A stretch of 64,000 bases of DNA, from contig MU004186.1 of NCBI GenBank assembly GCA_010093605.1, positions 699,765 to 763,764 of the forward strand. The letters are read 5' to 3'. Source of the DNA: Lophium mytilinum. Taxonomy: Eukaryota. Positions 1-64,000 of the stretch are shown one piece after another (the first letter of the stretch is position 1; every line of letters starts with the position of its first letter). The notes under the pieces are model-generated. The model was not told the origin of the DNA, did no database searches, and was given only the letters and a program-made list of their open reading frames with translations. Position numbers and translations under genes: made by a program.

Positions 1-137
1 AGTTCACAGGCAGCCCTCACCGGCCACCAAGGACACCAGAGTTTTCCTCAACCTCTGCACGACTCTAGTACTTCGCTCCAAGAAGTACTTCAGCCCATCC
101 ACTTCAGTTCGTGTCATCAACCAAAACTTCAAGCACC

Positions 138-1431
138 ATGTCTGCACCTGTCGAAAGTGTTACCGCCCAGTTGGCAAACACCACCCTCAATGAGCCTTCC
201 GCCGGCGCGGAGGGCGACAAGTCCACCAGCGCTGCCCAGGACGAGGCAGTCATCGCCAGCGCTGCTGAGGGCAGGAGACTCTATATCGGGAACCTCGCCT
301 ACGCGACCACCGAGGGGGAGTTGAAGGAGTTCTTCAAGGATTACCTCGTGTGAGTTCGGCCCCAACACTGACTCCCTTGCGTGTGTTTGACTGAAACTGA
401 CCTCCTACTCTCCAGCGAATCCACCTCTATCCCCACCAACCCTCGCACTACCCGCCCCGTTGGCTATGCCTTCGTTGATCTCTCCACCTCCAACGAGGCC
501 GAGCGCGCCATCCAGGAGCTCAACGGCAAGGCCATCCTTGACCGTAAGGTCTCCATCCAGCTGGCCCGCAAGCCGGAGGCTCACGAGGGAGCTGGCAGCG
601 GCGCAGAGGGCGCCAACGGCGAGACTCGTCGCCGCTCATCCACCCGTGGCCGTGGTCGCGGTCGTGGACGCGGTGGGCGTGCTGGCCGTGGAGGCCGCTC
701 GGTATGTTTGGCAACATCCGTCGCATAGCTTAGATCTAGACTGACAAATCTCGCAGCAGAAGGACGGCGCCGAGGGCGCTGAAGCTGTCGAGGGCGAAGC
801 CGCTGCTCCTGTCGAGAGCGCACCGACAAATGTACCCGGCCAAGTTATTCCACTCACCGACAGCACGAACGAATCGCTTACAGCTGATAAGGGCGCTGAG
901 ACTGGTGCCACTGCTACCGCCAAGTCCAGCAAGCCTCGCGTTCCCCGCGAGCACAAGCAGCGTGGTCCTCCCGAGGACGGCGTTCCTTCCAAGACCAAGG
1001 TCATGGTTGCCAACCTGCCGTATGACCTGAAGGAGGACAAGGTAATCATGCCGGTTTAAGTTCCAGATGGACATGGCTAACCCTACCGACAGCTCATGGA
1101 AATCTTCAAGGACTACGAACCCTCTTCAGCCAAGATCGCGCTCCGTCCCATTCCCCGCTTCATGGTCAAGAAGCTCCAGGCCCGCAACGAGCCCCGCAAG
1201 GGCCGTGGCTTCGGCTTCGTTACTCTGGCTTCCGAGGACTTGCAACAGAAGGCTTGCTCTGAGATGAACGGCAAGGAGATCGAGGGCCGCGAAATTGCTG
1301 TCAAGGTCGCCATTGACTCTCCCGGCAAGGAGGACGAGCACCCCGAGACCCACACCGAGGGCGAGGAGGCTACCGCGACCACCACCGAGGCCACCACCGA
1401 GACCCCAGCTGCTGTCGAGGCTGCTGCTTAG
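138..1431 (+). CDS. RNA-binding protein with two RRMs separated by an RG/RGG-rich linker (Sbp1/Rnp24-like architecture)
   Basis: Exons ~138-349, 416-701, 757-1041, 1093-1431 joined through GT..AG introns. RNP2/RNP1 motifs LYIGNL / VGYAFVDL and VMVANL / RGFGFVTL. Linker RGRGRGRGRGGRAGRGGR. Confidence 0.9.
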
Positions 1432-3267
1432 ACAAACTTCCAGCACCCCGGGAGCAAGCCGGTGAATATCTAGTTGTGCCTTCACTGGCAACAGCTACGC
1501 TTATGCATCACGTTTAGTTCCCCGCATGGAGTTTGTTTAGGAACGTTGGAGGACATGAGTGGTAAGGTATCTTACTTTTTTTTCTCGGTGGTTTTCCCTC
1601 CTCACGTCTTGTCTCATTGCATTTCGGGGGGAACAAAACTTAAAATTCCGGGATTGCGCTTCTTTAGTGATGCAGCCTCGGCAGGTCTGGGAAAGGCTTA
1701 GGATACTTTATTCACGAAACACAGACTTTCACTTGATGGATTGAGAGTGGGGAAATCTTAAGCGGATTTTGAATTAGTTTAGCATCTTCTCACACCAATA
1801 CCTGATAGGAAAACAAGAAAAACTTCGTCCAACTCTTGTTGTCTTTCTCTTAATCTGATTTCACTTCTTTCTTGGTTGCGAAGGGGATGAAAATGAGTGA
1901 AAGCTCCACGTGTACGATTAGAATTTCTCTTTTCCCTTGGGCTTTTGGCAAAAGGAAATGGGAGTTTTGGCGCGTACGGTAGTGCTTTGCTATGGTTTTC
2001 GAACCCTTTCGGACTTGTTATGTAGGCCTTTCGATCGGGCGAACGGGCAATGGAAAAGCTGGTTTGCTATGGTATTTGGACTGAGTACGTGCGTACTTAC
2101 CAGCCCTTGTGAGAAAGTATTGCAGAGTATCAGCGCATGTTCCATTACCGAAGATATTGAAACCTAGAGTCCAGGATGTGGAAGGCTTTAGATCCTTGCA
2201 TCTCTATTAATATTGCCGCTTCTTAGCATCTAGACGACCCGCCCATAGACAACCATCAGGCACCTAGAACAAAAGGGAACGCTTCAGATACCAGCTTCGA
2301 TTTCCGCTATCAGCTCACCCAACAAGCGTGAACGAACAGATACTACGGCGCCAACCAAAACTCCCATTCTCGACGCCCTCCCTCCCCCCGAACAAACCCC
2401 ATCGGCTGCTGCCCGCCCCGCGCTGAAACCAACTCACGCCATGTGAAACCGCACAGTAACGTAGCGGCGCCGCACCGAGCGTACCCGTATCGATATCTTC
2501 GTCTTCGCGAGATGTGGAACGTATGTTACTTTCGTACTCCTTGTCGCGTGCGTGTTTACCGAGCAATCGAGCTCTCGCGTGTCGTTTAGGTGGCTTAGTC
2601 GCGTAGCGGATCTATATTTTGAGTGAGCTGGTACATCAATCCGTCCACGGTAGACCTTTTTGCTGGGTGAGCGACGATGCTGCGGGTTGCGGGGCTGAGC
2701 TTTTGCGAGTTGCGTGGTAGCTGCGACGAGGAGTCGGGAGAAATTCGAGTGGAGGGTAGAGAGTGGGAGCGATCGGAGGTACTCTGGATTTATCAGTCGA
2801 AGGGCAGTACCGGGAAGCATGAAGGAGTGGTAGCGTGTAGGAAGATCCTGCGCATTGTGGAGGGCTTGGGTCTAGACGGGGCCTAGTAGAGAAAGCGTAG
2901 AGGTTGAGTAAAACAACACAAACGTGTCCCAAGGCACTACCTAGGCTGATTACACGGGGTATATTTCCCATAGGTACGGGAAATTGCGGAAAGGTTTGGG
3001 GGGATGACACGTGACGGGGGGTGATGACAGAAGCGCAGAGTGTACATTTCGTGAAAACAATCTTGAGGGGCTTGATGGCAAGAATCGTTGCGGTTTATGG
3101 AGCCTGCTACTAAGCCTAGGTGGCGTTCAGGTACGTACACAGGTGACAGGCTGAGAACCAACGCCTGCTAAGTTGCAACACCTAGCGCCATTGAACCCGC
3201 AGGCAACCTCCATTTGAGACAGAAGAGACACGGGATATTTACAAAAGGAGCCCTCGTTTCCAAAACA

Positions 3268-4961
3268 TCAATCCGCGGCATGTAAATCGACGAAGATGTT
3301 AATCGCAGCGACAACGATTTCGGCAAAGATAAGAATAATAACAATCCATTCTAGCAGCTCGCCCTGCACGAGGTAGTTAGCAATGAGGGCGTGGCGATGT
3401 CTGTGGGGTCCTTACATGTGTCACAGTGAGTTGGTCTTTCAAGACAGCCAGTAAGTCGCCAATGACATTGAGTCGTTCTGTGAGCAGGCCAACCCTCTGG
3501 TCCATCTCCAGATAGCTGCGAACAGCCTGGTAGATCGGGTCCAGCTGTGGCTCGGCCCACATCAGTTCAGGGGCGTCCAGCACGGAGCCTTGGAGATGAA
3601 TGTTGATCCTCAAGATGAACAATTCACCGATTTGCATGTTGATCTGCTTCTTGTTGAGATTGATTGTCCCGGATGCCGCAATCTGTGAAGGAATGTCTTT
3701 GGTTGTTTCAATGGTGTTGTCCACAAGGTCTTCGTATAACGAAGTCTGTAGCGCCTGTCAGCATAATTCCTCGAGTCAAACACAGCAAGAAGCTTACCTT
3801 GACGCTCTGCGACAATGCATGGCTAATTGCCAGCTTTGTCATGTAGTTCTTCTTGTCTCTCAAGCTGATGAAGTCGTTGTAGATTCTCGCTTGGTACTCC
3901 CGGGTATAGTAAAAGTTGAAATCCTCCGTCTGCACGTCGTCCTTCCCGAGCTTCTCGCCCTCAAATTTGGCGATTTCCTTTAGGAATCGCTGTTCTTGCA
4001 ACAATGTCATGCCCCAGATAACCACTGTGCCGTAATCAAATAAGAACACCTCCGGCGTATGCACTTGCGTATCGAAGTCTAGGGTATCCAACGTAGGTTC
4101 CGATGGCTGCTCCATCTCCAAAGCCGTGTGGTTTGGAACCGAACTCTCTCCATTATCCAAAGATATATCACCGCCCTGGTTGTGCAGATCTATCAGGTCC
4201 TCCCGCCTGTGCCCACTGTGAGCTTCCACCTCAATGGCACTGTCCGAAAATCGACGCTGTCTTTCCTGAGGAGGAAAGTCTTCCTGCGAGCTGGAGCTGG
4301 CAGCCTGCGTGTTTTGTGCTTTTGGGTGATTATAATTATACGGCGTGTATATACACTCATCGAATAGTTTCGGAAGAGCGCCTCTTAGCTTGGCTTTCCC
4401 TTTCAAATATCGCATCAGGTCATCCATCCGGTAGGAGCCTGCGGTACAGTATGCAGTGACTCTCGGCAGGCGTTCTCGATCTGCTTTACCAAGCCGTGCA
4501 GCATCTCGCCTTGCAGTGGGATCTTTTATGCGAGTGTACTGGGCATAGACGTCTCGCCCGCTTTCTTCGTCGGGTCCATCCTCGCCATGTTCCGGATCCG
4601 GCAAAAGCTTCAGCTTCTGGACGATTCTTGTTGTTCTCTGGGGACCGAGCTTGGGCGCGGGGACATGAGGTGTCATTACAGCCGCTCCTGAACTGTTTCG
4701 CCTGCGGAGCCTGCTGTTGAGGGTAGATAGCATCGGCTGCCCGCCATGATGGCTGGGTACTGTGGACACGGCGGAGGCCACGGGGAAGTGTGAGGATGGG
4801 CGCAAGGGCGTATGCTGGGGAGTAGGGCTGCTACTCAAGACAGTAGAGCTGAAAGTCACATTCCGTTGCGGCTTGGGGGGAATTGGCTGACTCGAAGGCT
4901 GGGGGTGGGCCAGTGAAGATATCAGCGGCGTGCTTTCAGTGGCTGAGGACGCCGAGGCCAT
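3268..4961 (-). CDS. RMD1: RMD1/Sif2-family (DUF155) protein
   Basis: Motifs RVTAYCTA, EVFLFDYGTVVIWG, KLAISHALSQSVK and YLEMDQRV. The last exon reads GELLEWIVIILIFAEIVVAAINIFVDLHAAD* (C-terminal TM segment), with stop at 3268-3270. Two introns near 3750-3798 and 3364-3415. Confidence 0.9.
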
Positions 4962-6176
4962 GGCTGGATGGTGGGATGGTACAAGTCGAGGGCGATGCGG
5001 AGGACAACCTGCACGCTACGAGGGCGAGGGCGATCTGAAGGCGGGTTTTGCGTAGTCGAGCATTGGAGTGGTGAATTGCGGTGGCAGGGAGAGAAGGGTT
5101 GGTGCAGATAGAGGTGCAGCCCGCGAGCAAAGCTTAACCGCGACATGACGTTCCTCTGCACCCAAAAACGTGGGCTGGCCCGTGCGCAAACTCCTCCTGC
5201 GACCTCCACAACGGCCGCCTCGCATCTGTATTTACTTCAACTACACTTCATCCACTCTTTATCGACTCTCCATCTGCACCGTACACGTGATGGAATATTA
5301 GCTAGGCAAAACAGTTCTTTGGAGCGGCTTGCAACTTGCTCTCGGTCAAAGATCCTTTCGCCTTGACGATATGCATAGTATTCTTGAAGCAAAAATGATC
5401 TCACCAAAGTCCAATACCGCTCTAACTGAGCGAAAGGCGATTTAAGCTTAGCAGTGACTAAGCGAGCATCATGATCCAACATGGCACGCTAAGCATCAAA
5501 GAAGTAGCACTCTCTAGCAGTTCAACACCTTCTGAGGTGCCCTGGAGAGCTATCAGGTTTGTCAAAGCTGGTACTTCATGCGGAGCAATAGCGTACTGGG
5601 GGATCTCAAACGGTACTAAATAAGCATAAAAGTAGTGGGTATACCTCACGGGTTTGTGGACTGCTAATTTCTACTGCCACTCATCTACCACGCTCTCTCA
5701 TGGCTGTTCTACCTAATCCCGCGCGCTCCTCGGGCACTAAAGCATCAATGGCTTCTACCTCGAGAACATTGCGACGAGGGCGAAATTCTACCACTCAATT
5801 CTATAGCCTAAGCTACGAGGCTGAATCACATTGCCTAGAACATGACATAGAGTTTCGATCAGCCCAGTGCGCTAAAGCACCCCTAGCAATGGCAAACCGC
5901 TGTCAGCCTTGCCAGCATCGAGCTTAAATCGAACTCTAAAGGCTATTCTTTACTTGGATCTGCCACAACGCGAGAAGACTTAGAGTCGAAGTTTGGGTCG
6001 ATCAAAACGGACGCGACATCTAAGTCTGGTAGCGAGGTACAAGCACACACGAAAAGCTGGCCGAAGCCTATGCTGCATCCTTCCTTTAACCCTAGCTTCT
6101 TGTGAAGGGTGCACACCCCAGGTCCCAAAATTATCTCTTTGACCCTTCCTGTCGAGCGACTTTCAAGCCTTCTAAA

Positions 6177-6915
6177 ATGCTTTGGATATCATTTGCTGTC
6201 GAGCTCCAACAGATGATTCTGGTCGCACTGGCCCAGGATGGAGATGATTCATCTCCTTATGCTTCGGTGTGTCGAAAGTGGCGAGACGTTATCGAAAACA
6301 AACCTTTAGTAGCCTTAGTCTCACAGTTCCACGTCTTGCAAACTTGAACATCGCAACTCGAAGAAGAAGCCAAGTAAAATATCTTTAACTTTGCATAGAG
6401 CTTCAACAGTACGATTGCTCAAAATGGAAAAAAGAAGAAAGGGAAATGTGCTCTGAATACATCACGGATATCATTCAAGACGTTGTTAGGGCAACACTTC
6501 GCGCTCTCAGCAACTGGAATGCCAAGGATTCTTTGACCCTGGACTTCAGCGATCATTCTCCCAGTAATTCGAAACATTGACTGAGAAATGCGCATTTCGG
6601 ATTGGATGTTGTGCCGAGCTTCGAAGGCGAGCAAGGTCTAGGACTATTCAGCGTTCAGGATCAGCGGCATGGTTGGGTTGACGGTATGCAAGTTTCTCGC
6701 CCCGCCATTCCATCTGTAGACGGACTATTCGTGGATATCTAATTTGCGCAAGAAGACTTCTGGCGAGAATTGTCCCAAGTTACCGCTGTACCCGCCTTCT
6801 TCTGCGCCGCCAGACTCGCCGTCGATGGGAGCTGAGAACTCTTATCCAACTCTTCAACCGTCTTCCAGATCTGCAGGTGCTACACTGTGAGCCCTGGAGA
6901 GAATGGGGTCAGTAG
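6177..6915 (+). pseudogene. Disrupted fungal F-box-like / DUF6546-type gene
   Basis: Stitched translation MLWISFAVELQQMIL...YASVCRKW... / VKYL*LCIELQQYDC...LDFSDHSPSNSKH*...HGWVDG... / LLRRQTRRRW...FNRLPDLQVLHCEPWREW resembles this family as I recall it. Frameshifts near 6300 and 6790. In-frame stops at 6386-6388 and 6578-6580, among others. Confidence 0.7.
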
Positions 6916-8055
6916 ATCAACGCTTGCTTATCAAATTGGGCTTGAAAAGTACTCGTGTCCCTCACTGTACCCTCTCGTTAGCCGGTGCCTGATGGCGATC
7001 CGATAAATATTAATAGTCTGCTTCAACTGTCAGCAGAGACTGCTTAGAAAATGCTGAAGCTGAAGAGTATGGAGTTGTAAAGTGGCGGGAGATTGTTCGC
7101 TTGCGTCTTTAGATACTAGGCGCCTAACCATTCTATCTACAGACCGGCTAGAATCACCTAGAGAAGCAATTGGGACCTAGGCCTAGATCCCAGGGTGACT
7201 CGACCCTAGAATACTGTGGCGCAACAGTCCTATCTGTGTGAGCTTCAAGTCACTAAAGAGTTATTGGGGTAGATACCGTGATCAAGTCTCACAGTGATGC
7301 GGTCCGTGTTGTGGAACTTTCGCTTCACGTGGGTTGTCCTGTCTCTTTGTGGTAAATCCAAGTAGAGAACGGCCTTCCAGTATCTATTTGCTAAGACTAA
7401 GCAGAAAGTCGGGAATAAGTATCTTACAAAGCTTCTAGTCTGGTAGGCAAACGCTATGGTTGTTACGTTCTAGGGTGTTGCGCAGCTGGAAGAGACGCGA
7501 GTGTCTAATGGTGCGAAGGTTAGCGAATTGGAGCACTTGGCCGCTGGAAAGCGTGTTGAGCTGGCATGACACGGTTGGCATATTGCTTGATTGGTGCGTA
7601 ACAAAGCCTTATCGGGGACAATCATTGGCCTGCAGGGAATGCTGGGGATAGTTGGTGTGTTTTGGAAGCTGTGTCGATGCAACTCGCAAGCCACCGCTAT
7701 CTTAAAATGTCAGCACATCTCTCGCGTCAATCCGTGAACGAGCCTTAGGTATGGCCACTTCAAATGCAACTTACTGCCCCTCAATGTTATGGCAGATTTC
7801 CGCCCTCCACGCGCTCAATACTACTGTCCAACGGCCGTTAAGTAATCAGGGATGATCACGTGACAGACTCTGCGAAACCACCCTAGAGCGCCCTAGCTGA
7901 AGGTTCAGGCGACCCACTACTCCTACGCCCGCAGCTGTCTCACTGCATACCGGTACCGCCACCATTTCGTCGCGCCCCAATACCAACTCTTGATATACGG
8001 GTCACGAACCCTTAGGCCTCCTGTATTCTCTCCCTCACATTCGCCCACTTTCAGA

Positions 8056-9318
8056 ATGTCAGCGACGCAGTACTCGCCGTTTCTTGCTTTGCCAGTTGAA
8101 TTGCGCATCCAGATATACGAAGAGCTCCTCGACAAGAACAGACCAAGCCATTTGTACAACTACTCTGCAATTACCTCAACCAATCGCCAGATCCGCAATG
8201 AGTCTATTGAGTTGCTCCTTAAGCAGCCTCGCCACTTCAGCAGTCTTCCTCGTTTAGCCGAATGCATCGCAAAAGCCCCGCCCAATCTCGTACATTTAGT
8301 GAAGGACATCTCCATCCACTTGCACAACGACTCTCTATCAGGATTCGCAGGATGCTTGGAAACGTATTTCTCCAACCCTATCAAGATGCAGCCCAATACG
8401 GCAGAGTGGTGGGAGTATCAGTACGCAACACAAGTCAGGGCAGCACCGCCATGCTCGTATCGCGCCCTACCCTCTGAGCATAAGTTGCTCTATGCCTCTG
8501 TCTCGCAAGGGCTGCGGCTTTTCACAACTCGTCGAAACGGGCCGCCCAAGAAAGGCAGCATCGCCGAGACATGGTCGACACTGAAGACTCTCCGGAACCT
8601 CCGAATCCTCCGAATCAACCATGGCCCCTCGTATCCCGGGTCATTCACATTGCGTTGGGACTTAGAGCTCACATTACTTCACTCTATGATCGCGGCGGCC
8701 TGTCCGGGCCTGCAAGACCTAACCTATCCGTCCAGACCACTGCCCATGGACTTTCTCACATCATTTCCTGAACTACGAGCCCTACAGTTCGAAGGCTTCT
8801 CTTCAACCCCTGCTGCTGCTGCACTCCCCATTCTTCAAGGTCACAAACACCTAGACTCGTTGGCTCTGTATGGTTTCCCCTCTCTCTACGGCTCCCATCA
8901 CAGCAACCGCTCGGGCCCGGACGATGGGTCCAGCATCACACCGGACGTTGTCAAAGCCATGAACCCCCTTCGATCGTTCGAGATTGCTCATATGTCTTCT
9001 GATGGCAACTCACCATATCTCACCAGCGAGATGGTTGTGGCGATGCGTGCACACTGCTCTACACTACGGCGGTTGAAGGTGCACTCCGGCGTTGCACTAG
9101 AGACCGAGGTGTTGATGGATTTACTGATTTTCATCAAGGCATCTAGACTCACAGAATTGTATCTTGCCATCTATTTGCCCGAGGACATGGAAGATATCGA
9201 CATCGAGGCGCACCTACCGAGCACGATCAAGATATGGGAATGTCATCTACGGACGTCTACAATGTACATCCCGAAGGGCTCATCGAACCCGGCGATTAAT
9301 GGCATGACTTGGAAGTAG
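8056..9318 (+). CDS. Hypothetical protein with N-terminal F-box-like motif and degenerate LRR-like repeats
   Basis: Single-exon ORF of about 420 aa from ATG 8056. SPFLALPVELRIQIYEELL (F-box-like), followed by LxxLxL units (LRNLRILRI, FPELRALQF, LRRLKV). Confidence 0.75.
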   Translation: MSATQYSPFLALPVELRIQIYEELLDKNRPSHLYNYSAITSTNRQIRNESIELLLKQPRHFSSLPRLAECIAKAPPNLVHLVKDISIHLHNDSLSGFAGCLETYFSNPIKMQPNTAEWWEYQYATQVRAAPPCSYRALPSEHKLLYASVSQGLRLFTTRRNGPPKKGSIAETWSTLKTLRNLRILRINHGPSYPGSFTLRWDLELTLLHSMIAAACPGLQDLTYPSRPLPMDFLTSFPELRALQFEGFSSTPAAAALPILQGHKHLDSLALYGFPSLYGSHHSNRSGPDDGSSITPDVVKAMNPLRSFEIAHMSSDGNSPYLTSEMVVAMRAHCSTLRRLKVHSGVALETEVLMDLLIFIKASRLTELYLAIYLPEDMEDIDIEAHLPSTIKIWECHLRTSTMYIPKGSSNPAINGMTWK

Positions 9319-9455
9319 ATGGCTTAGTATACCCTCACTTTCATTGGCAATCCTCGGCCACGTCTATGAAAATTATGCATCTAAGATTGCTTATTGAATG
9401 AGACTCTGCGTGACAAAAGGTTACACTAAAATAAAAGCTTGAAACATGAGCGAAA

Positions 9456-12400
9456 TCAGTCCTCGGCCTTCACCGAACTTTCCCTAATTCTAGCACTTCG
9501 TCTTGGTGGACGACGCGCCTCTGGCTCAGGCGTGTACTCTGCATCCTCTGTCTTCGCTTTCTTCCTCCTTTTTGCCGTTGCCGGAAGGGCCCTTGCTTTC
9601 GTCGCTTTCGGTTGCGCTTCCTCTTCCTCCTGTAAGTTGTCTTCATGAGTGCGCTTGACGCCTTGATTGGCTTTCACACCGCCCTCGGCATCAGCAGCCA
9701 TATCTGCCTCCTTAAGCGCCTCCACAATCTGCGCCTTGCGGCTTAGCCCGGTCTGTGGGATTTGGCGTTCCTTCATCAGCGCTCTAAGCTCCTTGACAGT
9801 TTGTTTATCGTATATCGACTCAGAAGGCTCCGTCTTTTTCTGCAGAGCGGACTCATTTTCTATTTCCTTTTTCATAGGGGGAATTTCTAGCAGATCAATC
9901 ACCGACTCTTCCTCTTCTAGCGGAGGACCGAAGAGACGTCGGATCTCTGACGACCTCCTCCGCTTCTCGCGGATTATCTCATGCACCCACTTCAACCCCC
10001 TTGCCTCCTTTCGAGCAAACCCCTCGAACTTTCTCCTCTCATCCTCGTTGGTCGCGGTCGCTACCTGATCATTCGCCACGATCGCGCGCACCCTGTATAC
10101 CATGAGTGCCTGCTCTTCTCTTAGGCGCTCTGCAGCTTCCTCTGCTAGCTCGGCTGCTGTCTTGACTTCCTTCACAGTAGCCTTCACTTGGTCGGCAGTG
10201 TGTGTGACTTGCTCAGTGGTATCCGTTGCTTTTGCGGCGGTAGTGTTATGGACTGGATTACGGAGTTTGATTTGCTCTAATTCTGACTTAGCCTTTTCTA
10301 GCTTTTCTTCGGCTTCTTGCGTCTTTTGCACCAGCTTGGTGAGGTTTGAAGACCTTCTTCTGGACCTTGGGGTGATCTCCTCGGATGTACGTCTAATCAC
10401 TTCGACCTCCTCGGCGGTGATGTTTTCCTCTGCCTGGTTCGCCTCTTGGACAATGTCTTTTGTCTCCATTTCAGATACTGGTAGCTGTGGGGAAGCCGGC
10501 GGAGAGTGGTGATTCGAGGGAGATTGTCGAGTCGGTGAAGGCTCTTGAGGAGTTGAAGTACCGGTCGAAGATGAAGAATCGTGAGAAGATAGGGAGGCCT
10601 GAGGAGCTGGGGGTTGCTGAGGTTGATGCTCGAGGGGCTGTTCTTCGGACTCTATCAGCACATACACGGTTTTGGTCTGCTTCGACGCCAGCCACTTTTC
10701 AAGGGAGACTGCCCATCTTGTCAGGAAGCCCTGTCTCACATCCTCGCCTCTATCCCTGTGCTCTTCGACAAATTGCTCGAAAGCCTCCTTGCTCTCTCGG
10801 ACTATCCTGTCCTCTTCTAGTCTCGCCTCTTCTTCCTCTCTGGCTCTCCTTTCCTCGTTCCTGATTCTCTCTTCCTCTTCTCGTCGTCTCCAAGATATCT
10901 CTGCTTCCCTTATCTGTTGTAACCTTTCTTCCTCAGCATGCATTCTCTCCTCCTCTTCAATAGCCCGTTGCTCTTCGTCTTCTTGTGCTTCTTGGGCAGC
11001 TCTCAGTTCGCGATCAGCCTTCGCTTTTTCCGCAGCTAGTCTCGCCTGTCTAGCCGCCTCTGCGTTCTGTTCCGCCAACTGAGCAGCGATCCTCCTGTTC
11101 TCTGCCTCTTCAGCCTTCATCTGCTCCATATGCTCTCTTGCCCACTCGGCTTCTCTCCAAGCAGCCTCTTCCTCCTCCTTCTGCCGCCTTTCCTCTGCAG
11201 CTTGTGCCTCAGCAGCTTGTCTCACCTTCTCTGCCGCCAATCTCTCCTCTTCTCGTCTCCTTGCCTCATGGAATTCTCTGCGCTTCTCCTCTAAGATCTT
11301 TTGAAGGCGCTCCTCCTCAGCCTTTTCCCTCACCTCTCGCTCAATTCTCGCTGCCTCTGCCGTAATCCTATTGGTCTCCTCTGTTCTTCTGTGCCTCTCT
11401 CTCGGGTCTGCTTGAGCGGTGGACGCAGGGCCACGTGGATTCGCAGAGAAGAACAGTCGCACACCAGACTCAGTCTGTACCACCATATCGCTCACCTCCG
11501 GGCGTTCCAACTCATCCATAAGACCTAGAGGATCTTCCTGTGGGCCTAGCTGGACAGACTCTCTTGGAGCCAGCCGTGTAACTCGCTGATGCGTTTGCGG
11601 AGGCCTTGGCTCGGACTCTGTATCCGTCGTCTCATCGTGGCTCGTATCCTGGCTCTCAGTAGCCTCGAACGCGATGCCGTCAATCGTGACAGTATTCCGC
11701 CGCCCATTCGGATCATCCAGATCGGCGTCAACGCCCTCAGCACCATGGACATAGCTCGCTCGGACAGGACCAAACCTACCCAACGGCACCTCCGCAGTCG
11801 TCGTCCTAGCAAGCTGCGCCCTCACCCTCGCCGCCCTCTCCGCCGGACTCAGCCACCCAACCTCCGCCCTCCTCGCATTATCCGCCCGATTCTGCGCCTT
11901 CCTCTCCTCCTTCACCTCCTCCGCCTCCGTCACGTCCCAATCCCCCTGCCCAAACCCCCTAACCCCAAACTCCACCCCCCTCACCCTCCTCTTCCCCTTC
12001 TCCCCCCTCAGCCAACTCAAATCCCACACCCAACTCCGCCTTACAAACGTCAACCCGGGCCTCGTCCTCACCGGCTGCGCCCCCCTCCCCTTCAAGGGTG
12101 GGTGGGTAGAATCCGCCGCCCACACCCGCTCGTCAAAATAAAGCAACATCCCCCACCCGACCTCCCGCTCCAGCAACCTCGCCAACCGCCAGCTGCTCAC
12201 GTTATCGAAGCTCTTGGGCATTCGTATCCGCAGCGCCCGTAGCGCCCCGAACTCCAGCGCGTACGCCCGCCAGAACCGCTGCCAGCCCAGCGCCTCGCGC
12301 TCGTAGGCCGCGGCGCGCGCGAGCGCGTGCAGCGAGTGCGGGTCGTGCGGGTCGGTGTCGGGAAAGGCGGCGTCGGGCCCGCCGGCGAGTTTCGTGTGCG

Positions 12401-15029
12401 GGAGTGGGAAGGGGATGGCGCCGGGTGGGGGCGCGAGGGGGCAGTTGCGGGCGTGGAGGACGGGGTAGGGGGAGCGGCGGAGGTGGCGGGGGGGCGCGAG
12501 GGGCGCTTTGTTTGCCATGATTTGTTGGCTGGTGCCTGGGGGCGAGGCGCGGCGGGCGAGGGTGGAGGGGGGGATGGTGTCGAGGAGAGGGTCGCGGGCG
12601 GCGATGGTGGAGAGGGTGGGGGTGGAGAGGGGGTCGGCGAGGGCGTAGAAGATGCTGAGGGTTTGGATGAGGGGGGCGATGGGTTTGAGGTGCAGGTTGA
12701 AGGGGGTGGTGAGCCAGGTTTGCCAGGGAGTAGGGAGGAAGGGGGAGCCCCAGTAGAGAGTCGAAGCATGATCGGGGCGGTTGCCGAGGAGGAGGTGGAG
12801 GGGGATGGAAGCGTCGCGGAGCATGTCGAAGTAGGCCTTGATCGAGGCGAGCTGCTGGGGGGTTGGGACGGCTGGGGTTGGGAGGTCGGGGGAGGGGTCG
12901 TGGGTTGGTAGAGTATGTTCTATGAGGGGCGTCCAGTCGAAGATGGGCTGCCAGTCGAGGTTGTCGTGTAGCCATCTGAAGATGATGGGCAGGCGGAAGG
13001 TTGGGCGGAAGTCTGTAGCTGACATGTCCTGGGCTTTTGTTCCCCACTCACTCATTCTGACAGGTCGTCTGGCTGCATCAAACCATTCGACTAGCGTTAG
13101 TGGAGATAGGACGGACGTACAAGATGGATTGGGCCAGAGAATATTCTTATAATGCAAGGGTTGGGCATCGACCTCTCTCGTATCTGGAATCTCTGGCGAG
13201 AGTGGGAATGCTCTGATAGCTAGCCACAGCTCGAAGGCTCTGGTGATTCGGCCAAGGCACTGTGCTGCGGTCTTCGCTCTATCGAAGTCGTTACGTTCTA
13301 CGATAGCCTCGTGCTTTCGCTCGCAGCGTAGTTCCTCCATGTTGATCTCGTTATGCACACTAGCTGCAATGACTTGTGCTGAAATGTTGAGGGGCCTTGG
13401 CTTCTCGAGTTCATATTTGCTGTACGCGTCCAAGGGGTACGTCTGCAGCCAGGCTCCGAGATCTATGCCGACTTTGGTGATATTTGTTGTCGAGACGATG
13501 TGCTCGAGGAGTAGGCTTAGCCATTCCATAGATTGCCGCAACTCCAGTCGAGACACCGTTGGGGATACATTCTCCACAAGGCAATCGATGAAGGCGCAGA
13601 TATTCCAGTGGACTTGCGACGGCGTTGTCTTCTGGTCATCCGGTTCGTAAAAGCCCCGTATGGACAACGTTTCTAGGTTCTCGCACTTGCTCAAAAACGT
13701 CCAGGATCCGTAAGTCGGCCTCAGCATATCACTCTTCCGCAACGTATAATCATCCCAAGGCTGTCCAGGCTCAGATTTGTAGCATTCAAGCTGATGATAT
13801 CGCATATCCGCCCAGTTTCTGAGGCTCAGCCATTTCAGTCTCTTGAACAAGGGTGGCGGTCCTTTTCGTCTGAAGAGAGCACGGAGTCTTGAGTCGTCCG
13901 GCGGCTCTTCAGTTGTTATGCTGTCATCCAGTCCATACGTTCCCTCCTTCTGGGGAGCTTGATATTGACCATCAGACTTCCATGCTTCTCTGACCCTCGC
14001 AACCTTCGCTTTTATCGGCGGTTCTTGGTTGTCCCAAGAAGACTCTTGTGCTAAAACTTTCATGCTCAGGCTAGTTAACAGCGCTCCAGCCGTTTCAGCG
14101 CGCGCTTTGTCTCTAACCCAGTTGTGGACATCCGCATACAGCGGGTCGGCCTCAGCTCGATACCGTGCTTTCTCGGCATCTGTGAGCTCGGGGAGAAGGC
14201 TGAGATCGTCTTCAGATAGCTTCACAGGCCAGGTCCCAGCATCCACGATAGCGCGCTCAATCTCGTCCCAATAAGGCGGATAGGAGTCATCGATGATTCT
14301 TTCCCTCTTATACGACATAGAGTGCTTCTTAGACTTAAAGCCATACCCGTCTTCAGGTGTGATATATTCATCATCTGTGTCCTCGGGATACCAGACGTAG
14401 TCGCTCAGGTCACTCAAATCCAGCGCCTCTAACGCGGGAAGCTCCTTAGCGATCCAGCGGAAGTCGTCTAGGAGCATCCAGTGAGAGACAGCGATGCGCC
14501 GGACAGACCAGCGGCTCTCGTCACATTTGCTGATGGCAGCTTTGAAATCCATCCATCGCTGTCTTCCGCGTTGTTTTTGGCCTGGTCTGCGATTGAGGCC
14601 GAGTAATGCTCGACGGTCGGTACCCGTTTGCCATTGTTGCTGGGTCAGGCCTTTCCAGTCGGCATAGGTGAACGGTTCGTAGTACTGGCCTTCAAGAGAC
14701 ACAGCCGACCGAGTATGGTACAAGTGTTTGCAGGTGCTCCGTAGGAGGTAGCTAGCCTCGCGACCGCAGAGCAGGAATATTTCGCGGAGGATGTTGTCTG
14801 GTTGGCGACATAGGATATTTCTTACGTTATCGATAGAGGTGATCTTCCGAAGTGGGGATGAGGGGCCCCCTACATTCGTGGTTGGAGAGTTGCGAGTGGG
14901 CGCCTGATTGCCACTTATCGAAAATATATTGAAGCCAGGGGGTATATTGCTGGCTCCTAGTCCTGGTATCTGCGGGGGGCTAGGAGGTATGTTGCTCTGG
15001 CTCCCTCTTGATGATTGGCCGTAGTCCAT
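9456..15029 (-). CDS. 1857-aa protein: F-box-like N-terminus, LRR-like region, Glu/Arg coiled coil, C-terminal SAP domain and basic NLS-like tail
   Basis: Uninterrupted 5.57-kb ORF. PDNILREIFLLC...LRSTCKHLY (F-box-like); LPALEALDLS and CENLETLSIRG (LRR-like); YDKQTVKELRALMKERQIPQTGLSRKAQIVEALKEAD (SAP consensus); KRRKKAK. Confidence 0.8.
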   Translation of the reverse strand: MDYGQSSRGSQSNIPPSPPQIPGLGASNIPPGFNIFSISGNQAPTRNSPTTNVGGPSSPLRKITSIDNVRNILCRQPDNILREIFLLCGREASYLLRSTCKHLYHTRSAVSLEGQYYEPFTYADWKGLTQQQWQTGTDRRALLGLNRRPGQKQRGRQRWMDFKAAISKCDESRWSVRRIAVSHWMLLDDFRWIAKELPALEALDLSDLSDYVWYPEDTDDEYITPEDGYGFKSKKHSMSYKRERIIDDSYPPYWDEIERAIVDAGTWPVKLSEDDLSLLPELTDAEKARYRAEADPLYADVHNWVRDKARAETAGALLTSLSMKVLAQESSWDNQEPPIKAKVARVREAWKSDGQYQAPQKEGTYGLDDSITTEEPPDDSRLRALFRRKGPPPLFKRLKWLSLRNWADMRYHQLECYKSEPGQPWDDYTLRKSDMLRPTYGSWTFLSKCENLETLSIRGFYEPDDQKTTPSQVHWNICAFIDCLVENVSPTVSRLELRQSMEWLSLLLEHIVSTTNITKVGIDLGAWLQTYPLDAYSKYELEKPRPLNISAQVIAASVHNEINMEELRCERKHEAIVERNDFDRAKTAAQCLGRITRAFELWLAIRAFPLSPEIPDTREVDAQPLHYKNILWPNPSCTSVLSPLTLVEWFDAARRPVRMSEWGTKAQDMSATDFRPTFRLPIIFRWLHDNLDWQPIFDWTPLIEHTLPTHDPSPDLPTPAVPTPQQLASIKAYFDMLRDASIPLHLLLGNRPDHASTLYWGSPFLPTPWQTWLTTPFNLHLKPIAPLIQTLSIFYALADPLSTPTLSTIAARDPLLDTIPPSTLARRASPPGTSQQIMANKAPLAPPRHLRRSPYPVLHARNCPLAPPPGAIPFPLPHTKLAGGPDAAFPDTDPHDPHSLHALARAAAYEREALGWQRFWRAYALEFGALRALRIRMPKSFDNVSSWRLARLLEREVGWGMLLYFDERVWAADSTHPPLKGRGAQPVRTRPGLTFVRRSWVWDLSWLRGEKGKRRVRGVEFGVRGFGQGDWDVTEAEEVKEERKAQNRADNARRAEVGWLSPAERAARVRAQLARTTTAEVPLGRFGPVRASYVHGAEGVDADLDDPNGRRNTVTIDGIAFEATESQDTSHDETTDTESEPRPPQTHQRVTRLAPRESVQLGPQEDPLGLMDELERPEVSDMVVQTESGVRLFFSANPRGPASTAQADPRERHRRTEETNRITAEAARIEREVREKAEEERLQKILEEKRREFHEARRREEERLAAEKVRQAAEAQAAEERRQKEEEEAAWREAEWAREHMEQMKAEEAENRRIAAQLAEQNAEAARQARLAAEKAKADRELRAAQEAQEDEEQRAIEEEERMHAEEERLQQIREAEISWRRREEEERIRNEERRAREEEEARLEEDRIVRESKEAFEQFVEEHRDRGEDVRQGFLTRWAVSLEKWLASKQTKTVYVLIESEEQPLEHQPQQPPAPQASLSSHDSSSSTGTSTPQEPSPTRQSPSNHHSPPASPQLPVSEMETKDIVQEANQAEENITAEEVEVIRRTSEEITPRSRRRSSNLTKLVQKTQEAEEKLEKAKSELEQIKLRNPVHNTTAAKATDTTEQVTHTADQVKATVKEVKTAAELAEEAAERLREEQALMVYRVRAIVANDQVATATNEDERRKFEGFARKEARGLKWVHEIIREKRRRSSEIRRLFGPPLEEEESVIDLLEIPPMKKEIENESALQKKTEPSESIYDKQTVKELRALMKERQIPQTGLSRKAQIVEALKEADMAADAEGGVKANQGVKRTHEDNLQEEEEAQPKATKARALPATAKRRKKAKTEDAEYTPEPEARRPPRRSARIRESSVKAED

Positions 15030-16117
15030 TGTGAACAGTATTCAAGTCCACGTAAGAAGGTCTCAGTTGAATGTGTGCCACCTGTCCCATGAACATGTTA
15101 GAGAATGCTCATACTGGACTGGTATCTCCCACTGGCTGTTACATACAGTCTCAATTGCGTGGTATTTCCACGTCTTAGCCTGAAAAAAGAAAATCGCGGA
15201 AGTGGTCTCAGAGAGGAAATTTTGTAGGTAATGTCTCGATCGATAGCACAGGAAGGCGAGTGATCGAGAAGCGGAAGAAACAGCTATAGCAAACGTGAAA
15301 AGCTTCCATCTCGGCACCTCTGGATGCGACCGGCGCTCTTTGTTCCCATCTGCAGTCTTCTGATGTCCACCTCGTTAACGTGGCTGAGGGACAAGCGACA
15401 CAAAGAATGCGGCACCCGGATCAGGAATGTAAAAGCTGCTCGCGACACCCTGCGCAATGCGCCATTTCGGGAATCGTCGTTTTAAGTAACAAAGAACATT
15501 GTCGCGATCGTGATACAATAAAATCAGTAAGTATTGGCCACACCCGAGCTTTTAGTTGCAGAGTTTGGATCGAAGTGACAAGACAAGAAATGCTTCAATT
15601 TCAACACTTACTAATCTGCGTCTTCTCGGCAGGTATCGACCTTCCATAGGTTTCGACTTTAAATCTTTTCGGTCAAGCTCACATTACATACACGTGACGT
15701 CCACGTGACTCGGGGGAAACACAGAGTCAGATGGACGGACTAGCATAATTAGAGGAAGATCAATAGCCCTCTCCTGTTTGTGCGACACGAATGAAATACG
15801 GTATGCTGTATGTCGGTTAACATCATAAGAACGACCTTGCTCTGTTAGTTTCCTGTAGGAACTTGGAAGCCAAGATAGACAAGTTGCACCAAAACAGATT
15901 CAGATATTGCAGTGCACCACAGGAGACGTGGGATTGAGGATATCTGAAATCGAAACACGGAACAAAATGAGTTGGTCAGGGTAGGAATTCAAAGTCTCAA
16001 AAGCATCCGGTGCCTCTGTGGATATACTAAGCCCTTAACCATTGCCGAGGTCCCTCAAACAAATCATCCTAGAGGAAGGTGTAATCGTTACTCCATGCCG
16101 AACTGTCCTACACTACT

Positions 16118-17071
<954 letters not shown>

Positions 17072-17472
17072 TGCTGGGGGAAGGGAGTCGCGGGGTTTCG
17101 AGTGGTCGAGGAGTGTGTCGGTATGGGTGCAGGAGAGACAGTGGGCAGTATGAGGAGAGTGTCAGGAGAGTGAGAGCTGGGGAGAAGGGCCCTGGGCTGA
17201 GAGAAGGAAGGAAATGAATTGGCGGGGCCAAACGGTTCTAGCCGCACTGAATACGACTGCCCCTAATAGCGGAGGAAGCAGCGGAAAAGTCCGCTAATTA
17301 AGCTCTTGCACGTGATGTCCGTGATGCGGCTCTGTGAGTGCACCACAGGCCACCGGCGACGCCAGGCTGACATTATTGCTTGCCCGAAGGTTGACAGCTC
17401 CTGGAAATCGACCGAACTGCGCCCTCGACACCTGCAATGCCATAAGGGCCGCCGCTCTTCCACCCCGACGCT

Positions 17473-18769
17473 ATGTGGCGGGACCGCACCAATCTGTTCG
17501 TGACCGACCTCCCTTGAGACGAGACCCAGGAACGAGCTGACTTTGATACAGCTTCATTTCCTACCGCCAATCCTACTCGCATCACCCGCAGAAGAAGCCA
17601 CGGTATGGCGGACCCTCGAACGGGTTCGGCGACGATGCCGGCGACGAGCGCAGGGGGCTCATGTCCGCCGGGGCCTTTGAAGACGACGGCGATGCCGTGA
17701 TAGAGATGGATCTGCTGCCTCCGCGGTGGCTCGACATCCAGGATGAGGTCACCGAGTACCTGGCCGAGATATCCAAACAGAACCGACGCCTGGAGCAGCT
17801 CCACCAGAAGCATGTTTTGCCCGGCTTCGACGACGATGACGTGAAGAAGCGGGAGGAACGCGAGATCGAACAGTTGACCCAGGAGATCACTCGCGGCTTT
17901 CAGAACTGCCAGAAGGCTATCAAGCGCATCGAGAAGATGGTGCGAGACTCGAAGCAGAATGGCACCATCAGCAAAGGCGAGGAGACCATGGCCAAGAATC
18001 TCAAGATATCCCTGGCTTCGCGGGTGGGAGACGTCAGCGCCATGTTCCGGAAAAAGCAGTCTGCGTATCTCAAGAGTAGGCTCCTCTCAAAACAACCGGA
18101 TAACGAGTATATCTGACTGTATAATTAGAGCTCCGTGCCCTCGGAGGCCTCGCCTCGCCATCCGGCCTCCGCTCCCCAACGCCCGTCCAAAATCCATACA
18201 ACGACCCAGCACTCCAAGAATCTGACGCAGATCGCTCGTTCTCGCAATCTACTCTCCTACAAACGGCCCAGAAAAGGCTGACGCATGACCCGAATGCCAC
18301 TCTAATCGCACAACGAGAGCGCGAAATTGAAGACATTGCCCAGGGCATCATCGAGCTGGCCAACATTTTTCAGGAGCTACAGACTATGGTCATCGACCAA
18401 GGGAGTATGCTCGACCGAATCGATTACAACGTGGAGCGCATGGCAACGGACGTAAAGGCTGCCGACAAGGAATTGACTGTCGCCACAGGGTACCAGAAAC
18501 GAAGCGTGAAGAGGAAGATTATGCTATTACTAGTGATTCTGGTGGCAGGAATGTTCATCCTCCTATCGCTAAAGTTGAGTCGGAAGGGTGGGAGCACTTC
18601 GCCTCCAGCAACCCCGCCACCAGCTGCCCCAGAAGTTCCACCTCCGACATTCCAGATCACCGCGAGGAGCATTCGCGCAGAGCGTCAAGATTTAGCAAAG
18701 CCGAGCAGGGACTGGCACCGGCGCAAAAGACGATTATGGAGGGGCCTGGAAGATCCGGCGCTTCTATGA
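17473..18769 (+). CDS. TLG2: Syntaxin-16-like t-SNARE
   Basis: N-peptide MWRDRTNL|FISYRQSY; LPPRWLDI; SNARE motif ...ELQTMVIDQGSMLDRIDYNVE; C-terminal TM IMLLLVILVAGMFILLSL. Introns ~17496-17551 and ~18078-18128. Confidence 0.93.
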
Positions 18770-19409
18770 TGATGTAACACTTCTGTACCATAACTTAATG
18801 AAAGATCGCTTCGCGCTGGCGGGTCCAAGGGTCTCTAATGCTTGCATGTCTAGATCTCGGCTGTGAAAAGGTGTTGACTGGGGGTTGGTTGGCTTCTCAG
18901 CTATAGAGCTCCCGCCATCCTATCGCTTACCCGGTTAAAATCGTCGAACCCAGCTTCCTTATGCACTCGTCCCGGTTTTCCGACTGGGCGCCAGGAGACT
19001 AGTTGTGCGGAGAAGCGCCGTCGGCCCTCAAAATCCGGTGATGGAGTACGTGTCTTAAAGAATCTGGAAACCCTCTTCTCGCAAGGCTTGCTCTCAGCCC
19101 AGCTATAGCTAACATGCATATATTTCACCTCTAGCTTGAATGCTAATAGAAGCTCACTTTTAGTACCTAATAGTGCTACTAGATTTCATCTTCTAGCAAG
19201 GTTTGTTTGGCGATTTCATAGATTCCTTGAATCCCGTATTCGTATCCCTTTCTGGACACATCATGCTAGCCAGGATCGTTATCCTTCCCAGTGGTGTAAC
19301 ACACAATATGTACTAGCCTCATGTTGGCTGCTGGTATATATGTGAATGTTGTCCTCCCGCCAATCTTGTCCGAAAATCGCACACGTTCGATCGCAGTTGG
19401 TTCGTGGTC

Positions 19410-21351
19410 ATGCATTTCAACTACTCCTTAGTGGCTGGCGCACTTTCCATTCTACAGTGTGAGTAGTCCGCTACCATCCAACGAGAGAAGAGAATTCGAG
19501 TCATTAATGACTATCCACAGACCTCCCAAAAGCAGTCACAGCGTCCGTCTCGAATACTACATGGGACTACATAGTGGTCGGCGGTGGCGCCTCTGGCATA
19601 CCTCTTGCGGACAAGCTCTCCGAGAGCGGTAAAACGGTCCTGTTGCTTGAGCGAGGCTTTGCGTCCTCCTACCGGTGGGGCGGAAGTAGGTATACCCTCC
19701 CATCGTCATAGCGTTCGTATTTCTACAGTATTCCGACTGACCGTACTAATCAGAGCTCCGGCCACAATGGCTTGAAGGCAGCAATCTCACGCGCTTCGAC
19801 GTGCCGGCTCTGTATCAATACATATTGGAAAATCCGGCTGATGCGGCAGCGGCCAACATACTCTGCTCAGACTACGTAGCGACCGCCAGTTGCGTCCTAG
19901 GAGGCGGCACGGCTATCAACGCAGGCTTGTGGTGGAAGGTCAGCGCGAAAGTATTCTTTATCTGACCTCAGCGCAACAGCACGAGTCATCAACACATTTG
20001 GCTGACGAGTTTGCAGCCTGGAAGCGCTGACTGGGACACCATCATGCCCATTGGCTGGAATTCTGCCGACATGAGAGCAGCGACCGAGGAGGTCTTTGCC
20101 CGTCTCCCAGGGACAGACATACCGTCGTCGGACGGAAAGTTGTATCTGCAGAAAGGTGCAGAGATCCTCAAGAAGGCACTGACTTCCGCCGAACCACCTT
20201 ATGAGTTTCAGAAAGCAAACGATTCCCCCGATGCTAAAGACGGGACTGTCTCAAATGCTGAACACTTCTTTATGCATGGCGAGAGGGGTGGAGTAATGGA
20301 GACATTCCTAGTGAGCGCAAGTAAACGAGCAAACTTCAAACTACAACTAGAAACCACCGTTACTCGAGTCATCCGACAAGGCAAACAAATCACCGGCGTA
20401 GAAGTCGAAACGCCAGAAGGCTCAGGCACCATCAACGTCACACCCAACACCGGCAAAGTCATCCTCTCCGCCGGCGTTTTCGGAACCAGCAAGATACTTT
20501 TCCGCAGCGGCATAGGTCCTAAAGACCAGCTCTCCCTCCTCAAAGCGAGCCCGGACGGCGTCAACATGGTCGTCGAGGCCGAGTGGATCGACCTTGCCGT
20601 CGGCCACAACCTTGATGACAACCCTAGCATTTACGGAATAATAATAGCCTTGGACGTCGAGACCTACGATTACGTCGGCGCTTTCAACACACCCGTCCCC
20701 GAAGACGCCGCAAAGTATCTAGCCAACCGCTCAGGCCCTCTTGCGCAAATCGAACCTCCCCTGAACCCCTTCTGGTGGGACATCGTCACTGGCACCGATG
20801 GCATTGCGCGGGCGATCCAGTGGTCTGCTATCAGTGGCCAGCTGAATGACACTACCGGGATGGTGCTCACTGCTTCATTAGGCCGCGGGAAGACGTCTCG
20901 CGGGCGTCTAGGGCTGTCTCTCGACCCCTCAACCCCCTTGACCATCAACGTAACTCAAGTTCCCTACTTCAATGACGCCACCGGCGCCGACTTCGCTGCT
21001 GTCGTCTCTTCGCTCGAGAACGTCCTCAAGATCGCGAGAGCGATACCGAATGCCACGATCGTGCTGCCGCCCGAGGGGCAAGACGTCGCTGAATATCTGC
21101 GGGCGGATTTCCCCCCGAGTATGGCGCTGAACTCGAATCATTGGGTTGGGAGCACGAAGATGAGGAGGCGTTGCGGCAAGGGTGTCGTTGTGGATGGTGA
21201 GACGAGAGTTTGTGGAGTTGAGGGTTTGCATGTTGTGGATGCGGGAATTGTTGGAGGTGTGCCGGCCGCGAATCCACAGGCGGTGTTCGTGGCTGTGGCC
21301 GTGAGGGCTGGTGAGAAGATTTTGAAGTTGGATGGGGGGCATGAGTGGTGA
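19410..21351 (+). CDS. Secreted cellobiose-dehydrogenase-like GMC oxidoreductase (AA3_1), flavin domain only
   Basis: Signal-like MHFNYSLVAGALSILQ, then WDYIVVGGGASGIPLADKLSESGKTVLLLERG, LTRFDVP, CVLGGGTAINAGLWWKP, catalytic NHW and ANP. Three introns. No cytochrome domain between signal and FAD motif. Confidence 0.88.
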
Positions 21352-21837
21352 GTATGTGTGTTTATATGGGCCATCTTTACCGTCCGCCCCTGAATCGGTC
21401 CTTGCCTTCTATAATGGCCACTTGCGGGGCAGCGCACCGTGGGACCTCTTGCCAGGTTTGATGGTCGGGTCTTTTAAGTTCGTGGGCGATGCTGAGGCGA
21501 ACCCCTCGTTCTTCAACCACTCTAAATTTTTGAATTCCTACGGGTTAGCGGGCGGTACGTGTAGCACTTTACGCGTCTTTGTTCGACGATTTCCTTTTCA
21601 ATATGCCAAGTCTTACCATGTTAGTCGATCCTAAGTTTTATACGCTTGGCTTCATCATGCCCGTATCTTCTCCTCTACCCAGTCATTAGCCCTCTGGAAG
21701 AACAGAACGTATAAAGTTTCATCACCAGAGTATCATCACGTGTTCAACTTCGCAAGTCAAGATAGATTACATTCATATGCAGAACGTGTGTGCAAAGTTG
21801 GAAAACAAGACATAACCCCTCTCCAGCATCTCCGTCC

Positions 21838-22085
21838 CCAGAGAAACAAGAATGAAAAACTCGGTCTAGACACGTCCTGAGACGTGCTGGTAACAGATGT
21901 ACAAAGAGAAAATATACAGGTATAAATAAAAGAAAGAGAGCCGCAATTTCCACTCCTCCATTCCCTAGGAAAACAAGAAAGACTCGATCTAAACACATCC
22001 TACGGACGTGTTGGTAAAAGACATACAAGAAGTAGAAATACAGGTATAAATGAAAGAAACAGGTCCAGAAATTCCGCCTCCGCAT
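21838..22085. repeat. Imperfect tandem duplication, ~125-bp unit x2
   Basis: Shared blocks AAACAAGAA (21844 / 21971), ACTCG.TCTA.ACAC.TCCT..GACGTG.TGGTAA and TACAGGTATAAAT (21915 / 22039). Confidence 0.85.
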
Positions 22086-22094
22086 TCACGATTC

Positions 22095-22670
22095 CTAAGA
22101 GGAGCCCCCGACTTTCCCTTTCCCTTTTCCTTTGCCGAGTGGCATTGTTAGACCTCCATCCGACGAATCTTCGCTGCTTTCGTTCTTCTGCACAACATAC
22201 TCATCCGGCTTGCCCTTCATCATGAGTCCCTCATCTGATGAAGACTTGTCGCTAAGATCGCTCTCGTTCATAAGACGCGAGTCATCTATGCCGTGCTCCC
22301 TGTAGATAGCGTTCACGTTCCGTGTGACTGTCTGGCAAACGTCGCATCCAAAGCACCGAATTGCCCAGTCTTTAGGTGGATTTTCCAGGTTAACCTCGAT
22401 TAGCTTCCGAAATTCGTTGGTCCAGTACTGATTTCTGCCTTCCAACTTCGGCTGGCAGGTAGGGCATCCGTGTGTGTGAACCTGTATTTCTTCCTCTTCC
22501 TTTCCTGCAAGGCAAGGAGAGGTATTTGGGTCGATCGATTGATCGTCGGCTTCAGCCAGCTTTCCTTTGTGATCCGGGCAACGGTATTGGATGTTATTGT
22601 CCCTGGCTTTCGTGACCGGCCCTCCGTGGCATTCACAGAGCAGGTAGGTGTTGTAGTATATGATGCACAT
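22095..22670 (-). CDS. Small Cys/His-rich hypothetical protein (MC...CxxH...CPxC)
   Basis: ATG 22670 in ACC-ATG context. MCIIYYNTYLLCECHG...CPDH...HTHGCPTC...CFGCDVC, with a basic KGKGKGK tail. Confidence 0.6.
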   Translation of the reverse strand: MCIIYYNTYLLCECHGGPVTKARDNNIQYRCPDHKGKLAEADDQSIDPNTSPCLAGKEEEEIQVHTHGCPTCQPKLEGRNQYWTNEFRKLIEVNLENPPKDWAIRCFGCDVCQTVTRNVNAIYREHGIDDSRLMNESDLSDKSSSDEGLMMKGKPDEYVVQKNESSEDSSDGGLTMPLGKGKGKGKVGGSS

Positions 22671-22959
22671 GGTGGAATCGGAGACGATATTCGTTCGTAG
22701 TGGAAGTGTTGATGCAGGGTAGGCAGACTTCGACTTGAAGGTCGCAGGCAAGTTGGTCAAGAGGGGAAGGATATGTGTGTTTCGAGCGTGGGTTCGGAAG
22801 AATGGCCGTGGAAAATGTTTAGAAGTTCTTGGAGCTTGATAGTATAGACAGAGTATTATGTTCGAGGTTTGGTGGCTGGAAAACGTTCGGGAGAGGGTCT
22901 ACTTATACCAGTAGGAGATTGGCCATTGACGCATCGCACACCCGCTGACTGAATATAGC

Positions 22960-23463
22960 AATATCATTGAAACAAAGACTCAACGATTGAAACGCAACGA
23001 GTTAAGGAATATGAATCAAAAGTCTGTGTTCAAGAGGTGGAAGAGTCAGCCCCGAGCATTGATGCTCAGCGCATGCGCATTCCTACGCACACGCTTTTTC
23101 CGCGAAACATCTACTCCTTCGAGAGTAGCAACATTGAAACAAAGACTCAACAGTTAAGCACGGAAAGGGAGAGGAAACAGCAATCAAAAGTCCGAGTTCG
23201 AGAGGCGGAAGAGTCAAACCGGAGCATTGATGCTCAGCACATACGTTCTTCTACGCAAATGCCATCTCCTCGAAACTTCTACCCCTTCGAGAGTCATAAC
23301 TTCGAAACGATGACAGCAACTGAGACATGCAAAAGGATCAGAGTTATAATTGAAAGGTCTGTGTTTAAAAAGTGGAAGAGTCAACCCAAAGCGTTAATTC
23401 TCAGCCCATGCGTATTCCTACGCAAACGCTATCTCCTCGGAACTCCAACTTTTCCTTCTGAGT
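22960..23463. repeat. Three imperfect tandem repeats of ~167-168 bp
   Basis: GGAAGAGTCA recurs at 23039, 23207 and 23374. TTGAAACAAAGACTCAAC at 22967 and 23134. GAGCATTGATGCTCAGC and CCTTCGAGAGT are shared by copies 1 and 2. Confidence 0.9.
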
Positions 23464-23744
23464 AAGTTAGATACGCTACGAAGGCATATACCTACACATT
23501 CCAGCGATACGTCTGACCATTGGCTCATGCGACGTACCAACATCGTTCTAATCGTAGAGGCTTTGATGGAAGTCCTGTCGCGGCACTCCGGACACTTGTG
23601 ATCATGATACACGTCTAGGCTTGAAGTCGGTGCGTATGGTTTGAGTCTTGAGAACTCGGGCTGTCTCGTCTAGGGGGAATGACTGCACCAATATAACTGA
23701 CTATGTGCGCGCATGAGTAAAACTCCGTGTAATGTGACGCATAT
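23418..23744 (-). pseudogene. Possible decayed small Cys/His 'MC...' gene
   Basis: ATA-TGC (ATG>ATA?) followed across frameshifts by HYTEFYSCAH...* and VYHDHKCPECRDR. Same motif order as the two flanking small genes. Confidence 0.35.
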
Positions 23745-24143
23745 GATAATGTTGGCGAACGAGTCGTGGGTTTTGAATGGGCGATATGAGAGGTTAAAGC
23801 GGTGACAACGAAATGTGGACATGACCTGCGAAGAACAATTGAATTGCGGTATGAAGTAAGCGTTACTTCTGGAGTGAAAGTTTGCTGACGATACCCGGAA
23901 CATGGGCTATCCTGAGGCACCGTTGTTCAAAGAGCGACACGTAGGGTGAAAGAGTGAAGTGCTTGATGAAAACGGCATATAAGAAACTATTCAAGGAGAA
24001 CAAACTCGATATCGGAAACTACCAGTAACTATAAACCACTGTAAGCTTTCCAGAAGAGAACCAGTAGTCTCTCACAAGAAAGGCCATCAAAGATAACAAA
24101 CTTCGCTCACACCACCGACAAAAGCACCACGTCCCGAGAGAAT

Positions 24144-24530
24144 ATGTGCTACCGGATAGTGTGCTCTTTTGAGGATTGCCCTCATACTTTCAAGCAGAGA
24201 GTGGTATGCCCAAATCAAGTCCGTCAAGAGGAGTGTCCGCGTTTCGAGCGCGAAAGCCGGATTCACACTCATCCAGGTAGATGCCTAAATGATTCTCGGA
24301 GAACAATCTCGTCTGCTCAACTTCCTAGTCGGTCGAAGAAGCGCACCCCCGAGGAACAAGAGGAGAGGAGACTGAAGAGGGAGATTGAAGACAAGGCGAA
24401 GGCCAAAGCCAAGGCAAAGGCGGAAGCGAAGGCGCAGCAGGACGAGGAGAAGGAAGCCAAATGTGAAGAGCGTCGGTCAATGATGGAAAATAGTAGGTAT
24501 GAAGGCGACAAAGAGGTTAGTAGCCAATAG
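24144..24530 (+). CDS. Small Cys/His-rich hypothetical protein with charged C-terminal helix
   Basis: MCYRIVCSFEDCPH...VCPNQ...ECP...HTHPGRC, then a K/E/A-rich tail. TATA-like TATAAA at ~24030. Confidence 0.6.
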   Translation: MCYRIVCSFEDCPHTFKQRVVCPNQVRQEECPRFERESRIHTHPGRCLNDSRRTISSAQLPSRSKKRTPEEQEERRLKREIEDKAKAKAKAKAEAKAQQDEEKEAKCEERRSMMENSRYEGDKEVSSQ

Positions 24531-24997
24531 GAGACATCTTATATAGCGTTGAGTTTACCGAGGTTCTGGGGCAAAGTGGTAGCCTTTCCTTAACTCTCAA
24601 CTGATTGAATGGAAAGAAAAATCGCAGCCTGACGAATCTTAGTAAAACAGCGTGATCTAACCCACTCTTCTTTGTATGGCAGGATGTTATGTACTCGTAT
24701 TCGGCATGTTCACGTGATCGAGTTTTCAGCTCCCTTCCCCGCAACACGCCTTTGTCCTTTGTCTTGTTGGCGAGTAAGCCTTCGCTGCACGCCTCGAACC
24801 CTCCCATTTCCTAACCACGAATCTTTTAAGGACGATCTGAGGTAAGGCGTTCACATGTCGAAGTTCTCAAGCTGTATTTAACTTGAGTGATCTTAACACA
24901 GTTGTCTGTTCCTTCGCTCTCGTCACTAAATCCTAATTTGAACCCCCGCTCCCCCACGCACTACCTAAAAAAAGAGATCACTTCTCGATTCTTGAAT

Positions 24998-26199
24998 ATG
25001 TCAAAAGTAGCCTTCTATACACTCAGTCTCCTCGGCACATGTGGGATCTGGGGTCGCAACGTCTTGGATGGCAGCTTCGCCCTCGTTTTCGACGCCATTA
25101 ATAGCGAGAGCACCCACATTCCCGGGACAAAAGAGCAATTGCTGACTTCCATCACTGGAATACGATATCCTATCGACTATCAGCTGGGATTTCTCGTCTT
25201 ATATTTCTGGGAATCAGTCGATGGCTCGCATCCGGCAACATCCGCTGTAGGCATATACTTTCTCGGACAATACCTAAGTATTCTCACGGTCGTATTGACC
25301 GATAGTCTTCGCAAAGGCCAAGTGTCGGGATTCGGGAAGTGAGTGCATCCCGTCTCTGCACGGTTGAGGAGATACTGACCGCTTGATTCCTCAGAGCTAT
25401 CGCCTGGTTTCTTCTCTTCCAGGCATCAGCAATAGGCTGCTCAAGCGGCATCTGGGCAGCCCTATACACCGGCAGCTCTCCGCTAGTTTACAAAAACCTA
25501 CCATTTAGCTCATTACAACAAGCATCTCTCACGCCGCCTTCGTCAACCGTATTCCTCATCCCCGCTCTAACCTTCGGCTTCATCGCCCCATCCATTATCA
25601 TGGCTATCCCGTCCCCATCCCTCGTGTCCAACCGCTTCCAGCAGCTCGCTGTTGTCGTTTGGAACGTATTTCCGCTTGTAGTCTTAGCACTGCACAAGAC
25701 ATTCTCCGTCCTCCTCCCAACCAAAGGCTTCCTGAAACAAACATCCCCAACTTCCCACCTCAAAGCCATCCGCATAACCAACGGATGCGCCCTTGCAACC
25801 AGCTTCGCCGTCCACATTGCTGTGTCTAGCCTCAGCCTCGCCACCGTCTTGTTCCCCGCTGTTTTTGCGCCTGGATACGCGGAGGAGCTTGGTCCGACGT
25901 CTGTCTTTGTGCCGCCGATTGCCATCTCCAAGAGCAAGACGGTGGGCGAGGGGTTCAGGAGTTTCTTGCTGTGGGATCAGGTATTTGGGTACTCGATTAT
26001 GCTGGTCGTTGCACTGATGCAGCTGGAGACATCGGTCAAGGCCCATGGAAAGACATTCAGTTGGGTAAAGACGGTTCCGGTTGCTTTGGTTGGAGCGGTG
26101 GTTGCTGGACCGGGCAGTGTGTCACTGGCTGTCAGTTGGGTTAGGGATGAGATTTTGTTTGAGTATGGGAAGGATTCCGCCGTGGCGAAGAAACGTTGA
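24998..26199 (+). CDS. Multi-pass membrane protein resembling CtvD/AurD-type epoxide hydrolase/cyclase family
   Basis: Exons 24998-25338 and 25395-26199. L..SITGI..ID..L..LV.YFW..VDGSHP..S, FLLWD and GPGS....W.RD resemble CtvD/AurD-like proteins as I recall them. Several hydrophobic segments. Confidence 0.65.
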
Positions 26200-27114
26200 G
26201 GGGTGGTATGAGATGATGGAGATAGCCACTATGCGTGGCGGTAAGTTGTTGGTAAGATGCGTCATCTTACGCATATGCGGTCTTTCCTACTACTCTCTAA
26301 TGTAATTTGATGAGTCTTGAAAAACTGAACAAGATGAAAATTCGCTAATTGAAAAACTGGAAATTCGACATTATGAATGACGGGCTCCTTGAAAACTGGT
26401 TAGCTGCGAGATAACTCTTTCTACCACGACCCACGCGAAATTCTCGCAGTGCTAGGTGCGGCGCATGTGTTCAAATAGCTGTGAAGGAGCGTCTAGGAAT
26501 GCAAGATATCAGACTGGACAGAACGTTCCGATTACGACACTCCTGCTCTCTAAAGGATCGTGAAATTGGAACGCTTTAAAAAACGAGCTATACAATGTAG
26601 AGGCTGTGGACATAGTGCACTTGTAAGCATATCGCGTTGCCAAGAGCTATGCTTCCCTCCAACGAGGTACTTGATATACTTTGAACTCCTTCCGTGGTGG
26701 GGCATCTACGGAAATAGGAGATAAGCCATCTTGGTCGTATGTTAGAAATACAAAGCAACTTGATGTTGCAGCATCTAGAAAATATCATTGAACGCCGTTA
26801 AGCTAACACCGACTATTTCCACCAATGACGTCAGCGTGGAGAAGGTCGTGCATGGGGCGACGATACTAGAAGTAGCGTGCTTAAGTCAGTCAGCTTCGAG
26901 GCTAAACTAACCTGTATAATCTTCGGATCTAGTCGGTAGAAGGAGATAAGTCAAGTGCTAGAATGGACTACGAGTATATAGTCTCAGACTATCTCAGGTC
27001 TTCAGGATATCGAAGGCAAGTCAGCATTGTATTCAACGGCCCACTCGAGTTCTACTACAATCCATAGACCTGATAATTGAGGTCATTCTATTACACGCAA
27101 CAAAACCAACAGTC

Positions 27115-28265
27115 ATGTCTCCTCCATACGGCGCCGAAACCACAGGCGAGGAGCTCGTCCAGGCCTTCGCCAGCCAGATTAAAGGCAAAGTCATATTGAC
27201 CACTGGCGTCTCCCCAGGAGGCCTAGGCGCTTTCTTCGTCGAAGTCATAGCGAAAGCTCAGCCCGATCTACTAATTCTTGCTGGTCGGGACACGACGAAA
27301 GTCCAAAAGACCGCCGACACGATTACGGCCGCACATAAGGATGTGAAAGTTCGCGTTCTTAAGCTGGACCTCGCCTCCCTGAAGCAAATTCGGGAGGCCG
27401 CCGCTACTGTCAATTCATGGACCGACGTTCCGCATATCGATGTGCTGATGAACAATGCGGGAATCATGGCCTGCGATTACGGGAAGTCTGAGGAGGGCTT
27501 CGAAAAGCAATTTGCGACAAACCATCTTGGACCTTTCCTATTTACCAACCTGATTATCGAGAAAGTGATCGCAGCTAGCAGGCCGAGGGTCGTGATGGTC
27601 AGTAGTGACGGGCATCGTTTAGGTGCTATCCGATTCGATGACTACAACTTCGACGTGCGTAGTTTCTGGCTCGCTCATATTCATTCCCAAAGCTAACATA
27701 TAACTTTAGAATGGCGAGACCTACGACAAATGGCGGAGCTATGGACAAAGTAAAACTGCGAATATGCTGTTTGCTCTCTCCTTAGCCGAGAAACTGGGGA
27801 AGCGCGGACTCAGTGCTTACAGCTTGCATCCTGGCGTCATTGGCACCAATCTAGGAGCGAAGTTGGACTGGGAAGTAGATTTTAACGATCTTCGTGAGCG
27901 TTTCTTCCAGATTTTGTGAGCTTCTTGACTGACTAATTCCAAGGTGCTCTGGACAAGGTACAGGGCAACAAGGAGGGCTGGGCCGATTTCAAGTTTAAGA
28001 CAGGTGACAGTGGCAGTGGCGTCGCGACACACGTCTATGCAGCGTTCGATCCAAGCCTGTCAGGTAATTATATCCCATGACGTATTCTTCTCTAGAAAGC
28101 AAAGCATTTTAACGGGGAACAGGTCGCAATGGCGCGTATCTCCAGGACTGTCATGTTGGAGATCCGTGGACGGACACAGTGAAGCCGTGGGCGACAAATG
28201 GTGTTGAGGCGGAGCGTTTATGGTTACTGAGTGAAAAGCTAGTTGGGGAGACGTTCAAGTATTGA
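27115..28265 (+). CDS. Short-chain dehydrogenase/reductase (retinol-dehydrogenase/WWOX-like subgroup)
   Basis: TTGVSPGGLG, NNAGIMA, FATNHLGPFLFTNL, catalytic YGQSK, SLHPG, AERLW..SEKLVGETF. Four exons. Confidence 0.92.
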
Positions 28266-28924
28266 ACAACCGAAACTTATGAATGGAGATTGGAAGAGTG
28301 AGAAGGGTGAGAAGGAAGATGGTGCAAGGTTCGAAACCGCTAATACACATTCAGACGAGCCGAGGCATCGAAAAGTTTAATACCACCTCCTGAGCTTCCA
28401 TCTTCATCATCTTAACAGGAGCTATCAATTCTGCCTTCATCTCGGATGAATCTATGGATCCCCTTAGCATTCCAATGTGGAAGGGGTCAATATGCTCTGA
28501 TTTGATATACCAATATCGACCCAGTTATATATTCTACGTCCCCAGCCTTACCTCTTTCGACACGGAAGAACCCCATTGATTTCACAAGGTTTCTCAGAAC
28601 AGTATAGAGCTTCCCGTCGCTCCACACTTTGGCGAATACCCCGGAACTACGGTTTCGGCATGGCGGCAAGAAGCCGCGTCGCTTAACGATATGGGCTCAC
28701 GGAAAGCAGGCCCCTCGGAACCGTCAGATATATCAGATCGTGTGATCAAAAGAGATACTGCAATTTGGCTCCAATGCCTACGAGCGGCTGAATACGAAAT
28801 TGTCACTGTGCTCAAATTTACTTTAGGAGCCTAAGTTGTGGATGTCCCGTAGCTTCTGTATTCTCCAATGGTCCCGCTCAATCACTTCCGGATTTGATCC
28901 CAAAACTCATTTTCCTAGTGAATC

Positions 28925-30469
28925 ATGAAATTTATACCCGTGTTGTCTCTGACTGCTGTGGCTGTCGCTCAGCAGGCAGCGTATGGGCAGTGTGGTGGTA
29001 ATGGTTGGTCCGGGGGAACTACTTGTGTTTCAGGATATTACTGCAGATTTTCCAGCGACTATTACTCCCAATGCGTTCCTGGTACTGGTGGGCATCCATT
29101 TCTTCAAAAAACTTTAGTGTTGCGTCTGACCTTTCAAGCGTCTGGTGGAGCAACGACGCTCTCGACTGTTGTAGGAGTTGGTACAAGCACCACGCCACCC
29201 ACCACTGGAGCAACAGGCACGATCTCTAAAGCTAGCGGGACGAAATTCACTATTGATGGAGTGACGAAATGTTAGTGGCATTGTACCGTCTTTAGAAGAC
29301 TACCTGTTGACTGGAGTAGATTTCGCTGGTACCAATGCTTACTGGATCGGCTTCCTTACGAACAATGCGGATGTCGACACCGTAATGAGCCATTTGCAAT
29401 CGTCCGGACTAAAGATCCTTCGCGTATGGGGTTTCAACGATGTCACTTCTGTTCCTGGCTCTGGAACGGTGTACTACCAGTCATTCTCCGGCTCCTCTGC
29501 TACGATCAACACGGGCGCAGATGGTCTTCAGCGACTTGACTACGTAGTTCAAAGCGCCGCTGCCCATGGCATCAAGCTCATCATAAATTTTGTTAACAAC
29601 TGGACCGACTATGGCGGTATGGCAGCATATATGAAAGCTTGCGGTGGGTCCACCAACAAGGATTGGTATCAAAGTTCTTCGTGCCAGGCCTTATACAAGA
29701 ATTACATCAAGGCAGTCGTGAGCAGATACTCGAGCTCTCCGGCTATTTTTGCCTGGGAGTTAGCAAATGAGCCGAGATGTAATGGCTGCGATACGTAAGT
29801 GCCGCATCTTCAGAACTATCCCCATCATTTTCCTTCGAGTACGCCATAGCTGATTCGCGGAACAGATCGATTTTAACAAACTGGATCAAAACAACTAGCG
29901 CTTACATCAAGAGCTTAGATTCGACACACATGGTGACTGTTGGTGACGAGGGCTTCGGTGTATCCGGAGGCGATGGAAGCTACCCTTATAGTGAGTCAAT
30001 GCAATATCCTAACGTCACTCCTCGCTAACTTGCTGAAGCATCTGGCGAGGGTTGGGACTGGGATACCAATCTCGCAATCTCTACCATCGATTTCGGCACA
30101 TTCCATCTCTATCCATCAAGCTGTGAGTAACTTCGTCTAGCTTCGGAGGATCATGTGATACTAATATCAATCTTAGGGGGCACTTCTAACGATTGGGGTA
30201 ACGGCTGGATTCAAGCACACGCTGCAGCATGCGTCAAAGCGAACAAACCTTGTCTTCTCGAGGAATACGGTGTCTCTTCTGACCATTGCACCATCGAAGG
30301 TGCTTGGCAAAAGACCTCCTTGTCCACCACTGGCATGGCAGCAGATCTTTTCTGGGATGAGGGTGACCAACTTACCTCGGGCAAGACTTCCGACGATGGG
30401 AACACCATTTTCTACGGTACCAGCGATTGGACTTGTTTAGTTACGAACCATGTAAGCGCTATCGGATAG
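28925..30469 (+). CDS. manA: Secreted endo-beta-1,4-mannanase, GH5_7, with N-terminal CBM1
   Basis: Signal peptide; CBM1 [35 protein letters not shown]; Thr-rich linker; [32 protein letters not shown] (acid/base), LEEYG (nucleophile). About five introns. Confidence 0.95.
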
Positions 30470-30789
30470 GGCAGTCTGTTTTCTGGTGGGCTTCCAACCT
30501 TGCAATTTTCTGCACGATGTGGAGAAATGAGAAAGAATTGCGGACTATGAGCCATTCGAAATGATCCACTTGTGCACTTGCTCAATAATAATCTTGAACG
30601 ATGTTGCCAGGCTACAGAATTGTAGCTCACCTTACAGTGTACTATAAACATCTCAGACGGAGTCCGACTTTCCTCATCGTCCCTTTCGAACTTCCGAGGG
30701 TCTACCTAAATAAGCTTGCTACGCCATTCTCCTACGTATCATGGCGGTTCCCCGCCTGTTCGTCTCTTTCAGGCAAATCTCCCCTGCAC

Positions 30790-30803
30790 CGGTAGCGGCT
30801 CCG
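30790..30803. promoter_or_regulatory. CGG-N8-CCG motif (ClrB/CLR-2/ManR-type Zn2Cys6 site) upstream of the LPMO
   Basis: CGGTAGCGGCTCCG about 430 bp upstream of ATG 31231. Matches the established cellulose-responsive consensus, but the motif is short. Confidence 0.45.
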
Positions 30804-31230
30804 CCGGGATATCATGAAGCCAGGCATCAGCAGGGGCTCTAATATATACCCACCAATAGGACCAACCAGCCGGACTCCAGATTGTATATTAATATAACCC
30901 GGCCGTCTTCCCCTCTGTTACAGCTCGCGTTGTTCTTCACGTCACCTGCCAAACCATGTTTGAATCAGCTCGGCATTGACCATCGTCCAGACGTGTCTAC
31001 TCGCTAGCTTTGGTTGGCGAATCTCAGCTCCTATTATTAATATATCTGAAAATAAGAACACAGAGCACTGTCCAGCATGACTCTCTCCAGGAAAGTTCTA
31101 CGGCAGATAGAGTATCTCCATGACGCAGAAAGAAAAGACCCGCAGAGTCTCCAACCCCATATAAAGCTCCAATGCCTTCATCTAAGCCATGGACACATTT
31201 TCAATTCCACATCGTCTCTGCCAGCTCACG

Positions 31231-32124
31231 ATGAAGTGTCTCCTTATCCTCCTAGCCACGGCCTCATCCATCACTGCCCACTCCACATGGCAAGAACTTT
31301 GGGTCGGCAGCACCGACGAAGCCGGCACCTGTGTCCGCCTCCCGCCCAACAACAACCCCGTGACAGATGTCACATCCAACGACCTCCGCTGCAATGTCGG
31401 CGGCACGACAGGCGTCTCTGGCGTCTGTGAAGTTGCCGGTAAGCCCACGACAGACCTCTCACTCCGCCAATACCAACATCTCTAACCAACCTCCCCAGCC
31501 GGCAACACCCTCACCGTAGAAATGCACGCCCAACCCGGCGACCGCTCCTGCGCCAACCCCGCCATCGGCGGCAACCACTACGGACCTGTAATGGTCTACA
31601 TGTCCGCCGTCGCCGACGCCACCACCGCCGACGGCTCATCGTCCTGGTTCAAGGTTGCGCAGGACTCGTACGCCGGCACGACAGAGAGCTGGGGGACGGA
31701 GATCCTGAACGCGAACTGCGGGAAGCGCACGTTTACGGTGCCAAAGACGCTGGCGAGTGGGAACTATCTGGTTAGGGCGGAGGCAATTGCGCTGCATGCG
31801 GCGAGCAGTTCCGGCGGGGCGCAGTTTTATATGAGCTGTTATCAGAGTAAGTGGTTTCATGATGTGTGTGATGGAAGGGGAAGGGGGGTTTGAGGATGTG
31901 GGCTAATGGGCGCGTGTTAGTTAATGTTACTGGCGGTGGTTCAGCGAAGCCTACGGGGGTGCTGTTTCCGGGGGCGTATAAGGCGAGGTGAGTGATGCTT
32001 TCTGATATGAATGGAGAAGATAAGTAGGAATGCTGATGTGTACAGCGATCCTGGAATTCTCATCAATATTTATCAAACACCGCTCACATACACGGCTCCG
32101 GGACCTGCTGTGTGGACAGGTTAG
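31231..32124 (+). CDS. AA9 lytic polysaccharide monooxygenase (probably C4-oxidising type, no CBM)
   Basis: Signal MKCLLILLATASSITA then His1 (HSTWQEL). CVRLPPNNNPVTDVTSNDLRCN, EMHAQPGDRSC...IGGNHYGP, EAIALH...AQFYMSCYQ, PGPAVW. Exons ~31231-31438, 31499-31846, 31921-31988, 32046-32124. Confidence 0.95.
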
Positions 32125-32431
32125 TGACTGCGGAGGAATGGCATATCAACTTCTTTCGGGGTCGCAGAGAGTAGTCAGTCGTCATCGATCAACAGAGGAA
32201 CACGTGAGACAAGTATGTTATGATACTTGAATTTTGTATGATGGTTGTTCTCCCTGCCGCCGTTGGTAAACCACGACAGAACAAGAGAAGAAGAGTAGCA
32301 CCAATGAAACAGGAAATCAGAATGTGTAAACACCTCCAGATGTATGCCTTACTTGTCGTCTAAGCTTCTTCATCCACCTAGAATCTTTTGCAAGACTCTG
32401 TACTGCTCGTCGAATTGAGCTGCAAGCAGCA

Positions 32432-35088
32432 TCAAGTTTTGCTGCCAGTGTTAGGTCGGCGGCGTTTTGGGGTCGGAGTGCTGGGCTCTCCGTTCTTAGC
32501 CTTCGCAGATCGCTTCTTAGAAGCGTTTGACCTAGCTGACGGTATATCTGGCTCCTGGCCTTCAGGCTCCTGGTCTTTTGGCTGTGCAATGATACCCTTC
32601 CCACCCAGTGAATTGCTGGCATGGTACCAGTCATGGTTTCCAGGAAATCGCCCGCCCCAATCCTGTGTTCGGATATCAAGCTTGCCTCCCTGAGCTGAGT
32701 GTATGTTAGTTGAAGTTACGCAAAGGTTCAGATTGGCTCAAACTTACTCCATTTCGGTGGACCAGCACTGGGAGCAGATATGTTAGGATCAGCTACCGGC
32801 CAGGCACCCTTTGGAGGCAGTCCGTAGAAAGCGCCGCTCTCAGCCCTCGATATCATCGGGAAATATGCTTTCGTTGGATCGAGATCTTTGAAGAGAGCAG
32901 ATCGATCGCGCAGGGAACGTGCCTGTTTGATGCAGCCACATGTATCTGTACTTAGTTAGTTATCCTGCCGTGATAGAACTTGCTGACAAATTAGAGAGAA
33001 GGTTTCCAAAAGTCGCAATTATGAATAACATTACCTTCTTTGAACAGGAGGCTCGCCCGCGTGTGTGCGCATGTTTCTGCTCGATGGAGAACGACTTGCA
33101 ACATCTTCTGCGTGCGATCAGCCACCGCATTCCGCTCCGCACAGGTCCATGTCACGAGCAACTCGCCGTCTTTGCTAGTTCTCGATACCTCCACTGCCCG
33201 GGGCATCTGTGAGATCCGGATCGAGACGATACTTCCAAGACATGCTTTTAGCTCGCCCAAAGAGACATCGCCTATGTCTCGAGCCTCGAACACGTCCATC
33301 ACTTTGTGACAGAGAGACGCAACGGCGTGGTCGCACAGAAAGAGGCCTGCAGCTTTCCCCTTGAGAAGGCCTTCCATCTCCTCCTTTCCAAAATCGCACA
33401 TGTTTTGTTCATGTGCTCCTTCATAGGTCAGCCACTTGTCGTCGATCTTCAATTCTTTGCTTGATCGCGTATAGACAGCATCAATCCTTAGATTCTCGGT
33501 ATGGACAAAGCTGATGCCCATATCTGCGGTGACAGGGTGGGATGCAAGGCAAGCTTTGAGACACCTCGATATATGCTCGAAGAAGCAAGTCGACGGCAAC
33601 ACAGTCTTCTTCGCTTGAAGAAACAGATGATGACGCTCGCGTTCCGGCGTACGGCAAAGGCTGTACTTGGTGAACATGTCCCAAAGTTGTTTTGAGAGCA
33701 GGACCGGTTCGCGCTTTAGGCATTCGCGAATAATATGGGCATCCTGCTCACGTTAGTAAGAAATTTTGAAATAGATACATAAACTTACATGTGTTCCTCC
33801 GCTTGAGAAATAGTAGAATGGACGAAGATTGTCTCCATTTCCGTGATTACTCCCAATCAGATATGCCCAGATCTTCTTAACGGCAGACTCTGGGACGAAT
33901 TGGTCGGCCTCACTAACGTCTGCAGAGGATTGCAGTTCTTCTCGCAACATGCGGGTGTACTTTGCGACAAGAGAAGTCTCAGAGGAGTCGTTGTCGGTGC
34001 TCAATGCCTCTCCCCAAATTCCAGCCAGTTTGCGGGCTTCATCTCTGGCATTGGCCAGGTTGGCTCTATCACGGCCTGTTGTACCGTTTAGGAAGTTGTA
34101 CCCAAACCGAAACTTCTTTCCGCTGGCACTCGGATTCAAAAGCAAGAGACCTTTCAGGTATGTCTTATTTTCGAATTTCGGATCCAGTATGAGATCTCCA
34201 TGGGAGGTCCGGATCTTCTCCGAGGGCGGACTCACGTCAATGGTGACCGTCAGCCAGTCTCTGAACGCTTGCAGAGAAACTTTGACACTGTTTCGTTTTT
34301 CTCCACTCGAAGTTCTGCCGATGCGACTAGCACCAATAGTGACTGCTACGTCCTCCCAAATGTGGCTTTTGAGTTCTCGTGGCTGTCCTTTACTGATGCG
34401 CTCTTTCTCCGCCGACTTTTCTCGTCTGATGGTAATGTCCTTGGCCCTCCTGAGCTGACAGTGAAGGGTTTTATCCCGAGCACTGAATAGGAAAGTCCAC
34501 ATGTACTTTGAGGCTCCGAGTTGAACGGCATGATTTAGAGGGGATCTCTTCAAGACCAACGCCGCGATTTTCATTCCTTCGCCAAACTGACCAGCCTGGT
34601 TGTTGTCCGTTGCTTTTGTGGTTCCGCCCAAGCCAAGGTGTTGAAGTTGAAGGGAGGCTTTGAAATTGACCAACTTCAAAACACCGACCTCATCTTTGTC
34701 CCATCTGAACCTGATATAGCCCATCAACATGTTGTCACTAGGATGACGAGCTTCGATGACAATGGCGCGGCTAGTTTCCTTGTAGGTTGTCTTGAAATCC
34801 CGAACATCATGGACTATATCACTGAGGAACTTTTTGACGATCCCATCTCGCCTTTCTCTTGTTAGCCATGCGCAAGATGTTAGACGAAGAGAGCTCTTAC
34901 CAATTTTGATAGAACTCACGAAACGCTTCTTTGCCTCCCCAGTTTGGTTGGTACGTGGTCTTGATATTGAGCGCTTTCGTCGTGCTCTGCCCCACTCCTT
35001 CGAGATCGTCTTCCCCAGATTCTTCTCCGCCGGAGTGCTCGTACTGTAAGTCTTCATCCACCGCGCCGACGCCCTCGGAATCCGACAT
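32432..35088 (-). CDS. Uncharacterised GHKL/HATPase-fold protein, paralogue A (~806 aa)
   Basis: Exons 35088-34901, 34851-33789, 33743-33035, 32945-32748 and 32694-32432 sum to 2421 nt in frame. WGGKEAFREFYQNWRDG, GGTTK...GQFGEGMKIAALVL, GYNF...GRDR, FPGNHDW, PTPKRRRP. Confidence 0.8.
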
Positions 35089-36156
35089 TGCGAGGGGCGT
35101 GTTGAGTTGTCGCAGGGAAAGTATAGCGTTGTTGTTCTTGTTGAAGAAGAGAAGAAGGCTAAAGCGAAGGTAAGAGAAGAAGCGGGTGGCACGAGCATAA
35201 AAGTGAAGTGAAAAGCAGCGGCAAGTGAAGATTGAAAGGCGGTGAGACTTCGATTGGACTAAAGGTCTAAATGAGAGAGGTACCGACTTAGCGAGACATG
35301 TTGAGACTTTCGCAAGGCATCCATTCGTTGGATACTAGCGACAAGACTTCAGCTAAGTGCCGCTCTTGGTGGCCTGCACATGCGTGCAAAGGACATACAA
35401 ACTTCGCCACTTCTAGGGTCGAGATTAGCGCTATTGTGAGTGAGGTAGACAAGATGACAGCTCTTATAAGATAGTACCTACCACGCAAAATACTTTCTGT
35501 ACCAAGATAGAAGCACTAACCTCTGCTTTGATGAGAAAATCTGTCTGAAAGTCATACCTGCCAGTCTCAAATCCAACACAGCTCTGTTATGGTTACACTC
35601 GGCGCCGAAGGCTGTGCTCCGAACTATGCCTCATCACTCTGGTGATACTCCATGAATTGACTAGTCACTTCACATTGCTTCTCTTCTTCCTTCGTAGTAT
35701 CTCCTCAAAGTCCTAAGCACTTCTGTGGGCGGACGCGAGTGTTCTAATCGATCATGATTCGCAAGATGACGAGGCCCTTGGAGCACAAGCAGAACGCTCA
35801 CGCTGACTATGTTCTACTCGTATTTGAGTCGAATGAGAAATGGAAGATTGAGATGATTTCTTGTTAAGCTATGCTCAGCACCATCCATGGTCTTCGGTGG
35901 CGTCCACTTACTATGCATCCTAACACCAAGGGGAGATGCTACATACCAAAATTACCCTAACAGCAAGTCGTGGCTCAAAGACCTCTAAACAACCTCCTCA
36001 AAAGAAATCACTCAAAGGTGTGAATCGAGGAAAGCGAAAGATCCACTATCGTGATATGCGCATCATATTACTCAATCCAATTACAACCTGACACCATGTG
36101 CTATCACAATGAATCCATCCCCATCACACAACTTTCAAAATCATCCCGAAAATGGA

Positions 36157-39100
36157 CTACCTGCCGAATCTTGGCAATTGGCGGAAGCGCTTAGTCGGCG
36201 AATACCCTCCGTCCTCAGTCGCCCCATCATGGCTGGATACGCTCTCACAGTAAGCGCGCTTGCTGTGGGGAGAAGGCGTACAAGCAGACTGGGTAACGCT
36301 AGGTCTAATTCGAATTGGGTTGTTCTCGCTGGTCCCTAGACCCGAATTCTGAACTGGACCTTGATCTCGAAGCTGTGGCCTTTCTCGAGGCCTCGGCGTC
36401 GAGCCGTAAAGACTATCATGACTTGCAGCCCTGTCTTCATGTGCACTGCCATTGACACCTACAGCAGCAAGGCGGTTCGCTATGGTAGGTTTGGCTATCA
36501 CGGTAGCTGGAGCTTTGGTGGTGGTGAAGGTGGTAGGCTTTGAAGAGCGGGATTCTCGAAGCTCCTTCAGTTTTTCATTGCGAGCTGAAAGGGTGAGCAT
36601 GCAGTGCTCCATCTCTTGCAAGGCAATAGCGGCGGATTTGGCGGTGACCTGGTAGTCACTATCGGCGGGTGTCTCAACTTCAGTGACTGGCGCCTGGGAA
36701 CGTGCAAAAAAGCCTCTTTGGCCGTTGCCGTTAATCGCGCGAAACCAGTCGTGGTCACCAGGGAAGGCGCCCCAGCCAAGGTCCTTGCGATCAATTTGTG
36801 TGTCAAACAAAATTCCTAGGTGATGTTAGTGGCATTACAAGTGGCCAAGATGACTTTGCATAAAACAATGGAACTACAAACTTACTCCATGTTGCATCAG
36901 TGTTCATAAATTTGAAAGCTTCTTGTGCTTTCGTATTGTAGTCTCTGAGCTGACTCAGGACGTCATCGATATCCGAAACATCTTTATCGGGAGTTACTCT
37001 AACTGGAGGAGAGGGCGGAGTACGTTCAAGTGTTGCTGACTCCGGGGACGAGTGTCTAGTTGACGCACGACTTGAAATATGGGGACCCTCGATTGGAGTT
37101 TGCGAGCCTGGAGAGAAAGGATCGGACATGTCGACATCAGAGTCGGATGATGAATCTCCGGATGATATATCGACGATGTCATAATCTAAAGGCTCAACCT
37201 TCAGACCTGCAGCTTCTGTTTCTTCAGCATTGAGGGGCCGTTTACCCGGGGGAGGAACGGCGTAAAATGAGCCATGCTCGGTCGTACAGATCATGGGGAA
37301 GTAGAAATGATCTGCGCTAAGATTTTCGAACACCGCTTTCCGACATGTAGGAGGGATTATCTGCCTGGGACAGTCGCAGGGCTCTATGCACTATTAGAAC
37401 TGGGCGCATTTTCTCCTTGGAGACAAATCATGCATGATGACACAGGGAAGAGACTCAAGGTTCGCTTACCTTCAGATCCCCTATACAAAGATATCTTCCG
37501 CTTATCTCTACATGTATCCGTACGATGAAGAATGACTAATTTCTGCTGATTGGAATGACCTGGTATCATAGCTAGCGGTCCAGACGATTTCCATTTGACC
37601 ATCAAAGCTTGAGGTTTGACACTCAGCGTCACTGCGCGAACCATCTGGGGGATCCGAATGGAACTAATGCTTTCTAGACGAATCTTGAGTTCCTTGACGG
37701 AAGTGCTGTGAGTGTCTTCGGCGGACAGCTCGTCTATCATAATCCTGAACAGGGAGGCAGCTGCATGGTCGCAGAGGAAGAGGTCGTGGAGAAGATACAA
37801 CTTGGTGTCATCTTGGTTCAAAACGCACGATGTATGCTCATGGGCTCCATCGAATGTTAGCCATTTGTCATTTATTTTCCACTCTTTTCCTTCTCTCTCT
37901 TTCCCTGCTCTCTCTTTTCCTTCTCTCAAGTAGATGACGTCGAGGCCTAGATCTCCCGTGTTTACAAATTTAAACTTCATGTCGCTAGTAGCTGGGTCGG
38001 AGTGGAGGCAAGCTGCAAGAGTTTGCAGCATGTGCTTTGCGAAACAAGTGGCGTTCGAAAGATCGGAGAGGGCCGCTTTGTGGAATCTGTGGTAGCGCTC
38101 CTCATCTGGCGTGCGGCACAGTTTGTGATGGCGGAACATATCCCACAGACGCTTTCCAACGTTGACCGGCTCGAGCTTCAGGCAATCTCGAATTATGCTA
38201 GCCGCCTATACACGAGTCAGCTGAGCAAAGTCCACGGTCAATCATTTTACAGCACTAACGTCGGAGCTGCTATCAGCTTGATTGTAGTAGAACGGAGCTT
38301 TTCCATTTCGATAATTGACTGGACTGAGCTTGTATGTCCACACTTTCTTGACTGTGGACCGTGAGGCATAGCTGTCAGCGTCGTGAACATCCGCATAGCG
38401 TTTGCATCCGCTAAACGACTCTTCTAAAAGCTGCGTGTATTTCGCAACAAGCGAAGTTTCAGTGAGGATGTCTCCGTCAGCGCTCAGCGCCTCTCCCCAG
38501 ATTCCTGCAATTATACTAGCCTCTTCGTGTGCAAACGTCATGCTGGCTCTGTCCAGACTCGTCTCACCGTTCCGGAAGTTGTACCCGTATCTCAAGGGCT
38601 TCCCGCTAACGCTTGCGTTAGGTAGTAGTAACCCCTTTAAGTAGGCCTTGTTCACGTATTCGAGAATCAGGTCGCCTTCCCGGGTTCGTATAATGTTTGT
38701 CGGGGGCGCTATGTCAATCGAAACTTCGAGCCAATTTTTGAAGTCGGAAAGATGGATCTTATCACTCTTCTTCTTCCTCTTATCCTGCTCGTCTTGCGTT
38801 CTTTCGCTGCGACCGCTCCCAATCAGCACGGCGACATCTTCCCAGATATTGGCCTTCAATCCTCGAGGCTTGCCTTCGTTCTTGCGATCCTCCTCTTTTG
38901 TTTTCAGTCTTCGTAAAGTGTCTTCTTTCTCTTTTGTTAGACTGCATGTTAATTCTACTTTGGAATTGAACTTAAAATTCCACTTGAAGCATGAACTGAG
39001 TATCCGAACAGTGTGGTTTTGGGGATATCTTCGCATTGCCAGAGCCGCAATCTTCATACCCTCACCATATTGACCGCTCTGTGTTCCGTCGTTATGGGCT

Positions 39101-39574
39101 TTTGTCGTCCCGCCTGTCTTCAAATGGTCCTTATGGAGAGAAGCGTTGAAGTTCACAATCTGCAGGGTGCCAAGTTCGTTCTTGTCCCACTTGAACTGGA
39201 TATATCCCATAAGGCATTTCGTGTGAGGGTTTATGGCCCTGATGATGATTTGAGTCTTCAGCGTCTGCTTCTCTGTACGGAAGTCAGACAGGTTAATGTT
39301 GAAACTACGCACGATGCCATCACGCCTGTCGATTGTTATGGTCTGATCTCCATGTGCGGTAAGTGACTGACCAGTTCTGATAGAACTCTCGGAAAGCTTC
39401 TTTGCCCTTCCAGGATTTCCGGTAGTCGTTTCCGTAGTTTAGACCCTTGGACGTCGATGTCCTGGAAACATCAAACCCATTTTCATCCACCAGAGCGAAG
39501 TCCTCGTTGTCGGAGGCAACTGAAGACTCAATGCCATCATAGAGTTCATCGAAAGCATCCGGGTTCTCTGCCAT
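36157..39574 (-). CDS. Uncharacterised GHKL/HATPase-fold protein, paralogue B (~1053 aa)
   Basis: Exons 39574-39372, 39325-38260, 38205-37470, 37383-36886 and 36815-36157 sum to 3162 nt in frame. WKGKEAFREFYQNWRDG, GGTTK...GQYGEGMKIAALAM, GYNF...LDR, FPGDHDW, SPTKRFR. Confidence 0.8.
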
Positions 39575-40040
39575 ATGTACGAACCGTCCGTAGACAGTGA
39601 TTTAGATACTATATAGGAATACGACCGGCTTAGACAAACACTGGAAAAATCTTGTCAGCCGCTATGAAGGACTTAAAATACGTGATTCCCTCACCAATAC
39701 ACTACTGTCCTTGGAAGAAGTCCAGATCAAGGTCAATCAACGCGATATGTAGTGACAGTGCGACGCAGCCTTCAACAGGCGTACAACCTCTCCTCGGCGG
39801 GCCACAAGTATGAAGTTGAAAGGAGCAAGTTCTTCGGTTGAGGATCGTGATACAGCAGCCTTCACGAGTGGGTTCGGGCTCTGATGAAGCGACAGGTGAG
39901 TTTGAAATTAGGAGGGATTGGGCAGCAGGCAGAAGGGAAGTGAGATGACGGCTGAGGGGCATGACGGGCTACCTGCAGCTACCTACATACAATCACTCTG
40001 GTTGCTGTGCCGCATTAGGCGCTGTGACCTCTAAGCGCCC

Positions 40041-40178
40041 CCCTAACCCTAACCCTAACCCCTCCGTTGGGCACTTCGCGTACAGTTGAGAATTTGGCGT
40101 ACAGTTGAGCATTTGGCTTACAGTTGAGCATTTGCGTACAGTTGGGCAAACGGTTAGAACGCGAAGTCGCGAAACCCC
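40041..40178. repeat. Interstitial telomeric repeat (CCCTAA)3 plus 18-19-bp tandem array; possible transposon-end relic
   Basis: CCCTAA x3 at 40041-40058. TACAGTTG(A/G)G units start at 40081, 40100, 40119 and 40137. The array is bracketed by inverted ACTTCGCGT (40073-40081) / ACGCGAAGT (40159-40167). Confidence 0.85.
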
Positions 40179-41135
40179 GTGACTACCACGTTATTGAATC
40201 AAATGGCCGCCCCATCCAATCAAATAGCCGCGTCATTCTGCTGTCTTATTCATCATGATCTCTCGAGCTTCTGCGTACTCCTCAAGATGGTTGAGAGCGC
40301 CATACCACGCCGCCCTCTGACACAATCTCTAGTCATGACAGAACCTATTCCGGCGGAAGCAAACATTCATGCAGCCACTTGTTTCATAGTAGATATCACC
40401 CGTCCGTCATTGGCTTCGACTGACGCAGGAGGCTGCGCGGATGCTGTAACTTTCCGCATCCCTGTCTGTCCGAGTCTCAGCCTTGGGACGTGCTGGCTGA
40501 GGGAGGTGATCATTGTTGCGCACACTGGCTTGGGCAATGACTGAATCTAAAGCAACTTTCGAATACGAACGATGTCGAGCTTGCAAATCGGGAATTATTC
40601 CGTCGTAGTTGGAGGAAGGAGACCTAGAGATGAAGTGTGAAGTTGGGACAGGACGTGCGCTGAACCCAAGCCCGTGACTTTATTGGGGGTTCGAAAACAC
40701 GAAGTGGGACAATCTATCCTAGACTTATCTTGGATCTCAGGAAACCTTCTCTCCATGTTCGTACTACTTTCATTAGGCATTCTCACTTCCTCTAGCATGT
40801 CAAAGTCACATGAGCCACGATATCTCACATTGGCGTCATCGTAGGTGTAGGCCATCTGACGTCCATAAAGCATCGGCAAAGACTAGCGAAATGATTTAAA
40901 GGTTTGCCATTCTACGCATTCTTCCACAGACCTTTTATAAAGGGTATATATAAAATCGTTTCAAGCAACAACGCACAAGAAAGAGAACCCACCTCCCAAT
41001 CTGCCCAAAAACCAAACTTGCAGCTCCATGAACCAGCCACGAGACCATATCAAAACCCCATATCAACCCCCAAACTCCTATCGCCGGGTATAATATCACC
41101 CTGCCCTCTCACACCACATCCCCGCCAGCCCCACA

Positions 41136-43300
41136 TCACCCCCCATAAGACCCCAGATTCCCCGTCACCGCCCTTGTCGCCAGAATCGTAATCCTCTTAT
41201 TATACAACTTCATCATATGGCACACCGGATCCCCAAACACAACCTGGCGCAGTGTCTGATCGTTAACCGTAACCGCCTCCACATCTTCCTGATCGCTGCT
41301 CCCTGGCCTCACCCTAAGCACCACAATCCGGCCAGCCGTAGAAAGAAAAGCCTCCGGGATCGTCCACGAGGGCGCAGGACCCGAGAAGGAGTTCGCCTTA
41401 CCGCCGAGCTGCAGCTGTGGCCTCTGTTTCTCCTTCCGCTTCGCGATCTTGCCCAGTCCGTTCGGCGTTAGTGCGATAGTGCTGACGTTCGCCATCTTCA
41501 GGTTGCCGATCTGGCTGACGCTGTTGCCGATACTGCAATTTGAGCCTGGCGCCGGGGTGGCGTAGAGCTTTAGTAGACTGCCGACTACATTTCTGTCCGC
41601 GCGGCACACAGGATCGCCCTCGTTGACGAAGCCGAAGAAGAGGCTCTTGGCGTGCCTCTTGCCCGGCGGCTTTTGGAGCGGGAGGAGGCTGACGGGTGGC
41701 GCGCCGAAGGTGATGCAGTGGACGCGTTTGAAGAAGCCGGTTAGGTAGGTGAGTTCAGAAGTGACGGTTTCGGAGAGCATGTGGGCGTATAGTAGCGCAG
41801 CAACGGCGCCTCCAGCAGAGTGGCCAGTGATGAGCAGAGAGGAGGCACTGCGTGAGGGATTCTCGGAGAGGAGGGTGCGGAGGCGGGCGGCTACGGGGGT
41901 AATCATTTGGCGGGCGACGTGGAGGAAGCCGCTGTGGCATTTGTTCCCGGGATCGTCCTGAAACTCCTTTTTAGCTTTGAAGTGGTGTTTGAGTGTATGA
42001 GGATAGGCAGCAAAGATTTGAAAATTGATAGTGTGCAAAGGCATCTTCAGACCCTTCTCGTATGTTTGATCGACAAAGTGATAAAAAAAATGAAAGTACA
42101 AAGCAGAATGCGAAGGTCTGAGAATCTAAAGCTTACCAAGAATCCAGTAGCCATCGAAGGCTCAGGTCGAAAATTGACAGCCCAATCCATGAACGTCTGG
42201 CTCCCTCTGATAGCGAAAACAACAGTGTTCATGTCATCGATAGGCAGGCTCTTCAGTACCATGGCTTTCGTGCCCTGCCGCCAATTGGCTTCGACGTGTG
42301 CCTCACGCTCCGATCCCGTCGGCCGTGAGTAAACATTCTCCGAGAACTGAGCCGCTAGACACAGGAGTGGGTAAGTTGGCATGTACCTAGAAACGCTTAG
42401 TAGCCATTACTGACAAAGATATGGAAATGTGCTTACACTTTGAGAGGTGGAAGATGCGGCGGCAACCTCGAGTTGGAATACAGCCAGACTTTAGAAAAGT
42501 AATTCGACCCAGAAACCTGACCCCGATTCGCAGTAGCACTTGGGTAGACATTGTGGATACCTCGAGTTTGCTCCGAAGGGAACGATGAGTCTGTAGGATA
42601 CTGCTCGTACACGACTACTTATCCATCAGCATACAGTTCCCATAGCGACTATCATGTGACAAGTCCACTTACTCAGCTCCTTCTCATCCCCACTAAAGCC
42701 CTCCCCATCAATCGACGTAATCACAGCATCGAACTTCGACGAAATAAGATCACACAGCGCGGCCCCTTGGTTCAGGTAGACAGTGCTCTTCGAGTGCAGA
42801 TTCCCTTGTAAATGACTAACAGAATTGGACGCCGCGTGCAGATTTCCTTGCAAATGACTAACAGAACTGGACGCCGCGTGCACGGGATGCTTGACGACGT
42901 TCAGCGACGATTTCCACTTGCTGTCCTTGTGCGGCAGCGTTGCTAGATGAGCTGTAGACTGATGGCTCGTCAGATACGGCCCGCTGTTCATCTGCGATGT
43001 CACCGGTCGCACGGGTAAGGAAGGCTGAGAAGGCTGCTGTTGCTGATACGGCTGCGTGTACGGCCTCGGACTCGCACTCCCTGACCAGCCCGAATATGGA
43101 GGCGTCGGTGCTGTTGCTTGATTCAAGACAAAAGCAGGAGTAGGTGGCATGAACACCGTGGATTGAGTTGACTGCACTGTTGCGCTTGATTGTGAAGGTT
43201 GGTACCCATTTGGCATTAGCATTGGCGCAGGCTGCGCAGGCTTTTTGGACCCATGCTTCTTCCGTCCCTTGAACTCTTTGCCTAGGAAATGGATCGGCAT
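41136..43300 (-). CDS. Fungal lipase class 3 family protein
   Basis: NSRLPPHLPPLKV|YMPTYPLL, VFAIRGSQTFMDWAVNF, CHSGFL, ITGHSAGG nucleophile motif, TFGAPP, NEGDPV. About four exons with a low-complexity N-terminus. Confidence 0.9.
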
Positions 43301-44445
43301 TGGTGACGGTAGTGCTGTGAGGGTTCTTTTTGCTTGAATGGCTTGGATAGCCTCGTGAGGATCATGCTTCTGCGCTCGCTACCAACGGTCCTGCGGTGGC
43401 CAAAGCGCGATTCTCTGCTTACTCGTGCTAGATAGCTATTAGGGGAAATTGAAAGAGATGGTTAGGAATGAAGGGCTGAGGCGGGAATTGTAAGTCAATA
43501 TAATGAGTGTGGTGCAGTGCATGAGATGTAGTTCAACTTCGGCGGCATAGCCACGCTGCCTTTACTGCTCCCGGCTCTCTGCTAGGCGCATTCCCGCACC
43601 GCTGTCGGGCCGGTGGCTATGATTAGACAAGATCAAAAACAAGCGTAGGACGAGGCGTCGACCGAGTTCCCAGGGGGGCACATCCAGCCTGTAATTGGCT
43701 CCCTCGTTCGCACAGTCAACCAATGCCTCCTTCGTGTGATGCAAACACCCAGCCAGCGCGGCCGATCACATGCAGCGCTGGTGCCCCTCACACCAGATCA
43801 TGCGAGTCACCAAGTTGCAGGTACCATATACATGCTAGGAACCTCGTGGTAGATAGATATTCCGTAGGTAAATTATTCCCGCCCTCAGCCCCAAACAAAC
43901 TGTTTTGTGCGCAAAAGCTTCTTTTAGACCCGCCTCAACGCCAGCTAGGAAATTCCAAGACCACAGTACACATACGGGGCATCGGACGTCGATGATAAAC
44001 GTACAGGGACGCAACATAAGAGACGAAAAAGCGCAAGTGAACAGGTTGTTCCACAGTGGGCCACCAGCCGGTAGGCAAACAAAGGCTTAACGATAACAGC
44101 AGAAATAAGAGGGTTCGAAGCCTAGCTATGCAACAGTCCTAGACAGGGGCCCCTGTTCCCAAACAATCAAGCCTAGCACGTTCTCCGCGTGCTGGTCCTC
44201 CGTGATCCCAGTGAAGAATAGTAGTAAAGTAGCGGCTTTGCAGAAACCCATATCACACTCATTTCGCCATCTTGCCTCAGCGGAGCCACTGCTGTTGCAG
44301 GTGCAGAGGCAATGCTACAGTCACTCTAGCCGATGAATTGGCATTCCCGATGGCGAAGTTCGTATCCTCCAGTCTATCCAACTAGAGTCGTATTCGATCC
44401 AAGGTCGTAAAAGATCCGAATCGGTTCATCAGTATTGAAGTTTCT

Positions 44446-46033
44446 CTAGAAGTCCATGAAAAGATGTTTGTGCCTGTAGGTAAACCTGTTAGCAAATATA
44501 AATGTTCGTCTTCTTAAGGATTTAACATACGGGTCATCACCAGCTTGCCCATATGCCTCTGTCTCTTCCGGGTATTTGTCAAACTGGCTTGAATCACCCA
44601 CACCAGCTCGCACCGGAGGCACGTATGGCGCATCAATGTCCTTCTTCGACAACCGCTCCCACGTCACCTCAGCGAACCAAGGGTGCTGCATAACTTCTCT
44701 GCTCCCCCCATGCAAGTTGCCTAGTCGCTTGGTGAGGTCGGGAGTAATGAGCTGTTGCAATAGATCTTGCGCATCGGGGTGGATGTATGGAGGGTATTTC
44801 ACTTTGCCCTTGAGGATATTTTCGTAAATCTTCATTGGCGATCCAGCGTCCCAGAAGGGTGTAAAACCGGAGAGCATTTCAAAGATGAGAATGCCAAGCG
44901 ACCACCTAAAAACAAAAGTTAGCGGATTCGATTTTCAGTTCAACAAGAATCATCCTACCAATCAACAGACTTGTTGTAGCCTTTCGAAGCAACAACCTCT
45001 GGTGCGAGATAGTCAGGCGTGCCACACAGCGTCCAGGTGATGTCTGGCACTTCTTTGGCGAATCCGAAATCGGTAATCTTGAGGTGGCCATGACGGTCCA
45101 ATAGCAAATTCTCAGGTTTCAAGTCGCGGTAGATGATGTTCATTCCATGGAGGTAGTCCAGCGCCAGAGTGACTTCGGCGGCGTAAAATTTGGCAACTGG
45201 GTTTGGAAAACGCTATTGAGGTTAGCAAAGACAGTCACATGCAACAAAGCGGCGGGGGCGGGGAGGCTCACTTGGGACTTGCGAAGCAGACTGAACAGTT
45301 CACCGCCCTCGACAAAGTCCATGACCATGTATAGATTCTTTGAGTCTTGGAAAGTGCCCCATAGGGTGATCAGAAATGGGTGTTTCACTTGTTGCAACAT
45401 CCGGCGTTCGTCGTTTGTGTGCTCCACCTGCTTCATTTTGACGACCTGCGCCTTCTTCAGGACCTTGACGGCATAGAAGCGCTGATTGTGCTTTGACTGC
45501 ACGAGATGGACTCTGCCAAAGCTACCCGTCCCGAGCGTTCTTTGGATCGTGAAGTCCGTAAGGGTGTATTTGCCCTTTGTCGTCCGCGCCACCTGCGGGA
45601 CCGGCTGGGTAGGCACGGGCGATATGGCGCCGCCATTTGAGGCATCATTCCTCTGTGATCTCTGCTGGGTGCCGGGCGAGGATGTAGTATTGTTTGGGTG
45701 GATGAGGTTCTGTATGCTTGGCAGGTTGTGCTGCGACTGCTGATAAGGTTCCGGGGTGGCTTGCGGCGTCGCATACGGCTGGGAATAGGTGGAGGGGTTC
45801 ATGGGGTCGGCGGACTTGGACGGGGCCGTCGAGGCCGTCGTGGAATGCGAGGCGGCGGCCGAGTCCTGGGTGGTGGTCGACTTGCCGACAGAGAAGGACC
45901 CAGAGGTCTTGGAGAGGGTCGGGGTAATGGGCGATGCCGTGTCTTTGACGGGCGAGGTCGGAGAGTCCAGGTCACGCGAGCCCGCGGAGTCCTTCGTCCT
46001 CTTCTTCTTCAAGAATGACCCGAGAGTAGGCAT
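44446..46033 (-). CDS. pkaC: cAMP-dependent protein kinase catalytic subunit
   Basis: [63 protein letters not shown]-terminal FMDF hydrophobic motif. Three introns. Confidence 0.97.
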
Positions 46034-46727
46034 AAGAGCGGCTTGCAGGAATGCACCCAGCCCAGGCCTGACCGGGGAGCCAGCGGACGTCTCTGGCGCT
46101 CAATGTACGGGGCGAGGAATGCGCGGGACTGGCGGAGTTCAGTAGCAGCGGTAGGGATGGCTAGCGATAGGAATTGGGGGCGAGGTTAGGGGAGTAAGGG
46201 CATGGGAGAGCGATCAGAGCGTTGGGGATGTGAGGCGGGTGGGCGAGTGGAGAGGTGATAGAGCTGCGGGGCCTGTGACGGCCTGCAGGCTGGGTGGGAG
46301 AGAGCTTGGTCGGGATGTGATGTACGCAGGGGGGCAGAACAGCCAGGCGCTTCCGTCAAAGAAAAGGCAGCCTTGCATCATAAAAAGCAAATCGCCATGC
46401 CCAGACGCTGCCCGCCGGAAGCGTTGATGGTGCATCGGACTCGCACACGCCGGGGCGACGAGGTGCATGGTGCTCTAGCAGCAGGCGGGCTTAGCACTGC
46501 AGCTAGGGACAGATAGGGTAGCCGTGATAGGTGCAAAATGAACGAAAATTTGAAGCGCAAACAGTATAGTACAGTACATCAGAGGCATCTCGTCGTTGAC
46601 CCGTATCCTGGCCGTGGGGATGCGCTATCCTGTCGACTCCGGCCACTCAAACGCCAGCCCATGCTCCCACAATACTCGAGACCCATATCAAGACCCATAT
46701 GCACAGCTCCGCGGCGCATCATCGCAT

Positions 46728-48050
46728 CTACAGGTCCTGCACCTGCAACTCTTCACTCTCTGCCCGTTGCTCCTCCCCCGGTCGTTGCTTTTCCTCTGGC
46801 ACCTCGTCCTGGCTCGCCTCCTCCGCCTGCAGCACAGGGGTCGTCCACGTCTCCAGGTCCAGACCGCAGATCTCCATTCGCCGCTCCCTGAAGGTATCGT
46901 ACAGCTTCGCCCAGACCGCTCCGGCTTCTTCGTTCTGCGGCCGGAGGCGAACGCGGTCGTAGTACGGCACGTCGTACTCAGGGCCTGGCAACTCGGGGTC
47001 CGAGAGTCGCACGTACGCTGTCGCCTCAATGAAGATGGTGGCATTGAAGCCGTCGATCGCGTCTCGCAGAGTCCCCGACTCGTAGACGAGGTTGCCCAGC
47101 GACAACGACCACGTTGAAAGCAGCGACTCCGGGGCCGCAAAGGATCTGCGGAAGAGATTGAGGTCTGTCATAGGCTCCGTTGCGCGCAACTCTCGTAGTT
47201 TGCGGTAATCGCTCACTGTTGGATGGACCAGGAAGAGCGATGTCGAGATGTCGTTCCTCTCCGATGTGGCCGGGAATGCCGCCAGCGGCTGTGATTTCGA
47301 AAACGCAAGTAAGGAATCAAGGGGACCTGCGTCTAATATGACTCCCGGAGCAGCTAAATGTATGACACGCTCGTAGTCCACCAACGAATAGATGCTCGCA
47401 AGGGAGTAGGAAGAAGGCAGAGAATCTTCGACACAAGTAAGTATGCGTACTTCCAGTTTGGGAGACATATATTACCATCACTCCCCTCAACAATCGTCTG
47501 CATGGGCATCAGCACAACACCATATCGCCGAGCCACCGCCCTCAGTAATCTTCGACTCGTCGTCAGAGAAGAACTCGGAGACTCTCCTTCTTTCTCCTGC
47601 AGCCATGCCCTTGGGAACAGCAGTATCCTCTTCGCGGGGCTCTTTAACCGATTCAGGTCGGCAAACACCATCATAGCGCTGCATAGCTCCACATGCTCCT
47701 TCACCACCTGGACATATCCCAACCTGCTCCAATCTATCGTCTGCTGGCTTATGTACTCGTGGAAATCGGCATCGGAGCCAACTCTCTGTCCAATCGGTCT
47801 TGCCCACTTGACATTCAAACTAGGCGCAGCGACGGGCTTCGGCGCGGGCAGTGGTTTGGGTAACCGCGGTTTTATGGCAGCTTGGAGGCTGTGAACCGTC
47901 CTCTGCTGAAGGACGTAGCCCGAGAGGAATAATATGAGCGTGAATAGAAGTACTGTGACATACATTAGCACTTGAATCGTAACTTCTGCGGGGAAAGGTA
48001 CCAATGGAAGAAGATATGGCCATTGAGACCTGGCCTTGGGTGAGCAGCAT
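46728..48050 (-). CDS. Type II membrane GT8-like (Gnt1-related) glycosyltransferase-fold protein
   Basis: MLLTQGQVSMAISSSI|VLLFTLILFLSGYVLQQ (TM), DWSRLGYVQ...CSAMMVFADLNRLKSPAKRILLFP, SLVDYERVI, YVRLSDPELPGP. Two introns. The DxD position appears degenerate (HLAAPG). Confidence 0.7.
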
Positions 48051-48300
48051 CCTTCAGCTCATCAAACTCGTCATAAAAGGGATCCGTACATTCCACAGCT
48101 CGTGCAAGACAGTCTTGAAGTTTCAAAATGACGCGGTGTCATGTTGGCGACGGCAGGGCGGGCTGTTTACGGCCTCTCCCGTGTTGCTCGAGCAACGCGC
48201 CGCACGTGAAGGTCTTGGCATCAAATCTAATTCACGACCACCGCTTTAACTCCACCTAAAAGCCACCCCCCCTCAAGCTCCAACCTCCCGCCCTGCCACG

Positions 48301-49158
48301 ATGAGCTCGAAATTCAAGCCCGAAACCACCCACAAGGCCGACGCGACCGCCCTCCTCGACGACCGCGGCTACTCCGGCCTCCTCATTCGCGGCCAGAACC
48401 CCGCGCTCCTCTTCGAAAAGGCCGTGCGCGACCGCATCACGGAGTCCTACTACTGGAAGGAGCAGTGCTTCGGGCTCAATGCCGCCACACTATGCGACCG
48501 CGCCGCAGAGCTCACTGCCATCGGCGGGACATACGGCGGCGTGGGCAAGCCGACGCCGTTCCTATGCCTCGCGTTTAAGCTGCTGCAGCTCGTGCCCCAG
48601 CGCGAGGTCATACTCGAGTACCTGAACTTCCACGGGGATGAGGAGGGCGGGGAGGATGGAGACACAAACGGCGAGGGCGATGTCGAGGGTGGGGCGGTGC
48701 AGGATCCCCAGGCGTTGGGGAAGCGCGGGGAGTTCAAGTACCTGCGCGCGCTGGCGGCCTTCTATATCCGGCTTGCGTGGGAGCCGGTGGATATCTACAC
48801 GACGCTGGAGCCGTTGCTGGCGGATTTCCGGAAGCTGAGAAGGCGGACGAGGGAGGGGTTTGCGCTGACGTATGTGGATCAGTTTGTGGATGATCTGTTG
48901 ACGAAGGATCGGATTTGTGCGACGAGTTTGTGGAAGTTGCCGAGTCGGGCGAACTTGGAGGATCTGGAGATGCTGGAGCCGAGGGTTAGTCCGCTGGGGG
49001 ATGAGATTGAGGAGTTGGATCGGGATGATGAGGAAATAGAGGGTGGGAGTGATGGAGAGGTCGAAGAGAGGCGGAATGGAGAGCGGGATGGGTCGTCGGA
49101 GAAGTCGCGGAATGGGTTTATGAGGCGGTATTCCGACAGTGGGAGCGAGAATGATTGA
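48301..49158 (+). CDS. PRP38: Pre-mRNA splicing factor Prp38
   Basis: GQNPALLFEKAVRDRITESYYWKEQCFGLNAA, PTPFLCLAFKLLQL, FKYLRALAAFYIRL, LEPLLADFRKL, YVDQFVDDLL. Single exon. Confidence 0.96.
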   Translation: MSSKFKPETTHKADATALLDDRGYSGLLIRGQNPALLFEKAVRDRITESYYWKEQCFGLNAATLCDRAAELTAIGGTYGGVGKPTPFLCLAFKLLQLVPQREVILEYLNFHGDEEGGEDGDTNGEGDVEGGAVQDPQALGKRGEFKYLRALAAFYIRLAWEPVDIYTTLEPLLADFRKLRRRTREGFALTYVDQFVDDLLTKDRICATSLWKLPSRANLEDLEMLEPRVSPLGDEIEELDRDDEEIEGGSDGEVEERRNGERDGSSEKSRNGFMRRYSDSGSEND

Positions 49159-49719
49159 AGTCTGCGAGAAGCGAGGTACCTGTAAGATAGAAATGATACC
49201 CCGGACTGTGATGTCCATGGAAAGTCAAAGCAACCTGAATATGCTCACAATTTCAAAGAAAGTGACTGGCGTCAGGCTGGCTGACGAGATACTCCCTAAT
49301 AGTGTTAGTATCAGCTTCGTTGACGAATTTCATGGCTGCTTTCAGCAATAATCGGAGAGCAGCATATTATAGACATCAAGTCGCAGACACTTCCACAACC
49401 AAGAGCATAAAGGCAGTCCCATTAACAAAGGTTTGGACGCAAGGTGGACCACTCGTAGTGAAGAGCGTTGATATTTCTGACACTAGTCGACCCAACAGTC
49501 AATAAATACAAGACAACGAGTCCACGACAGATAGGAGATTTGAACCCATTCAATACCCACTTCGCCGACGCTGTGAAACCCTCACCGACAATCGGACATT
49601 CCCATCCACTCCTCTACCAGAACTCCAGTTATCGCACCTCCAATCCGCAGCCGTAGTCACTTTGACTGCCACATCGTACTTCTCAAACCACCTTTGACAG
49701 AACTTGTAGCACAAGGAGC

Positions 49720-50285
49720 TCACGACCCGTCCCCCCAGATTCCAACAACACCCATCGCGAACGCAATGCCGGACACAGCAGTCCTCACGCCCTCCGTGTA
49801 CCGCATCCCCTCTACAGCCTGCCGCACCTGCTCCCCATTGAGGTCCTCGGGTGTCTCGACATTCAGATCCGCAATGGACGCGCGGGATCTGCTGCCACCT
49901 GCCCGCTTGTCCTGGGCCGCAAGGGCAAGGTCGACGCCGGAACCAGAGGCGAGAGCGAGTAGGCTGGTGTAGAACAGATACGGATGCCGGGAGCTGCGGG
50001 GGGATAGGGCGTAGGCGGCGAAGAGCGAGATTAGGGCGGTGTTGCGGAGATAGGCCGTGACAGTCCGCGTGCGGGTAGAGAGATAAGTTAAGGCGTCCCG
50101 TGCATTGACGGCACTCGGGAGGTTAAATAGCGAAGGAAGGGTGAGGCTCGTCAGGGAGGCGGAGACGCCCTGGGAACTGTTAGCTGGTGGAATGCGGGGA
50201 GTGGCGGGAGAGCGGCGCGTACAGTGAGGAGTCCCAGGCTGATTGTGCCGACGAATTTGCAGATGGCGACGGTGGGGGACGCCAT
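49720..50285 (-). CDS. ATG33: Atg33/Scm4-family mitochondrial membrane protein
   Basis: MASPTVAICKFVGTISLGLLT|GVS...LPSA; SP...RHPYLFYT; NGEQVR; FAMGVVGIWGDG. One intron ~50171-50222. Confidence 0.8.
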
Positions 50286-50637
50286 GGTAGAGCTCGGGGT
50301 CTATCAAGCTAAATTGGAAGGCAGTGAGCCAGAATGCGATGGTGTCGTGGTGGTGTTGGAGTTGCGATGCTGTCGAGATGCTTCGACCAGCTCATCGTCC
50401 TAAAACCACTTATTCTGCGGCATTGGGTCATCGCAGCTCCCATTGGTGGAGCGGGCATTGGCCTGTGAAGGTCCCCAATTCCACGACAGTTTCGCATCTT
50501 GCTTGTCACTAGCAGCCTAGGGATCCAGTGAATACATTGAGCTCGCCATGACACACCGCGACGATGGCTTCACTAGCACTGCGATTCCCCAGCCTTTCAA
50601 GGTCCCCTCGTGCTGCCAGACTAATCTTCCATTCTGA

Positions 50638-50643
50638 CCTCGG
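50638..50643. promoter_or_regulatory. CCTCGG (FarA/CTF1-type fatty-acid response motif)
   Basis: CCTCGG about 210 bp upstream of the peroxisomal reductase ATG, with a second CCGAGG at 50841-50846. A hexamer, so weak on its own. Confidence 0.35.
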
Positions 50644-50849
50644 CACGAAACTCGCTGACCCTCATACACCGAGATGGCCGTCATGGCGTCGTACCGCGTA
50701 TCACTCGAGCTCCAACCGGCACTTCTCCAAGGCGTAAGCCATTGTTTCTACTTCTAATCACTTCCAACTTCACACCTTGTCTCATCACCTTTCCCAGTGC
50801 TGTCTCTCAACAAACTACGAGCAACGAGCCTTGGAGATCCCCGAGGACA

Positions 50850-51991
50850 ATGCCACTTCCGAAGAGCGAGTACCTCAGCGAGGTGTGGAAGGATGGGATC
50901 TTTAGTACGTTATATCCAGCCAAAAACCACCAAGCCTCTTCTTTAGAAGCTATACTAACACCCTCCCAGACAACAAAGTAGTCTTCTGCACCGGCGGCGC
51001 AGGCACCATCTGCTCCGCTCAAGTCCGCGCCCTCGTCCACCTCGGCGCCAACGCCTGCATCATCGGCCGTAATGTCGAAAAAACTGAGAACATGGCCAAA
51101 GACATTGCCACCGCGCGGCCTGGCGCGAAAGTAATCGGGCTTGGAGGCGTAGACGTGCGGAAACCAGAGGCGCTGAACGAAGCCGCGGCGAAATGTGTCA
51201 AAGAGCTTGGAAGCTTGGATTTCTGCATTGCGGGCGCGGCGGGAAACTTCCTGGCGCCGATGAACCAGATCTCGTCCAATGCGATGAGGTCCGTCATAGA
51301 GATCGACGTGCTCGGGTCGTACAATACCGTCAAGGCTACTCTGCCGTATCTAGTAGAATCAGCGGCGAAGCACAAGACTGATGGGAAGACTCGTGAGTAG
51401 CCATGTTTGCTTATGTGTGCGGAAGTGCTAATGACTGGTAACAGCACCACGAAATGGCACAGGCGGTCGGATCATATTCGTCAGCGCAACCCTACACTAC
51501 GCCGGTACTCCCCTCCAGAGCCACGTCTCTGTCGCGAAAGCCGGCGTCGATGCCATGGCACACGCAGTAGCTATTGAGCAGGGCCCTCGAGGCATAACGT
51601 CGAACGTCATTGCGCCTGGACCTATTGCTGACACCGAGGGCATGGCACGGCTATCAAAACACAGCAGTGCGAAGGATAGCATGAAGAAGGTGCCTTCGGG
51701 CAGATTCGGTACCGTCAAGGAGATTGCGGATGCCACTGTGTACTTGTTCTCGGATGCAGGGAACTTTGTGAATGGAGAGATTCTCGTTGGTCAGTCTACA
51801 TCTACTTCTCTACCTGATCGGCCATATGTTACTGCCAGAGATGACAACGCTAACACGATCGCCTGGCAGTTGACGGAGGCGCGTGGCATACAGCTTTCGG
51901 CGGCACTGAGGAATCATTCAAGTACCCAGACTTCTTGCTCACAGATGAGGTGGTTACGGGTGTTGCAGGCGGTAAAAAGTCCAAACTATGA
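50850..51991 (+). CDS. SPS19: Peroxisomal 2,4-dienoyl-CoA reductase
   Basis: WKDGIF|.NKVVFCTGGAGTICSAQVRALV, AGAAGNFLA, IDVLGSYNT, QSHVSVAKAGVD, PGPIADTEG. C-terminal PTS1 SKL*. Confidence 0.95.
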
Positions 51992-52139
51992 TAGGCTGGC
52001 ATTGACTAGTTACATATGGCTAGAGAAACAACCAAGACACTGCTTACTAAAACAAGTCCCACCGAGGTGCAGGCAATCCCACGATTCTGGCTGAGAAATA
52101 ATGAGCATTGAAGCTGTGAATGCAGCTGCTACTAATTTA

Positions 52140-52490
52140 GAGTAATAGGAGTAATAGGAGTAATAGGAGTAATAGGAGTAAAGGGAGTAATAGGAGTAAA
52201 GGGAGTAGAGTAAGTTAAGGGAGTAGGATAAGTAAAGGGAGTAAAGTAAGTAAAGGGAGTAAAGTAAGTAAAGGGAGTAAAGTAAGTAAAGTAAGTAATA
52301 GGAGTAAAGGGAGTAAAGTAAGTAAAGCAAGTAATAGGAGTAATAGGAGTAAAAGAAGTAAAGGGAGTAAAGAGAGTAAAGCAAGTAATGCGAGTAAGAC
52401 AAGTATTAGGAGTATTGGGAGTATTGGGAGTATTGGGAGTATTGGGAGTATTGGGAGTATTGGGAGTAAAGCGGGTTTTGGGAGTAATGG
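52140..52490. repeat. 9-bp-period tandem array (GAGTAATAG / GAGTAAAGG / AAGTAAAGT / GAGTATTGG)
   Basis: Directly visible. About 39 units, TpA-rich and nearly C-free on the + strand. Confidence 0.95.
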
Positions 52491-53375
52491 TGGTAGCATG
52501 CTACCTTTCGTCTCGAGCTCCGTGCTCAAGTGATTTAGCAATGCGATTACGGATTTGCAAAAGGCCTACCTAACACAAGAGTTTACGTATGGGGATGAGG
52601 ATTAAGAGATACCTACCTACACATCAAAAGCATATAGAACTGCAGAGATTTCCTTAGGGTCGATGAAGCTTCGAAAGGTACAAGTATCCATCAATATTCA
52701 AACTGGAGTGTATTGCTAAAAAGGCTGCGTGATAGACTGGGTAGAGTTCCAGGCTGCCTTGCGGGTGTGTAACCCTGCACGATGTACTGTACGTATGTAT
52801 GTACAACCTCAGTAACCTCGTCCAAAATGTCAGAAATTCGTGAGCGTATACGAAGTCCTCAATTGGTCTAGCCAGTAAGCCTCGATGGATGAAAGGAGAA
52901 TCTAAGAATCTCATATGCCGGTTCATGGTCCCATCCTCGTAGCTAGCCATCTTCATTGGTGAACTGACGTCGTGCCTCGCTCCAACACCATCACCCCGCA
53001 TCTTGGGTTCCACCCCCGCGGTCTCCAACCCCACAAAGGCGACCCTGCTGCCTATCAGAGTGCTAGCCATGTTGCCAATTCAAGTAGTCTTCCATCCTAG
53101 TGCTGGCGTACGGAATGCTTCCGTCTTCATGCAGCGCCAAGTTACGATTCTTGTACGCTGAGTCGTGAGAAGGACTGGCTCAGAGCGCGTCGCCGACGCG
53201 GGAGGTACTGCGCAGCTGGTGAGGGGGAGCTTCCTTAAACTTTAGGGTTAAAAGGCAACAAGTCCCCAATGCGCGACTTGTGTTTTCCTCTCCTCATTCT
53301 CAATTATTGTCAACTCCAAAGCTCAAATTTCGACTTCTTCATCTGTCTACCTTTCCTGATCATTCGCATCTCAAA

Positions 53376-54647
53376 ATGGGCGAGCCACATTTCGATATAC
53401 CGAAAGAATGCAAGGCCGGCGTTGTAGTGAACGAAGGTCCTGACTTCCACGTCGAGGTGCGGATGGTGCCAGTCCCAGAGATCAGTAAGGCCATTTTCGC
53501 TGTCCATATTTCGTGTCTGCACGTCAAATTCCTACGCTTTGAGTTCTCTCTTATTTCTCTGTGCCTTCTCAAACCTGCCGAGATCTGACCTGTCGCTACC
53601 TCCAGAGCCAAATGAAGTTCTCATCAAGCTCAATGCCACCGGCATCTGCCACTCCGACATCCACTTCATGGCCAGCGACTGGGAAATGCCCCCAATGTCC
53701 ACCTTCAACGTCCAATGCGCGGGCCACGAAGGCGCCGGCGTGATCGTAAAAGTTGGCGACGCCGTGCAATCGCTAAAAGTCGGCATGCGGGCCGGCCTCA
53801 AGGTAATCCCCTACCCTTCATTCCCTTCCCCTATCAAGCATCTCCTAACAGCCTATTCCTTTAGCCCATCCAAGACACCTGCGGTACCTGCAACCTCTGC
53901 CGCAGCGACAATGAATGCTACTGCGCCAAAGCCGTCTTCACCGGTCTCATGTGCGACGGCAGTTACAAGCAATACATTGTCTCACCCGAGCGTTACACGA
54001 CACTCATCCCAGACGGCGTCTCCGACTTCATCGCCGGCCCAATCATGTGCTCGGCCAGCACCATCTACACGTCGATCCGAGAAAGTGGCCTCCAGCCAGG
54101 CGACTGGGCCGTGTTCCCCGGCGCAGGCGGCGGCGTCGGCATACAAGGACTGCAGCTGGCAAAAGCCATGGGTCTCCGCCCTATCGCAGTCGACACGGGC
54201 GCGGACAAGAAGAAGCTCTGCCTCGAGATGGGGGCCGAGCACTTCATCGACTTCAAAGAGGAGAAGGACGTTGCCGCCAAGGCGGTCGAGCTGTGCGAAG
54301 GCGTCGGCGCGCACGCCGTGTTCGTCACGGCAGTGCAGACGTATCCGACCAGTCTGAAGTTCTTGGGCAGCCGGGTCGGCGGGAAGGTTATGTGCATTGG
54401 GCTGCCGCCGGCGGGTACTTGCCATATTGATGTCGAGCCGAATCAGATGTGCTTCCGGAAGTGGAGCGTGCAAGGGACTTTGGTGAGCAGCATGCGCGAT
54501 GTGGATAAGACGTTGGACTTTGCGCGGCGGGGGCTGTTGAAGCCGATTTATACGGTGTATCCCATGAGTAAGTTCGATGAGGCGGTGCAGAAGCTGAGGA
54601 AGGGTGAGATTGCGGGAAGAGCGGTTGTGGATTTCAACACCGACTAG
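53376..54647 (+). CDS. Zn-dependent alcohol dehydrogenase (MDR family)
   Basis: GICHSD, GHEGAG, structural-Zn C..C..C.......C, GPIMC, PGAGGGVG, GRAVVDF. Two introns. Confidence 0.95.
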
Positions 54648-55287
54648 GCTACGTGCTGGCTTCTGAACGTTGTTTGTGGAATGTATATAGATATGTTGAG
54701 GGGCTGGGAGTAAGAGTGAGATGAACGCGTAAAGAAATACCTATTATAGTATTGCCATTGAACCGAAGTCGATCACCTATTCGTGTAATCTAACGCTACC
54801 ACTTCGTCTAAGAATTTCTAGTGCTTTCACCACTCTGCGGTCAGCAACTTTGCGCTTTCCTTCTTGTTATTCAGTCCTCCTGAAAGCGGTATCGTCGATC
54901 TCCTTCAATGGTTCTTGGATCATTGGAGACATGCTAGGACACGCGTCATTGTATACTTTTTGACAATTTTGGGCTCTTGCTGTTACGAAGGGGGCACTTC
55001 TTTCATGCCCAGCGTAAGGGCCTACCTTTACATCTGCGCTCTACTCCGCCATCCCGAGCTTTAGACCGCTAGACCCACAGCATCCGGTGAGGCTGTGCTT
55101 AGGTAACAAAAGCTGTGTGCTAGGCTCCCCAATTATTTAAGAAGGAACCTGCACCACTACTTCTAATTTCCTATAGCGTTTCCCTTTCCAGTCTGTTTCA
55201 TCGTTTTCTAATTCGAATTTCTCGCCTCAAGCTTCACGCTCTCTTCGTCTTGTCAGCATCCCTCCAAAAGTCAAACCATCAATACCG

Positions 55288-56388
55288 ATGAAATGTATAA
55301 TTCCTTTTCGCATACGAGGACATCTTCAACCTGTCCTCAGTTCCCTCCATTCCTAAACCCGCACCTACGCAGCCGTTAGCAATGCTGCTCTTCCACCCTT
55401 CAATCCCATCAATCCCCCAACGGCCTGGAAACGGAACCTCGCCGAAAGCGCTCTCATTATCAAGCAACCGGACCTCATTGTAGAGCACGGCAGCCGCTAC
55501 ATCGACCTCGTCCCCGATGACTACCCCCCCTGGGATAAGGATACCACGCACAACCCCACCTGCGCAGAGCAACTCACCGCCGTCCTCTCCGGCCTAAGTG
55601 CTTGCACCGCCATCTCCGGCATCACACTCCACCTCTCCGACATCCTCACCGTTCCCATCGACCACAACCACCCCTCGTCCTCGTCCTCCCCCTCGAACAC
55701 CCCCATCATCCGCACCCCGAACACCATCCTCTCCACCCTCTCCATCCCCGCCCTCTGCACCTCCCTCGGCCGCTGGACCCTCCCCTCCCACCCCCGCATC
55801 TCCGTCACCGACCCCCAAACCCTCACCCTCCTCCATCACCTCCACACCTCCTCCGACATCCCCACCTTCCTCGCCCAAGTCGCCGCTAGCGGCGCCCCCC
55901 TACTCCAAGCCGGCGAATACACCGCCGACTTCTACTCCCGCGACCTGCGCCACGCGCGCCCGCCGCCCGAGTCCGACCCCTCCGTCCGCATCTCCCTAGG
56001 CCCGTACGGTGCGGGGACCGTCGCGCGCGCCGAGGCCGACGAGCTGAGCGTTGTGATCGCGGGAGACCTCGCTGCGAATACGGCGTTTTACGAGAGCGGG
56101 AAGGGCGTGTGGCAGGCTGGATTGTACGACGTGTACCGCAAGGAGCGGGGGCAGGTGGGATCGAGGTTGGAGACGGCGGCGGGGGAGCAGAGGATGGGGG
56201 CGGCGACGAGTGTGGTGATTAAGGGGATGCCGGAGGGGATGACGGGGGCGCAGTTGGAGGCGTTTAGGGCGCGGGTGGGGGAGATGATGGGGGTTGGGGA
56301 GGATGAGGAGGTGGTATTTGTGGGGAGTGTTGGGACGGTGAGGAAGAAGGTTGGGTGGGTGGGTGGAGAGGGGGAGAGGGGGGTTTGA
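55288..56388 (+). CDS. Hypothetical protein (~340 aa), mostly missed by the ORF track
   Basis: The frame is stop-free from ~55357 to TGA 56386-56388 (...PPFNPINPPTAWKRNLAES...DFYSRDLRH...FYESGKGVWQAGLYDVY...). A putative ATGAAAT first exon at 55288 and an intron ending at the CAG at ~55372 are the uncertain part. Confidence 0.6.
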
Positions 56389-56917
56389 GATGGGGGATGC
56401 TGTGGTGTGATGATATGTGGGTTTTGTAGGGTTACTGGTTTTATACCCCTCTGCTTGTTCGATATGTAGATAAGTCCACTCTTCTAAAAAGTCTACATTT
56501 GATGAGCTTCAACTGCGGCGATGGACTTATGGTCTACCACTGTAACTCCTCACAAAAAACCCTTGCAAAGGTGAGTCGAACGGCTCCCATCTTATTGCTT
56601 CACCATTTCACAAACCGAGAGGCACAGCAGAATTGCAATATCAGTATCTTTCATTGTCTGTCAAGTGGTATTCCTGCACGTAGCAAGCCGTATCCATGCC
56701 ATCATTCCTTGACCTAGAAACCACCTAAACAGCCCCAGAAAAGAAAAAGAAAATCACACCCAAGTTTTCTGATAGTGAAAAGAAGGAAGAAACAGTCCAT
56801 ACCTGTATCGTTCCCGGAAGAGAAGGCCAAGACCTTGCTCATCCTTCACAGACGAACCCAAATCATTGCAGTATCTGAAAGAGTACTGTCGTTGAAGCTG
56901 AAGGTTCCAATCCCGAC

Positions 56918-59145
56918 CTAATCGTCAAGGTGGATGCCGCTGTGGACATCGCAGGGGTCTGGGGCATAGACGATGGTAGTCGGCTCCCAGTCCTCGTCGT
57001 CCATGAGTTCTTTCTTGAAGACAAGTGCCTCGTAGACGCTGCTGAATCGAAACTCCACGAAATTGCGCTGTGGAGAGGTTAGCAAGACCATGCAAAGTCC
57101 AAACAGTCACACATACGCCTTTCTCTTTGCCAATCTTGATCTTGTCAAGTTTACGGTCCTTGCCCCTAGCGATGCGGGTCAAGGTGGGCATGCTCCAATC
57201 CTCCTCTGCGTCAAGCGCGCGGACGCAGCGAGTGACACCGCTCTCAACCATGCTGCTGAGAAGGTCGTTGGTGGAGTTAGGGCCCTCATCAGGTTCGGCA
57301 AGGATGAGGCGAGTTGAGCCGGCGACCTCGATTCCATTCGCAGTGTCAGCGAAGTACTTGTTGTACCCCTCCATCGTCATGAACTTGACCCAAGCGGTCG
57401 AGCTGTCAGCAGTCCTCTCAATACGCTCGATGCGCCCGCCCCAGATGTGAGCCTGGACCTGGTCCAGCTTCCAATCGGAGGGGATCCCCTTGAGGATAGC
57501 ACGACGATGTTGGGCCCCTGTAGAAGATAAGCACATGTCTTATTAAACAATCGTAGCTCTCCGCATGGTGCTGTGAAAGCGCCAAAAGTGTGGAGGGCTT
57601 ACGATTCTCGCGCTTCTGCTGGGAAGGCCAGGCGGCCATGTTGGCCGGAGCTATGTCTTGTTTCGGAGTCCAAATGCCAGAGGGTGCTGCAGACGCTGAC
57701 GTCTCGCCTCTCAGAGCAGCCTTCACAGGAGTAGACGGCTGAGCTCCAACAGTCGGCTTAGTCTGCACGACCGGCTTGGTGCTGATGGTTGGTTGGGTAG
57801 GGACGACTGGCTTGGTGTCAATCTTTGGCTGGGTGTCCACATCCGGCTGCGCCTTCGTCGAAAGATTCGTCATATTGATCTTGGGAGAAGAACCATTCTC
57901 GGTAGATGTCTCTCGAGTAGACGTGGCATCCTTTCGCGTTAACCAGAGCTTGTCCTCGGCAGCTTGGATTGCATTGTTCAAGTTGAAGATCTCGTCCTCG
58001 CTAGCACCCATAACTCCAAGAGACACAAGGCGTGCACAGAGATTCAAGTAGTTCCGGCCATTGCTAGTGAGGACGTTCTGGATGAGGGCTGCCGTAATAG
58101 GTTGTCCGGGATTGCAATCCAGTGAATTCAAGTAGTCGGCTATCGCTGTCACCATGGCCTTCCTGAACTGATCTGATTTGTAAAACGCAGCAGGTCGGGC
58201 AATCAGCTCCGTGCGTATGCGCTGGGCAGATTCATCAATTTCAGCTTTGGTGAACGGCTTGTGCTTGCCCTCGGAAAGGGAGTCGAGATGTGCAGCGACT
58301 TTGCCCTGTACCTGCTCGACGTCTTTCTTTGTCAACCCGATAACGTCATCATTGGAAGTGGCAGCTGCACCATTTGAGTCAATATAGTTCTTGTAAAGAG
58401 GCGCGTGTGAAACAGGGGCTGGAGGACCACCAGATTTCTTCTCAGTGGCTTGAGGACGATCTTGACTGCGCTCCCGGCTTGGTGTAATGCCCTGCAGCTT
58501 GGCAAACTTGGCAGCCAATTCATCATCCTCGTCGTCACTGGATGATTCAATCTTGATGGTGGGTTTCGTAGTTGGCTTGGTGCTAAGCATACCAGGAGTA
58601 TTCTTGTTGGCTGCAGCGATAGCTCCCGATGCCTGCTCCACCTTCGCTTCGACAGCCTTCACATTGAGAGCCGCTTTGAATTGCTCCGTGGCCTCCTTAG
58701 CCTCCTTCAGTGCGTCAGACGACTGGAGGTTCTCCTTGTTGATGTCGCTACCCTTGGGCTTGTCGCTATTCAGGACCATCTTCACGGTGGGTTTCTTGAC
58801 GAAGGTGGTTGTCGGAATTGGCTTGGGCTGGTTCAGGCTCTCTCCAAAGACGGACTGGCCACCAGGCATAGGGGCAGGAGCCGTAGGGCCACGAGCCGCC
58901 GGGCCAGTAGTGTTGCTACCTGGCCAAGGCCAGAGACCACCAGCATCCTTGACGACCGCTCTCGGGGTCTGCGGGCCGCTCCGAGCATCTTGGCCGGAGA
59001 AGGGAGCCCCGTTGTTGAAGGCGGCATTCTGAGCCGCGCGCACTGCGTGCTGAGCAGGACGAGAGGGCGGGTTTGTGATGCCAGAGGGCGCGCGCTGTTG
59101 TCCAGGGCCGTTGGCGGCCGGAGTGGCGTACTTGCTCTTGTGCAT
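56918..59145 (-). CDS. Protein with long low-complexity N-terminus and C-terminal degenerate tandem RRM-like domains
   Basis: RRAILKGIP...IWGGRIE...AWVKF; GVTRCVRA...; last exon FVEFRFSSVYEA...IVYAPDPC...DD*. Introns near 57520-57600 and 57069-57117. May have extra upstream exons. Confidence 0.7.
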
Positions 59146-60675
59146 CGCTGCTTCTGACGAGACAAATTAGAGATGAAAGAGGTGAGGCAGGTGACGGTAG
59201 GCTTACCTGGATGCTGCTCGTCTGGTGACGCGACGTGCGGTGGTAGGTGGAAGAGGGAGAGGCCGCGAGCGCGGGTTGAGGTGTTTTGTTGTTGGTCTGC
59301 GCGACGAAGCGAGGTTAGAGGGTGAAGTGCAGCAGCTTGCCCACCACGTGAAAGGCGGCAGGCCGGCTCGATAGTTGCCAGAGGGCACTCACCTTCGGCA
59401 GAGATATTGAACAGTACAAGTGAGGTGATGCAATCGTCCAGCTGGGTGTGGTAGGCGCGTGGCGGCTTGCTTTTTCTGTGATCGTGCGCTTGAGCTTCGG
59501 AAAAGGCGCGTCGAGGACCGGACACGCGCATCCCTAGCCGTACATTACAGGCCAAGCAGAAAAGTCGATTGCGGCCGAGGTAGGAGTTGGAGACTGGGAA
59601 AGGTAGGAGAGGGCGTCGAGGAGACGCGCGTGCGATGAAGAAGCTCGGCGGGTTGCCTGGGAGATGGCGGAGAAGGGGATTCAGGCCGGCAGGAACTTCA
59701 ACGCTCCTGAGCAACGCTCGACATGTATGCTTGCAGACGAATGTGCATCAACATCGCATCACGACACTGCAATGCGATGAAAGAAACGGAGACGGTTTTG
59801 CTGTTTTCTTTCTACGAAACGCATGCTGCTTCTCTACACTCCTGGCCCAAAGTTGAAGCGGAAAACTACCGCAAGCGCACACCGGAAAGAGACGAAGGGT
59901 GCAACAAATTCAAGAGACTTATGCCTTGTACCTACAGAAGGAATGCCCAGCTTGGGTGAGTCGTGTCATGTTCAGGCCCTCTGGCTAGTGACCTGGGCCT
60001 GCGCCAACTTCTTCATTTTCTTTAAGTCTTCGAGGCACTGTTACACCCACTGGCACTGAATTTAAATCTCTTCTATATCTTAGCTAGTCAATTTTCCACA
60101 GATAGATCTGCTCCAGACTCAGATTTTCCGCATGATAGGCGGAGGTATCATCAAGGCGCGTCATCGGTCATTGTCCAACAGAGTTAAACATCAAATGATG
60201 CCAAAGTCCATGTTGAGCGCGGATTGCCAACCTCGAGCCCGCATCACCACTACAGCACCTAGTTCAGCAACCATGAGAGACGCTGGCCGCACGTCGACAA
60301 AGGATGGGGTTTTCGGGCGGAGTGATGTTGAGGTTGACGTGTTATGTAAGGAGCTGAGCCATGGGCACAATACCCCGACTCCAGTCTAACGGCATATCGG
60401 TCAATTTGCGACAGCCATGTCGCTGCTATGCTCTGATTCGACCGGAGGGCTCCGTGCGTCTCGGTCCTCTGGCCACTTGATGCACGGTTAAGGCAGATTC
60501 GGCAGAGTCGGTTATTTGGCTACGGCGCGTTTCATTCGTGCCCAGCCTGCGATCACCGCAAGTCCAGGGTCCGGAAGACTGGTTCACTGCACTGCCTCGC
60601 CCACCACCACGTCCGCATCTTACGCCCATGCGGTATTAATACATTTTCTTCCTCCTCCTACCTGCGTGCGCTCGT

Positions 60676-62456
60676 ATGGCCACGCACTCATATACCCAGT
60701 CTCACGCCCGTCGTCGCTCTAAACCCTCGGTTCCCCTTGCTCTCCATGTAGATGCGCCAGGGCCCAACTCCGAATCCCCCCCCTCGCGAATGCCCTCCAT
60801 GGCCTCCTTCCTGCGCCGCTCTTCGGCCAATTATGAGTTGCTCCCCCGGACCTCCTCAGACACCGGCGACCGCCATGAAATCGAAGAATCGGCCTACACT
60901 CATCGAACGCCCCCAGCCATTCTCTCGTGGCTCCCGTTCTTTCGCACCAGCCGACGGCCCTCGAACTCCAAAGGAACAACTGCATACAGATTTCTCCGCC
61001 CTCGGAGGCACAGAGGATCTTTATTTCGCTATACAAAATGGGCCTTGATTGTGCTTCCGTACTTTCTCGCTGCCCTGGTCTTGTTCGTGGCAGCCTTTCT
61101 ACCATCTTATACCCACCGCCCGAAGCATTACAACGAACTTCGCGCAAGAGCTGAGGCCTCCTCTGAGCCAGGACGAGCCAATATAAATCAGGAAAAGGTC
61201 TTCATTGCGGCTAGTGTATATGACAACGATGGCATGCTGGCCGGAGGGGCCTGGGGAGATGCTCTGATCGGTCTTGTGGATCTGCTTGGACCGGAAAATG
61301 TCTACCTGAGCGTGTACGAGAACGATCCAGATCCAGGGTCGAGAAAAGCCCTAGAGAACTTTGAGAAGAGAGTCACATGTAAGGCGCTTTCTTGCGCTTC
61401 GTAAACTGCCTAGCTGACCAAACAGGCAATTCATCCATAGTTGCAGAGCACCTTGAGCTCGACAGCATCCCCCGCGTTACTCTGCCCTCGGGCGAAAAGC
61501 GTGTAAAGCGAATCGCCTTCCTGGCAGAAGTACGGAACCGCGCCTTACGTCCTCTCGAAACCGCTGGCATCACATTCGACAAGCTGTTCTTCATAAACGA
61601 TGTCGTCTTCGATCCCATCGAAGCCGCACAACTCCTCTTTTCGACCAAAGTGGACTCGAACGGGCGCACTCAATACGGTGCCGCTTGCGCCGTCGACTTC
61701 ATCAACCCCTTCAAATTCTACGACCGTTTCGCTACCCGCGACCTCGACGGCTACAGCATGGGCATCCCCTTCTTCCCCTGGGTCACCGATGCTGGCTCTG
61801 CGGGGAGTCGACGCGACCTCATCGCCAATAAGGACGCCGTCCGCGTTCGCAGCTGCTGGGGCGGCATGACTGCCTTCGAAGCACGCTGGTTCCAGACCGC
61901 TAGCATCACCTCCGCACTTTCCATCTCCGAATCACCCCCTCCTACCTCTCCACTCCGTTTCCGCTTCGAAAAGGACATATTCTGGGACTCTTCTGAATGC
62001 TGCCTCATAAACGCCGACCTGCAGCATCGCCGCTCTGGGCTCAACGTGACCGAAGATACAGGCATTTACATGAACCCGTTCGTGCGTGTCGCGTATGACT
62101 CAAACACCCTCTCCTGGCTCGCCCTCACCCGTCGCCCCGAGCGCCTTTACTCATTGATTCACAACATCCTGAGTCACATGGTGGGCATGCCACTTTTCAA
62201 CCCACGTCGCACGGAGCAGCCTGGCGAGCAAGCGACGGACAAAGTCTGGCAGTATGACAACCCTGATGCCGTCTTCTCCGGGAATTCGACTGTGGAGGGC
62301 TTTAAAGGCGCATATCACGACGTTGAGCGCCTAGCGAGCCCAGGCGGCTTCTGTGGTGGCAGGAAGCTGTTGCTTATTAACGAAAACTCAGCGCAAGGGG
62401 AGGGGAAATGGGTTAATCTACCTATCCCTATACCTGCTGGAGGACAAGCCACGTAG
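60676..62456 (+). CDS. GT69 (Cap59/Cmt1-like) mannosyltransferase-family protein
   Basis: N-terminal TM; KVFIAA, LLGPENVYLSVYEND, RIAFLAEVRNRAL.PL, FINDV, YGAACAVDF, KFYDRFATRD, VRSCWGGM, SECCLINAD. One intron ~61379-61426. Confidence 0.92.
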
Positions 62457-63105
62457 TAACGGATTTTGCTTTGCATGTAAATGGTTGGGCCTCAGGCTTG
62501 TACGATACCATGGCGATCTCGGTTACCTTTTGTTTTTAGATGCATAGCGAAGGCGTTTACTGGAATGGATTGGATCGGAGGCATTTGAAGTCGAGACCCT
62601 GTTGTATCTTCTCATTGGTGGTTATGACGGTGTTTTAATGCTGGATTCTGTTACTTATAACGAAGTGGAACTCTGGCAATTCGACGATCACTGCCATATA
62701 GATACCCAGAGCATAAACATATATCTGCGGCTTGTACCTTGAACTGGAGATGTGACAGAGTGACCAGCTTCAAAATCGACCTTTGTGTAATAAGCGCGCG
62801 GTGAATGGCTGCGGTGTTTCCGGCTAGAACAAATGAAGTTAGCGAGCCGAAGGCAAACTTGGCTGAATTGGACATCAAGGTAGGTGCTTTCATGATGCAG
62901 CAGCAAGTGGCCATCACGACTCATTCCAACATCCTCGTCTCCCCCAACCTTTACGACGTAACTTCATCAAGCTCTAAGCTGTTTTGTGTTTCATCGGGAT
63001 ATTGGATACCGTTCTCCCAAGCACAGTAGCACCTGCAAGTACCCGTCAGACGAGCCACCTGCTGTTGGTACCCGGACGAGGCGAGCCGCCTCAGTTGGGC
63101 CCACG

Positions 63106-64000
63106 ATGCCGTTAGATAATGACACGCGCGGGTGGATCATGTCTACTATAAGCGGGATAGGTACCGTCGCCCAAGAACCCTTTGATTGTGCCTTGCTAAC
63201 GCTGTGTCTGTCTTGAAGCTTGCATCGCTGGAGGTAACGTGATCTCCAGATCGGCACTTTGTGTACAGCAGGCTAACGGCTACAACAGCGTCGGTAATAT
63301 GCATAGACGTTATAGTACGACAGTTTCCAGGGCAAAAGAACTTCAAGATCCAAAACAGCAACAACTTCCTATCATGTTCGTTAAGCTTGAGCTTTGGCGT
63401 CATGGTATGCAAATACTCTGTCGATGAGTGGATTTCCTCACTGACTGACCCGTGACTAGATTTTCTCATCACTATACAGTATGCTTCCTTCCGCAAAACA
63501 GTATTTAAATAGGTCTGGACTCTCTCCCAAAGCTGCTGCTTGGATCACTATTGGGTGCTTTTTGGCCGGAGTCGTTGGCATCCAACTTATTTCACGTCTC
63601 ATACATCGTTATATTCCTCACGAAACAGTCGACTGCGACCATGCTCACGATGAAGAGGAAGGAGAAGAAATTCAAGAATGTGACGAACACCAGAAGAGCC
63701 CAAAGTGGATGCGGGATCCTGGATTTCGGAAACAACATCATTCCTATATTGGCTCAGAGTCTGCCGTTAGCACAGATCTTGATTCAGAGCATGTAAACGG
63801 CGAACACTCCCACGTCGGCAACGGAACCCATCACAGCGATACAGACCATAGAAGACCATCATTACAACAAATGGTTAGCGGTCTCGTTACTGGATCAAAA
63901 CGGCTCTGTGATGAGGACGGCCAATGTTTTGGCTACTCAGATCCATGCGGTCAGGACTGCTTCAAAATCGTCCAATCCAGAGGAGGCACCAGAGCCCATC
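63106..64000 (+). CDS. ZIP-family metal (Zn) transporter, Zrt3-like; 3' end beyond window
   Basis: MPLDNDTRGWIMSTISGI|ACIAG|ASVICID...FLSCSLSLSFGVM|IFSSLYSMLPSAKQYL, then His-rich loop DCDHAH and C.G.S.PC...C. Runs off the window end. Confidence 0.85.

Follow-up and report, generated by a model that had tools for sequence, protein, structure and literature searches.

Genes A and B, two neighbouring genes in the genome of Lophium mytilinum, are expressed paralogues that resulted from one lineage-specific duplication inside a large, uncharacterised protein family found across Pezizomycotina. Predicted structures support a Bergerat/GHKL fold with a ribosomal S5 domain 2-like transducer domain behind it in the front half of these proteins, and profile comparisons show that the N-terminal half is homologous to the phage protein family phrog_6077. 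The most likely explanation, with a probability of about 0.5, is a nucleotide-driven clamp of the domain architecture described below, proposed by analogy with other GHKL proteins and probably of phage or bacterial origin, which would act on chromatin or DNA.

Structure, expression and surroundings of the gene pair

Within the window (the whole stretch of 64,000 nucleotides that was analysed), both genes lie head to tail on the minus strand (Table 1). Each has four introns at equivalent sites: the first follows QNW, the second and third precede the IIR.CLK and C.C blocks, respectively, and the fourth follows a W. All eight introns are of the GT..AG type with lengths between 45 and 89 nt, and their phases follow the identical order 2, 0, 1, 1 in the two genes. 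The spliced coding sequences comprise 3162 nt (gene A, with a single terminal stop) and 2421 nt (gene B), and their translations are letter-for-letter identical to database proteins. The two-gene structure proposed in the earlier note is thus confirmed, as are the shared blocks it described between the diverged genes, since proteins A and B are 46.5 % identical over 694 aligned amino acids (E 0.0). The description of both genes as unannotated holds with respect to function, but both are already present at NCBI as a "hypothetical protein" of L. mytilinum.

Contigs of the public run X1 support all four introns of gene A and one intron of gene B. For gene A, which is covered by one spliced contig of 3593 nt, exactly the 70, 86, 54 and 46 nt of the four introns are skipped. 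For gene B, the 45 nt of intron 2 are skipped in one contig of 164 nt. In agreement with the location given previously, an AA9 LPMO (about 31.5-31.9 kb) lies on one side of the pair and a class-3 lipase (41.1-42.4 kb) on the other.

Table 1. Coordinates of genes A and B in the window, with the predicted domain content of their exons (residue numbers refer to protein B, P0001)
Feature	Position	Strand	Content
Gene A CDS span	36157..39574	-	1053 aa, BU16DRAFT_317363 = P0002; slowly evolving copy
Gene A exon 1	39372..39574	-	Acidic disordered head and first part of the N-box (..AFREFYQNW)
Gene A exon 2	38260..39325	-	Remainder of the GHKL-like domain and transducer-like domain
Gene A exon 3	37470..38205	-	Middle alpha/beta module (HE...C, F.CDH motifs) and start of the FN3-like domain
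Gene A exon 4	36886..37383	-	C.C motif, remaining FN3-like domain, acidic/Ser-rich insert not in gene B
Gene A exon 5	36157..36815	-	FPG.HDW motif, long low-complexity tail, stop codon
Gene A 5' UTR intron, 54 nt	39641..39694	-	Run X1 contig joint 39640/39695; CT..AC on the + strand
Gene B CDS span	32432..35088	-	806 aa, BU16DRAFT_606081 = P0001; fast-evolving copy
Gene B exon 1	34901..35088	-	Residues 1-29 as disordered head; E58 and N62 of the N-box
Gene B exon 2	33789..34851	-	Residues 63-417; GHKL-like and transducer-like domains with D65, N125, G138/K142, G150-x-x-G153-E-G155-x-K157, G281, Y314...R323-D-R325
Gene B exon 3	33035..33743	-	Residues 418-653; middle module (H528, E529, C533, C554, D555, H556; weakly zincin-like in the Atlas structure search) and first FN3-like strands (H637, C642)
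Gene B exon 4	32748..32945	-	Residues 654-719; C656.C658 motif and remaining FN3-like sandwich
Gene B exon 5	32432..32694	-	Residues 720-806; FPGNHDW hairpin, disordered basic tail, KR-rich end, stop codon

Predicted fold and domain architecture

The AlphaFold2 model of protein B (P0001; pLDDT 85.7, pTM 0.76) retrieved 87 PDB matches at E ≤ 1e-3 with Foldseek, the top ones all belonging to the Hsp90 family (6xlg_A, 7.9e-8). Re-scoring of this list with VIA placed TRAP1 (7kcl_B, Z 14.2) and Hsp90 (7l7i_A, Z 13.9, rmsd 4.7 over 259 aa, model residues 38-394) ahead of topo VI-B (1mx0_B, 12.8), ParE (1s16, 12.6), GyrB (1ei1, 12.3) and MORC2 (12.3), and the 50 matches listed were all GHKL proteins with Z-scores of 11.9-14.2. 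A structure search independent of Foldseek over 48,161 chains recovered TRAP1 (13.3), GRP94 (13.2), the T6 topo II ATPase (12.3), ParE (12.1), MORC2 (11.6), SMCHD1 (10.7) and MORC3 (10.4), and these proteins align to model residues 38-450. The TM-scores of the model against Hsp90 are low (0.2-0.29), with a large rmsd over the full length. The Bergerat/GHKL reading, which had been made from motifs, is also supported by the matches of this predicted model, which include both Hsp90 and MORC.

The predicted order of domains is a disordered acidic head, the GHKL domain, a transducer-like domain, a Cys/His middle module, an FN3-like domain and a disordered basic KR tail. The GHKL and transducer-like domains are placed relative to each other in the manner of Hsp90, type II topoisomerases and MORC. 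Residues 592-707 of P0001 are modelled as an FN3-like sandwich, which FN3 domains match at Z 10-11, and a second model reproduces this result. The middle module bears a weak structural likeness to the zincin-like domain at the C-terminal end of the phage proteins, but has no HExxH motif.

Conserved motifs and the nucleotide pocket

The N-box E-x3-N-x2-D is retained in the alignment of relatives (E58 in 72/79, N62 in 71/79 and D65 in 85/87). Its assignment is borne out by its position in the predicted helix 52-72 and by its alignment to RE.IQNALD of the phage relatives; it also aligns with the N-box of MutL in hhalign, without significance. Likewise, the assignment of the G2 box or ATP lid is upheld by the conservation of G-x-x-G-x-G among 108 relatives, where G150 and G155 are each present in 106, and G153 and K157 each in 107. 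Upstream of this box, G138 is invariant (108/108) and K142 nearly so (107/108). Two arginines of the GYNF...RDR region, R323 (104/108) and R325 (106/108), lie within the transducer-like part, and protein A has Leu at the first of them. The core motif residues are retained in both Lophium copies. At the C-terminal end, a basic motif is found (R798 in 45/51 rows), and the fused relatives described below have KRAR-type ends.

The G1 box deviates from this pattern. The D-x-G-x-G motif is absent from the fungal family alignment, and the position of the adenine-binding Asp is occupied by Asn in 105 of 107 relatives, followed by F.A.L instead of G.G. The equivalence of this position, at the end of strand 118-125, was derived from secondary structure and profile alignments rather than from superposition. 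In Hsp90 and GyrB, a change from Asp to Asn at the adenine-binding position abolishes ATP binding. Because of this replacement, the use of ATP by the fungal proteins is uncertain.

Searches against known families

Searches of the Lophium proteins against Pfam, NCBIfam, PADLOC and PDB sequences returned nothing significant. In Pfam, P0001-P0006 had no match to Hsp90 families at E ≤ 0.1, and P0001, P0002 and P0012 had none even at E ≤ 10; PDB profile searches gave nothing relevant to Hsp90. HATPase_c_3 (PF13589) gave matches under the 25-bit cut-off in 4 of 58 N-domains, with a best E-value of 0.076, and hhalign against one MutL was non-significant (probability 4.3 % with the phage profile and 0.2 % with the fungal profile). 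At the sequence level, the exclusion of Hsp90, MutL and topo II made in the earlier note thus stands. In the Pfam search, no CW domain, DUF3684, TPR-like repeats or PD-(D/E)xK nuclease were reported, and A and B gave no match to a nuclease, HET, NACHT or any further effector domain. PADLOC assigned no family to P0001-P0004 from Lophium and Mytilinidion. For the fused relatives P0005 and P0006, the matches listed were to methyltransferase models only, through their DNMT-like domain, and no match to Tiamat was reported for any of the six proteins (P0001-P0006).

Relationship to phage proteins

The resemblance to stand-alone phage HATPases suggested previously is supported. The profile of phrog_6077, a family of unknown function with proteins of about 440-465 aa, matches all seven fungal proteins tested (E 4.1e-11 to 1.1e-18), and hhalign of the fungal N-terminal half against it gave probabilities of 99.8 % (E 1.4e-28) and 99.9 % (E 1.5e-35). 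In the BFVD structure search, the best matches were uncharacterised phage proteins (E 5e-16), followed by rIIA and viral HK-like ATPases, and the Atlas structure search gave a TM-score of 0.78 to a phage cluster. The homology covers the N-terminal ~250 columns with a common motif order of Y..W, RE..QN..D, G.T.K, G.(F/H)GEG.K and GYN...RDR. The G1-box Asp position is mostly Asn in the fungal proteins and mostly Asn or Ser in the phage proteins.

The C-terminal parts differ. A zincin-type HE.AH...H motif is found at the C-terminal end of the phage proteins and is lacking in the fungal ones, and HExxH is absent from the fungal family alignment. Comparison of the C-terminal halves with hhalign gave a probability of 0.2 %. 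The phage C-terminal part has weak SprT-like, M48 and DUF6782 matches, and the structure of the fungal middle module shows a weak likeness to these proteins, with TM-scores of 0.53 to a phage cluster and 0.31-0.40 to M48, M78 and SprT-like clusters. The precomputed Pfam label PF25856 (MPN635_N), carried by 20 of 113 phrog_6077 relatives, was not reproduced by the Pfam search of the phage relatives performed here, in which a single phage protein showed a weak match to SACS (E 0.005). Compared to the phage proteins, the FN3-like domain, the long disordered ends and the introns are fungal additions. Since the N-terminal half is homologous to phrog_6077, the source from which fungi acquired the family was probably a phage or a bacterium.

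A large fungal family with DNMT-like fusions

The two genes do not form a rare system confined to this pair. The family search gave 3292 representatives at E ≤ 1e-3, and 475 under the stricter limit of E ≤ 1e-30. The organism-named relatives (30 of 50 proteins) all stem from genera that we assign to Pezizomycotina, the lineage having been looked up for Lophium alone. No Pfam model for the family and no paper on it were found in the searches. One family member, L001, adjoins a HET-domain gene, which is a single case.

The Lophium locus is an ordinary member of this family and stands out chiefly in that its two copies, which arose by duplication in the Lophium/Mytilinidion lineage, have diverged to different extents. 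Between these genera, the B copies share 43.3 % identity, whereas the A copies share 73.9 %, with branch lengths in the tree of 0.74 and 0.73 for B compared to 0.2 and 0.18 for A.

Among the 34 longest relatives, a selection by length that favours fusions, ten carry a C-terminal C5-DNA-methyltransferase-like domain (PF00145), nine of them above the Pfam cut-off, and one carries a bromodomain. PF00145 is also present in P0006, P0156 and P0157, whereas the Pfam search found neither domain in the Lophium pair. In the MAFFT alignment, the motif IV Cys is missing in 12 of 13 members, neither ENV nor the F.G.G loop shows conservation and motif I deviates, while motifs VIII, IX and X are recognisable. 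Judged by these residues, the DNMT-like domain appears to be catalytically dead. As the catalytic Cys is mostly missing, the domain says nothing about methylation, and its apparent inactivity makes it more likely to be a DNA-binding part. The chromatin link put forward in the earlier note gains indirect support from these fused relatives.

Comparison with known systems

The fungal proteins share with the Hsp90 family a Bergerat ATPase domain followed by a middle or transducer domain (best Z 13-14) as well as E-x3-N-x2-D and G-x-x-G-x-G. They differ in the Asn at the position of Hsp90's adenine-binding Asp and in having no sequence-level match; neither MEEVD nor a C-terminal dimerisation domain was recognised, and an FN3-like domain is found instead. 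MORC and SMCHD1 likewise combine GHKL with an S5-type transducer (MORC2 Z 11.6-12.3), the G.T.K...G.(F/H)GEG.K lid is in the HATPase_c_3 style, and the fusions of the relatives suggest a chromatin link. However, neither a CW zinc finger nor a MORC coiled-coil insert, hinge or D.G.G was found in the fungal proteins, and PF13589 was matched at a sub-threshold level.

The available part of a preprint describes Tiamat proteins as GHL ATPases that carry an inactive metalloprotease-like fold, and it includes Tiamat-like proteins of fungi that are fused to Het-6-like parts (bioRxiv 10.64898/2026.09.30.754977). The combination of a GHL ATPase with a metalloprotease-like fold lacking HExxH and the occurrence of both prokaryotic and eukaryotic members are common to Tiamat, NO VEIN and sacsin-type proteins and to the family studied here, as far as that part of the preprint describes them (bioRxiv 10.64898/2026.09.30.754977). 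The Lophium pair is much shorter and lacks the PADLOC Tiamat match, DUF3684, TPR-like repeats and nuclease domain. The relatives that end in a PF00145-type domain resemble the fungal C5-DNMTs (DIM-2, RID, DNMT1, DNMT5), and share with DNMT5 the fusion of an ATPase-type module to a DNMT fold. In contrast to these enzymes, the Lophium pair has no DNMT domain, the fused relatives mostly lack the catalytic Cys, and their ATPase-type module is GHKL and not SNF2. A GHKL-DNMT-like fusion class is not listed in the available parts of reviews of fungal DNMTs.

Proposed function and alternatives

By analogy with GHKL clamps, the N-domains of a chromatin- or DNA-directed clamp would close and dimerise in a nucleotide-dependent manner, and this closure would gate a substrate-binding cavity made by the middle and FN3-like domains. 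Such a clamp would act on chromatin or DNA inside the nucleus, because relatives repeatedly carry a DNMT-like domain or a bromodomain and the tails end in NLS-like motifs. We infer nucleotide use, dimerisation and a chromatin role from such comparisons, and a nuclear location from the basic motifs.

Alternatively, the pair might be a non-self or conflict (immune-type) module built from GHKL sensors or switches comparable to Tiamat, phage rIIA and sacsin-type GHL proteins. Its targets would be mycoviruses, transposons or incompatible nuclei, with B as a fast-evolving sensor and A as its conserved partner. This is judged unlikely, though it carries some weight, since the nearest non-fungal relatives are phage proteins with rIIA and viral HK-like ATPases next in BFVD, and the weakly zincin-like middle module recalls the inactive metalloprotease-like fold that the available preprint text gives for Tiamat. 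The low identity of the B copies (43 % between the two genera), which is no less compatible with conflict than with a housekeeping function in chromatin, and their long branches are also in line with a sensor, but could equally reflect relaxed constraint after duplication, and all core residues of B are kept. Moreover, the HET-domain neighbour of L001, which would fit such a module, is one case, and both a PADLOC match, including one to Tiamat, and a recognisable effector domain are missing in the searches described above. A nucleotide-independent pseudo-enzyme is distinctly unlikely. Here, a Bergerat domain without ATP binding would be a structural or ligand scaffold, and the FN3-like domain and middle module would mediate protein-protein contacts. 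The replaced Asp, the missing D.G.G, the similar substitution in the phage relatives and the inactive-looking DNMT-like partner fit this. However, the catalytic Glu, the Mg-binding Asn, the lid Gly and Lys and G-x-x-G-x-G are kept at 90-100 % across the deep family, a pattern not easily accounted for unless a phosphate-bearing ligand is bound, and Asn may itself be able to hydrogen-bond a purine.

Least probable, and very unlikely in our view, is an Hsp90-like chaperone or co-chaperone that folds or holds clients with the FN3-like domain as the client-binding part. Although the longest-range best structural matches are Hsp90, TRAP1, GRP94 and HtpG, reaching model residue 592 in several rows, these long-range alignments have an rmsd of 12-14 A, and the Z-scores lie within 1-2 units of those of topo II, ParE, GyrB and MORC. 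Hsp90 families are not matched in sequence, and the fusions are to DNA- or chromatin-type domains and not to TPR or co-chaperone parts. The clamp reading can also be extended to a phage-derived GHKL clamp that was domesticated early in Pezizomycotina and gave rise to an unrecognised class of chromatin- or DNA-directed machines. Because of the Asn in place of the adenine-binding Asp, these might rely on a different nucleotide from ATP or recognise ATP in another way; dead DNMT-like domains and bromodomains would have been recruited repeatedly as targeting parts, and in Mytilinidiaceae the conserved copy A and the rapidly diverging copy B would have become an asymmetric genome-defence pair. As a whole, this extension is speculative and unlikely.

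Significance

Chromatin compaction, silencing and DNA topology depend centrally on GHKL clamps such as MORC, SMCHD1, Hsp90 and topoisomerases, and no MORC-type system is known from filamentous ascomycetes. With hundreds of sequence clusters, a confident GHKL-transducer prediction, a clear phage sister family and recurrent DNMT-like fusions, the family provides a concrete entry point. It makes testable whether a GHKL-based machine for chromatin or genome defence has gone unrecognised in Pezizomycotina, what role the widespread phage phrog_6077 proteins have and how a GHKL pocket works with Asn replacing the adenine-binding Asp.

Gene models and splicing

The minus strand between 32300 and 39700 carries two intact, expressed paralogues, gene A (BU16DRAFT_317363) and gene B (BU16DRAFT_606081), whose proteins share 46.5 % identity over 694 AA. 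Reading this strand and joining the exons by script resulted in two complete frames, and the joined lengths are identical to the spliced lengths claimed in the earlier note. The translations are identical to the database proteins P0002 (gene A) and P0001 (gene B). The genes had been called unannotated, which holds for their function but not for their models, since NCBI lists both as hypothetical. The four introns per gene were indeed found at equivalent positions; all eight are bounded by GT..AG, are 45-89 nt long and have phases 2, 0, 1 and 1 in both genes, with intron 1 interrupting the N-box motif after QNW. The extra length of the gene A protein consists of an acidic/Ser-rich insert behind the FN3-like part and a longer tail.

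Coordinates of the two genes and predicted architecture of the gene B protein
Feature	Position	Strand	Details
Gene A exons	39574-39372, 39325-38260, 38205-37470, 37383-36886, 36815-36157	minus	3162 nt, 1053 AA
Gene A 5' UTR intron	39641-39694	minus	54 nt, GT..AG, upstream of the ATG at 39574; joint in the spliced X1 contig
Gene B exons	35088-34901, 34851-33789, 33743-33035, 32945-32748, 32694-32432	minus	2421 nt, 806 AA
Gene B protein, head	N-terminal		predicted, disordered
Gene B protein, GHKL-like and transducer-like part	residues ~35-400		predicted
Gene B protein, middle module	residues ~400-595		predicted
Gene B protein, FN3-like part	residues ~592-707		predicted
Gene B protein, tail	C-terminal		predicted, disordered, with FPGNHDW hairpin and basic end

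Splicing was assessed with contigs of a public run, X1, whose kind was guessed as RNA and in which 0.44 of the sampled words were present; its contigs were mapped onto 32000-40000. A 3593-nt contig omits 70, 86, 54 and 46 nt of gene A, exactly its four introns, and a 164-nt contig omits the 45-nt intron 2 of gene B. Since the omitted stretches are bounded by CT..AC on the plus strand, these contigs represent spliced minus-strand transcripts. The model of gene A is therefore fully supported and that of gene B at one junction. The contigs serve as splicing evidence only; uncovered parts of gene B carry no meaning, and contig depths are not comparable between the two genes.

Predicted fold and conserved residues

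The AlphaFold2 model of the gene B protein, built from a 108-row alignment, reached a pLDDT of 85.7 and a pTM of 0.76, with disorder limited to residues 1-29, 710-737 and 761-806. A Foldseek search against the PDB returned 87 matches at E<=1e-3, led exclusively by full-length chains of the Hsp90 family (E from 7.9e-8 upwards). Owing to a different orientation of the domains, their TM was only 0.2-0.29. Realignment of the Foldseek list with the structure aligner VIA gave Z scores of 11.9-14.2, and all 50 listed entries were GHKL proteins, including TRAP1, Hsp90, GRP94, HtpG, topo VI-B, ParE, GyrB, T6 topo II and MORC2. For the Hsp90 chain 7l7i_A, residues 38-394 of the model aligned with 26-463 of the chain (Z 13.9, rmsd 4.7 over 259 residues). 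A Foldseek-independent search of 48,161 representative chains placed the same families on residues 38-450, with TRAP1 (Z 13.3), GRP94 (13.2), the T6 topo II ATPase (12.3), ParE (12.1), MORC2 (11.6), SMCHD1 (10.7) and MORC3 (10.4). On the basis of this model, a GHKL fold is very probable, as the first reading of the sequence had proposed. A comparison with one MutL by hhalign was not significant.

In the same independent search, residues 592-707 matched FN3 domains with Z scores of about 10-11 and an rmsd of about 2-3 Å over about 90 residues. Foldseek yielded no PDB match at E<=1e-3 for a second model, the C-terminal fragment of the relative P0152 (pLDDT 78.4). Its weak hits were all FN3 and were later supported by VIA, for which all 50 listed entries were FN3-type (Z 9.1-11.0). 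For residues 400-600, the highest-ranking entries in the structure-cluster search Atlas were phage relatives (TM 0.53 by query over 148 residues), followed by the zincin clusters M48, M78/IrrE and YgjP/SprT-like with a TM of 0.31-0.40. The zincin likeness of this modelled middle module is a lead only.

Residue conservation was counted in the 108-row family alignment. The N-box E58-x3-N62-x2-D65 (72/79, 71/79 and 85/87) lies within the predicted helix 52-72, and the lid/G2 box is nearly invariant, with G138 in 108/108, K142 in 107/108, G150 in 106/108, G153 in 107/108, E154 in 102/108, G155 in 106/108 and K157 in 107/108 rows. In GHKL ATPases, the adenine-binding Asp of D.G.G occupies the G1-box position, and its exchange to Asn abolishes ATP binding in Hsp90 and GyrB. 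At the corresponding place in the family, the end of strand 118-125, 105/107 rows have Asn, with no D.G.G thereafter. As judged from these residues, the classical ATP pocket therefore appears only partly conserved, with catalytic Glu, Mg-binding Asn and lid glycines retained.

Conserved residues were also counted in the transducer-like part and the latter half of the GHKL-like domain (D230 105/106, G281 108/108, Y314 107/107, R323 104/108, R325 106/108 and W342 106/108), and by its position GYNF...RDR is a plausible phosphate-sensing loop. Two Cys/His sets in the C-terminal half could bind zinc: H528, C533 (46/46), C554 (43/46) and H556 on the one hand, and H637 (64/71), C642 (55/61), C656 and C658 (49/52) on the other, where the invariance of H528, H556 and C656 was established among six proteins only. 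Near the C-terminus, R798 corresponds to a basic residue in 45/51 rows reaching that site, and many relatives have KRAR-type ends that look like nuclear import signals.

The fungal family

An indexed word search with exon 2 of gene B retrieved both Lophium proteins and four further relatives. These comprise two Mytilinidion resinicola proteins of 1041 and 784 AA, which form a similar pair and are both encoded on a 665,786-base contig, and a longer protein each from Fonsecaea (1311 AA) and Exophiala (1380 AA, the latter with PF00145). With a profile built from these six proteins, 3292 of 1.84 billion cluster representatives were matched at E<=1e-3, of which 1672 reached E<=1e-10 and 475 E<=1e-30. 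These counts mix fragments and genes, as many short matches are single exons from metagenome gene calls, which start right behind the QNW intron and read through the end of exon 2 into the intron. Of 50 proteins from a further indexed search, 30 carried organism names, and all 30 are described as 'hypothetical' or 'uncharacterized'. They belong to Lophium, Mytilinidion, Glonium, Plenodomus, Lophiotrema, Byssothecium, Phialocephala, Phialophora, Cladophialophora, Aspergillus, Sporothrix, Lasiosphaeris, Cladobotryum, Daldinia, Hypoxylon, Apiospora, Fusarium and one Xylariomycetidae sp. We take all of these to be Pezizomycotina by recognition, the lineage having been looked up for Lophium mytilinum only (Dothideomycetes, Mytilinidiales).

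The conserved core, searched as exons and as whole proteins with Pfam and further with NCBIfam, PADLOC and PDB profiles, had no significant match. A stretch of a calicivirus capsid sharing 'QNW.DG' came close among the PDB profiles (E 0.17) and was judged to be a chance match. Rather than forming a unique system, the two Lophium proteins belong to a broad family.

Fused domains were sought with Pfam in the 34 longest of 150 listed matches, a choice by length that favours fusions. A C-terminal PF00145 domain was present in 10 of these 34 at E<=1e-3, nine exceeding the Pfam cut-off, and one carried a bromodomain (E 6.8e-18). The relatives with DNMT-like fusions fall among the fungal proteins P0005-P0019, P0052, P0116, P0156 and P0157. 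For one fused domain, M.HaeIII was the best PDB match (E 1.8e-7) and motifs VIII, IX and X could be identified; these motifs are kept in the fused relatives. Across 13 aligned fused members, the catalytic Cys position of motif IV holds Cys in one only, ENV shows no conservation and motif I has P.VLG in place of its F.G.G loop. Because these features are not kept, the domain looks like an inactive DNMT fold, which may serve as a DNA-directed targeting or binding part. Passages of fungal DNMT overviews and of a paper on Aspergillus chromatin modifiers cover DIM-2, RID, DNMT1, DNMT2 and DNMT5, with no GHKL fusion among them.

The GHKL superfamily itself is well known. The fungal family differs from its described branches by the Asn at the G1-box position, the zincin-like or Cys/His middle module, the FN3 domain and, in relatives, the fusion to dead DNMT folds. 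Within the literature searched, neither the fungal family nor its phage sister had a description or curated model.

Relatives outside fungi

A resemblance to stand-alone phage HATPases had been noticed from the sequence, and the fungal and phage families are almost certainly homologous. The PHROGs family phrog_6077, of unknown function, matches all seven fungal proteins tested (E 4.1e-11 to 1.1e-18). In IMG/VR, 16 loci were identified by a pattern scan, with ORFs of about 380-540 AA that align with exon 2 over at most about 280 residues at 23-26 % identity. The alignment of 12 of these ORFs starts with a textbook Bergerat N-box (Y..DW...RE.IQNALD), continues with G.T.K...G.FGEGLK and GYN...DRDR and has a terminal zincin-type HE.AH..DG...H. 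Against this alignment, hhalign scored the fungal exon-2 profile at 99.8 % (E 1.4e-28, 215 columns) and the full profile, N-box included, at 99.9 % (E 1.5e-35, 252 columns). A comparison of the fungal middle module with the C-terminal domain of the phage proteins gave a probability of 0.2 % in hhalign. In BFVD, the fungal model was structurally closest to uncharacterised proteins of phages (E 5.4e-16 to 1e-13), one of them from Erwinia phage pEp_SNUABM_01; viral Hsp90, rIIA, HK-like ATPases and topoisomerases ranked behind them. In Atlas, a 459-AA phage cluster matched residues 36-701 with a TM of 0.78, normalised by the phage protein.

The indexed search found 113 relatives of the phage family. 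The named ones are all 'hypothetical', and 20 have a precomputed PF25856 (MPN635_N) label, which was not reproduced by the local Pfam copy. That copy gave only weak matches, to HATPase_c and HATPase_c_3 at the N-terminal end and to SprT-like, M48 and DUF6782 at the C-terminal end. The relatives from IMG/VR (L003-L018) and GenBank (H1-H17) join a GHKL-like N-terminal half to a C-terminal HE.AH...H zincin motif. Searching GenBank phages with tblastn gave weak matches, all hypothetical proteins (best E 5e-3). In Pseudomonas phage QdP_Psa3, the family gene is surrounded by early genes of nucleotide metabolism (nucleotidyltransferase, RNase H).

A scan of prokaryotes with one genome per species found two loci. 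In an Omnitrophota MAG (L002:1807-6261), an ORF of at least 1485 AA, open at the locus end, contains two copies of the GHKL-like domain with the motifs ..QN..DGH.. and ..GKHGEGLK.AAL.., and matches phrog_6077 (E 1e-10) and PF13589 (E 0.006). It is a true but distant bacterial relative in a tandem-domain form. The other locus (NYXK01000028.1), filed as a Deltaproteobacteria MAG, was rejected as a bacterial homologue. It is fungal DNA binned in a bacterial MAG, since the family member is split over four frames by introns and a HET-domain gene (PF06985, E 1.8e-27) is placed divergently alongside.

Duplication and unequal divergence

A FastTree phylogeny of 36 family members, with SH-like supports of 97-100, gave the topology (Glonium,(Lophium B,(Mytilinidion B,(Lophium A, Mytilinidion A)))). 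This indicates a duplication specific to the Lophium/Mytilinidion lineage, of which both genera retain both copies. The A proteins of the two genera share 73.9 % identity over 1039 AA, whereas the B proteins share 43.3 % over 699 AA and are no closer than A and B within one genome. In the tree, the A branches measure 0.2 and 0.18 and the B branches 0.74 and 0.73. This combination of a conserved and a fast-evolving copy, retained in two genera, is the special trait of the Lophium pair.

Neither Lophium copy looks decayed, and positions conserved to at least 85 % across the family are almost all retained in both. The two deviations are a clade-wide Phe/Tyr in G.HGEG, where most members have His, and a Leu in gene A at about 38560-38575 (GYNF..G.TSLDR), replacing the first Arg of RDR, which is kept in 104/108 relatives, Mytilinidion A included.

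Proposed mode of action

Our preferred reading, with a probability of roughly 0.5, is that the family acts by nucleotide-driven clamping. The N-domains would close and dimerise upon nucleotide binding, as in other GHKL proteins, and this closure would trap or remodel a substrate bound by the middle module and the FN3-like part. In view of the DNA- and chromatin-type domains fused in relatives, we suggest that the substrate may be chromatin or DNA in the nucleus. The earlier note had also raised heterodimers; a predicted complex of the N-halves of A and B scored 0.00 in a run with neither alignments nor controls, which counts neither for nor against an A+B pair.

A role in conflict or non-self recognition is the main rival to clamping and is favoured by the fast-evolving B copy, the phage kinship and a likeness to GHL proteins of the Tiamat type, whose metalloprotease-like fold is inactive; we consider it rather unlikely. 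The proteins might instead be pseudo-enzymes serving as scaffolds, a reading with lower odds again, favoured by the Asn at the G1-box position and disfavoured by the retained catalytic Glu. An Hsp90-like chaperone, as the leading Foldseek matches might suggest, seems very unlikely.

Genomic neighbourhood

The genes flanking the pair, at 28922-31893, 41136-42406, 44446-46099, 48250-49158 and 26962-27696, encode a CBM1+GH5 cellulase-family enzyme, an AA9 LPMO, a class-3 lipase, a Ser/Thr protein kinase, PRP38 and a short-chain dehydrogenase. They are ordinary fungal genes without an evident link to the pair. Elsewhere in the window, 8001-12000 has a strongly skewed composition, with GC skews of -0.18 and -0.23 and an AT skew of -0.35 at 10001-12000.
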